DNA of 62,190 nt, filler included, from Dugesia japonica (lineage: Eukaryota), in the NCBI GenBank assembly GCA_001938525.1. It is 5 parts of 5 records of this genome, joined end to end, with 100 filler letters (N's around TTAATTAATTAA, not from the genome) between each part and the next. Parts side by side here need not be neighbours in the genome. Positions count along the whole stretch, not along the records: positions 1 to 12,066 come from MQRL01578514.1; 4 more parts are not named here. One strand, 5' to 3'. Below the pieces are notes generated by a model. That model did not search any database. It was not told where the DNA came from and saw nothing but the letters and a program-made list of their open reading frames with translations. Below, piece by piece: positions 1 to 62,190 of this stretch. A program made the position numbers and the translations under genes. Each line of letters starts with the position of its first letter. The first letter of the stretch is position 1.

Positions 1-62
<62 letters not shown>
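1..62. repeat. (TTA)n microsatellite
   Basis: Perfect TTA trinucleotide run at the window start. Confidence 0.95.
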
Positions 63-73
63 TTTAATATTTT

Positions 74-330
74 TGTTGGGGTATTATCTAAGTGGGCTGA
101 TTTTTTGTAATTAAGTCTAGTCTAGGGTGTTCAAATTCTAGGGTGGTCTACCTAGTAAAATCCCGCGAAGAATTTAATCTGATGTCCCCAAAAATCCAGA
201 TCTTTGGAATGGAGCCGTTGACTCGTAATTCAAGTACACACTCGCATTCCTTTGGTTCTGGCTCGTCTTTCATGATACTCGCTTTAATTTATAAGGTATC
301 TTTGACAATGGTGGCTTTCTCAACTATTTG
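74..330 (+). repeat. Dispersed ~250-bp repeat, copy 1 (possible solo LTR starting TGTTGGGG)
   Basis: Aligns by eye with 3790-4009 (-), 39700-39938 (-) and 42402-42600 (+). Shared blocks are TGTTGGGG, GAAGAATTTAATCTG..GTCCCCAAAAAT and CTCGCATTCCTTTGGT..ATACTCGCTT; copy 2 is more diverged. Confidence 0.8.
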
Positions 331-1579
331 CTAGAAATGACATTATTGCGGGTCTTGTTTAGTATCATTAACGGTAATCCCCCTATTATTACTTATTTGA
401 AGGTAGGAATTATTATTTTAAGTCCCAGGGGCATCATGAAAGATGCGTAACGATCTTATTCGGGTTTACTAAGAGTGGTTACGAAAGTTTAACTCAGTTA
501 ATTTATCTAAGACCTTTGGTCTGATAATTAATACTTTATGAGCGCTAATATGCAGCGATCGGGACACTCTCATTTAAATGATGATTAAAGTCATCTGATA
601 CGGTATCCGGTTTGCTCATACTTTACTACACACATTCGTTTAAGTCGTCACAATAATGATAACTTTTTTAAGAATCCTTTTATTTGTTAATTACTCATGA
701 AATAACTCCTTATTGTATTAATTTAGATAAATATTCAAAGATTCCAAACTTCAAAATCAGATGTATTAAATCAAAATTCTAAAACAAAGAACACTTTTTA
801 TATTGTACTGTTGTAAATATATGTATATATATTTAAACCAGTCCCTTGATTTTCAAGGTACTAGAATTGCACGGTTTCGCTTTTAAACAATTTTTAAATC
901 ACAACAAAAAAATCAGTCTTATTCTTATAGTTTTATTTTATGTCATTTATCAGTATCATATTGATCGACGTACTCTTTTAAAATTCGTTCAAAGTACAAA
1001 AAGCACGCTTTCCAAATTTCATTAGCAAATATTAAGATTGAGGCATTATGCGTGAAGGAGTAGAAAATTTAAAGTCTTTTGGTGATGTTTGATTATACGT
1101 AAGAAGGACAATTATTATAAGGAGCGAAATTCAATTTTCTTTAAAAAAATAACCTCCAAATATCCAAATTTAAATAAATAAAAAAATAAAATGGTAACAA
1201 TAGAATGATGTTGTTCTTAAATCATCAAAACATAAAAAATAAAAATTTATTTTATATTCAAATTTGCAGTCTTATAATTTTTTATAATTTTGTTCATTAT
1301 TTATAAAGTTTTTCATTATTTATAAATTTATTAATCAATTGTAAATTTAGTTATTATTTATAAATTTGACCATTATTGAAAAATTAAAATTTTCCTTTAT
1401 TTAAATTAATCGATTTGACGCTATTATTTTTTAAATTTATTTTCGAATTTCTCTCCTTAAATACAATCAATCATCGTCATCATTTGTTCTGATTGAATTA
1501 TAACAACTGTTAAAAAGTCGGTTTTTTAATTTTAAAAATTTATTTCGTAATAATACTTCAACTTTATTACAGTCCTATA

Positions 1580-3390
1580 ATGTCATCAAAAAGAACACTC
1601 ATGGAAAGGAAGACAATCAGTTTGGGAAAAAAATTGAAATTTTAAACAAACTAAAATCTGGAAAGGCTCAACATCTGTAGCAAAAGAAAATGGGATGAAC
1701 GAGGCAACTGTTAGAACAATAAAGCAAATGGAAGATTCCATACAAAAAAAATTGTAGCTATCGGAACTACTTTAAACGTATTTGTGAAAATCTGAGAGAT
1801 CAGCCGGAGGATTTAAAGCAGCTAAGAATATGGTGACTTTACGTCTTTATAGTAACCCATCGGGTGATCGTTTTTTGAAACCTTCACTGATTAATAGAAC
1901 TCAAAAGCCGCGTGTAATAAAAGGAAAAGATTTAGAAAATTTACTTGTATATTGGCGTTTCAACAAAAAAGCCTTGATGACGTGCGCGATCTTTGGGGAA
2001 TGGTTTCATAATTGTTTTGTACCTGAAGTGAAAAGTTATTTACAAGAAAAAACCTTGAGTTCAAAGTTCTATTAATCCTAGACAATTTACCAAGTCATCC
2101 AATAGACTTGCAACATCCAAATGTACAAATTGAGATGCCTCCTAATACAACTTCACTAATTCAACCTCAAGATCAAGAGATAATTTCTAAATGTAAGGCT
2201 TACTATATTGGAAGAAGCTTCGCAAATAGTTTAGAAAATTAGATGATAATCCTTCATTTACTTGACCGGTGTATTTGTTATCTTATTACCATTCTAATTA
2301 TATCAAGTTTGATACATTTTCATTAGAAAATGGTACCAAAAATCCATTTTTAAAATATTTTTTAAAAGTTCTTTGTTCTTTCTTATATCATTTTCTCTTA
2401 AAGTATGCATTTTCTCATACTTATCTTTAACAAAATGTATAGGTAGATTTAAATAGTATCAAAACCAAGTCTAAATGACAAAAATTGGAGTCTGCGCGAA
2501 CCTTTTAAACATTAACATTTTAAATCTTTAATAACTCAATACCTGTACGTCAGATTGAAATTCCGAGATAGCAGTTATGTTCATCAAACTTTTACGAGTC
2601 CAACAGTACCAGGTTTACCATCATAACAGGCATGTACTTAATTTAATCTTGATTTTAAAAGTGGTGATTTTAGGTGGTTCAGTTCTGACATGTCTCACTA
2701 CTGAAGTGTGGAAAATTTTACGATTTTGAATTGTATAACAAATGTCGTTGCAACCGTCGCCTAAATAAAAAAATCACATTAAGGTTTTGCTGGAAAGTCA
2801 TATGGTCTGTAATAATAGTCAAAAGAAACGTGAACACAGCTGAAAATGTTTATACAAATATTATAGACATAGCTCATTCTATTGGAGACGAAGGATTTAA
2901 TGATTTGGATATTCTAGATATTGAAGAGTTATTTNAGGATAAGGAAATTTCAGATGCGGATCTAGTGGAGTTAGTACTACAAAGGGTTCCCAAAGACAAT
3001 TCTTTAAAGACAATAATAGTTTTGAATGTGAGAATAATAAAGCCGGACATTTTGCCGAAAAAGTAATTGATGAAGGTCTTTGACTTGGTAGAGCTAACAT
3101 ATTTTTTGAACACAGATTCTGATACCAAGAGAGCATTGAAATTTCAAAGAACAATAAGAAATACGCTCAGTCAATATGAAGAAATTTATAAGAATACCAG
3201 CGAAAGTAAGCAAATGTTAATAACTGATTTCGTGTCATCTAAAAGTAAATCAACTTTTAGTAATAAAGTAGGAAATGTAGTCAACAACTCAATTAGTGAA
3301 GGTGCACCTATGAAGAACGTTGATGAATTTGATGTTAATGACTCGGATAGTGACGTTACACCATATTATCAAAGAAAAAATGAATTATAG
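1580..3390 (+). mobile_element. Tigger/pogo (TIGD/CENP-B-like) transposase pseudogene with an internal insertion
   Basis: Frameshifted translation gives an N-terminal HTH (RKTISL.KK.EILNKLKSG..VAKENGMNEATVRTI) and a DDE_1 core (YWRFNKKALMT..FGEWFHNCFVPEVK; LLILDNLPSHP; PPNTTSLIQPQDQEII), followed by an acidic C-terminal tail. Coding similarity breaks at about 2265 and resumes at about 2696. Confidence 0.85.
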
Positions 3391-3789
3391 TTTTACACAG
3401 CTCAAAAATATATTAAAAGCCGATTTATAATTCTGTTTTTTTAAGTTTGAGTTGTTACAAAGACTATTTGTATTTAAATTCTTTTACTGTTTAATTTATT
3501 TCGAAGATTGTATTTTTTTACATTTTGTATAGTTTTTATTTGAAAGTAATTTTGCTAATTTATGTTTACGTTTTTTATTTTAAAAAATGTTTTGAATTAG
3601 AATAGAATGAACTCCCACCCTTTATTCTTCAGCATCTATCTCATTTTACACTATTATAATGAACATATCTTCAACTTTCATTGGTCTTCTTTAAATCGAT
3701 TTACACGTGGTTCGGGTAGTAACATTTAATGAATGTAGCTTAACACAACTAAACATTTTTTAAAAATTATTTATCATTGTAGCAGCAGT

Positions 3790-4009
3790 ATAGTTGACAT
3801 TATTAGAATAGTAGCCAAGAAAGCCAGAGACAAAGCAAGTATCATTAAGATCCATACCAAAGAAATGCGAGCAAGCACTCTAACTACGGGTTGCGACTTC
3901 TTTACGAAAAACAAGATCAAGAACACCGTGTTTAATTTAACACTGGATTTTACTAAATGAATTCACGTAAAAATAAATGAAATTTAACTCCATACATGGA
4001 ACCCCAACA
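3790..4009 (-). repeat. Dispersed ~250-bp repeat, copy 2 (diverged)
   Basis: Reverse complement reads TGTTGGGG...CTCGCATTTCTTTGGTATGG..ATGATACTTGCTTT..TGGCTTTCT, matching copy 1. Confidence 0.7.
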
Positions 4010-4473
4010 AATTAATTACCATTTGTGGTTGTATTTACTATCTTGTTGTTTCGTCACAATCTGTTACTAGCTAAGTGCTTTCGTATTTTAAATTTCCACC
4101 TGTCGTTATATTTGCAACCCGTCTAACTATTTTTGGGATATACCGTAGTGACGGTAGAGGTAAGAATACAAAAACCATAAAAATGTCATGTAACTTGATA
4201 ACTGGTTATTGAAAATAAATCAAACATTCATTGTATTATAAAAATATTTAGTTCATCATAAATGAAATGTTATAAAATTAATCCAACTTACTTCCAATCG
4301 TAAAAATAGAAAAAGTTTTATGTGACGCTTGATTTGATAATTAAAAGAAACTTATTTACACAATAATAGTTTTAGAGTTAGTTTAATATTACTTTCTTTA
4401 AATGAATAAAATGAATCATTTGTTAATTATATATTTTTCAACCGTTCAACTGTTTATCGAATAATTTTTAAAA

Positions 4474-5011
4474 ATGGATAATGACAGTGTGACTAGAGAT
4501 ATTTTTAATGCACTAGATACAGACAAAAAAGGTTTTGTTGTTAAGCAACACTTTATTAATCAGATGACTGAATATCTTTCTCAGACAGAAGTTTCTTGTA
4601 CAGATTATGTAAGATAATAAAGCATTAAAATTTTTACTGTTATTTTAGGCATTAAATAAACTTAACTTGGTAAATAAGTATCCAGATATGATAGATTACG
4701 AAAATTTCAAAAGATTTTATGAAGATTTAATGGAATCTAAAAGTTATTAAATTTAAATTTTATTGTTACATTTTAATTGGCTTATAATTTAGAATTTTCA
4801 AAATATTCAAATACACTTTCTTTATCGGATGAAGAGTTTATAAATCTTTTTAAAATTAATTGTATTTAAATTAAATTAATTTAAGAGGTCTTATTGATAA
4901 TGAATCTGATTCTGATATATATGAAAGTGAACTGGGACCTTGCATGGATATAAACTCTTCAAGATCAACATTACATGGGAGTGTGATAAATTTAATCGAT
5001 TTTCCTCTCAA
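4474..5011 (+). CDS. Spliced EF-hand-containing protein (first four exons; 3' end not resolved)
   Basis: Exons 4474-4608, 4649-4742, 4793-4835 and 4886-5011 join in frame through GT..AG introns of 40, 50 and 50 nt. Translation: MDNDSVTRDIFNALDTDKKGFVVKQHFINQMTEYLSQTEVSCTDY/ALNKLNLVNKYPDMIDYENFKRFYEDLMESK/KFSKYSNTLSLSDE/EGLIDNESDSDIYESELGPCMD... The motif IFNALDTDKKGFV is an EF-hand-like loop. Confidence 0.75.
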
Positions 5012-5559
5012 GTATTATTATTATTTAATGCCACTATACTACTATTTTTTAAAATTATTTCAACTTTTTAAATATACAGTATTGCTTAATTTTACAGAAA
5101 ATATTTCAAATGCTTAAAATTAGAATTTATACGGGTCAAGTATTGAAAGACAAAATAATATTAATGAGTTTTCTGAGTCTGAACTAATAGATAAAAATAT
5201 CTGTATAAAACAACTTACTAAAGTATAGTAAAGATAAATTTTACGTATTAGCTGATAGCGGGTGTGAATTTACTTGTATAATATAAATAATTCATAAAGA
5301 TGTTAACTGAATGTTCTTGTAAAATTTTAAATTTACTTTATAACATAATGCTCGTAATGTATTGAAAATAATGATCGTGGAAATGAAATTAATTCTCTTA
5401 TTATTCTGCTAGAAATGTTTTTTTTCACTTTCACTAACCGAAATTAAAAATCTTTTAATTAAAAGTGTTTCATTCTAAGAATAAGAAAATTATATTTACA
5501 TTTTTTAATATTTGAAGTTTATGTATAAACAAATATCACGTTCTTGATACCACATTTTA

Positions 5560-6984
5560 ATATTTTTAAAGTTCATTCTAATGATTTACTATCAAAAAGG
5601 TTTGTTCGACTGAGTAAGTATAAAAGTACAAGAGTCAACTAAGTTATAGATTCATGTAAAAATTTTCGAAATTACAATGGAATTATTTTCTCTAGAATTA
5701 TGAAAGGCAAATCCACTTGCCAAGATTTACTTGATACATTAGTGAGATGTGTTGAGAAAAATGGCTTATTCTAGAACAAAATGGCAAGCATCACAACAGA
5801 TAATGCTAAAGCGTTTAGTGGTAAAGATATCGGTATGATTAGGCTTCTTAAACAAATTGAGAAACTAATTTACTGACAGTGATATAATGTCTTTTCATTG
5901 CATTTTACATCAGGAGAGTCTTCGTAAGTCACGTGATTGATACCGTTGTAAGTGTGGTTAACTTAATCGTATCAAGGGCACTTTATCACCGATAATTGAA
6001 ATCTTTTCTTGAGAACGTTGAAGCGGAGTATGATGATGTAATTACTACAGCATTATGAGATGGTTGAGCATGGGAAAATATATAAAAAGGTTCTGGGTAT
6101 TGCAAGATGAAATTCTTTGTATTTTGGACTAAAAAATCATGAATTTCCAATAAAAATCAAATTTGAAAGAGTTCTTTGCACTTGACATACTGAACCATAT
6201 AAAATTATTTAAAGCAAAACTAGGATTATTTATAAGGCAAGGAGAAGAGGGTAAATTTGGCCATTTTATAGTATTAAGTAAAGAAACTACCAAAAAATCT
6301 TTCTGCTAAGTTTACAAAATTAACATAAAAATTATGAAGAGATTACAGAAATTTAAAAAATGGAACCGTTCTTTAATTTGTTGACATCCAATAACTGCGG
6401 ATATTTACCCAGTCCCACTGTAGCTTCAACTCGATCTTTTAGAAATACAATCGGATCATATTTTTAAATAAAAGTTTACTTCTTTATTATTGGTTGATTT
6501 CTACAAATACTTGGCTTTGGAAAAATTTCCGTGTATTAAATGATTTGCTCCCAAAATTTTCTCTATATTTGGTTCTACTTATATTTGTGAGTAAGGTTTT
6601 TCTTGTTTCAAGATTAGTAAAAGTAGATATAGATGTTCTTTGGCAGAAACGAACTTACAAGCCGTAATGAGAATCTAAACGAGCAATCTAACTCCAATTT
6701 TAAAAACTTTTTAGAAAAATCTGATAATGTTTATTCATGCCATTAAATCATTTGTAGTCAACTTTGTTTTTCATTGGTATTAGTTTTAAGGGTTCTGTTA
6801 ATTAATTTTTTTAAATAAAATTTTTACTTTTTCGATACATTTCCGCCAATTCTTTCAATATTAATTTTTTATAACTTTTGAAAAATGCATATTCTATCGG
6901 TACTTAAATTTTTTTATGTGCGGCTCGCGACTTTTCTCTGAAATCACAATGTGACTCGCAAGTCAAAACAATTCCCCACCCCTG
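5560..6984 (+). mobile_element. hAT transposon relic (GTF2IRD2/SPIN/Buster-like)
   Basis: Degenerate motifs FHCILHQESL, RWLSMGK and FGSTYICE*GFSCFKISKSRYRCSL..NLQAVMRI (hAT dimerisation domain). Right end ...TTCCCCACCCCTG corresponds to a CAGGGGTGGGGAA hAT-type TIR. The left boundary is approximate. Confidence 0.85.
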
Positions 6985-7799
6985 ACTTAGTTGATTGGGT
7001 TCTTTTATACTTACTCATTTGAACGCGTCGCTTTTATGGTCACCTTTTTGATAGGATATCCATTCTAATCTATCATATTTCATATTCTTGAAATAACATC
7101 AATCTTCAATAAGATGAAGCGATTGTTCTTTGTTCTGGGATAAAGTGTTATTCCTTCTGTTTAAAAAGATTTTTTTTAAGGAAAAATCAATTATAACAAA
7201 GATTTATAAATAAATATTTATAATGTTTAAATAAAAAATATTTAAATATATTTGATAGAATTAAAGTATAGAAACGAAATTGAAGTTNNNNNNNNNNAAA
7301 TTGAAGTTAAAACCATGTAAACAAAATGTTAATAGGTACAAAGGTGTTATTATTATTGGATGACTAGTACGAATCGCTTTGTGGATAAATTCATAAAGCT
7401 AGAAAAAATGATTCAAAAACTANNNNNNNNNNNNNNNNNNNNNNNNNNNNNNNNNNNNNNNNNNNNNNNNNNNNNNNNNNNNNNNNNNNNNNNNNNNNNN
7501 NNNNNNATGATCATTGTTCATGTAATTTTCAAGAATAGTCATGTAACAACTGCAATCTTAAATCAAAGCAGTACTTTGTACATCCGTTTCATTTACATAA
7601 CTTTTAGAAAAATTAAAGTTACGAGAATAAATGAAGAATATATCTCTATACAGATAGAATGCATCAGTATAATATATAACTAAATTCACTCTAATAGCAT
7701 TAGGAAGCATTTTTAAATAAGTTCAATGTAAAATATTTAATTGGCATGGATTAAAATTTATCAAAGGAATACATTTATGTGTATATCCGAATATCAACC

Positions 7800-8307
7800 G
7801 AGTCGCCTTACGGGATATCTTCAATAGAATAAATAATGAAGTAAGAAAATTTCTACATCAATTTGCAAAAATGATATTTTACCACAAAACTATAAACAAT
7901 TACAAAAGAACAAGAAAGACATATGATGTAAAAATATATATGACTACACCATGGAATGTTGCAATCATAACTCTATTGAAAAACAGTGATTATCGTGAAT
8001 CATATACTCAAGACTTTGAAAATGATTACACATCATACATACAATCAATAGTTAGAAATACGGGGTTATATCTAATTAAGAATATGAATAACGGAATAAC
8101 ACTTGAAGATTTTATCACTATATATCCCTTCTTTACTTTCGTGCTCGCTCCGATTTTGGTATTAATCAAAGCCAATTGCCACAACAAGGAAATTGGAAAT
8201 TAGATATAAAGTTTATACGTACATTTCTTACATCAGTATATGTTATCATTTATGAAGTATTCTCAAATGAGATACAAATTACAACCAAGAGAACAATCTT
8301 GGTTTAA
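7800..8307 (+). pseudogene. Polinton/Maverick major capsid protein, C-terminal fragment
   Basis: With one frameshift at about 8152: QDFENDYTSYIQSIVRNTGLY..NNGITLEDFITIYPFFTFVLAP/DFGINQSQLPQQGNWKLDIKF..TSVYVIIYEVFSNEIQITTKRTILV*. This matches the recalled Maverick MCP C-terminal pattern (PDF...Y..LF..TG...G.I...F...F.FDLTPD...G.L.L...F...VIVY.EF.N.I.I...R). Confidence 0.65.
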
Positions 8308-8335
8308 ACAATCCTAGTTCAAACATACTCAGTGC

Positions 8336-9849
8336 CAAGAAGATCATATTAGAATACAAAAGCAGTTATCTCTATTCATCAAGTCATTTTGATAGTAATT
8401 TGATTGATGAAATGTTTCAAATAATAAAAATTAATACTGTACCAAAAACCCAATAATCTATCTGATTAAAAACTAAAAATAATATTGCTCAAGAAAAACT
8501 TATAAGTAGAAATTGCAAGTTATTCTAACACCTACAATGTCTTATATTAAGTTGTCCAAAAAGTTCTTTTGGTTTTATACTTTGAAATAAAAAGCAAAAA
8601 GAAAATGTTTATTATAAAAGATATTAGGCATTATTATCATTAATTTGTTATTATCTCTCAGTCAATAGCATCATTCCCTTTTCATAAAATTTGTGATTTC
8701 GTTAAGAAAAAAATACTTTAAGGTACGTTTTGATACTGTAATCTAAGGTTAAGGCTTCTCCAGCTATAGTTTTTTATAGACCGTAATAGAGAGTAGTTTG
8801 ATGGTGCCATATTGACTATATGGTGGCTGTGGCAGTAAATTCCAGCCAAGTTCTAGTAACTTTTGCTAAGTCTTCAATGCTATGTGATATTTTACGTTGT
8901 CGTGAAGGAAAACAACACCTCCATGATTTAAGAATTTGAACGTTTCTGCAGCGAGGAATTCTTTAATTTGCTTAATTGCGGATTGTAAACATTCGAGTCA
9001 ATTTTAGTGTTAACTGGTAAGAGTTCAAAATATGAATTTCCTTTATAATCCCACGAAATCGACTCATGACCTTTTCTGGTAAATATTAGCCTTTCGTGTT
9101 GTTTGAGTTGACTTACAGGGATGGAACCTTAATAATTTCTGTTTAACATTATTTTATACAATTTATTTTCCATAACTAGTTGAGTTTCTTCAAAAATGTA
9201 TTGGCTTGATTACGTCTTAAGAGCATATCGCAGATTTTGATTNNNNNNNNNNNNNNNNNNNNNNNNNNNNNNNNNNNNNNNNNNNNNNNNNNNNNNNNNN
9301 NNNNNNNNNATAACTTAGAGTTATTTTCGATAATTTTAACTTCCTTAACGCCACGTGTCTATCAACTTCACTTGATCTCCAGAAGTTTACAATGGCCTAC
9401 CAAATATTTTGAAAAATTCTCAAAAATAAACCAAATTTGCTAGTACGATCTGTTATTGCCAAAAAACCGTATACATCGCATACTTTTTTATACGTATTTG
9501 TAGCTGATTTGTCTTTTTCTAATAAAAATTTTTACTTGATAATTTTAAAATGTCTAAAATTTACTTTTTTATTGTTCATTTGAAAATAACGCCTAACTAA
9601 TGCAAAGAAGCCAAATTAACTAATATATTAAAAAAAAGTTAGTATTACTCATTATTATTAAAAATAAAATTAGTTTCAGGTTCATTACCTTCATAAATAT
9701 TTAAAACTGTTATTAAACCCGTTTTCTGGTAAAAACCGATTGAATATCTGGACAGCCTAATAAAATCAAAGATAAGTGTAAATAATAAACAATACTACGT
9801 AAACTGGCATGAATATCAAGATCCTACTTAAATATTAGCATCTCAATTA
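8336..9849 (+). pseudogene. Polinton/Maverick-type integrase C-terminus with chromodomain, split by a mariner
   Basis: 8336-8546 gives EDHIRIQKQLSLFIKSF / SNLIDEMFQIIKINT / PIIYLIKN / TYK*KLQVI (cf. GD.VRISK...FEKGY..NW..E.F.I...P..Y.L.D...FY..ELQ.V). After the mariner, 9787-9849 gives KQYYVNWHEYQDPT*ILASQL, which is chromodomain-like. Confidence 0.6.
8547..9760 (-). mobile_element. mariner element, degenerate but near full length (~1.2 kb)
   Basis: TA on both flanks; imperfect TIRs TTAAGTTGTCCAAAAAGTTC and TTAGGCTGTCCAGATATTC. The minus strand gives ELGWNLLPQPPYS.. (decayed HPPYSPDLAP motif). Confidence 0.8.
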
Positions 9850-9873
9850 ATTATATTAATTAAATTAATAATT

Positions 9874-9999
9874 TTTTATAATTTACCAAGTCATAGTTGT
9901 CCACTTATTCATTCATATAATAATGATAGTGAATTTATTGTTGAGTATCAAAATCCTATTTACTTGGAAAGACAATGGGAACTAGCTTGTTGTATTCCC
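9874..9999 (+). pseudogene. Polinton/Maverick minor capsid (penton-like) N-terminal fragment
   Basis: FYNLPSHSCPLIHSYNNDSEFIVEYQNPIYLERQWELAC matches the recalled pattern FY..LPS.S.....N..S.F......PI.L...WE.A, directly after the integrase chromodomain. Confidence 0.6.
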
Positions 10000-10060
10000 C
10001 TTTTAAATACAGGGTAAAAAGTCTATAGACAATTTCAAATATTTATTTGAATTTTATTAA

Positions 10061-12066
10061 CCCTAAAAAGCACAACTATTTTACTAACGTTAGCGAACAA
10101 CAGTGCCTCTGAGTCTCTTTGCTATGAAAAAACCACATTTTAATAATAATTGAACACAATTCATTTATTATTAGCTTTTAAATAATTGAGGAATTCATTT
10201 ATATCAATTTGAAACAAAAATTATTTATAAAAAAATTGACTTTTAAGTAACAAAATATCCTTTACATATAATATAGTTTAACAGACTATTATTTATTTTT
10301 TTTCTCATGACGAACAATTTATTGTTGTTGTAGAGTGTTGACTGCATACATTTTTCTGGAAATTGTCGCAGCGCTGCTTCTGCATTTTTCATTTTGCGCA
10401 TGGACACAAATGGCACCGTTTTCTTTTCCGGACGTTTTCATTTGAACTGGAAGTTGAAGNNNNNNNNNNNNNNNNNNNNNNNNNNNNNNNNNNNNNNNNN
10501 NNNNNNNNNACTGGAAGTTGAAGCTATAATAGAAGAACTTTCAGTAGTTGAAGCTTCGAGATAGCTGTTTATTACAGTTTTGGGCGATCGGTGTAGGTTA
10601 TTATTATTTTGCCTCTTCCTTATATGAGGTTCAATTAGAGATTCGGCCAATGCTCACAGGAATAAATTTCGTCTGTTGGATTTCTGTTGGTTCCAATGCT
10701 GGAAAGTTTTAGTCCACAGCACATATCCAGCAATTCCAGCGGCATCTAGCATATTCATAAAAAAAGCTAATGGCCAACGATTTGTTTTTCTCTTTACCAT
10801 ATATTCGTGAATAAGCTGAGCAAATGTATTAACACCTCCTTTGGTTAAGTCATAATAATTATTTATTTCCGACAGCTTTACCATTTTTTTCGGTCATTTT
10901 GTNNNNGTGGTGCATTGTTGACAAAGAAATTATTGCTTTACCTGGCTTGGGTACATGCGACGCAATAGTAATATTTTTTTGAAATCCGAATAAAGTTGTA
11001 CGTGTTTCTCGGTTTTTGTTTGGCTGAAATTCGGGTGGAATACAGACCTTATTTTTACGCAGAGTACCTACTAATGTTAGACCATTAGACAAAATATTTT
11101 GTGCTAATTCTTTACTTGTAAAGTAATTGTCCATAGTTACATTGCGATTTGTCCCAAAATATGGTGAGCACAGTTTTTCAACGACCTCTCTTCCAAGTCC
11201 AACCGCTCTGGTGTTGCCTACTTTTCCTGTATATAGAATTCCGCCGAGTGGATAGACTGTTTTGGAATCACATAACCACCACATTTTTATTCCATATTTG
11301 TCGGGCTTAGATGGCATGTATTGAATAAAAAAACATCGGCTGCGACAGGACATAAGCTGCTCATCTACAACAATATTTTCTCCAGGTATATAATATTTTC
11401 CAAAATTATGGTTTACCATTTCCCAAATAGATCTGATTGGCGCTAATTTATNNNNNNNNNNNNNNNNNNTTCTGGTATCTTTATCATCAAAACGAATAAA
11501 TCTTAGTATTTCCATAAATCTTCGAACACCCATTGTTGCTTTGATAATTATAATTCCGTATAAATTATCCCAAAATATTCGGTAGTTTTGAGCGTTGGAT
11601 TTCATATGTCCAGCTTAATTAGTAATCCAAAAAATGAATGCAGCTCATCTATTTCTATTGGTTTCCACTTTTTTGATTGACCATATATGGTTACGGCTTC
11701 TTTGTTGGTATATTTTAAAATCTCCTCACATACGGTGTTATCAATAAACATTTTGAAGCTATCCCAGATGNNNNNNNNNNNNNNNNNNNNNNNNNNNNNN
11801 NNNNNNNNNNNNNNNNNNNNNNNNNNNNNNNNNNACTTTGCTCTGGATCTTCCATATGGTTTTGCCATCCACTCAGTTCCATCTTTTCCTTTATAAATTT
11901 GTTTACATATTGGATTTTCGAACTGTTCATTTTCCTCTTTTGATATTTCATCTCATAGATGTGACGCCTCTATCACAAACTCGGCTTCAGATTCTGATGC
12001 TTCATAAGCTTGATTTTCAACTAAATCCATTTCATCATCAGTCCACTCCTCTAAAATTTGTTCCAG
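10061..12066 (-). mobile_element. piggyBac (PGBD4-like) transposon, inactive
   Basis: TTAA followed by a CCC terminus at 10057-10063. Frameshifted ORFs carry IVVDEQL, YMPSKPDKYGIK, NVTMDNYFTS, GTLRKNK and RKTNRWP, plus a C-terminal Cys-rich tail (RCHLCP). The third catalytic motif GGVD..DQ reads GGVNTFAQ. The other end is lost in the contig gap. Confidence 0.93.
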
Positions 12067-12166
12067 NNNNNNNNNNNNNNNNNNNNNNNNNNNNNNNNNN
12101 NNNNNNNNNNTTAATTAATTAANNNNNNNNNNNNNNNNNNNNNNNNNNNNNNNNNNNNNNNNNNNN
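12067..12166. other. Artificial contig linker (N44-TTAATTAATTAA-N44)
   Basis: A six-frame-stop 12-mer embedded in Ns. The same construct occurs four times in the window. Confidence 0.95.
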
Positions 12167-13295
12167 AACCATTAAAATTTATCATATTATTTTCAAAAAA
12201 ACCATTTAAATTAGTTATAATATAATTTAAAAGTATTCATGTTGATTAGTCTGAAATAAAATTAAAATATGTGTAATCAAATAAATGTTGTCAATCGAAT
12301 CTCATTAAATGACGAAATAGTATGTGCATCTTGATCATATACTGTCGATTACTCAATCGATGCACGTACACATTTCCTGTTATTACACATTAGAAAGTTC
12401 GTTAATTATTNAGTTTAGTAAAACAAAATTAAATTCATATATTTATATCATAAATTTTTAATAATTAATTGTCAGCCATACTTTTAGATAATTCAATAAA
12501 ACAAAATATTGTATTGTATATAATTACCACTATTAATACTAATTCTAAAATACAAACAAAAGAATTGTTCCTATGATTTCATTTTTGTTTTTTGATGTTG
12601 CCTATTCTTTCAACGCAGTGTTTCTTTTGTAATTTCTTTTATAAAAAAAANNNNNNNNNNNNNNNNNNNNNNNNNNNNNNNNNNNNNNNNNNNNNNNNNN
12701 NNNNNNNNNNNNNNNNNNNNNNNNTCTAAAGGTTATCACTGAAAAAGTAATAATCTATTTTTTAATATCATAAATATAAAAAATATAAATATTTTTTTGT
12801 TTATTTAAATCTTATAAACGAAATTTATTAAATTTATAATATTAAATAGTTTTATAAATTAATCAATGTTAGTTAATATTTGATTATATTTCAATTTTTG
12901 TTTTTCATGCATACAAATACAAAGCAAAGAAATTTTAAATTTTATATGTTTGATAATATCAATTCTATATTTCAAAAAAAAACGATAAAAATATTATTTT
13001 TTAATGATCTTTTAAATAAAAAATTTAACATATTTACTTTACATATTTCTTTTGAATAATTACAACATAGAAGTCATGATTATTTTCTAGAATTTCTACG
13101 GCTAAATCTTTAGAGAATAAATTCAAGTACAACATACAAATAAATTCCTTCAGAAAATTCAAAAGAATTTCAAAATAAAACTTCGACATCAAAATTGTCA
13201 TTTAGATTTGAAAACGAAATAATAGAAGTTCACAATTAAATAGTAAATGAAAATAACTTAGATTATTTCAATTACTGGATTATCAAAAGAGTTTA

Positions 13296-14229
13296 ATAAG
13301 TTGACCGGTTAATCATATAGATTTGAAATCAAGGTAAACACGATAAATTCAAANNNNNNNNNNNNNNNNNNNNNNNNNNNNNNNNNNNNNNNNNNNNNNN
13401 NNNNNNNNNNNNNNNNNNNNNNNNNNNNNNNNNNNNNNNNNNNNNNNNNNNNNNNNNNNNNNNNNNNNNNNNNNNNNNNNNNNNNNNNNNNNNNNNNNNN
13501 NNNNNTAACTGCGCCACCAATTCGTATAAATAGTAATTTGATGGAGCAAAGTCAGGTGAGTACAACAGGTTGGTTAATACTTTCCGGCCAAGAACCTTTA
13601 ACGTTAGTATTGACGTTTCATTTGTAGAAATCTATGAATTTTTGCGTTTCAGAAAAAATATCAACTTTTCTTCTCCTGTTACGATTCGATGCAAAAATAA
13701 CATTTTTGGTGCCGTTGAAACCGCAGTTTACTGATAACTACTGGGTTTTCCTTTTTTCATTTTTCTTGGTGTAAAAAATTTCCTATTGTGTGTAAACGAT
13801 TGAAAACGGTTTCTCGAGCGACCTTTATTATTTTTGCCAGTTGTTTTTGGTTTGACATACATTTTCATTCAATAGTGCTTATAATTGTTGATCTTGAAAC
13901 TTTTTAATTGACTCGAACGTTCTCTGTCTGTTACTTGAAAATCATAATTTTAAAGCGTTTACAAATATCTTGTGATGGAGCATGTTGCCCATGGGCTTTC
14001 CAAATAATTTGGTATCTATCATCAGCACTTTTCTTCAAAATAAAATGAGTTTTGACATTGATAACTCTAAAATCTTTTATATTAATAACAGCACTTGAGA
14101 TAATTTGAGATATACTAGTATTAATAATAATCAATAAAAGAAAATAGTATACAAATCAAACCTAATATATTAGCATTTATGTAACTACATCAATTGTAGA
14201 AAATACGCATGATTAACCGATACACCTAG
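13296..14229 (-). mobile_element. mariner relic
   Basis: YSPDFAPSNYYL motif and HRIVTGEEK. TA-flanked imperfect TIRs share CGGTTAATCAT. Confidence 0.8.
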
Positions 14230-14416
14230 TAAAAGAATGATTGCAATAACATATATTTAAGGTTATAATAGCAAGCTAAGTAAGACAAGCATAAAAAAAT
14301 AATTAATAAATTTTAAAAGGGTATCAGAATCTTTTTGGGTTTAGCCAGTTACTGTTAATGTCAGACTTAAAACTTGAATTCAGCATTTTTATTCTATTCT
14401 TCAATAAATCTATTAC

Positions 14417-14417
<1 letters not shown>

Positions 14418-14481
<64 letters not shown>

Positions 14482-14625
14482 NNNNNNNNNNNNNNNNNNN
14501 NNNNNNNNNNNNNNNNNNNNNNNNNNNNNNNNNNNNNNNNNNNNNNNNNNNNNNNNNNNNNNNNNNNNNNNNNNNNNNNNNNNNNNNNNNNNNNNNNNNN
14601 NNNNNNTATTATTATTATTATTATT
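14418..14625. repeat. (TAA)n/(TTA)n microsatellite spanning a gap
   Basis: TAA run, then an N gap, then a TTA run. Confidence 0.9.
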
Positions 14626-15079
14626 GTATTATTATTATGTGATTTGTTTTGCAAAAATATAAATAAAAAAAATATTATTTGACTATTACAAATAATAATT
14701 AATAAAGAAAAAAATATTTATATTCAATTATATGTTTCATTCAAGCTAGAAAACATTCTTATTATAAGAAAAAGTATAGTCAGACTATTCGTTTAAACTT
14801 CAGTCATTGTCAAAAAAATCTTTCATTTTACCATACAAATTCAATTATTAATATAAATAAATCTCATCAAAGCATGAAAGAACTTGTTATACGAACATCG
14901 ACCTATAGAAAGGAAAGCACACCAGAATTAATTCATTTGATGAGTGTTGTAGACATTTTTTCATCTATATCGACACAGCAGGTCTTTTGGTTTATTTTCA
15001 TTACATAATTAAAAATCAATATTAGCCTATCATGAGGTGGTGATGAATTAATTATCTAAGTAATTATATACTCCATTAC

Positions 15080-15253
15080 CCATCGTATGTCCACGGGCCA
15101 AATTTCAGTTTGCAACATTGCCGATCGAATGGGAAATATTTTATTCGCACTGGACATGTGGATTTGAAAATAGCCATCGGGTGCCATTCAACTGTACCGT
15201 CGAATCTGATAATAGCATCACATTCTCGTCTTTCTTCCATTCTTTCGTCCGCA
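15080..15253 (-). CDS. Internal exon of a nicotinic acetylcholine receptor-family (Cys-loop) subunit
   Basis: ADERMEERRECDAIIRFDGTVEWHPMAIFKSTCPVRIKYFPFDRQCCKLKFGPWTYDG contains C-x13-C with FPFD and the loop-B WTYDG. Acceptor ...CCCTGCAG| and donor |GTAATG on the minus strand. Confidence 0.92.
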
Positions 15254-15749
15254 CTGCAGGGAATCAAAAGTTTTAAATTACTTTTACTGTAATTTATTAA
15301 TAGAAAAAAANNNNNNNNNNNNNNNNNNNNNNNNNNNNNNNNNNNNNNNNNNNNNNNNNNNNNNTTTTCTATTAATTTATATTTTTTCATAAATTATTTA
15401 AATTTTATATTATTTAAAAATTTATATAAAAGTAAAATTATGAAAAATATTTAATGTTAAAAGTAAAAATAAATTTTTTTTAATCATTAAAAAGTTCTTG
15501 AAGATTAGTTTACCGATTAAATGCAATTTGGTTTATTGTAATGAGGTCAACATTGGGTCGTAGATTTTGATTTTAAATGAATATAAATAAATATTAATAA
15601 TTCAACATTTTATAAATAATATTAAACAGGCTTTAAAAAATTTTAGAAAAATACTAAAATATAAAAATAAAAAAAGATAAAATTACAATTTCATTTTATC
15701 TACCGGTGCTAAATCTACAAATCTTCTGGCAAAGTCAAATATGAAATCA

Positions 15750-16200
15750 ATTNATCTCGAACAATTTACAATTTTCTAAAACAAGTGCAGCATGCTTCAA
15801 TGTTATCTTTAAACCACACAAAGTATTATGCATGCGTATATTTTTTTCTGTTAATTTTTCTTTAATTCCTTTTTATGTTACTTCAGAATGGTTTTCAACA
15901 ATTTTNNNNNNNNNNNNNNNNNNNNNNNNNNNNNNNNNNNNNNNNNNNNNNNNNNTCGATAAATTTCTTGATTTCATTGTTTATTTTTTTTCGATGAGTT
16001 TCTATCCTCTTCTATATTATAATCCCTTTTTTTCGCAACTATATTTTATACACAGTTCCTCTGCTGCCTGTTTTATAGATTTACCATTTGCAACAAAATT
16101 TTATAGGTTTACTTTATTTGATTTTTCAACGTTTTTGTAGAGTTCACCACTTTGCCTTATTGGATTGATGCTATCGTCATTATGAGAATTCATATTGGCA
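15750..16200 (-). mobile_element. Possible Tc1/IS630-like HTH transposase fragment
   Basis: Broken minus-strand translation ANGKSIKQAAEELCIKYS..NSSKKINNEIKKFI..IVENHSEVT*KGIKEKL resembles a paired HTH region. Confidence 0.35.
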
Positions 16201-17599
16201 TTGAAAAAAAATTCAGAATGTAAATACAAATGTGTAAATTAAAACAATTTAAAAATGTTTAATATTTATAAAAAAAATGTTTAAAATATTTTATAAATAT
16301 GTTGAAATAATGAACTAAATGAAATGGTAATTTGATTTTAGATTGCCATTTTTTTTTGAAATGCATATTTATTTTTAATATAATAAAAAAATAAAATAAT
16401 AAAATAAAATATACATAAAATTAGAAATAAATATTATTTTGAATATAAATGGTCGGAAAAAGATATTAATTTATAAATTATGATTAAATCAAAATATTAA
16501 TTATTACTATTTCAGGTAAATTAATTACAATTATACATTTGTAATTATTGATAAATTAAAATCATAAAAAGTCAATTCCAGAAGAATGCAAAGTCGAAAT
16601 ATTGAAATGTTATCAAATACCAAAAAAAAACAAAATTTTGATCGAATCTTTTATTTTAAATGTATTCTGAAAAACGATCAATGGTTATGTCCAACAAATA
16701 TTCTCGCTATAATTGCAATTGTAAAAAATCCTTTCCTCAAAAAAATGAAATATTATTTTTACAAATGTTGTAATGTTATACGAAATTATTTTTATTTTAA
16801 GTTTTAAATGAAAAATCATTTTTTCATCAATCAGAAATCAAAAAAATTTTCAATAACTTATACAAATAATTAACGTTAAATATTTGGTAAATTTAAGTTA
16901 ATCGAAACGTTATGTGATATAAATTTTGTTTTAAACTGTGTTTTAATATATTTTTTTATATTTATTTAATAAACAAACATTTAAATTGGATAAATAATTA
17001 TGAGGAATAATTAAGAAAGAATTAAAATTTATATTTAAGCACATATTTTGTTTTTAAATTTAATTAGAAATGCTGTCTTTTTAATTGAAAATATCGTGAT
17101 GTATTTTAAGTAGATATTTTAGAATAATTAGTTTGAATTATTTGAAAATGAAATGTTTTAAAAGTGATATGAGAAAATAGAAATTTAAACTGTTTCCTCA
17201 ATTAAAAGAAAAGATTACCNNNNNNNNNNNNNNNNNNNNNNNNNNNNNNNNNNNNNNTAAAAGAAGGATTTGAGAAAAATATATAAATAAAAATAAAAAT
17301 TAAAAAATTAAAATAAAATTCTCAATACTAACCTTAAAACAATAAAATTGTTATTGAATTTAACATTGTTTCTCTTTGATTATTTGTGAACCTCCTAAAA
17401 TGCGTGGCATTTCGTTAAATAGAAATTACTATGGTCAACTAAAATGAGATTTCAATTTTAAGTGATCGTTTAGACCAGCAATTCCCAATCTTTTTTTAAT
17501 CTAAGTCCCATTTAAGTATCTTTAAAATTAAAATTGCTCCCGTAATGTTTTGTATTGTTTTTATTGGGTTACAAGATAAAACTTTGTCAGCAAAAAAAT

Positions 17600-17990
17600 T
17601 AAATATAATTCATGGTAGAAATGCTGTCTGTATAAGAATGATCCGAAATGGTTCAAAATAATAATTGTTTAAATAATAGTTATTAATAATTTTAAATGAT
17701 GGACAAAGCAGTATCTTTGATAAACCACGTTTAGAACCTTGTGCTTAGTTTGATAACGACGCGTCTAAGTCTCTTGTAAATGCTGAGCTGGATCTTACGG
17801 TGGATGATATTGTAGACAGAATTAATTCGTCTCGTAGCACCATGTAATGAAAATAAAAAATAGGCGAAGTATCCAAGTTTCAAAGGTAAATGCCACATAA
17901 GTGATTGGCAGTTACCTTCAGCAATGAATAAGCATTTATTCCATCTAAGTGATTCCTTGATAAATAATGTGATTCGAGATCAAACATTGT
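17600..17990 (+). mobile_element. mariner N-terminal fragment
   Basis: DKPRLEPCA*FDNDASKSLVNAELDLTVDDIVDRINSSRST..PHK resembles the mariner HTH-linker region. Confidence 0.55.
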
Positions 17991-17999
17991 CTTGCAATA

Positions 18000-18800
18000 A
18001 ATTAAGTGGCATCAATTGTTATTTATAACGATCAGCGTCGATTGTTTTACAAGGTCTCAATATATATGAGATGCATAATAAAGTTTTCTTTATATAAACA
18101 TAGCGCTTTGCAATTGAAGTTGCTGGTTAATCTGAATAAACCCGCAATTATTTTGCAATTTTGGTTATCAACATAAATCTATTTTTGTCGCCTGTAACTA
18201 TGCGATGCTGTCGTTCTAATAAAATTTTACAAATTGATTTCCATTTTTCCATCATCCTTTCAGTCAGTCCATGTGGAATCCATTTTCTTTCGATTTGTGT
18301 CTTCCCCATATTGTGAAATAACATCTTGAGAAACATGTAACTGTTTAGCTAGTTCTTGCTGTATTTGCTTATTATCTCCAGCTAATATGGCTTTCATTTC
18401 CGCATCTTAAATTTCTTTTGGTTTACCTGAGCATTCTTTATCTTTTATATCAAAATCGTCATTTCTTAATAATTTAAAACACTATTTACATGTGTCTTGG
18501 GATTTACCAAGGCCACCATATACTTCCGAAAATTGACGATAGCTTTCTACTGAAGTGTCCTTTAGGTTGAATAACAACATCAATGAATACCGCAAATGTT
18601 ATTTTGTTGGCTCATATCTTGATATCTTCAATGGCAAATAATATGAAATTTTCACTGCTACAATTTATTGCAATTTCAATTTATTGCATGCTAGATTCAG
18701 GGACCCTATTCATCTTTCAGTACTAGTAAGTAGATAAAAGACCACTGGGTCACCTACGCTCCAGGTAGAAATTATTTTGCATCAACTAATCGGATTACAT
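18000..18800 (-). mobile_element. mariner fragment
   Basis: KWIPHGLTERMMEKWKSICKILLERQHRIVTGDK contains the WVPHEL and RIVTGDEK motifs. Boundaries are approximate. Confidence 0.8.
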
Positions 18801-19320
18801 TAAGTCCATTACGTAATAGATATAAAGTGCTGTACAAATTTATATAGTTTCTTATAAATTCGATCAATTTTCCCATTAAATTAACTCATTTTTACGAAAT
18901 TTCGTTTTTATAATTTTTTAATAAAATTAACAGAAATTTAATTTTTAATTTAAATTAAAAGATTTTTATGAAATTTCTATTTAAATTAGGCAAAATTTAT
19001 GATGTTATCATATTACCCACCACTTGACGCGGAATTTAACACTGATCAATACTATCATAAATAATCATCAATAAATAAATAGGGAAAACATTAAAATGAA
19101 CAAGTGTAGTTAAGTAAATTTCATTTGAGCAATAACGCTTCCCGAGCAATGTTAACATTAATATTCAGTTGTCTCCCAGGAAATATTAACATTAATATTA
19201 AAATGTTCTAGAATAATAAAAACATATACATAAGCAAATTNCAAAAAATAAAATAGCATAAATAATACTATACTGTGCTGTGTAATGTACTTTACTTTAT
19301 ATGTATGGATTGTAACTTTA

Positions 19321-19522
19321 CTGTAATGAGTTTTAATTTTTTATATAGTGGTTTACAATTTTATAAATAACTTTTAATGTGTTAAGATATATGTTAGATT
19401 GAAATGTCTATCATTATTGATTATAATTTTACTGTGTTGGCTTATAGATTTAGTATGATAGTTTATTTATACTTATGAAATCTGTCTATATTTGTACAAA
19501 GTTTACATATTGTTTAGTGTAT
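19321..19522 (+). repeat. T-rich repeat, inverted partner of 23061-23280
   Basis: Shares TATAGTGGTTTACAA, ATTTTACTGTGTT and GTACAAA.TTTACATATTGTTTAGTGTAT with the reverse complement of 23061-23280. Confidence 0.75.
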
Positions 19523-19899
19523 GTCTTTTGAAATTTGTAAGTAAATTAATGGAATTGATAAAGTATTTAATGGAATTATTGTATAAATTATTGTACTAAA
19601 AAACATATATATATTGATAATGATATAAGTCTTAATGAAAATTGTGTATGACTATTACATGTGTTTTAATCAAATGATTGTATTGGTTTATTCAGTGTAT
19701 TTGTTTTATTATATGTAATGGCTTATTATTTTTATTTTGTGCATGGTTTGGTTTGTTTTTTGTACAAAGGAATAATTTCAACCAATAGAAATTAAGGTAA
19801 ATTAGTTTTATTAATGATTGATCCTTATTTGTAATTGTTATATTACAAGCATTATAGTTTTAATTTGAAATAAAAACTATGTGTGAAATTAATTTTTGT

Positions 19900-22190
19900 G
19901 ATTAGAAAAATCAATTATCTTTAAGGGATTTATCTAAAAAGTTGGCAGAGGCAAATTCCGATTCAATTACATATAGGTTATTACTAAATATGTTCTGCAG
20001 ACAAGATGATATTGAAAACTTTATAAAGCGTTGTAAATTGTATTCTGAGGCTAAAATTATTACAGAGATGAAACAACAAAAGAAATTNNTTTCAGGTTTG
20101 TTAGATGTAGATTTGTTGAAGGAATATCTGAGGACGTTCAAAAGGTTGAAAGTTTTCAAGCTAGCTTATGTTTGGCATTTGATAAAGTAAAAAATGTTAT
20201 CAAAGACTTTTCAAATTTGATTAACTGTAGGCGTAAAAATAAAGAGATTCAAGTTTATTTTAAGAACATAAAAGATTGAGGGAAAAGATTATTTACAAAT
20301 AAAGATTTTACTGAGGAAAATAAGTAGCAAAATTGCTAGTATATTGTTCAGATAGCAAAAATGTTGAAGAAAAAGTGACAAAATATAGAAGAAATTGAAG
20401 AAACAATGACTGTAGTAGATCAAGTAGAGAAAATGAGAGATCAAGTTGAGGCAGTTAGAAGTTACGCTAAAACTACAAGTCAAAATTATCAGAAACCTGT
20501 AAATCATGCACTGAGTAGGATTGTAGGTCAAAGTAAAGAAAAATGAAATATTAAATGTTGGTTATGCCATAAAATCAGCCATATTAAAACAAATTGTTCG
20601 ACAAACAAATTAGTAGTGTTAGATTTGTCATAAAAAGGACATATAAAGTGATTATGCTCAAATAAAAAACCACCAAAATGTTTTGGTTGTGGAAAGGTGA
20701 GCAATATTAAACGATTATGTCAAAAGATGAGATATAAACCAGGCCTGACCAAATTAAATAGCTTCACGGGGCATTTTCTTTTGTAACATTATAACGGACC
20801 AAACTTTAAATAAAACGATTTTTAAAAATTTAATAAGTAATAAAAATCCAAAATCAAAGACATTTTTTATTATTTTTTAAAGAAAAAATTATTTCAATAT
20901 ATATATTTTTTAATTTACTTACATTAGAAAAATATATTAATATGAAATGTTTTATAATTAATTGAAGGTAAATAAGTTACCTCAGTGAGCAGACAGTATG
21001 CCAAAACAAATCTAATAAATTAAAACATAGCTAAAATGAATTAAGTAAAATATCTGATGCTTTTTCACTATTTGCGCTCAGAATCAGCTCGCAATAAGAT
21101 ATCACATTAAAATCATCAATTAAAATTTGCGCATTGTATCAAAAAAACACATCAATTTTCATTCATTAAAATATTTTTGCAAAAGAAATTATAAGTTTCA
21201 GAAAATAATTACTGTGGCCAGATAATACTTGTACGGTAAAAGATTTACTCTTTGGACGGATAATAAAGTTCCAACTTTCATGATGACAACGAAGAAACCA
21301 ATTACGTCACAATTCAGGGCATGGGTTAATTATCTGAGTAGCCTAGACATGGTAATAAAATATAAAAAAATAATAGTACATAGTAATGTAAATATGTCAC
21401 CCTAGACCAAGATGCGAGGTATGTGTACAATGATAAATGCCACACAAAAATGCCAAGAAAGGCAAAATTAAAAAAATCGTTCTGAACACGATAGAAAAAG
21501 AAAAAGATTTAGTCAAGTAAATAAAAATTCCGGATGACAAAATACATAAACAAATTGAAGAAATACACAAATTATTAGGTCATGCAGAAGTTTAAAAGGT
21601 GTACGAATATATGAGAGACAAGTACATTGTAAAGAATTTGTGGAGTCAAATACAAAATATAGTTAAGAGTTGTGAAATTTGCCAGAAGACCAAAGTTGCT
21701 ATGACATTAGCTAAAAAAAAGACAAAAATATTAGAATCTATCAATTTGTTTGAAGTCATATTCACAGATATATGTGAGCCAATGTAGAAAACAAGTGGAA
21801 GAAAGAAATACATACTTAAAATAATAGTAAATATCTAACTCTTAAAGTATTGCTTAGACAAGACGAGGAAATTATACAAAAAGCCATTTTTGAGAAGTGG
21901 ATATTGAGATTTGAATGCCCAAAAAAGATAAGACTAGATTGTGGAAAAGCCTATGAATTCATAATTATGAGAGATTGCACACATAAGCTAGACATTAAAC
22001 TTTGCTTTTTAAGTCGCTCTCATAACAATGCAAACGGACAAATTGAGAGACAGTTCGGGATAATTCAAAATTTAAATAATTCCAAAATTCAGGTAAGAAA
22101 GAAAACAGATTTGGCAAACATTTTACTAGAAATTGGATTGATACTGAACGCAACAAAACAAAAGAAGACTAAAAGTCTCCTTAAAATCTT
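19900..22190 (+). mobile_element. Ty3/gypsy retrotransposon relic (gag zinc knuckles, RNase H, integrase)
   Basis: Knuckles CWLCHKISHIKTNC and CFGCGKVSNIKRLC; YLYGKRFTLWTDNK (RNase H); HKLLGH...CEICQKTK (HHCC); FECPKKIRLDCGKAY and NANGQIERQF (rve). Interrupted from about 20740 by an insert beginning CAGGCCTGACCAAA (hAT-like end). Confidence 0.85.
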
Positions 22191-22625
22191 GAAACCCATA
22201 GAAAACCATAAAACGTGATAAAACTCTCTGTTACCTTATAAAACCTCAAAACTCAATGAAATCCTTATAAAACCTTATAAGTCCATAGAAAATTCATTAT
22301 GATCAAATTAGACTACATAGAGCTCAATAGAAACTCCATGACATCCAATAGATAATTTATAGAAAACCTACAAAACCATATTAGAAACTTATAAAATATT
22401 GTGTTTTACAAAGTTTTATAGGGCTTTATTTGTTTGATATAGGGCATTATAAAGCTTTATAGTATTTCTATAAGGATTCTTAAAGATTTATAGTATTATC
22501 ACAGGGTTTCATTCGGTTGTATTTGGTTTAATAGCGTATCTATGGGATCTTTAAAGGGTTTTATTAGATTTTTCAGAATTTATATTTTATCTATAGCGTA
22601 TCATAACGTTTTATAGGGTTTTACA
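22190..22625. repeat. Foldback-like imperfect palindrome built of ~10-bp units
   Basis: Left arm has AAACCyTATA-like units and right arm has TATAGGGTTT-like units, with the centre near 22400. Confidence 0.7.
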
Positions 22626-23060
22626 TTCAATTAAATTTAATAAACNNNNNNNNNNNNNNNNNNNNNNNNNNNNNNNNNNNNNNNNNNNNNNNNNNNNNNN
22701 NNNNNNNNNNNNNATAAAACAAATACATATAAACCTAATAAACTCAATACAATAATTTTATTAAAACACTTATAAATGTTAATAAATATTAATATGTTAA
22801 TATAAATGTATATAAATGTATATTAAAATATATTAATGTTAATATAAACCTTCATTTTTCTACATAAACCAATTATTGATAAATATAAATATTAAAAAAT
22901 AATTAATATGTAAAAAATTTAATTAGTNNNNNNNNNNNNNNNNNNNNNNNNNNNNNNNNNNNNNNNNNNNNNNNNNNNNNNNNNNNNNNNNNNNNNNNNN
23001 NNNNNNNNNNNNNNNNNNNNNNNNNNNNNNNNNNNNNNNNNNNNNNAAATTTCAATAAAT

Positions 23061-23280
23061 ATACACTAAACAATATGTAAATTTTGTACACATATAGACA
23101 TTTTTAATATGTTTAAGTGAACTATTATACTAAAACTATACACTAACACAGTAAAATTGTAATTCATAATGATGGAAATTTCCACCCAATATATAACAAT
23201 TGTATCATAAAACATTTAAAGTCTAAGCCAGCATATAAACTTGTAAACCACTATATGAAAATTGAAACTCATCACAAAAA
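23061..23280 (-). repeat. A-rich repeat, inverted partner of 19321-19522
   Basis: See the partner feature. Similar sequence continues to about 23430. Confidence 0.75.
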
Positions 23281-24201
23281 AATTACATTTCATTACATAT
23301 TCTAAGCCATCACATAAAAACTAATAGATAACATGTAAAAATTCAAAACCATAAAATTATAATTATAATTATAATTCTCCATCACACTAAAATTTTATTT
23401 TATCACCCAAAATTCTAAGCCAACACATATTTTTTAGTTTTGTTTAGAAATTTCATTTCTCTTTCCTCTCGTAAAATTTCAATTTTCACCCAGACCTCAA
23501 GTGCTACATTGCAAGTTATGTTCATATTATCAAAATCTTCAAAATTGTTAACTCATGAATTAGTATTTGCTTTGATTTTTTAAAATTCTTTAGAAATAAC
23601 TCTTATAATGTTGATTTTGATATTTCTTCCACAATATTTTAAAAGTGTTTTTAGTCATGTTATTATTCCTTGATCTTAAAACAAGACACATTTGTAATAG
23701 CATTCCCCTATTTGTCATTATATATATTTCTTTCCAATAAACTAAAAATATTTTAATATATTTGGTTTGAGTTGGTTCCCTTTAAAATTCTTTTCAAATA
23801 ATTTTGTCTTAAATAAATCTTCGATCATTTCAAATCTTTTAATTACGGTTCTTGTGTTTCTCTTTCTAAATTATTTTTTTAATTTTGAATGTGTATTTTC
23901 AATGAATTATTTTGTTTGAAAGTTGTCTAAATTTGATTTCCTTAAAAGCTGTATTCATCTGTGAAAGATACTTTTCCATAAGAGTTTTATCAAAAATTTC
24001 TCTAATAGATTTATTAGGTAACAATGCTCCTTTGATCATTAATCATATCAATTTAACAAAGGTCTCAAATTTCTAAAGATATTTTTCCTAGTCATTTTGA
24101 GTTTNATAAATAACTTTTTGAGGAAAAATTTATAAAAATTAAAGGTCAAAAAATAATGTAAATACAGACAAAAATAGTATTATTAAAAGTTATATGTATA
24201 T

Positions 24202-24615
24202 CAGTGGTGAGCAAACTTCTTTAAGCCGCGACACACCAATTGATTATTTTGCAATTTAAAGCATTGATAAAAAAAATTTACCGTATTTCCCGCAAGATAT
24301 CACGCACCAGCAAATAATGGAAACGTTCGCTTTTAAATACAATTTTTTACTATGTTTATAACGCGCACAGTCACATTTGCTCGATTTTAATATTTTAGTA
24401 TAAATAACGTGCGTGGTATCTAGCGGCAAATATGGTATTTAAATTCATTTTGAAAAAGGTCTGAAAACCTACGAAATGAAGAAAGTTCAAAATTAAAATG
24501 TTATTATTCTTAATGTAAGAATAGCAATCAATACGATGTATGGACTTAATGTTGTGAATATTCTATTTTTAATTTTAAAATTTTTCGCTACACACAATTT
24601 GTCCCAATCCCACTG
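24202..24615. mobile_element. hAT-type MITE containing a nested MITE
   Basis: CAGTGG...CCACTG termini with subterminal GCGACACAC / GCTACACAC motifs. Confidence 0.6.
24281..24435. mobile_element. 155-bp Tc1/pogo-type MITE
   Basis: 27-bp TIRs CCGTATTTCCCGCAAGATATCACGCAC and CCATATTTGCCGCTAGATACCACGCAC, with TA on both flanks. Confidence 0.85.
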
Positions 24616-25101
24616 TATTATATAATAATTTTATATTTATAAAATATTTGTTAATTGGAATTTGAAAAATACAATCAATTAAAAAAGACATCAATTTCGA
24701 ACACGCACCCAAATAAAATCAAACATATTCAAACAATATATTACAAAAATATTAACCTTCATTTTTCTACATAAACCAATTATTGATATTTCGTAGTCAA
24801 TTGGAAATTAAATTTAATTTGTTTCACTTTTTAAATACTTCCAATTTAAACAAATTTGCAATTAAATCGACTTCTAATACATATTTTTAAAATTCAATTT
24901 TTTATAACAATGGTTTCAAATTAATAAACTTAATTTGTTAATTTAAAACTACAAAGATTAAATAACAGTCTGGTAATTAATTTGCTATGATTTCAATTAT
25001 GTCTTAATAAATTTTTCATTGTTTGATTTGGAATATTTTAATTAAATTATATGTATTTTAAATTTGTATGAAATTTTTAAAAACTGTTTCATTTTTAAAT
25101 T

Positions 25102-25103
<2 letters not shown>

Positions 25104-25167
<64 letters not shown>
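25104..25167. repeat. (TAA)n microsatellite at contig end
   Basis: Perfect TAA run before the linker. Confidence 0.9.
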
Positions 25168-25267
25168 NNNNNNNNNNNNNNNNNNNNNNNNNNNNNNNNN
25201 NNNNNNNNNNNTTAATTAATTAANNNNNNNNNNNNNNNNNNNNNNNNNNNNNNNNNNNNNNNNNNNN
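25168..25267. other. Artificial contig linker
   Basis: N44-TTAATTAATTAA-N44. Confidence 0.95.
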
Positions 25268-27775
25268 ATATAAATTTATATATTTATATATTAATTTTAA
25301 ATATTAAATATCAAGGCAAGAAATTATAATCGATATAATTAAATATTTATGAAGTAAATGATATTCTTTAATAAAACATTTTTTGTTTAAATATTAAATC
25401 GATTAATTAAAACAAAGTATTTATTTTTAATTAAAATAGAATTAATTATCAATTCACTGTTACTTCCGAGGGAAAGTGTTATCACTATTAAAATGGAATT
25501 TGACAACTTACTTTTTATACTGGATTTAAAGGAACTAGAAAAACGTTTAATTACTCTTTTCCATTCATGACTCATGCCTCAGTTTACCAGAAAATATGAT
25601 AGCAGTAAACCTTTGATATGGTGTGGTGTACTCAACTTCAAGAAAAAAAATTTTTTTCATAGTTATGTTGAGCTCATATTGTTTTATATTTGGATTTTAT
25701 TATGCTCAACTTCGTGAGCTTTGTTTATTTGGTTATTAAAATCAGTAGATATGAAAAAAAATATAATTTAACTTTTAAAATAAAATATATATAACTTTGG
25801 TTATTAATTTATCAAAACTAATCCAACTTTTACTAATTTATTTTCTCGGAAACTTTCGGTTCACCTTATTGGAATAAAGCAGTTTTTGGAGAGGAGTAAA
25901 CTAAGAAATAATTTGGTATCTGTTAGCTGAGTTTGGAAGACTCAACGTATCATTAATATCAAAATTCGAANNNNNNNNNNNNNNNNNNNNNNNNNNNNNN
26001 NNNATATCCAAAAATATTTGTTAAACAAACAAATCAAAATTCCGTGTTTTCATTATTGATAATTTTTAAAAATTTAAACTGTAATTTATTTTTTTAAAAT
26101 TTAATTTAATTTATTTCAAACATTTTATTTATTAATTTAAAATTTAAGGTAATTTCTTTCACCTTGAAAATTTTATTCATTAAAAATTAACTTTATTATC
26201 CAATCATCATTTTTGAATTTTTTAAATTGTAACTTAATTTATTTAACATAATTTTAATTTAATTTATTTCCAACAATTTTATTTATTTATTTAAAATTAA
26301 AATAAATTTCCGTTTACTGAAAAGTTTTAATTTATCATTTAAAATAAATTATTGTTATTTAAATTCTTCATAAAAACTTTAAATCTTTCTTTTAAATTAA
26401 AGATTTTAAAAATATGATCACCAAATCACACAAAAAATTTAACTTGCTTTTTTAACACACTTACAGTATCTATATCTAAAATGTGGTTAGCAATGAGGCC
26501 ACTAAATTCTACCACAGAATATCAGAAAATAAAAATATGAGCATAAGTATAGGACATAACTTCACATGACCGAAAAATAATATAAATTAATTAACTCACT
26601 TTTGAAATAATTAAAAATTATTATAAAAATATAATCATTATAAAATTAATTATAATCAAAATCAAATGAAAAGAACCCGATAAATACAATAAATTTGAAA
26701 ATAATAATTATAATTTATAATCAAATTAAAAAATTAAAAGGTCAAATTAAATATTAATTATTAAATAAATTATCATAAATATTGTTAAGCTGATAGAATA
26801 ATTCTAAATCAAAATAAAGTTAATTATCAAAAGTTTTAGTTGAATTACGAGCCTAAAAATTACGAACCTAAAAAGTGGCGAAGGAATTTAGATTCATCTC
26901 AAAACAGTTTAATAATTTTAGCTTAATAGAGGCATTTATTAAAATCACAACTTCTCGAGAACCTGAAATTTATCAAAGGTAATTTAAATAATTTGAACTT
27001 CTCCAACTAAATAAGTTGATTTAAACAAAGTTTACCTTTACCTCTTTGAGAGATTATTATCAACAAACTCATGTTCGTGAATGTTAAATATTATAAAATA
27101 AGTTATTTTAAACTTTAAGATATCCGTCAAATGTATTGGTTATCCGATCTGTCCGTACATTAAAACCTTACTTGAAAAATTAAAATCCAATAAATATAAA
27201 CAAATCAGTATAAATTTTCGTTGTAGTTAATAATTAACTTTCCTAAATTACAGTTGTAACAATTCTTATGAAATAATCCGCAATTATTTATTAATAATTT
27301 TTTTTATTTTGAATTTATATTAAAAAAAAAAATAATTTGACTATTTTTTAATTATTACAACATTCGAGCTAATGCTTTTTTTTGTTTTGAAAAAAAAACT
27401 AAAATTTTCTTGAAACTGTTTAATTTCTTTGATTTTTAATTATAAATTTCACTTTTATCTCAGCAGTAGGTGAAATACTCGCATCGTTACGTATACAACA
27501 CATTTCTTTCTATTGATATATAAAATAATTAGACTTTCATTATAATTAGTAATTTTTCAAATGAAGAAAACCTGGTTCTGAAACAGAGAATAAACGAATC
27601 GCATGGAAATTAGTATTTTTCTGTGAAATATTTCTTACTGCATTTTTATTTATGTCATTTTGTATTTTAATTTAATTTGATTATTATTAGTTTGATTAAT
27701 AATATCGCAAGTCTCCATAAATGTTTATTTAATCACAAATGGTTTTAGTTTTGTTGAAAGTTAATAACATGACTA

Positions 27776-28332
27776 CAGTAGACTCTCCATTATCCGGGTT
27801 AATGATGGTGAGAAGAGGCACGAATAATCGAGGGAAATAAACGGATAATCCAAATTAAATAATTTCTTTGTAAAAAACAGACATATTAATTTAAGTTTTT
27901 GTTTTATAGTAAGTATTTTTTTACGATTATTTTGCATTTTAAAGGATAGTTTTTAAAATTTTAATGGTTCTTTTTACTCTAGTTTAACAGTAAAATAATA
28001 AAAATAAAAGTTAAGCGGTTGTTATGTAAATATTACATGGTAGTTAAGCAAATAATATGCTCGTAAACATTGTATTACACGGTTAATATGTAAATAATAG
28101 ACTCATAATCCTTATAATACATGGTTGCTATGTAAAAAATACAAGGTATGATTAAATAAAATAAATTAGATCAATTAATCAAACTATCAATAAATAGTGG
28201 GACTAGATTTCACTCGTAAAAATGAATGTGGATAATATTTAGTAAAAAATACAAGTGTTTTATTTGATTTATTAAATAATAATTAAATTTAATGCACGGA
28301 TGATTCACACACGGATAATCGAGTGTATACTG
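27776..28332. mobile_element. pogo/Tigger-type MITE
   Basis: TIRs CAGTAGACTCTCCATTATCCG and CAGTATACACTCGATTATCCG, TA on both flanks, and internal CGGATAATC repeats. Confidence 0.85.
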
Positions 28333-28589
28333 TATTAAGAATATTCAAACAAATTAACTTTATTGAAATATTGAAAATAAAAGTACAGCAACTTCTATCT
28401 ATGAAATTTCAACATTCGCATTGCAATTACTTTTATTTTTATTTTTATGCTCAGCAATATTACTACCACCACCAAAACGATTATGCTCTTGAACACTTGG
28501 TGGTGGTAGCATTATTGTTGAGCATAAAAATAAAAAAAAAGTAATTGCAATTCGAATGTTGAAATTTCAAATTTTAAAATTTTGTCTAG

Positions 28590-30036
28590 GAAATTTAAGA
28601 ATTAGAAGTAGAAATTGTCCAGAGAAGAAACGGCCAAAATGTTTTGGGTGTGGTAAAATTGGTCATATCAGAAGAATGTTTACAGAAATTGTATGTGGTA
28701 GATGTAAAAGACCGGGTCACAGAGCGGAAGAATGTTATTGGAACATTAATAATCCTAGACTAGAAAAGAGAAAATACAATTTTAAAAGCGGAGGACAAAC
28801 AAAAGATTCATGACATTTGAGAAGAATTTGATGAGAATGAAGAGATATTTTCTGAGAGCATAACAAAAAATGAAGATCCAAGAAGAGAATACCCAAAACA
28901 CAGGGCTCCATCAGTAGAAGAGTTGGTCGGAGCCATTCATTAAACGAGATACCGTTTAAATATCCTCAAGAAGCTGAGAAATGGGATAAGACGAGTAAAA
29001 CTTAGAGAAAAGGTTTACAGTAATCGGGAAAATTAAAGGAGTAATGGTTTATCTAGACGATATTCTCATATTTACCGAAAAATAGGAGCAACGCTATGAA
29101 ATAGTCAATAAAGTATTGACAGAAATTAAAAATGCTGGTCTCAGAGTTAATCCGGAGAAATGTGAATTCATGCGAAATGACATTCATTTTTTGAGACACG
29201 TTATCAGAAAAAAGATGTCAAATCAGATACAATTAAAATAGAAGCAATTAAGAACTTTGGTAAACCAAAAGTCCAAAGTTGTACAAAATACCAGAAAGCT
29301 AAAGTGTTAACAACAAACACGAAGGAAGAACCAAAAAAGACTCAGCCAGCCGAAATGTTTGAACTGTTATTTATAGATGTTTGCAGACCACTGTCGGAGA
29401 CATGAGGTCGGAGAAAATATGTTCTCGGTATAATAGATCAATGCAGTAAGTATATAGCCTTGATAGCAATAATAAGACCATACGAAAAGCAATAATGTAT
29501 AAGTGGATTTTAAAGTTTAGGGGCCCGAGATAAATTCTAGTTGATTGTTGAAGAGCATTTGAGTTTAAATCAATGAAATATTTTGCAGCTCAATATGGAA
29601 TTACCCTCAAGTTTTCGAGTTCATATCATCATAACACAAATGAAAAATGAACTAGGCGATATATGATAAATTCGACACTTAAATAAAGGAAATCCTCAGA
29701 TTGGGCTGATGAATTGCCAGAGATAGAATTTACCCTGAATGCTACAATACTATCGGAAAAGGCCCTGCTGAAATCGTATTTAGTAAGAAAATAAGCAGAG
29801 GAAAATGGTACGAAATAGATTCTCAAAAAGTGCATAATTTAATATTTTTAGGTATTTTAAAATTTGGTAATAAAGCGTTAAAATTAAAAAAATTTAACAA
29901 CGGCTGATATTTAAGGTTTTTCGGTTTTAAATATGAATTTTTTAAATTTGTTTAAAAAAACAAATTCATATTTATAGTTTTTTTAATAAATCTTTTGATA
30001 TTGATGATCCGATGAGTTTTCCAAACCCATCTAACA
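28590..30036 (+). mobile_element. Internally deleted Ty3/gypsy relic with a 3' LTR end
   Basis: CFGCGKIGHIRRM..CGRCKRPGHRAEEC (gag), VMVYLDDILIF (RT) and integrase fragments. 30010-30036 (GATGAGTTTTCCAAACCCATCTAACA) matches the LTR end of the minus-strand copy at 46583-46610. Confidence 0.85.
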
Positions 30037-32721
30037 GTGGTAATACTTATATTGGTTACAGTTGTTATGATAACAGTTACCAGGGTAATAGTTATGATAA
30101 TTAACCAATATTGGGAAATACGAAAACTAAAAGTAACTTTTTAAAATAAAAAAATTTAATATTGAATAAAAATTTTAATAAATTAATAAAATTGGTTAAT
30201 TAGTTTTCATTACACTTTTTTCAATTAATTTTAATTTTATGGTTTTATAAAATTAACAAAATTATTTACATATCAAAGTAATGAAAAAACCTATTTTTAA
30301 GTGTGTAAAAAATTTAGATTTTTCTAAATAATTAATACAATATTTCAAGGTCATCATAATAAATATTTACTCTTGAGCAGAATGAAAAATATTTTCAATT
30401 TATTTAATTTGTAAAAGGAAATTGTTACAAAATCTTTACATGCATGAATTCATTTTTATGGCATTAAAAATTAATATTTTTAGTATTGATTTTAATTAAT
30501 TTTTTGCCTTTTTAGACAAAATAAATTTGCATTTTTAAACGGAGTAAAATGATGATTTGATTTTGTCTTTAAAAATAGAAAATATAAATAAGAAATAAAT
30601 TTTAACTTATTTAATGAGTGAAACAATCCGGAAATCACTTTCGCAAAACCAAAGAAGATCTAACCGGGTTGATATAAATTTTGAATTGAAAAATTCAACT
30701 AACGAGATCCATCTGGTTACAAGTATTCCGATTGAGATCACTGTCTATTGAAATATTAATAATTGATTATCAATAGTGCTACTGTTGTCGATTATTTATT
30801 TATTTTTATTTTTTTTGATACAAATGTTACCTTCTACTACCCTTTCTACATCTATCAACTGATAATTTATCTTATCCTCTTTATTCTCATTGATCATTTT
30901 TTCTTCATGTTTCCTCCTATAAAATGTGGAAATGCAGCTTGTTTCTAATGTTTTCCTTGTTTTATGATGTTGTTGTTATGGTGAAATGTTATGTTTGTGT
31001 TGAAAGTTTTTGAAGACTTCACTTTCCTTTTGTTTGAGATTTTCATTATTAATTATCCAGTTGGTTCTGCATGTTTCTTCTATAAATATTCGTGTTTTTT
31101 GTACTCTTAAACTTTTCAATAAATTAAGAGGTAATAATTTCAATTTTAACCAGATTAATTTAAATTGTGTTTTTGTTTTTAAGTCTATAATCATAATTAA
31201 TTGAACAATATTTCCTGAAGAAGGCCCAGTCGAAATATTGAACCATCTTTGATCTTTTGCGTTTACACAATTTTAAATAAAAGCTTTTTATCAGAAAAAT
31301 TCAGTTTTTTTAATATTTAACTATTTATTTGTATGAAATTCTTTTAAAAATATCTTTGGATAACTCCAAAAATGTCACAAAATAATTAAAATAATTCCAA
31401 AAATTCTACATTGTCAATTTTTATTAATTAATAATTTGGCAAGATCTTCTTTTGTGCTCATTTTGTTCACAATTTCTGCATTTAATTTTTTTAAGTATTC
31501 AAGCGTTTCTGTTTCTTCAATAGTTGAAATATAAAATAAATATAAAGACTCCTGATAATTTTGCTTTATATATGTGCTTTTTGCCATAAAGAAGGCTCAG
31601 AGACTCGCTTTTAAATAGAGAAACACTACATTGATGGATACGCGGTATACTAAATTCTTTTAGATAATATCAAGAACACAATATTTTAGATATCTTTTCA
31701 ATTTTTCTTTGATAAAAACCAGCAGAATCTTGTACTTGATATTCAGTTGAAATCATGGTTGGAAAACGACATCTACCTTAGATGCTGTTCTAAGATATTT
31801 ATTTTATACTTCGAAATGTTTTTCTCTGTTAGAAAAGCTGAGAAATAAAGTTGATAAATGATTCGAAAGCATGAAAAATATTAAATTTTATTATTTTTCT
31901 TTAAAAATAAGCATTACTATAATTATGTGGCAATTTTGGAAATAACCCAAATACATATAAAATATTTCTAAACTTTTCTTAAAGAAAATTTGTCAGAAAA
32001 TTCTACAATCAAAAATTTTCACTTAAAATATCTTTTAATATCCATTCAACCAGCAAATATTCACGATTTGTTTTGTAAAATCAAATAAAACCCTAATAAA
32101 ACATTTAAAACAAATAAACATTTGAAATAAAAAAAATTGCATTTTCATCTTTTTTATGAACAATCCCAAATATAATAAATTGAATTTTTATTTATGATAA
32201 ATAAAAGAAAATATATTAATTCAGACAGAAAATCGTAGAAGTTTCATTTGAATTCTCTTAAAATAATCTAGTTGTGGTTATCAATAATTTATTGTCAGCT
32301 GTTACAGATAGTGCTTATTAAAACAAGTGGGTTTTCAATTTAAGTTATAGAAAGAGAATATATATATATATATATAATTTTATTAAGAAAATATTAGAAA
32401 AAAGAATTGTTGCAATTTCAATACATTTTCCTAATAGAAATATCGCATTAAAACAACTCAGTTAAAACTGAATCAATGTATATTCTCTAATTTACAAATA
32501 ACTATATTGATTGTTCTTTTATTTTGGACTTTTTATTATTTAAAATGTTAATTTTTCTTGAAGCTTTTATTTCATCATTAGCTTCATTTCACACAATAAC
32601 TTTGTTTTACTTATAAATTATCTCAATAAATAAAAAATCATTTTGATATTAGCTTTTTAATTTATTTAAACTATAACTAAATAACAAATTATAATAATAA
32701 TAGATATAATAATTATTTTTA

Positions 32722-32724
<3 letters not shown>

Positions 32725-32760
<36 letters not shown>

Positions 32761-32777
32761 CATAATAATAATAATAA
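32725..32777. repeat. (TAA)n microsatellite
   Basis: TAA run. Confidence 0.9.
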
Positions 32778-33084
32778 TGTTTGTTGGAAAAACAAAAAAT
32801 TATTTTTCATTCATTGTACATTCAATTACTTTTGGGTAGTCAGGTTCTTTTAATACTTTATTTAAGAAAATATTGTAATTAATTCAAAGCTTGTCGAAGC
32901 TGTTCAATTGCAGCTTGAAATTCTTATTAGTGATAAAACTGTATGTTGTCGACCAATGAAATCTGACATAGAAAAAATGTTAATTGTATATTTCAAACAA
33001 AGTTTCTTCGTTGTTTATTCGCTTTTTAAACATTTGTGTTGTTTAATTTTTTTATTATTTGTTATAAACAATCATTTTTTCTTT

Positions 33085-33163
33085 TATTATTATTATTATT
33101 ATTATTNNNNNNNNNNNNNNNNNNNNNNNNNNNNNNNNNNNNNNNNNNNNNNNNNNNNNNNNN

Positions 33164-33226
<63 letters not shown>
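33085..33226. repeat. (TTA)n microsatellite spanning a gap
   Basis: TTA run; explains the poly-L/I/Y ORFs here. Confidence 0.9.
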
Positions 33227-33228
<2 letters not shown>

Positions 33229-36200
33229 TCATATTGTCTACAATACAAGAAAAATATAAATTTTTCCTAACAAATTTTTGTTAACTGTCTTTTTCAATTT
33301 AAAAAAAGTTTTTAATATCAACAATTTCTTTATTTTTCAAACATATTTTTTGTATTTAGATTATTTTCAATGAGATTCTCACATTTATCTGTGTGAGGAA
33401 AAGTTTATAAATTATTGAGTAGTTAATTTCATTGATTAAAATTGCTGAATTCGTGAAATTTTCGTTTAATTTAATCGTTGAGATGAACACGATTTTCTAC
33501 ACATTAATAGTAGAGAAATTTTATTATTCACGACGAATTGCTGTTCAAATAATCTTTAATCCTGACGAAATTATTCAATAGAAATATTAATCGTCTGAAT
33601 ATTTCGGCTCCAGAAAAATGAAACCTTTTTCGTAATATTTCATCAACTCTTTAACATTATCATTATAAACGTTCTTATCTCGTTCTTAAGTTGCTACAAC
33701 AATATTTTCAATTACATTTTCATTGTCCTCATCGATTATTATTTTTTTTACTAATTTTAGAAATAATTAGAAATTTTCTAAAATTCTCCATAAATAAAAT
33801 TGATTCTAATTAAAAATCAAAAAAAAGTTAAAAGAACATTTTTGAAACTTGTTCTTCATCTTTTATAATCTTGATCTAAATTTTACCTTTCAAACTTATT
33901 AAAACATCGAAAACAAATATCAAAAGACTTGGAAAAATTTGAACAATTGAAATGTAGACTACCTTTTAATAATACGTCATCGAAAAATGTTATGAAAATT
34001 TTAACATAATTTTTTTATAATTCATGATACTATTAATTTCAAATTTATGTAACATTTTGAACACAAGCTTTATTTATAACTCATAATAATAATTAATAAT
34101 TAATTATAATAATTTATTGCTATATATTTCGATATATCAACCGTCATAAACAAACAAAATATAAAATATATTTTAAATGAAATTCCTAATTAAAAATCAT
34201 TTTGATATTTATTAAAAAATGAAAAGGTAATTTATGTAGGCAGTTCATACACGCTTGTCTACACCTGATCGACATGCAATTTTGTGTGTCTTATGATTAT
34301 TATGTAAGTAATTCATTATTTCAACACTAAACGATACTAATTATTTATGAGAAAATGTAATTGGCCAGTAGTGCATAAATAAATTTCATTGTTATGCTTT
34401 GAGTTGTGATTATTGAACCAGATTATCCAGGTAAGGTAATGTTTATATTGTTTTATCTTAATAATAATTTAAATAAATTTGTTTTCGATTATTGCATATA
34501 AATTAACTGTATTAAAACATAAAATATTATTTTTGAGATGATATTTTATATTATTTTTTTTGAACTTTTTCAAAAAACCATTTTATTTAAACATTATTTT
34601 CACTTGTTATTTTATATTGAGTGTTAATGAATTATTGCACGACAACTGTGTTGACTAAATTAATCAGAGTGAGATTTTTATTTTATTTTTTTAATAAACT
34701 TCGAGTGGCTTTCAACTTAGGTTTTAATTTTATAACTAATATTCTTTAGCATTAGATTTTTGGAAAGGAATTTAGAGTAAGAAAACACTTTTTTAATTTT
34801 AAATTTAGTATAATTGTTTGATTCTTTGTTTAAATTATATAAATTAAAAATTTTATATTTTTTTTCAAAAAAATACTACTTTTTAAATCTTTCACATTTT
34901 CTAACTAAATCTATCAAGATCTCATCACATGTTTTTGTGTTTTAAGCAATTTTATACGATTTATAAAGATATCAATCCATTTTAACTTCTTATTGATGCT
35001 AAAGTTTAAATATGAGTCGTTCATACAAATTTTGACTTGAACGAATATTCCCATTACATCAATGTAAATGTTTTGTTTTAATCAAGTAGAATAATTTGTT
35101 GTCCATATTCAGATTTTATATCAATTGATCTTATTTAAAACTTTAGCTAATTTCGTCCAAATATCTCTGTATTGTATTTCTACAAACACTCATGTAAAAG
35201 ACTTCTTCTATTCTCAATTTCATTACTTCTTATTTGTTACTCAAATATCTTCTGCAATCATCAATAAATAATTTTATTTCAGCTGGTTTTTTTTTCGTCT
35301 AGTGCACCAGTTTTCAAAGAGTTAACCATTCTTGTCTTCCTAAATAATCTCACTATATTTGTGACTGCCTGATAAGGTTAATCTAATTCTCCAGATATAA
35401 TTGCTACTGACTCACCCGATTTTTATTTAAATAGAATCTATAAACTATCATTTAAGCAATTTTGGATTCATTTATGGCTTTAAAAAATTAAAATTTCATA
35501 AATGCAATTATTTCTTGAAATGATGATTTTTTTAATGTAGGAATACTCCACCATAAATCACAATAACTTCTCCTATATTTAAATAGTATTATTTAGTTTT
35601 TATGTATACATTGCTACTCCGTTTTTACTTATTTTAGTAGTTTGTTCGTTAAATTGATGTACTTACATAATGTTACGTTTTAATGTTGTTTTTTTCAGGT
35701 TTTCGTTTGTACATAGATACCGTAGATACTGGAGTAAGCCGTCACCTGAGTATAAAGCGAGAGATATAAATTTCTCTAGAAATTAGCCAAATGTTCAAGA
35801 CGAGAATATTACGCCAGGGCCAATTTTAAACAAACAAATTACAACAAGACTAAATAACAGTTTATTGTGCGCATACCAGTCTTTTGACACTTTTATTGCA
35901 GCATCATTCGAGTGGTGTAATGTTAGTTTCATATAAATACCGGTATGTAATTTAATCTCCCACGCATAACATCAGTTGAAGCTGGCAACTGTAGGGTGTC
36001 GATGTTTTCGTGTTATTTTGTGTTTAGCAGGACTAATACTGTGTACGGAAGTTATATCGATTACTGAAAAAATGGTATGGTTGTCATAATCATTGTTTAC
36101 GATCGTAAAAAAAATAATTGAAACTTTACAAATGTTCATACGATTTTTCCACCTAAAATGTCTCGTATTTAATGCGACCTGTACATTTTCAAGTTATTTG

Positions 36201-39200
36201 TTGTCACAAATTGTCTCATGTTGTACTCGATCATCTACGCCGTAGATTCTACTGTAATCTCAAATTTAGTTCACAATTCCAAACTACAATTATACGAGTT
36301 ATAAAACATTAATCATAACATCTTAAAATTTCACGATACAATTAACTTTATATTCATTAAATATTACAAATTCAAACATATACTAATTAATAAAAATCGA
36401 TATTTTATTTTAATTAATTTTTCAAATATCAGAGAGATATTTTAATATAGAATACTATTTGTGATTGTAGAAAATATATGAGATATAATATGTGAACTAG
36501 CTAACAATTTATAATTAATATAAACAAAACTAAATATAATAATAAAAACAAAAACATTATTTTTATTGTTGCATGTTAGTATTGTCGAAAAGTAGTATGA
36601 GATATTAATTAAACTATTCATATTTTTTCTACGCAAATATTATCAATTTGTTAAACTATCTCTCGGGAAATATTTCACTTTGTTTTTTCAACCATCTCTC
36701 ATTGAAACAAATTAAAATATTTTACCATTTTAATCATAAAATTATACATAAATTTCCCATTTCTATTTCCAATTGTTGCATTTATTATTATTTTCAATGA
36801 ATATTGAACATGAAAATTTTAATTAATTAAATTAATCTGTTTTTCTTTATAGATTTTTAAATTTTTATCTAAAATTTCAACAAATTATTTGATTTATATT
36901 ATTTACAAAACATGTTCTTTTGTTTTAATTTACATTACTTAATTTAAGAAATTAATTTTTTTATTGAAATAAATAATGTTTTTTGTTTAGTTGAAGTGGT
37001 CACATTTAAAGGAAATTTGATAGCATAAATTGATTAATAAGTTCAAATAATAAAAATTAAAAAAAGAATTTCAATAATGACAATTTTAAAGAAAAATAGA
37101 ATAAAAAATATTTATTAAAATTCTAATTAAATTTATAGAATTATTTATTTGTTCAATTTTATGAAAGTTTGTTTTACTACACACATTGCGAGGTCTTCTT
37201 CAACTGAGATGTGAGTGATTAGATGAGGTAACACTGGTCTTACTTCAGCTAAAGATTATATAACATTATTACCTAACAGATACCAATCTATGTATTTGCA
37301 GAAATATCAACATAGTAAAACCTAGTAAAATCATATGTTTAGATGAATGGAAGAGATATATATGAATATCCAAAGCTAATTAAATCTTGAACATCACCCA
37401 GTAAATTATAGGAATAAATTTTTTTATTTAGTAACTTAAGAATTAGGAATATGAAATGAAGCCAAAAAATAAATTTTGAGTTATTTATTTAAGTGGCTCG
37501 AATAACAGTTATTTATTATTATTAGATGAATCTGTGACATTCATCATTGAATTTAAAAAACGAACACTTTTCATTTAAAGATTTATTCAAGACAAAACAA
37601 AAACAAACTATGAATTTTTTTTTACAAAAATTTTTAAAACAAGCTAACATTTTTATTATTATTATCATTATCATTATTATTATTAATATTATTATTAATA
37701 TTATTATTAATTTTTTTATGAATTTGTAATTTATTTTATCACTGCTATTAAAAAATACAATTTTTAGTTTACGGGGGTCATTTTATTTTGAAATACCCTG
37801 AAAAATATGAAGAAATGTATAAATTGATTCTATAAATTTATTTTAAAGAAATATATTTCTTTTCATTTACTTCTCGGAGATCAGATGATTAAAAAAGAGA
37901 TTTGTAGCAACACTTCTGGATTTAAGAAATTTCATAAGAAAAATTTTAATCCTTTAAACTCATACCTTTAATTTCTTTTGCCCACCTCATATTCTATCAA
38001 ATATGTACTCAAAATAAAAAACTAAATTATAATATATTTAATGAATTATATTTTACACTGGACATTATTAAATCGCCTAAAGATATCTAGGTCTGCGCAT
38101 TAATTCTATGACTGTTGCTGCTTTCAATTCGCAGTAAAAATAGAGTATTTCGGAAATAATCAATTTCATTTTGTTTTATTGTACGAATATAATGAATTAT
38201 TTTCTTTTATAGAAATAAATAGAAATCAGTACATCACCCTCAGGTGAGGCACATCTCACTGGTTAAGAGTTGCTAATTTAAATAGAGAAATAAATGAAAT
38301 ATAAGTCATTTAGTGGTTTTAATAATAATGAGCATCATAGCATGTTGGTTTTAGTTATAAGTGAAATCATAGAGCCCAAGTTATTCTGCAAAAAACATAT
38401 TTACATTAACGTTCTAATGCGATATTGAACGGAAATAATATTTTACACCAAAATTTAATTTTCATTTTAATTTCATTGACAGCATAACTGTATAAACTTG
38501 TTTCTCTATAATTGACAGTGTTTGTTTTTAAAAAATATTAGAATAAATTATATTAACAACAAACAGAAATACATAAATGGAAAACATCTGTAGAAACTGT
38601 ACAACATTACAGATAAACATCTACAGTATAATATGCAAAATATTCCCATTTACTCAATTTCCTTTGTTTTAATTTATGTTTTCACTTAAATATTTTTAAT
38701 ACTCATTGTATGTTTTCTTAGTTTTGAGATTAATCCTAAAGAAAATAAAAACAAAGTGTTTCCCTTTGCAAAACGAAATGCTAACAAACATAACATAATT
38801 CAATGGAGAAAATTGAGAAAACAATGCTAATTAAACCAATTATAAAATACTCCTCACATCACATCAAAAAAAGTTTGCTTTTCTAATAAAATATGTTTTG
38901 TTTTATTAAAGAGTTTATTCGATGTAAAATATTTCATTATTATGACTTTAGTAAATAAATTAATTATAAATGATAATAATTTGAATTTTTCTATCTTTCC
39001 AAATATAATAATTTCTCACGAAGAATTAGTGTATAACAAAAGAAGGGTACCCCTTTTTATTAAAAAAAATTGATGACTCCTTATAGTTGATAATTAACAA
39101 AAGATTAATGAAATGAAATTGGTTTAAGACAGAGTTAAATAATTTGCCTTTTCAACTGAAATTATTTTTGAAATATATTTTTTTAATATATATTAATTTG

Positions 39201-39327
39201 AAAATAATTTGAATTAAATTATTAAAAAAAATTGAGTAATAAATATTAAATGTTCTTTGATAATTACAAGAATTTTTTCGAAAATAATTATTGGATTTAA
39301 CCATTGAATCGAATTTTCGACTTTGTA

Positions 39328-39540
39328 TTCGTCAGGAATCGATTTTTTGAATATTTCAATATTTATTGTTAGATTAGAAATACTTTTCGGAATTAATTTA
39401 TTTTATTGAATTCTATTTGGTTAATTTATAATGAAATAAATTAACCAATTAAAATTCAACAAAATCAAATTAATAACAAAAAATATTTTCTATTTTGGTA
39501 ATAAATGTTGAATAAATCAAAACGTCAATTCCTGACGAAA
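39328..39540. repeat. ~210-bp hairpin (palindromic MITE-like) element
   Basis: TTCGTCAGGAAT at the left end and ATTCCTGACGAA at the right end. Internal arms TTGGTTAATTT / AAATTAACCAA and TTGAATT / AATTCAA are symmetric about ~39432. Confidence 0.7.
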
Positions 39541-39571
39541 TACTATTAAGATCTAAGACAAATAATATATA

Positions 39572-39671
39572 NNNNNNNNNNNNNNNNNNNNNNNNNNNNN
39601 NNNNNNNNNNNNNNNTTAATTAATTAANNNNNNNNNNNNNNNNNNNNNNNNNNNNNNNNNNNNNNNNNNNN
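39572..39671. other. Artificial contig linker
   Basis: N44-TTAATTAATTAA-N44. Confidence 0.95.
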
Positions 39672-39699
39672 ATTAACGGATAATTGTAAAAGCTAATTT

Positions 39700-39938
39700 T
39701 GATTAGAAAATTAAGCGAGTAGCATGTAAACGAACCCGAACTAAAAGAATGCGAGTCTGTACTCGAGCTACGAGTCAACGGCTTCATTTCGAAGATGTGG
39801 ATTTTTGGGGGACACCAGATTTAAATTCATCGCGTAGTTTTACCAGGTCAATGACCCTAGACTTAATTTCATATAAAGTTCGAACCCCCTAGATTTAATT
39901 ACATAAGAAACCAACCTGCAAAAGGTAAAACCCCAACA
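39700..39938 (-). repeat. Dispersed ~250-bp repeat, copy 3
   Basis: Reverse complement matches copy 1, including GCCGTTGACTCGTA and CTCGCATTC. Confidence 0.8.
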
Positions 39939-40939
39939 ATATAATTAATTTATGAATTAAGTTAGTTAAATGAAGTAATCATTAAATTAATTAGCTATGG
40001 TAATTAGATTTGTGGGTACATTGTATTGTCTTTATGAGTGTATTATATTTTGTTTATTTAGAGTTTTGAATGTTTCTTTAGTTTATTAAGTATATTTGAC
40101 TTAGATTATAAGGCGTATTATGCTTGCAATGTTTATTGGCTTTATGAATATATTGAATAGAGTAATCAAGTAATCTTCATGAAATAAATAGGTCGAATGT
40201 ACAGATTGCTTTTATTAAATTTGATAAATCGATAGATTATATTGAATGTATTAAATTGATTGAGTATATTATGTCTTATTTGTATCAAATAATTGAAAGT
40301 GGTAATTTTATTGAATGTATCAAGTTAATTTTATTAAGCTGGTGTCAAGCATTTATGTTAGATTATAATTTATCGTGTGATTTATGTAACCTTTATATGT
40401 GCGGTTAATATTTTAACAAAGGATTTCAAATTTTTATGTTAGAAGATTACAATTTAGTGTAATGGATTCTAAATTTTGAATTTTTCATGTTAAGCATTAA
40501 TTTTATGTGTTTGATTGCAATTTTATTTTATTGGTTTCGAATCTTTATGTATTGTTTTAGAGTTTTGTATAATGAATTATAATTTTATTGTGTGGATTCA
40601 AAATATTTTTATAATTAGTTGTAAATTTTGTGTGATGGTTTTGAATTTTTATGTTTTAGTTTAGGTTTTTTGTATGATTGTTTACAAATTTTATGTATTG
40701 TTGTGGTATTAGTTTAAATTTTTAAGTAAAATTTAAAAAAAATTAATCAAATAAAAATTAAATACCATCTAGGAAAATTTATTAACCAAAAAGGTGCAAA
40801 ATTAAAATGCTAACCTGAAACAAAAATTTTAAGAACATGAGACCAAAATTAAATATAAACTAGAAGAAATTCATAAAAAACTACCCTGTAAAAATAATCT
40901 ATGTGCAAATTCTATAATAAACCCATGAAAAATCTTATA

Positions 40940-41830
40940 TAAGATACTGTTGAAAATCTATCGATAAAAAATTTGTATATCATCGGCGAAAAATCGAAAA
41001 ATACCAACAGAGTAAAAAATACCACTGTAAAATCTATTTATAAAAAAAATTAAATACTACGGAGGAAAAAAAATTGATCTACAAATTATATAAAAAATTA
41101 CATACCACCGAGAAAAAAATTCTTCTATAAAAAATTTAACTACTTAAAAATTAACTATTAAAAATAAACTACTTTAACTTAACGAATTAAAATACTACTG
41201 GTGAAAATTTTATATAAAATATTTAATTCTAAAATTAACTTCTAAAAATCAAATACCTAAAAATATTACCGGGGAAAGTCTTATATAAAAAATTTGATTC
41301 TAAATTTAACTTCTGAAAATATTTTAAAATACCTACAGAGTCAAAAATATCACTGTTTAAAATCCATAAATTAAATACCACTGAAAAAACTTAAAATAAG
41401 CCGGTGAAAATCTTAAATAAAAAATTTAACTACTTAAAAATCAACGACATAAACTTAACAGATTAAAATATATTGGTCTCATAAAATTTATTTCTATGAA
41501 AAATTACTCAATGTAAAATTTAACCAATGTAAACTTACTCTTTGTTAAAATCTTATAGAAAAAATTATAGAGTAAAACTTAACTACTTAAAATTTATTGA
41601 AAAAATCAACTAATTGAAAATTAACCTATTAAAATTATAGAGGGAAAATTACTCTATCTTAAAATTCTAAAATAAATTACTAAAATCTTATTTAGAAAAT
41701 TTAATATCACTTGAAAAATAAACTGTAAAATTTAACCTAATTTAAATTATCCTAGAAAAAATCCTAAAGTAAAATTAACTATAAAAAGTTATTCGAGTAA
41801 AATTCTTATATAACACTTTATGGAAATTCC
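40940..41830 (+). repeat. Degenerate A-rich minisatellite
   Basis: Recurrent AAATACyACyG..AAAA and AAAATTwAACT.. units. Confidence 0.6.
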
Positions 41831-42401
41831 CTAATTTTTATTATTATGTTGTATTAGTATTTAATATTATTATTGTATTATTGTATTTATTATTATTATT
41901 ATTATTGATTATATGTTTCGTGTTATATGTATAATTTATTGTATTTCTAATTGTGCTTTAATTTATAATTATTATTTCTTATTTATAAAAAAGTATGAGA
42001 ATTAAAAATTAATGTTTAATGTAAATTAAATTGAAATATTTAACCAAGGAAAATTTTCCTTATGTAAATTAAAATAATTTTAAAATAAAAAATGCTCTCA
42101 AAATTCAAAATTAGAAAAAATCTAAAAAATTCGAATTAGCACACAAAAGGTACGAGCAAAAGTTATGTAATCGCACATAAATTTTGTTCGTTGCCTATTT
42201 ACATTTTAAATTTTCGAAATCACTTAAGTAATCACACACACATGTGTGCTGCCACCTATTTAAATTGGAAAATACCAGATCACTTTTTACACACAAGGGG
42301 GGATGATCCCTGTTTTCCCTGCACTGTTTTTGAAGATGATACCCAAAAATATTCTGAAATTCCCCTCGACCAATTAGATCTGGTATTAATTTCTCTACTA
42401 T

Positions 42402-42600
42402 TGTTGGGGTTTTTTCTATGTGGGCTGATTTTTTATAATCAAGTCTAGGGTGATCGGCCTAGTTAACCCCACGAAGAATTTAATCTGGCGTCCCCAAAAA
42501 TTCAGATCATNNNNNNNNNNNNNNNNNNNNNNNNNNNNNNNNNNNNNNNNNNNTCCTTTGGTTTGGGATCATATTTCATAATACTCGCTTGATTTTTAAA
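42402..42600 (+). repeat. Dispersed ~250-bp repeat, copy 4
   Basis: TGTTGGGG..GTGGGCTGATTTTTT..AAGTCTAG..CGAAGAATTTAATCTG matches copy 1. Confidence 0.8.
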
Positions 42601-42779
42601 TCATACTTGATTCTTACTTTTTATTCTCCTAGTAACTCTTATTTTATTCGTTTCTATTTTAGTGTATTATCTATTTTAATCGAAGTTAATCATAATTTTT
42701 CTAGTTTATGGTTCAATTAATCAATAAAAAATAAAAAGAAACGAGTTTTTTACAATGAAAAATATATTATAAATTTTAC

Positions 42780-45700
42780 TGTCACTTGTACACGAATTTA
42801 ACAATTATAATAAGTAAAACAACTAACATGACCTGAATCCCGATCCGGAGCAAGCATAGCATGTGAATTGGCATCATTTCAGTAGTCATTAATGATTCAA
42901 AAGGTCCTCCATAATCTTTTAATTTAGAGTCTAGCCGGAAATCGTTAGCACTAGTAATCAAATAGCAAAAATAATCACCTTCAGTGATAATTAAAAATTT
43001 TCCGTTCAACTTTAGTATTTTCTTGATAAAAAGGAATATAGTTTGGTGCAAATTACATCGGTATTTATACCGGTTTCTCTTCACACCCTCATTCCTTCTA
43101 TTGGTTAATAATTGTTCTTGGCATTTTTTTTGGCCGGTTATTTTAATTTTATCACATGATTTCTTNNNNNNNNNNNNNNNNNNNNNNNNNNNNNNNNNNN
43201 NNNNNNNNNNNNNTCAATCTTAAGACCTTTATAACTTCTTTCTGGATCTTGTTACGATTTTCTAACTTGTATTTTTGAATTCCCTGATTTTACTTGTCCA
43301 TAACCTTCTTATCTGCCAATTTTAACTCATGCGAAAACCTTTATTTTTCTTATTTTTGACAAATCATTTATTTTCTGCTNNNNNNNNNNNNNNNNNNNNN
43401 NNNNNNNNNNNNNNNNNNNNNNNNNNNNNNNNNNNNNNNTTTATTTTCTTCATAAAATTTAATTATATGTACATTTCTTTGTTCTTCTGATCTAAATTTA
43501 ATTTAATTTCGCTGTTTTCTTCTACTAATTAATTNNNNNNNNNNNNNNNNNNNNNNNNNNNNNNNNNNNNNNNNNNNNNNNNNNTTCTTATCTGCCAATT
43601 TTAACTCATGCGAAAACCTTTATTTTTCTTATTTTTGACAAATCATTTATTTTCTGCTTCAAAATAAATCACTTTAATTTAAATGATTTATTTTATTTAA
43701 ATAAATAAATTATTTTATTTTATTTTCTTCATAAAATTTAATTATATGTACATTTCTTTGTTCTTCTGATCTAAATTTAATTTAATTTCGCTGNTTTCTT
43801 CTACTAATTAATTCATTAAATTTACTTTCTGTACGTTGATTATTCATTTCCCTTGACTTTCTTTTTTTCAGTTAATGAATTACTTTCTTCCGTTATTAAT
43901 TGCCCTTTCTTTGTTCTCTCAGTCTGTTTGTGTCGTCCAACATTTCTTTTCTCTTTTTGCGACTCAATAGGTTACGGATCATCCCCATATTCAGTTCCTT
44001 AATTTCGGTTTTTTCTTTAATTATTCCTTTTGGTAACTGGTCTGACTCCTTCTTTTGTCTGTATTCTTCGTTTTCTTTCTTGTGACATTCTTTTGAATTT
44101 CGAGTTTTCCTATCGCTGGTATATTTTCTATTTTCAGGTGTTTCATCCCAACACTATTATAAATGTTACTTATTTGCGGATCTCTGAAACTACAACTTCA
44201 ACACGTGTCTTTCCAATTGTCTCCAATGAGCTGTTATTCGCGCAATGAAATCATTTCTTGCTTTTGTCTAACATTTTTTATCCGAATCTATTAAATCCTC
44301 ATTACATTTATTCCTGTTCCTGTATTTAACAAAGAATCGAACTGTTCACCATTGATCATCACTTAAATGCCAAGTCTCCCTTNNNNNNNNNNNNNNNNNN
44401 NNNNNNNNNNNNNNNNNNNNNNNNNNNNNNNNTTTCTTCTACTAATTAATTCATTAAATTTACTTTCTGTACGTTGATTATTCATTTCCCTTGACTTTCT
44501 TTTTTTCAGTTAATGAATTACTTTCTTCCGTTATTAATTGCCCTTTCTTTGTTCTCTCAGTCTGTTTGTGTCGTCCAACATTTCTTTTCTCTTTTTGCGA
44601 CTCAATAGGTTACGGATCATCCCCATATTCAGTTCCTTAATTTCGGTTTTTTCTTTAATTATTCCTTTTNGTAACTGGTCTGACTCCTTCTTTTGTCTGT
44701 ATTCTTCGTTTTCTTTCTTGTGACATTCTTTTGAATTTCGAGTTTTCCTATCGCTGGTATATTTTCTATTTTCAGGTGTTTCATCCCAACACTATTATAA
44801 ATGTTACTTATTTGCGGATCTCTGAAACTACAACTTCAACACGTGTCTTTCCAATTGTCTCCAATGAGCTGTTATTCGCGCAATGAAATCATTTCTTGCT
44901 TTTGTCTAACATTTTTTATCCGAATCTATTAAATCCTCATTACATTTATTCCTGTTCCTGTATTTAACAAAGAATCGAACTGTTCACCATTGATCATCAC
45001 TTAAATGCCAAGTCTCCCTTACATTTTGTCATATGAAATTTCTAGGTTCTTTTTTTCTTCAATTGTTCTTATTACTTATGCTTTGTTAAGTTTCGCATAA
45101 TTGATACTTCCTCATTTTAGGAATCTGTGAACGTTTTCTGTACTTTTGCTCATTTCATTCTATTTCTCGATATCCTGAGGATAATCAAACAGCATTTTGT
45201 TTCATGAATGGCTGCCTGGTCTTTTGGGTATTCTCTACTTAGATCTTCATTTTCTATTATGCTCCTAGAAAATATCTCGAAATTTTCATCATCATCCTCT
45301 TCTTGAATGGCATGGATTTGTTTATTACGACTTTAATCTTTTGTTTTGTTGTCAGCTTTTAAAATTAAATCTTCCCTCTTCTAGTTTTGGTTTGTTAATG
45401 TTTGAAAAACATTATTCTGCTCTGTGACCTGGTCTTTTACATCTACCGCATACAATATCTGTGGACATACTTCTAATATGTTCAATCTTACCGCATTCAA
45501 AACATTTTGATGGTTTTTTGATGGTTTTTTGTATGCACATAACTCTGGCATGGCCAACACTGGGGTTCTGTTCTTTTCGTAACTCTCTTGATATTTTTTC
45601 TCCTCTATCAGAAACGTTCTCCACGTGGTACACCTGCGTAACTCTTTACTACGTTAATAGACTCTATTTTTTCTATTTTTCAACTAATGATAGTGTTTCT

Positions 45701-46660
45701 TTTATATNTTCTACTTTCTCCAATTTTCGCATGATTATCTCTTCTTCTGCTTTTTTACTATCTGCACCAATTACTAGAATTTTTTAACAAGAGTTTTACC
45801 TTTTTAAACTCCTCGTTTGCTAAAGATTTATCGACGAAGTCTTCCACTTTTTAAAGAACACCTCAAATTCTTCACAACCACGTNNNNNNNNNNNNNNNNN
45901 NNNNNNNNNNNNNNNNNNNNNNNNNNNNNNNNNTTTTTGTATGCACATAACTCTGGCATGGCCAACACTGGGGTTCTGTTCTTTTCGTAACTCTCTTGAT
46001 ATTTTTTCTCCTCTATCAGAAACGTTCTCCACGTGGTACACCTGCGTAACTCTTTACTACGTTAATAGACTCTATTTTTTCTATTTTTCAACTAATGATA
46101 GTGTTTCTTTTATATNNNNNNNNNNNNNNNNNNNNNNNNNNNNNNNNNNNNNNNNNNNNNNNNNNNNNNNNNNNNNNNNNNNNNNNNNNNNNNNNNNNNN
46201 NNNNNNNNNNNNNNNNNNNNNNNNNNNNNNNNNNNNNNNNNNNNNNNNNNNNNNNNNNNNNNNNNNNNNNNNNNNNNNNNNNNNNNNNNNTCAATAGCTG
46301 ACAAGATTATGTAAATCTTTTATTACATCTCTCTTGCTCTCAAAAGCTAATCGCAATCTCTCCCGATACTCATACGCTTTCTTCAATGTTTTAAATATGC
46401 TTCCATTAAATCTTCCTAAAGCATTCATGTTATCAAACGCTCCTGTTCTGCCTTAATAACGATGTTCTTTGCCTCGAAGTATATTTTACATAGTTTAATA
46501 AACTTCTCTAGATTCTCGCCTCTGCAAAATATTTTTGGCAACAATTACTCTGTGATGGCATCGCTGCTTACCACTGCCACCATGTTAGATAGGTTTGGAG
46601 AACTCATCAGATAATTAATATAAAAACGTGATTCCATAAAAACATTTATTCTCAAACGAA
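42780..46660 (-). mobile_element. Ty3/gypsy relic with a 5' LTR end and tRNA-Leu-like primer-binding site
   Basis: The LTR end ...CCTATCTAACA at 46583 is followed by the PBS TGGTGGCAGTGGT. Gag knuckles CFECGKIEHIRSM..CGRCKRPGHRAE are near-identical to the 28.6-kb copy. Outer limits are approximate, and the region contains assembly duplications. Confidence 0.8.
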
Positions 46661-48659
46661 ACCATAAACATAAATTTGCTTTTTTCAAACAAATTTAAAA
46701 ATTCATAGTTGAAAGCGAAAAATATTAAATATCAGCAGTTGTTAAATTTATTAATTTTAAAGCTTTATTACCAAATGTTAAAATACACTAAAAATGCATA
46801 TTTTATTTATTTAAGTTTATATTTTATTCTTCTGATACAAATTGTAAATACAAATTTGACTTTAATGAATGTCACCTTAAAACACAAAAAATTAAATCTG
46901 TTTAAAAAAACTATCTTATATATATTATTTCAAATTATATTGTCAGCTACTAACTTTGGAAACGAAAATTCGAAGAAACAATGAAGATCTCGTGAAAATA
47001 TGGAATTACATTGAAATNTAATTCCTTCAGAAAACAACGTTAATATGTGCATTATTTCTATTATTTATTTACTTTATTATTCTTTTATTTTAATTATTGA
47101 TTTTTCAATATTGTCAAAGGAATAATTGAATAATTATTTCCATCATAAAATGAATATACTGGAGATTGGGATTATTGGACAGATCTCAAAAATTTACTCA
47201 ACATAGTTGCTGAGAAATTAATAGAACATTACTAACAAGAACAGTTAGATTCATCATAACCGAGGACTATACCAGATNCCGATTAAAAAGTAAATTTTAA
47301 GACGTTCTTGAAGAAATTCAAAACGAACCAAATTTCAAGTTGTGAACAAAAAAACGGCCATTAAAGATGATTGATAGCGTAAACAATGTAATCGTTTTTT
47401 TTAAATAAAAAGGTTAGTTGATAAATGAAATAGATTTTACATGTTTAAGAAGAATTTATTTAATAAAAAATTTACTACACAAAAAAATGTTACTTACCTA
47501 AAAAGAATTATTTCTTTTATAACAAGTATTAATTACATATAAAAAATAAATACATAATAAAGTCAAAAATACAAGTTCGTATACAATTATTTGATGTTCT
47601 TTCTTTATCTTTGATTTTCCATATGACACCAGTTGAATTTATCAACTTTTTATATACTAATATTTTTACTTGAATCATTCATTCATAATTATTTAGGTTC
47701 CACTTATTANNNNNNNNNNNNNNNNNNNNNNNNNNNNNNNNNNNNNNNNNNNNNNNNNNNNNNNNNNNNNNNNNNNNNNNNNNNNNNNNNNNNNNNNNNN
47801 NNNNNNNNNNNNNNNNNNNNNNNNNNNNNNNNNNNNNNNNNNNNNNNNNNNNNNNNAAAAAAATTAATAAAATTACTTTAAAGTCATAAATAATTGAATT
47901 CCTAATGAAAAACATCTTATGATGCTGGAAATCTGTAATGTGTCAAAATTTCAAAGTAATTGATAAGAGATTGTCTATAGTAAGTAAATTTTCTTGCATT
48001 TTTTGTTTTTAAAAGTGATTAACTTTATGAAAACCACTGCCTATATACTTTCTGCGATGCATTCACATATGTCATTTGCATGTTTCTATTAGTTGAGGTT
48101 TTTTTTAATTGACATGATTGATTGTTATGAAAGGTATGAAACACGANNNNNNNNNNNNNNNNNNNNNNNNNNNNNNNNNNNNNNNNNNNNNNNNNNNNNN
48201 NNNNNNNNNNNNNNNNNNNNNNNNNNNNNNNNNNNNNNNNNNNNNNNNNNNNNNNNNNNNNNNNNNNNNNNNNNNNNNNNNNNNNNNNNNNNNNNNNNNN
48301 NNNNNNNNNNNNTCCGAAAAATTAAATGTACTGAGATTAATCGAACAAAATATCAAGACATATTTTCCTTCTTCAACCATGATTTTTGAAATTCATACCT
48401 ACATATCAAAATATATAAACCAACCCTTTTTTATCAAACTAACCTTTCTTTAGAAGATTTCTGATCGGATTGCGCTTTGTTAGTCTCTCTTCACCCATTT
48501 CTGAAGTGAATGATAACCGGTTACAAAAAATATGTTGTCTGCAACAATATTAAGCATCGATGGTCATGGTGCGGTCATGGTTACGATTCAAGAAGCATTT
48601 GGCCACGGAGTAATAATCATGAGGCCCTATGAGTATTAGTCAAAGGGCATGACGAGACA

Positions 48660-49636
48660 AAATTGTTACTAAATTGGAAAGATTGGACGGCATACATACC
48701 AGTAGAGGGTCAAGCAATTCAGTTTAACATGAAACATTGGAGGATGGAAACGGCACAGGAATGCCAAGGAAAACATCACAAGNNNNNNNNNNNNNNNNNN
48801 NNNNNNNNNNNNTTTGAAATAAGACATTTGCGTAACATTCTAATCTACTATATAGTCGATAACCATCACCAAAAAGGATTGACAATGATAAGAAAAGCAA
48901 GTGAAAGCTTAAAAATCTGCCAGCAGAATGAGTACACATACACTATCCAATTTTGGAAAAATGTGAAAAAGGAAACAACAGACGAAAGAAAAAAGCGGAT
49001 ATTATTGGAGGAAATAAGTATAGCCATAAGACCGAGGAAAAGGGTTAAACGTCGTAACTATATATCGTAACTACAGCAAAACCATATTTGCATTCCAAGA
49101 AGATGATGTTATGCATTTGGTAGGATTGGAAGGGAATTAATTTTTACGAGTTACTTCCAAGTTGTCAGATTATCAATGTAGATAGGTATTGTTATCGGCT
49201 AGAAAAATTGAAGGAGTCGACGCTGAAGAAACGTCCAGAAATGGCGAACAGAAAATATGTAGTATATCAAAACAACGCTAAACCACATACTGGTTTGTCA
49301 ACCAAACAAAAATTAAATGATCTTAGCTGGGGAAAATGCAGCATCCATCGTACTCACCAGATCTAGCATCTTTAGATTTCTATCTATTCCGATCGCTTCA
49401 AAATAGTTTGAACACTCAAGGATTTCATTCAACGAATGAGTGTTTAGAGAATTTCTTTTTTGAAAAGCCCCAACGTTTTTATGAAGCTGGCATAATGAGC
49501 TTACGACAAAGTTGGCAACATATAATAAATAGGCAACAGTAGTCAATATTTNTTTGAATAAAATAAACATTTATATGTTATAACTTTGACTTTAAATTTT
49601 GATGAAAATAATTCAAAACTTATTACACAACACAAT
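48660..49636 (+). mobile_element. mariner transposase relic
   Basis: KKMMLCIW*DWKG.NFYELLP, NNAKPH and HPSYSPDLASLDFYLFRSLQNSL. Right end ...AACTTATTACACAACACAA followed by TA. Confidence 0.88.
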
Positions 49637-50089
49637 ATACTTCTAACAATCCTTTAAAATTTAACCTTCAAAAAATACATCAATAACCCATCAAAGCTAC
49701 CCAAAATCAGAACCGTCACTGCGCTAACACCCTATCTTTCCAAAAACACTAAATTCATTCAAATCAATCAACTATCCTCAACACTAGACACTTTTTTACG
49801 CAGATGTTAGATAACTCATTGCTACGTGATCTCATGCACTAAAAATTTGACTGGCCTTTAGCGTACTTAATACCATAAGTCATTTAATCAATACATAGGT
49901 TATATAATGGGTTCGTGACATGCACTCACATCTACCTACAACTGTGGACTACATTAATTTTACCTTGAAATGTTTCGACAAATCAAAGTCGAGTCTACTA
50001 AGCCACTTTGATTTTGACGTAAGAGGTGTTGTCTAGCGCAAAGGTATCTACCTACTCTCGTCCAAGAAAGTTCTCATATGATTGAAAAA

Positions 50090-50290
50090 ATAACGTATAA
50101 GTGTGTCTGGCAAGTATGCAAGGTGAAGCAGAGTTTCATAGCTTATTGGATTAATTTCTGTAGAGTAGATTTTTTACGTGTGACTAGGTATTATCATGTA
50201 AAAGTAGAGGTGTCTTTCTGTCGACAGAAGCCGGATAGCTGAACTTCAGTTTTTAATTTATGTCATCAGTTTGTTCATAGTATACTTTTT
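50090..50290 (-). mobile_element. mariner catalytic-domain fragment
   Basis: PLLLHDNT*SHVKKSTLQKL..YETLLHLAYLPD. Confidence 0.65.
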
Positions 50291-50670
50291 TGTTCATCTT
50301 TTCTAAAAATGTCAGAAAATCTTTTCTTAAATAAAGTTTTTATTGAAATACTTTAATGGAAAAATACGCTTCCATATGAATAGTAAACCAAAGTTTTTTT
50401 TTTAAAAATATCATCAAAAAAACTTCAAAAACCAACATTTAATTTTTTATATTTTGTTAATAAAATTAAAAGTAATAATAATATTATGCATATTTTATAT
50501 ACATAATGTATATTCATTTATAATTATTATATATTATTTTTATGAATATCTTCTACAAATACAACAAAATTACGAAAAGCTATATTAATCTGATTTGTAA
50601 ATAAATTTGTTTTAACAATATACTTTCTATCACGTTTTAATTAGTTACATTTTTAAAATAGTAAAATAAA

Positions 50671-51701
50671 ATGCCATCCAAAACTGTTGAATGCCAAGAA
50701 AAATACGACAAATCAATTGTTAATAAAAAATGGATTATTTACGTGATTTTATTTATTGCCGAAGTAGAAATGTTGTTTTATAGTGGGATATTATATGGAC
50801 TAAATGTTTTAATTCCTTCATTAATAAAAGAAAAATATTTTTACTCTAAATGTAGCCTAGAAATGAGAACAGATAATTCTACGTGTTTTANNNNNNNNNN
50901 NNNNNNNNNNNNNNNNNNNNNNNNNNNNNNNNNNNNNNNNCTGTTGAATGCCAAGAAAAATACGACAAATCAATTGTTAATAAAAAATGGATTATTTACG
51001 TGATTTTATTTATTGCCGAAGTAGAAATGTTGTTTTATAGTGGGATATTATATGGACTAAATGTTTTAATTCCTTCATTNNNNNNNNNNNNNNNNNNNNN
51101 NNNNNNNNNNNNNNNNNNNNNNNNNNNNNNNNNNNNNNNNNNNNNNNNNNNNNNNNNNNNNNNNNNNNNNACTTTAATCACAGGCATCACTGGGTTTAGT
51201 ATGTCGTCTTTACCACTGGGTATTTTTTACGACAAATTTGGTTTCAAATATACAAAAATCTTTGCTTCTTTATTGTTTTTCTTTGGTGCTTTGTTTTTTG
51301 CTTTGAGCTCAATTGCACAAAATGAATTAATTTTTCCTGGCATGTTGATTTTGGGTATTGCTGCCCAAGCATTGGCAGTTGGTAATTTACCACTGGGAAG
51401 TTTAGTTCCGAAAGTTCAAACTTTAATTGTAGCTTTGTATGTTGGATCTTTCGATACTTCAGTCATTGTTTTCATTTTCATTAATTTAAATTACTTAGCT
51501 GGGTTTAGTTTTTTCGCTTCATTTATTATAATGGCTGTAACAGGAATAATTTTAATGGAGCTCGATGCTTTTCTATTAATGGGTGCAGCTGATCAATTAA
51601 GATTGGAAACTATTAGCAAACCAGTAAAAAGTAATAAGGTAGAAGATATTCCAAATAAACAAGACCCTGAACAGTCACCGGATTCGGCAGTGAAAGAATT
51701 A
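50671..51701 (+). CDS. SLC43 family (SLC43A3/LAT3-like) MFS transporter, first exon (partial gene; contains gaps and an assembly duplication)
   Basis: Hydrophobic multi-TM ORF with EMLFYSGILYG..LIKEKYF..C, LPLGIFYDKFG and GNLPLGSLVPKVQTLIVALYVGSFDTSVIVFIFI (cf. the recalled SLC43A3 TIITLYNGAFDSS.VFLII). Probable donor GT at 51702 before a TTA-rich tract. Confidence 0.8.
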
Positions 51702-51899
51702 GTATTATTATTATTATTTTTTTTTTATTATTCTTTTTATTATTATTATTATCAGTATTATTATTATTATAATTATTATTTTATCGATTCCTTATTCTGA
51801 AGATTTTACAATGTTTAAGTATTCGATTCTGAAGATACTAAGGATCTACCTTTATTATACATTATTTTTACATTATATTAAATTATTAATCACTTTGTT

Positions 51900-52205
51900 A
51901 AAAAATCTCATACACCGATTGGTTTGTGTTCAAACCATGTATATGAATTTAAACGTAATGGGTCTGATCGTACATACATTAAAAAGACTATCCATCATAT
52001 CAAGAACAACCTAATCTGTCGAGGTAGTAATATTGCCGAGCATAAATATAAATGTAATGATAATGTTGACATTTTGAATTTTAAACTTTTGTATAAAAAA
52101 TTTCAAAATTATTGTGAGAAATTGTATAAAGGATTGTCGATTAGATTTCATAATCCTAGTATTGTATCCGTGAGGTTGTTATCAATTGTGAAAAAAAACA
52201 GATGA
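51900..52205 (+). mobile_element. Penelope-like GIY-YIG endonuclease fragment
   Basis: SNHVYEFKRNGSDRTYIKKT..H...SNIAEHKYKC...NFKLL...GLSIRFHNPSI, a decayed VY.F.C..C...YIG.T...H pattern. Confidence 0.65.
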
Positions 52206-52293
52206 ATTATTTGTTTATCGAACCGAAATTAATTAAAATTAAATTGAAAATATTTTAAAAGAAAATTTTAATATATATATATATATATATATA

Positions 52294-52393
52294 NNNNNNN
52301 NNNNNNNNNNNNNNNNNNNNNNNNNNNNNNNNNNNNNTTAATTAATTAANNNNNNNNNNNNNNNNNNNNNNNNNNNNNNNNNNNNNNNNNNNN
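52294..52393. other. Artificial contig linker
   Basis: N44-TTAATTAATTAA-N44, following a (TA)n tract. Confidence 0.95.
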
Positions 52394-54706
52394 AAATTAG
52401 AAAAGGAGGTGTTACAGTCTTCGAATAATCATTAAATAATAATTCTTTCTCAGACCGCATAGTATAAAGAGTCGTGCCAGTTTGTATGCTTTCACAAAGA
52501 GGTTCATGTTTCTAAAACGCAGTCTTATTCCTGAACCCATTCAAGTAATTCGGACACNAAGTAGATTGAATTTGTNTCTCATTTTTTTAACATCATTAAA
52601 TTTAAATTCCTTACAGTTGTGAAGTATATGAACTATATTTTCAATGTGTTTTTTGAATTTTCTATGTAATAAATAATTTAAATATACAATTAAGTAATTC
52701 CAATAATTCTTGTTAATTATATTTGAACATTTTTATAACATATTTTTATTATAAAAAATGTAATTATTTTAAAATTAACACCTGGTTATTTTAAAACTTA
52801 AAAAATAATGGTAACTTTTTAAAATAAATAATAGAACACTATTTTTTGAAATATTTATTAAGTGCGATCAATTTCGACGGAATAATCTTTATCATCAGAC
52901 AATTAAAGAATATTAAAACAAACTATTTACAAATGACTATATAATTTCAATTATGCAATTTAAATAAATAAATAAATCTTATGAGTGGATTTAATAATTA
53001 CTAGTAGAGTGATGTGTGAAGCTTTATTGATAAGAGTATTAAATCCTAAAGTTATTGTTTAGTGGACGAATTCAACCTCGCTATTAAATTATTTGATTGA
53101 GATTACATAATTGAGAAGTGTTGTAACAGGTGTATGTGTGTAGCAAAGCGATAACTANNNNNNNNNNNNNNNNNNNNNNNNNNNNAAATAAAAAATTCAG
53201 TCTTTAATTGGTTAATATTACAATTTGGAAACTTATAATTCATTAAATTTGAATTTGAAAATTATTATTTTATATTAAAAAACCTTTTTAATAAAATTAA
53301 ATAAGTAGAAATTAATTTCATATAATTATAAGAAAAAAGTAAATTTAAATAACTAGATATTATAACACGATTTTTTAATTTGATATACACATATACACTT
53401 AAGATAACAATATTGGTTACACGGCGAATTTCATTATTTTAGAAAACATCAAACTAATGTGTTTTGTGTTCCTTATAATGAGTTAATGTAAGAAATGTGT
53501 CAATTAATTATTTTATTGATCAGAAATTTGACACTGATTATTAATTATTTTTTATTGTTTGTTTAGATATTGGAGTTTTTTTGAAGTTGTATTAATAATA
53601 AAATTTAATAGATTTGTTATAAAATAATGTAAATTTCTTTTAAATCTTTGATAAAGATTAATTAAATAAAAATTATATTTTAATAATAATTAAATTTTAT
53701 TGTAAGCGATTTTATTGTAAGTGTAATATTTTCTTATTGAAAAACTTTTGCGAAAATGCTTTCAGAATTTTCTACCAGTTAATATGTTATGTTATTGACG
53801 AAGTTGTATATATAATTGGATTTTTATAATATTCAAAATATTTAATAAAATAATTATTATTAAAAACTCAATTTTTTTTAAAAAATGTATTAATTTTTAA
53901 AAATGATCTTTAAATTTCATCAACAATATAAAAAATAAATTATTAAAAGTTTTCGAATTTTAATAAATTTAATGTGAAAAGAAAATTTTGCAAGTAAAAA
54001 ATCGAAAATTGAATAACCGCTGCAGTGTTTATATTTCGTTTCAAAATTCTTATTATTATAATAAATAGATTTTTAGAACAAAAGGTTTGTTTAAACAAAT
54101 TACATTGATAAATTTATTAATCACCAAATCTAAAAATTCGATTTACAAGCGATGATTTAATAAAATAGAATTAAGAGTAATAATTCTGAAAAATAAATGT
54201 TTCTAATCTATTAGAAAATAAAAAAANNNNNNNNNNNNNNNNNNNNNNNNNNNNNNNNNNNNNNNNNNNNNNNNNNNNNNNNNNNNNNNNNNNNNNNNNN
54301 NNNNNNNNNNNNNNNNNNNNNNNNNNNNNNNNNNNNNNNNNNNNNNNNNNNNNNNNNNNNNNNNNNNNNNNNNNNNNNNNNNNNNNNNNNNNNNNNNNNN
54401 NNNNNNNNNNNNNNNNNNNNNNNNNNNNNNNNNNNNNNNTTATTGCTTATCAATTGTTTATGGAGATTAATTATTTATTTATTTTTAAAATAATTTGGAA
54501 ATGATTACAGCAAATATTTTCACATGAATTTTCTACAGTTAATTTTATAATAAATTTATAGATTGATATTTTTAAATATATAAAAAAAAACAAAATGACT
54601 TATTAAATGTGTTCAATGTTTTCTAAAAAAATACAAATATAAACAAAAAAATTGTTTAATTAATATTGAATAATAAAGGTTATATATAAAATTTTTGATA
54701 ATAAAT

Positions 54707-56257
54707 ATGAATACAGAATGTGATGAAATTGTAGAATGTGTAATTTGTTATTCAGTCCTTGAATCAGATTGTTTGATTGAACTAATTCCTTGTGGTCATA
54801 AATTCTGTAATGATTGTATGATATCGTGGTCAATAGTGAATACAACTTGTCCTTTAGATCGACTAAATATATCCAAAGTATTTAAATGTCAACAAGAAAC
54901 TTTATTATTCGAAAATTTTATTTATGATTCAATTATAAATAATGCTAAAAACATTTCGGAAATTTATTTAACACAAATTGCCGATCTAATAAAAACAATT
55001 CTTGAATTTCAATTAAATGTCGATACGGTAGTTAATTATTTAATTAATATAGAAAATAATTATAGAAATCTAAAACATAATAATTCATATTTAGCAAATA
55101 AACCGATGATGAATTTTTTAGAAAACATTTCCAGTATTCCAAATTTATCATACAATGAAATATCGAATTGTTTCAATAAATACTATATCGATTCTCAACT
55201 AATTACAGAATCAATAATAAACCTACAAACAAATATCCAAAAATATTTTCCAAATGATATTGTTCTTATGAAATGTGAAAATGATTTCATTAATTTAAGA
55301 ACATGTTTGAGAGTATTAACAGATTTAGGATTTCAATACAACGCAATCGATAATTACTTGAAAGAATTTAAAATGAAAACATCAAGTGGACAACTCTATG
55401 ACAGATATTTCGTTAGAAGTTGCTATGAAAAAATCGATAGTATTAAAAAAATTAATTCATTAAATCTCGGTTTCCGGTTATTTATTAAATCTTTAATATT
55501 AAAATTATCAAACAGAAATTTCAATCAAAATATATTGGATTTATTTGACAAATCAATTAACCAATGTATTATTTGTAATTCTTACAAAAAATCGATGATT
55601 TCCATTTATGGATGTCATCATAAAGTTTGTAAAAAATGCGACAAAAGATTCGAATTGAAAAACGTAAACTGTTTATTTCATGAAAATATTAATCAAACAA
55701 AAACTAATTTTGATATTAAATTGATTGAAAAGAAAATCAAATCGAAATGTGAATTCATTATGAAATCTTTATCAGCAATGATATTTGAAAATTTAACATG
55801 TATTAAAAATAAGTTCGAAACGTTATATCAATTTAAACAAACAAACGGCCTTGATATTTTCAATATACAATTTTGTAAACAAGTAGAAATTAGTAATTCA
55901 AAAACTAATGAAATAAATCAACAATTTAGTTTCATTGTTGCATTAAAAGATAATTTTTATCGTTTTCTTTCTGACGATTCATTGAAATTGTTTGTAGAGT
56001 ATTTTATAATAATTAAACAATGCCAGGATATCAATGAAATATGTCTTGATCGAATGTTATTTTATAATAAATTAGAAGAAAAAATGGTTTATAAAAATGG
56101 AGAATTAAATAATCATGAATTAAAACTTGAGAAATTTGATAAATTCTTTTCAAATATTTATTATAAAGAAATAACAAGTATTTATAAAAAATTGATGAGC
56201 TTGAAAATTCCGAAAATAATTAAAGATAATTTTTATTTAATTTGTAGTTTGAAATAA
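54707..56257 (+). CDS. Intronless double-RING-finger protein (putative E3 ligase), 516 aa
   Basis: Open 1.55-kb ORF. RING1 is CVIC..PCGHKFCNDC..TCPLDR and RING2 is CIIC..GCHHKVCKKC..NCLFH. The ATG at 54707 aligns with the paralog's start. Confidence 0.9.
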   Translation: MNTECDEIVECVICYSVLESDCLIELIPCGHKFCNDCMISWSIVNTTCPLDRLNISKVFKCQQETLLFENFIYDSIINNAKNISEIYLTQIADLIKTILEFQLNVDTVVNYLINIENNYRNLKHNNSYLANKPMMNFLENISSIPNLSYNEISNCFNKYYIDSQLITESIINLQTNIQKYFPNDIVLMKCENDFINLRTCLRVLTDLGFQYNAIDNYLKEFKMKTSSGQLYDRYFVRSCYEKIDSIKKINSLNLGFRLFIKSLILKLSNRNFNQNILDLFDKSINQCIICNSYKKSMISIYGCHHKVCKKCDKRFELKNVNCLFHENINQTKTNFDIKLIEKKIKSKCEFIMKSLSAMIFENLTCIKNKFETLYQFKQTNGLDIFNIQFCKQVEISNSKTNEINQQFSFIVALKDNFYRFLSDDSLKLFVEYFIIIKQCQDINEICLDRMLFYNKLEEKMVYKNGELNNHELKLEKFDKFFSNIYYKEITSIYKKLMSLKIPKIIKDNFYLICSLK

Positions 56258-56834
56258 AATTTTGTTTTAATATTATTTTCTATTTAAATATTTTACAGGT
56301 ATAAAAAATATATATTAATACTATGCAAACAGTGCTACGGTACAACGCCCCACGTCGTTACCGTTATTAAATGAAATGTTATTAATAAATTATTTTCATC
56401 TTTAGTTTTGTAAAAAATTACCATAAATAACTTTGTAATAATTTAAAACATAATTAATTATATTAATGAAAATTTTTCTCGTATGATATATAGTAAAACT
56501 AAAAAAGATTTTTTATTCAACTTATGGCAATTTTTTTATTATTATTTCCTAAATAAAATTTCTTTCAAGGCCCCTCTAGGAAACTGTGCATTGGGCCGGC
56601 CATATCTAATACTATGCCTATTTTAAAATCTTTTAGGTATAATATTTAATAATGTCTATCAAAATAATATACCTATGGCAATATAATTGACAACATACTA
56701 TTAATATTATATAGAAATAACCGTTTATATTAATTTTGTTTTATAAAAAATCATTTAAAATTTATTAAGTTTGAATTTATAATGTCCGCTAATTCTTATC
56801 GAATTACCCGAATAAAATTAAGTAAACTTAAATA

Positions 56835-57133
56835 CTAGCCACTTCTGGCAACGCGTTGCTGTGGTTCAGTTTAGTTGAATGAAACAGAAAAGAAAATATA
56901 ATGAATACGTTTCTAATATATTTATTTTACAATACATGTGGATATACAATGTTTTTTGTTATTCCATTTTTTTGTGTAGATATAAAGAAAACTTGTTTTG
57001 CCGAATCAAAAACATACAGCTTACAATTATCCATATGAAAAACGGTCTGTCAAAATTTCAAGTCTATCGGTGAACAATGTTCAGAGCTTTTCAATTTTGA
57101 ACAAACGAACATTTAGAATTTTATTTATATAGA
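56835..57133 (-). mobile_element. Non-autonomous Helitron (~300 bp)
   Basis: On the minus strand it has a 5' A|TC start, a 3' CTAG|T end, and the palindrome GCAACGCGTTGC about 8 nt upstream of CTAG. Confidence 0.85.
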
Positions 57134-57399
57134 TTAATGTCCTGAACGGAATCGAGTAGTGTAGATAAGAATTTACTTAAGTTACCAATCCACAATTCAT
57201 TTCAATTCATTCTAATAAATATCGTGAAATTTTATTATTCAAATTTTATTGATATAATTTTTCAAACACAATAATAATAAATATTTTGTAAATATATTTT
57301 TAATAATATTATCTAAAGTCCAAATTTTATTTACAAAACTGAGAAAACTAATACATACTTTTTATTACAGGTTCTGTAATTTTAATTACTCTTATGACT

Positions 57400-57960
57400 T
57401 CTCGTATCGGTCACCTAATATTTGTCTGGCAATACACCAAATAGGTTTTATGGGGCTCCATAATCAATTCAATTAAAGTGTTCACCAATTTTGAAACAAC
57501 CAAAGTCAGTTTCATCAATAAATATATAGCATTTTGCTACATCTAAGTGTGCAATGCATTTATCAATTATATCAATCGCAAATGTTTGAACATGGCCTCT
57601 TGCATTGGTTTTAGATGGCAAAGGTTTCTTCAATCCCTTAACAGATCACTTAGACGTTAGAATTCAATTTGTGCAGAGAAATGTCTGCCTCAAAAAACGA
57701 TTTTGTGATTTTGTAAGTCCATGAAATCTTGCCAGCAGAATAGGATTCATCCATTTTCGGTTGTTTTGATGTAATGTTTTCAATAAATCTTTGATATTTT
57801 TTTGAACTTCTGTGAAATTCAATAAAAAACTTTTTATCACAACAAAACACGCTGATCAGACATAACTTACAAAAATATTCTTTGTTTGAATTGACAATAA
57901 ACTCGTTTGGCTTTTAAAACATGAAATTGCTTAACTCTAGCCATTTTTATCAATAATTTA
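57400..57960 (-). mobile_element. CGGBP1-like/hAT-related transposase fragment
   Basis: BED-like N-terminal Cys/His region, FFEADISLHKLNS and IFIDETD (first catalytic Asp). Confidence 0.55.
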
Positions 57961-58251
57961 ATAATTGTTATTTCGTTTGCCAAAAATGGTCAAATTAATT
58001 TATTTAATAAGATAAATAAAACAAAATTAAAATTAGAATCAACTTATAAATAATTTATTTATAAATAGATAAAAAAAAGTTATCAAATTTCAGACTGCAT
58101 TTTAAAATAGTCTAAATGAAAAGTGTAAAAGTCATTTTCTTGTCTAAGAATTACTAATGATAATTAATGAGAGTATATATTAAAACAATTGAGTGAATTT
58201 AATTTAAAAGTGTTGACTTTTTATCGTGTGACGTAGATAAAATAAGATACT

Positions 58252-58318
58252 TATTATTATTATTANNNNNNNNNNNNNNNNNNNNNNNNNNNNNNNNNNN
58301 NNNNNNNNNNNNNNNNNN

Positions 58319-58376
<58 letters not shown>

Positions 58377-58390
58377 GTTGTTATTATTAT
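58252..58390. repeat. (TTA)n microsatellite spanning a gap
   Basis: TTA run. Confidence 0.9.
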
Positions 58391-58729
58391 AAATAAACAT
58401 TTTTTTTTAATTTGACTTAAAAAACATTAAAATTCTACTGCTTAGTGAGTCATCATGAAATAAAATTAAAATAGTACTAAAAGAATGTAAAACATTTCCA
58501 AAATAAAATTTCTATTTTTGTTTATTTTTTCTCAATATTAAGTGAATTATCTGGATTCATTGATTAATCATTAATAAATAATGAAATTATAAATTTTCCC
58601 AAAAGATAAGGAAGTATTTCTTTTAAAAAAATCCAACTTATTTTGATTGAAATTTCTGATTGATAAATTGATTAATTTACAAAAGAAACTTTTAAAATTT
58701 GTTTTCTATTGAATTTTTAAAATTTTCCA

Positions 58730-60304
58730 TTATTTTCTGATAGTTTGAAGATTACAAATTGATTTAAAATTGTCTAGAATTATTTTTGGGACTTTTGTTT
58801 CGTCGAATATTTGAAGAACTTTGAAAATATGTGAATAATAAAAACTATTAAAGAATTGTTTGAAATTGTCATAAAAATTATTTTCATTCATCTTCTCATT
58901 ATTATAAAATAAATTATCTTCTATTTGACTATAATATAACATCTTATTAATACATATTTCATTGATTTCTTTGAATTGTTTAATAATTTTCAAATAATCA
59001 TCAAACAATTTATTAGAAGAATTCAATAAAAATCTATAAGTAGTATCTTTTAATGCAACAATGAAACTAAATTGTTGATTTATTTCATGAGCTTTTGAAC
59101 TACTAATTTCTATTTGTTTAGAAAATTTTATATTAGAAAATTCATAAAAGTTTCTTTCTTTTTGCATTAATAAATTTTCCGAATTATTTTTAATGAATTC
59201 TAAATTCTCAAATATCATTGCCGANNNNNNNNNNNNNNNNNNNNNNNNNNNNNNNNNNNNNNNNNNNNNNNNNNNNNNNNNNNNNNNNNNNNNNNNNNNN
59301 NNNNNNNNNNNNNNNNNNNNNNNNNNNNNNNNNNNNNNNNNNNNNNNNNNNNNNNNNNNNNNNNNNNNNNNNNNNNNNNNNNNNNNNNNNNNNNNNNNNN
59401 NNNNNNNNNNNNNNNNNNNNNNNNNNNNNNNNNNNTTAATTGATTTGTCAAATAAATCCAATATATTTTGACTGAAATTTCTGTTTGATAATTTTAATAT
59501 TAAAGATTTAATAAATAACCGGAAACCGAAAATTATGGAATTCAATTTCTTAATACTATCGATTTTATCATAACAACCTCTGGCAAAATATTTGTAACAA
59601 TTTAACAGTTTTCGTCGTTTGAATTTCAATTTATTGAAATAACTATTGATATTTTTAAAGTATAAACCAAAATTTTTTAGCACTTCTAAACATGTTTTCA
59701 AATTAATTATATCATTTTCACAATTAATGAGAATGAGATCATGCGGAAAATATCTACCGATAAATGTTTCTAAAATTTTCAATGATTCCGTTAAAGGTCG
59801 ATAATCAATAAAGTCTTCATTGAATAAATTCGATATTTCATTGTAAGCTAAATCGGGAATATCACGAATAATTTGAACGAAATCCACAACGCTTTGGTTA
59901 GCTGAATCAGATCTATTGTCTATTATACTTTGAAATTTATCTTGCTCAAATTTTCTTTCAATTTTTATTATGAAATCTATATTTGAATCGATATTGAGTT
60001 GAAACTTTTCAATTTTGTGAATCAAGTCACCAATTTGTGTTAAATAAATTTGCGACGTATTGTTAGTATGAATTATAATTGGATCATAAATAAAATTTTC
60101 GAATAATAAAGTTTCTTGTTGAAATTTAAATACTTTGAAGATATTCAGTCGATCTAAAGGACAAGTTGTATTCACTATTGACCACGATATCATACAATCA
60201 TTACAGAATTTATGACCACAAGGAATCAGCTCTATTAAACAATCTGATTCAAGGACTGAATAACAAATTACACATTCTATAATTTCATCACATTCTGAAT
60301 TCAT
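58730..60304 (-). CDS. Intronless RING-finger protein, paralog of 54707-56257 (second RING region falls in an N gap)
   Basis: The N-terminal ~75 aa are almost identical to the paralog. GFRLFIKSLILKLSNRNF.QNILDLFDKSI and EINQQFSFIVALKD are shared. Confidence 0.88.
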   Translation of the reverse strand: MNSECDEIIECVICYSVLESDCLIELIPCGHKFCNDCMISWSIVNTTCPLDRLNIFKVFKFQQETLLFENFIYDPIIIHTNNTSQIYLTQIGDLIHKIEKFQLNIDSNIDFIIKIERKFEQDKFQSIIDNRSDSANQSVVDFVQIIRDIPDLAYNEISNLFNEDFIDYRPLTESLKILETFIGRYFPHDLILINCENDIINLKTCLEVLKNFGLYFKNINSYFNKLKFKRRKLLNCYKYFARGCYDKIDSIKKLNSIIFGFRLFIKSLILKLSNRNFSQNILDLFDKSIXXXXXXXXXXXXXXXXXXXXXXXXXXXXXXXXXXXXXXXXXXXXXXXXXXXXXXXXXXXXXXXXXXXXXXXSAMIFENLEFIKNNSENLLMQKERNFYEFSNIKFSKQIEISSSKAHEINQQFSFIVALKDTTYRFLLNSSNKLFDDYLKIIKQFKEINEICINKMLYYSQIEDNLFYNNEKMNENNFYDNFKQFFNSFYYSHIFKVLQIFDETKVPKIILDNFKSICNLQTIRK

Positions 60305-62190
60305 ATTTTATAATTAAAGATTTTATATATAATCTTTATTATTCAATATTAATTAAACAATATTTTTTGTTTATATTTGTACTATTTAGAAAAGTTTTAA
60401 CACATTTATTATGTAATATATAAAATTGAATTTGTTAAAATTAAATTTCCGTAAACGTGTTTTTGGATTTATTTTAAAATATCAATACGTAAAATTATTA
60501 ATAAAAACTTGGTATCATCCGTCAAAAATAACATTTNNNNNNNNNNNNNNNNNNNNNNNNNTAATGATCTAAAAAATACACTAAAGTCTTCGATGATCAA
60601 CAGTCAAACATATTTAAAAACTAAATTAAATAATATATCCAATGAAAGAATGTAAAGAGATGAATAATACACAATTAAGAGAAATTAGAAATGTTAAATG
60701 TTAATTTTAAAATGTTACAATTAAAGTTTCTACATCTCGGAATTTAAGCAGCGAAAAGCACATCATTGAGAAAAAATTTTATCGAATTTAAATATTGCAG
60801 TTTTTAATTTTCCAAAATGAAATTTTCAATTATTCTTTAATTATTACGTGATTGTTAACAAAATGCAATTTTACATTCAATATATTCTCAATATAATTTT
60901 TAATTAATCAACGAGTAACGTAATTTTTTAAATGTTTATTCTACTTTAAAATGATACTGGTTAACAATTTTCATATGGCGAAGTCTCTTTTTTCAATCGA
61001 AGTGCGTTTTATTTAAAAAACCTTTAACGGGTACGTTTTTATATATTTTTAATAATTCTATTCAAAACTTATTCATATATGTTTTTAAAAAATACTTTTA
61101 ATTCTTCAAATAGTTTAATTACATTAATTACTGCATTAAAATGTTCATGAAATAAACGGTCATTTAAATTTTAAATGCATTAATTATTAAAATAATTTGA
61201 TAATTTAAGTAAAATTGAAATCAAATTACTATTGAATTTTTAAATATTTAATAGTTTAAATATAATTTGTTTTGTCTCACAAAGACTTTTCTAGTCTATA
61301 ATATCTTAAAAAATTTTAATTATAAATTTTTCATATAACCAATTTTTTTCATAAAAATAACGGTTATTAAAATTTAAATTTACACCTCTATAACTTACAA
61401 ACACCATGTTATTTGTCTTACACATATTTTTTGTGTCATAATTTTAATTTCACAATAAAATACTAGAAATTATTTTTATTTTTAAAATAAGTAGTTATTC
61501 GAGAGTGACAGACATACATGCAGAAAAATTGCTTTGAAAATAGTCGCTGTAATAATTTTTCTATAATTTAATGTTTTTTAACTCTTTACAATAATGTAAG
61601 AAATGAAATTTAACTGCACTAGATGTTGATTTGGTGAGCATGGGTTATTAAAATAAACCGATTTGTAGAATCAAATTCAAAAGGACTGTTCTCCGCCTTA
61701 CGAATTTAATATTTCTGATTTTCGATTAGTAGAATTGATCGCAATTTTTGTAAATATACTTTCTGTGTTAAAACTAGTTAAAACTACGCAAATTAATTGA
61801 TAAGTTCAATTATGAGCGCACTCGGTTAAATGCGAACAAACCTTAATAGATATGTTCCGTTGGACTGTACATGTCAGAGGATGTTATAAAATGGTATGGA
61901 ATGAAAACAAAACTTTTATTGAAACAATGTATTAAAATATTTTTTAATGATATTATTGATAATAATTTTACTTAGAATACAAATAATGTACTGATTTCAT
62001 GAATGATATTAATACAAAGAACCATTTTACTTAAACATAAAAATTAACAATTATTTTCCTTGAGTGAGCAGCTAATAATAATGAGACTGGGAGCATCGAA
62101 TGTCATATGAACTCTGAAACATCTAATATTTATCATTAATTTCACTTAATTTAAACAAAATATTGTCAATTTTGATTTGTTTAAACAAAA

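Follow-up and report, generated by a model that had tools for sequence, protein, structure and literature searches.

Which element gave rise to three degenerate coding pieces lying side by side on one strand of a planarian scaffold, and by which route did the end of a capsid gene come to stand in front of the tail of an integrase gene? The locus is contained in the first of five scaffolds that make up the stretch of Dugesia japonica DNA analysed here (62,190 nucleotides, GenBank assembly GCA_001938525.1; hereafter, the window). The window is AT-rich throughout (16–33% G+C per kb) and dense with transposon debris, and its scaffolds are joined by identical 100-base linkers (44 N, 12 bases, 44 N) at 12067, 25168, 39572 and 52294, across which the neighbours are probably not linked in the genome.

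Judged by sequence comparison, the locus is a dead remnant of about 0.8 kb comprising pieces of three Maverick/Polinton genes—the end of the major capsid gene, the tail of the integrase gene and the start of the minor capsid gene—all of which are frameshifted or truncated; the relic now likely has neither a protein product nor a function. A preliminary description had proposed the same three genes, and this proposal is borne out piece by piece: every peptide it quoted is found on the plus strand, and profiles built from related loci match the capsid, integrase and minor capsid pieces above reversed or shuffled controls. The features concerned, in window coordinates, are as follows.

7721..7951, plus strand: open stretch of 77 codons sharing the reading frame of the capsid piece, but not capsid; without homologue, at single-copy depth
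7952..8307, plus strand: 3' end (about 118 out of 406 codons) of the major capsid gene of a Polinton, own stop codon included (tblastn, profile)
8308..8341, no strand: junction from capsid end to integrase tail; the first ~250–270 integrase codons are absent, catalytic core included; spanned in 3/3 DNA runs
8342..8546, plus strand: C-terminal part of the integrase ahead of its chromodomain, broken by two frameshifts and three in-frame stops (frameshift-tolerant alignment)
8547..9760, minus strand: decayed mariner of roughly 1.2 kb that contains the N gap 9243–9309 (Pfam Transposase_1, E 5e-8 at 8931–9128)
9763..9852, plus strand: chromodomain and C-terminal end of the integrase, interrupted by a single in-frame stop (best relatives 53% identical over 30 aa)
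9872..9990, plus strand: 5' end, some 40 of 350 codons, of a minor capsid (penton, PX) gene, truncated on the right, frameshift near its start (profile, alignment)
10057..11952, minus strand: piggyBac-type element to the right of the relic, with a TTAA-CCC terminus at 10057 and transposase remains at 10862–11952 (DDE_Tnp_1_7, E 1e-45)
52395..52583, minus strand: fragment of a protein-primed Polinton polymerase of the same group (40–43% over 60–63 aa, one stop)

The capsid piece lacks the 5' two-thirds of the gene and carries one frameshift near 8150 as well as two small indels. In its best match, the database protein P0053, residues 288–355 correspond to 7952–8152 (69.6% identity) and residues 356–406 to 8152–8304 (70.6%), with an E value of 4e-38, and a profile from the related loci scores 49 and 39 bits on the piece against 2.3 bits for the best of 21 reversed or shuffled windows. 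When 133 proteins—nearly all of them capsid homologues gathered via the capsid piece 7952–8307 itself—were compared with the window by tblastn, 122 matched, every match lying within 7900–8320. A structure model of P0053, built on 20 relatives (pLDDT 78, pTM 0.80), matches the major capsids of Singapore grouper iridovirus, Sputnik, PBCV-1 and mavirus (best E 1.5e-15, TM 0.60) and, in a viral library, also a bracovirus-borne protein and adomavirus LO7. Since P0053 is about 70% identical to the piece and its model matches solved capsids, the piece is, on this modelling, the 3' third of a double-jelly-roll capsid gene, the predicted fold being that of the relative and not of the fragment. P0001, a further protein of the family, clusters with DJR-like/F54H12.2-like proteins at 0.97, with recognition slightly below the threshold of the tool.

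The preliminary description had let the capsid begin at 7800; this stands for 7952–8307 and falls for 7800–7951, as the match to homologues starts at about 7952. With the frame 7721–8200 as the query, two 407-aa proteins were matched at 64–67% over 42% of the query length, and a search of 1.84 billion representatives returned four matches, none of which begins before residue 67. The upstream part of this frame, 7721–7951, was open in 6 of 20,000 shuffles in a post hoc test, and the summed depth of diverged contigs over 7614–7970 is 12–35, as opposed to 14,000–45,000 over 7971–8208. A candidate homologue of 7721–7951 (best E 0.05 among about 1,300 frames), which proved to be a non-gene frame of the related locus L029, was rejected.

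The relatives of this capsid are numerous and poorly labelled. P0001 as the query retrieved 127 of them, and the 120 listed all bear names no more informative than “hypothetical”. Pfam gave no match for the capsid or minor capsid pieces, NCBIfam none for any of six proteins, and a PDB sequence search with P0001 and a related polymerase returned nothing significant; the many unnamed open-frame members of the clade in public assemblies are missed by Pfam here (0 families for P0001).

For the integrase, placed by the preliminary description at 8336–8546 and 9763–9849, frameshift-tolerant alignment gives scores of 61.0 (8342–8551, model positions 253–323) and 59.2 (9748–9855, model positions 322–357), against maxima of 33.5–40.7 in four controls, which confirms the assignment, with the two halves abutting in the model across the mariner insert. 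The tail is collinear with positions 253–357 of integrases that carry the Pfam domains rve and Chromo. Taken singly, the pieces are weak, scoring 7.4 bits (8288–8539) and 9.1 bits (9751–9852) with a single-frame profile, where the best of 21 controls reaches 0.8, and the chromodomain piece alone stays below the Pfam cut-off (E 0.037). As to the catalytic core, no match to model positions before 244 was found anywhere in the window.

The minor capsid assignment, given previously as 9874–9999, is likewise sustained. The frameshift-tolerant score is 69.9 (controls 24.5–26.8), a single-frame profile match from 9880 onward yields 22.8 bits (best of 21 controls 5.1), and identity to the best relatives is 51% over 35 aa. 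The N-terminal 35–43 aa match a gene that, in the relatives, lies one step ahead of the capsid gene, and the N-terminal motif agrees, by eye, with the published PX alignment. Furthermore, the spacing is that of intact relatives: the distance from the chromodomain to the minor capsid motif is 90 nt in the relic and 71–179 nt in 14 related loci. A single-sequence structure model of a minor capsid relative reached a pLDDT of only 29.8.

Two other transposons lie in or beside the relic. The mariner that separates the integrase halves has terminal inverted repeats that match imperfectly (in 10 of the first 12 nucleotides), TA flanks at 8545–8546 and 9761–9762, and transposase remains on both sides of its N gap; the excision bounds suggested earlier, 8547–9762, are, therefore, correct, comprising one mariner and one copy of the TA flank. 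An empty mariner site was found in none of 15 joints listed out of 121. The piggyBac-type element starts just beyond the end of the minor capsid match.

The remainder of the Maverick gene set was sought across the window. A profile search detected no domain of the packaging ATPase, protease or core-protein genes, all of which are present in related loci, and no protein-primed polymerase was found at the relic locus; within the window, this gene is represented only by the 63-codon piece at 52395–52583, which sits as a separate fragment at the start of another scaffold, four linkers away. Among 908 inverted pairs in positions 1–20000, the 25 longest are simple repeats or gap artefacts; no terminus is expected at the relic, because both of its ends fall inside genes.

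Several other features of the window were recorded. Transposon remains lie at 1788–2239, 10862–11952, 21820–22215, 28493–28810 and 49327–49539; among them, Pfam recognizes a DDE_1 (pogo/Tigger-type) transposase, a piggyBac-type transposase and a zinc-knuckle gag, and an integrase-like and a mariner-like frame were noted by eye alone. An intronless SLC43-type transporter frame at 51171–51797 (plus strand), on a scaffold other than that of the relic, runs into a simple repeat, its sole database match being slc43a-2 of Schmidtea mediterranea (66%), in keeping with a planarian host. A convergent pair of intronless paralogues, each about 520 aa long and bearing a RING finger at its N-terminus, lies at 54677–56257 (plus strand) and 58730–60307 (minus strand); the two are 63% and 50% identical in two blocks, and the ESM Atlas gave no usable match for the RING-finger gene. 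Local duplications across N gaps (43899–44245/44537–44883 and 50680–50830/50941–51079) are possibly assembly artefacts.

Part of 7530–8546 is contained in at least 20 sequencing runs from nine studies of one organism; no RNA run containing the locus is among the indexed runs listed. Three DNA runs were examined as contigs, together with a quarter of the reads of one oligo-dT RNA library. In all three DNA runs, contigs of the locus itself (depth 10–13, at most six differences) span 7997/8030–9025, which covers the capsid-integrase join and the left mariner end, and 9639–9923 or further, which covers the right mariner end, the chromodomain and the minor capsid start. Because single-copy contigs span it in 3/3 DNA runs, the arrangement of the relic is real DNA, in two spanned blocks. 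Diverged contigs add up to depths of 14,000–45,000 over 7971–8208, 4,400–5,900 over 8328–8446 and 4,300–7,600 over 9756–9993, which, while such sums do not equal copy number, points to a large family with many related copies in the same organism. In the RNA library, 196 reads fell on the locus, none of them at 99% identity or above and 14 at 95–99%; as, in addition, 90% continue into unlike sequence, they are assigned to other copies, and no read of the relic copy itself was seen in this quarter-read library.

A scan of metagenomes yielded 69 related loci from 266 pattern matches. They encode an integrase with rve and chromodomain, an A32-like ATPase, a weak match to the adenovirus protease and a large polymerase with B-family motifs. 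Their general gene order runs from integrase through minor capsid and core to major capsid and protease. All 18 loci that contain both genes have the integrase on the upstream side of the capsid gene, the minor capsid gene is upstream in 30 of 33 and downstream in three distant ones, and the protease is the next labelled gene after the capsid in 32 of 32, with 35 loci having none in range. From the integrase tail to the capsid end, 2.9–3.9 kb were measured in seven relatives. Scans of viral contigs gave no confirmed locus, and those of prokaryote genome contigs gave three (L070, L071 and L072), all in bacterial metagenome bins, where their presence is likely binning contamination; L070 and L071 show the same gene order.

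Individual related loci also have peculiarities of their own. A TBP-like gene is carried by L002, L016, L017, L026, L029, L031, L039, L058 and L070 (Pfam TBP, E 2e-18 in L017), L017 additionally has a ubiquitin-conjugating-enzyme gene, and L012, which opens with a frame that looks bacterial by eye and is possibly a chimera, has a dual-specificity phosphatase. Two tandem minor-capsid-like genes lie between the integrase and the core gene in L015, L017, L018 and L057.

The relic, thus, differs from its relatives in order—capsid end, integrase tail, minor capsid start—and several explanations have to be weighed. That an assembly chimera joined the pieces might be suspected from the many N gaps and from the composition of the window, i.e., five scaffolds with a fixed linker; however, independent contigs in 3/3 DNA runs span the join and both mariner ends, the sole unspanned part among the pieces listed being the N gap inside the mariner, and this explanation is extremely improbable. 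Hardly better placed is an origin of the integrase piece from a chromovirus or Ginger element that came to lie beside capsid fragments by chance. Transposon debris fills the window, and the Pfam chromodomain match is generic and weak; however, from model position 253 to 357 the tail runs collinear with Polinton integrases, and, as the best counter-argument, the minor capsid start follows at native spacing. Pfam showed no retrotransposon-specific match in 8271–8453. That two separate fragments met at the junction is a reading to which we give little weight.

The preliminary description had called the element internally deleted. Because the integrase is upstream of the capsid in 18/18 related loci, deletion alone is insufficient to convert their order into that of the relic, unless the gene order differs in this family, and the claim, as it was put, is not supported. 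A simple internal deletion from a native order of major capsid, integrase and minor capsid, unlike that of the relatives, is possible, and we entertain it tentatively: the three pieces adjoin on one strand, sequences from either flank of the junction are abundant in the organism, the loci offer no example of the gene order within the relic's clade, and the minor capsid gene does move, as in the 3/33 distant loci. All retrieved loci that have a full-length capsid lie outside that clade of 18 rows (see below), which tempers the case for a rearrangement. Against such a deletion stand the integrase-first order (18/18), the protease directly after the capsid (32/32), the like order of L070 and L071, and the placement of the penton gene near-upstream of the capsid gene—one gene away or immediately upstream—in the main text of PMC4028283. 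We regard as slightly better than an even bet that the capsid end was joined back by about 3 kb, by head-to-tail duplication or as a re-inserted circle. The parent element would have integrated with the help of the integrase it encoded; either of these two events would then have linked the capsid gene end to a site in the integrase gene some 3 kb upstream; both element ends would have been lost, a mariner would have inserted at a TA within the integrase tail, and point decay would have followed. Microhomology at the junction, a 12/15 direct repeat, was considered and dismissed as chance level, being reached by 17 of 300 shuffles and 28 of 136 real stretches. Unlikely, in turn, is that the join represents an amplified permuted 3-kb non-autonomous planarian module or a planarian Maverick family with a novel gene order; if repeated elsewhere in the genome, the permuted join would show how such elements rearrange. 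Somewhat less likely still is that the join recurs at other loci, as part of a rearranged non-autonomous Maverick derivative that became amplified: the summed depth is high on both sides of the join (1,500–1,900 and 4,400–5,900), yet only the single-copy contig of the locus itself spans the join among the matches listed, and copies with intact order would produce this depth on either side as well.

The capsid was also regarded previously as a possible mark of an undescribed lineage, which is not supported. A quick tree was computed from 150 rows over 131 columns, restricted to capsids of at least 380 aa plus the relic row, whose letter composition is unusual. It places the relic with P0053 and P0040 in a clade of 18 rows (SH-aLRT 96). 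Compared by eye, P0040 and the published capsid Pln1_SM (alignment in supplementary file 3 of PMC4642659) are near twins; Pln1_SM is itself outside the tree and agrees with the relic at about 62 of 90 compared positions (~69%), as counted by hand in the trimmed printed alignment. We read Pln1_SM as the Schmidtea Polinton-1_SM of Table S1 in PMC4028283, and the relic's lineage is, by these comparisons, likely the described Polinton-1_SM clade. Because P0053, the nearest database protein, is only 64% identical to P0040, the relic's family is probably distinct from Polinton-1_SM within this clade; it may be a sister of Polinton-1_SM, and it may coincide with one of the three remaining Schmidtea entries. 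The relic's capsid motif had no match in the main texts searched and was absent from the searched supplements of PMC8502044, PMC10328495 and PMC4028283; at least the first 4 million characters of the PMC8502044 supplement hold neither a planarian name nor the motif. The searched text of PMC8097293, PMC11161782 and PMC3671162 gave no gene order for Polinton-1_SM.

Taken together, we hold with good confidence that the locus is a dead three-gene Maverick remnant with a mariner inside, that it likely stems from a high-copy planarian family within the Polinton-1_SM clade, and that rearrangement, and not deletion alone, likely shaped it. By itself the relic matters little: it is an unremarkable, defunct copy of an already known element type, and its host group is rich in such elements. 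Mavericks are expanded in Dugesia (10.64898/2025.12.11.693146) and are among the main piRNA targets in Schmidtea (PMC8532177), for which four Polintons are catalogued, three of them marked with a major capsid (PMC4028283, Table S1).

The mariner corresponds to known Tc1/mariner (DD34D) elements in its 1.2-kb length, short inverted ends, TA flanks and Transposase_1 match, and differs from an intact mariner in being decayed. With animal Polintons/Mavericks (polintoviruses; adintoviruses as in PMC8502044), the relic shares the double-jelly-roll capsid, the penton-type minor capsid and the chromodomain-bearing rve integrase, and degraded endogenous copies are common among them; unlike complete elements, its locus is devoid of polymerase, ATPase, protease and integrase core, and no termini were recognized there. 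The ATPase and polymerase of the related loci share motifs, by eye, with the Schmidtea sequences ATP-1_SM and POLB1/2_SM. Compared with Polinton-1_SM and Polinton-2_SM of Schmidtea mediterranea, the relic is a broken 0.8-kb remnant that carries its capsid end on the wrong side.
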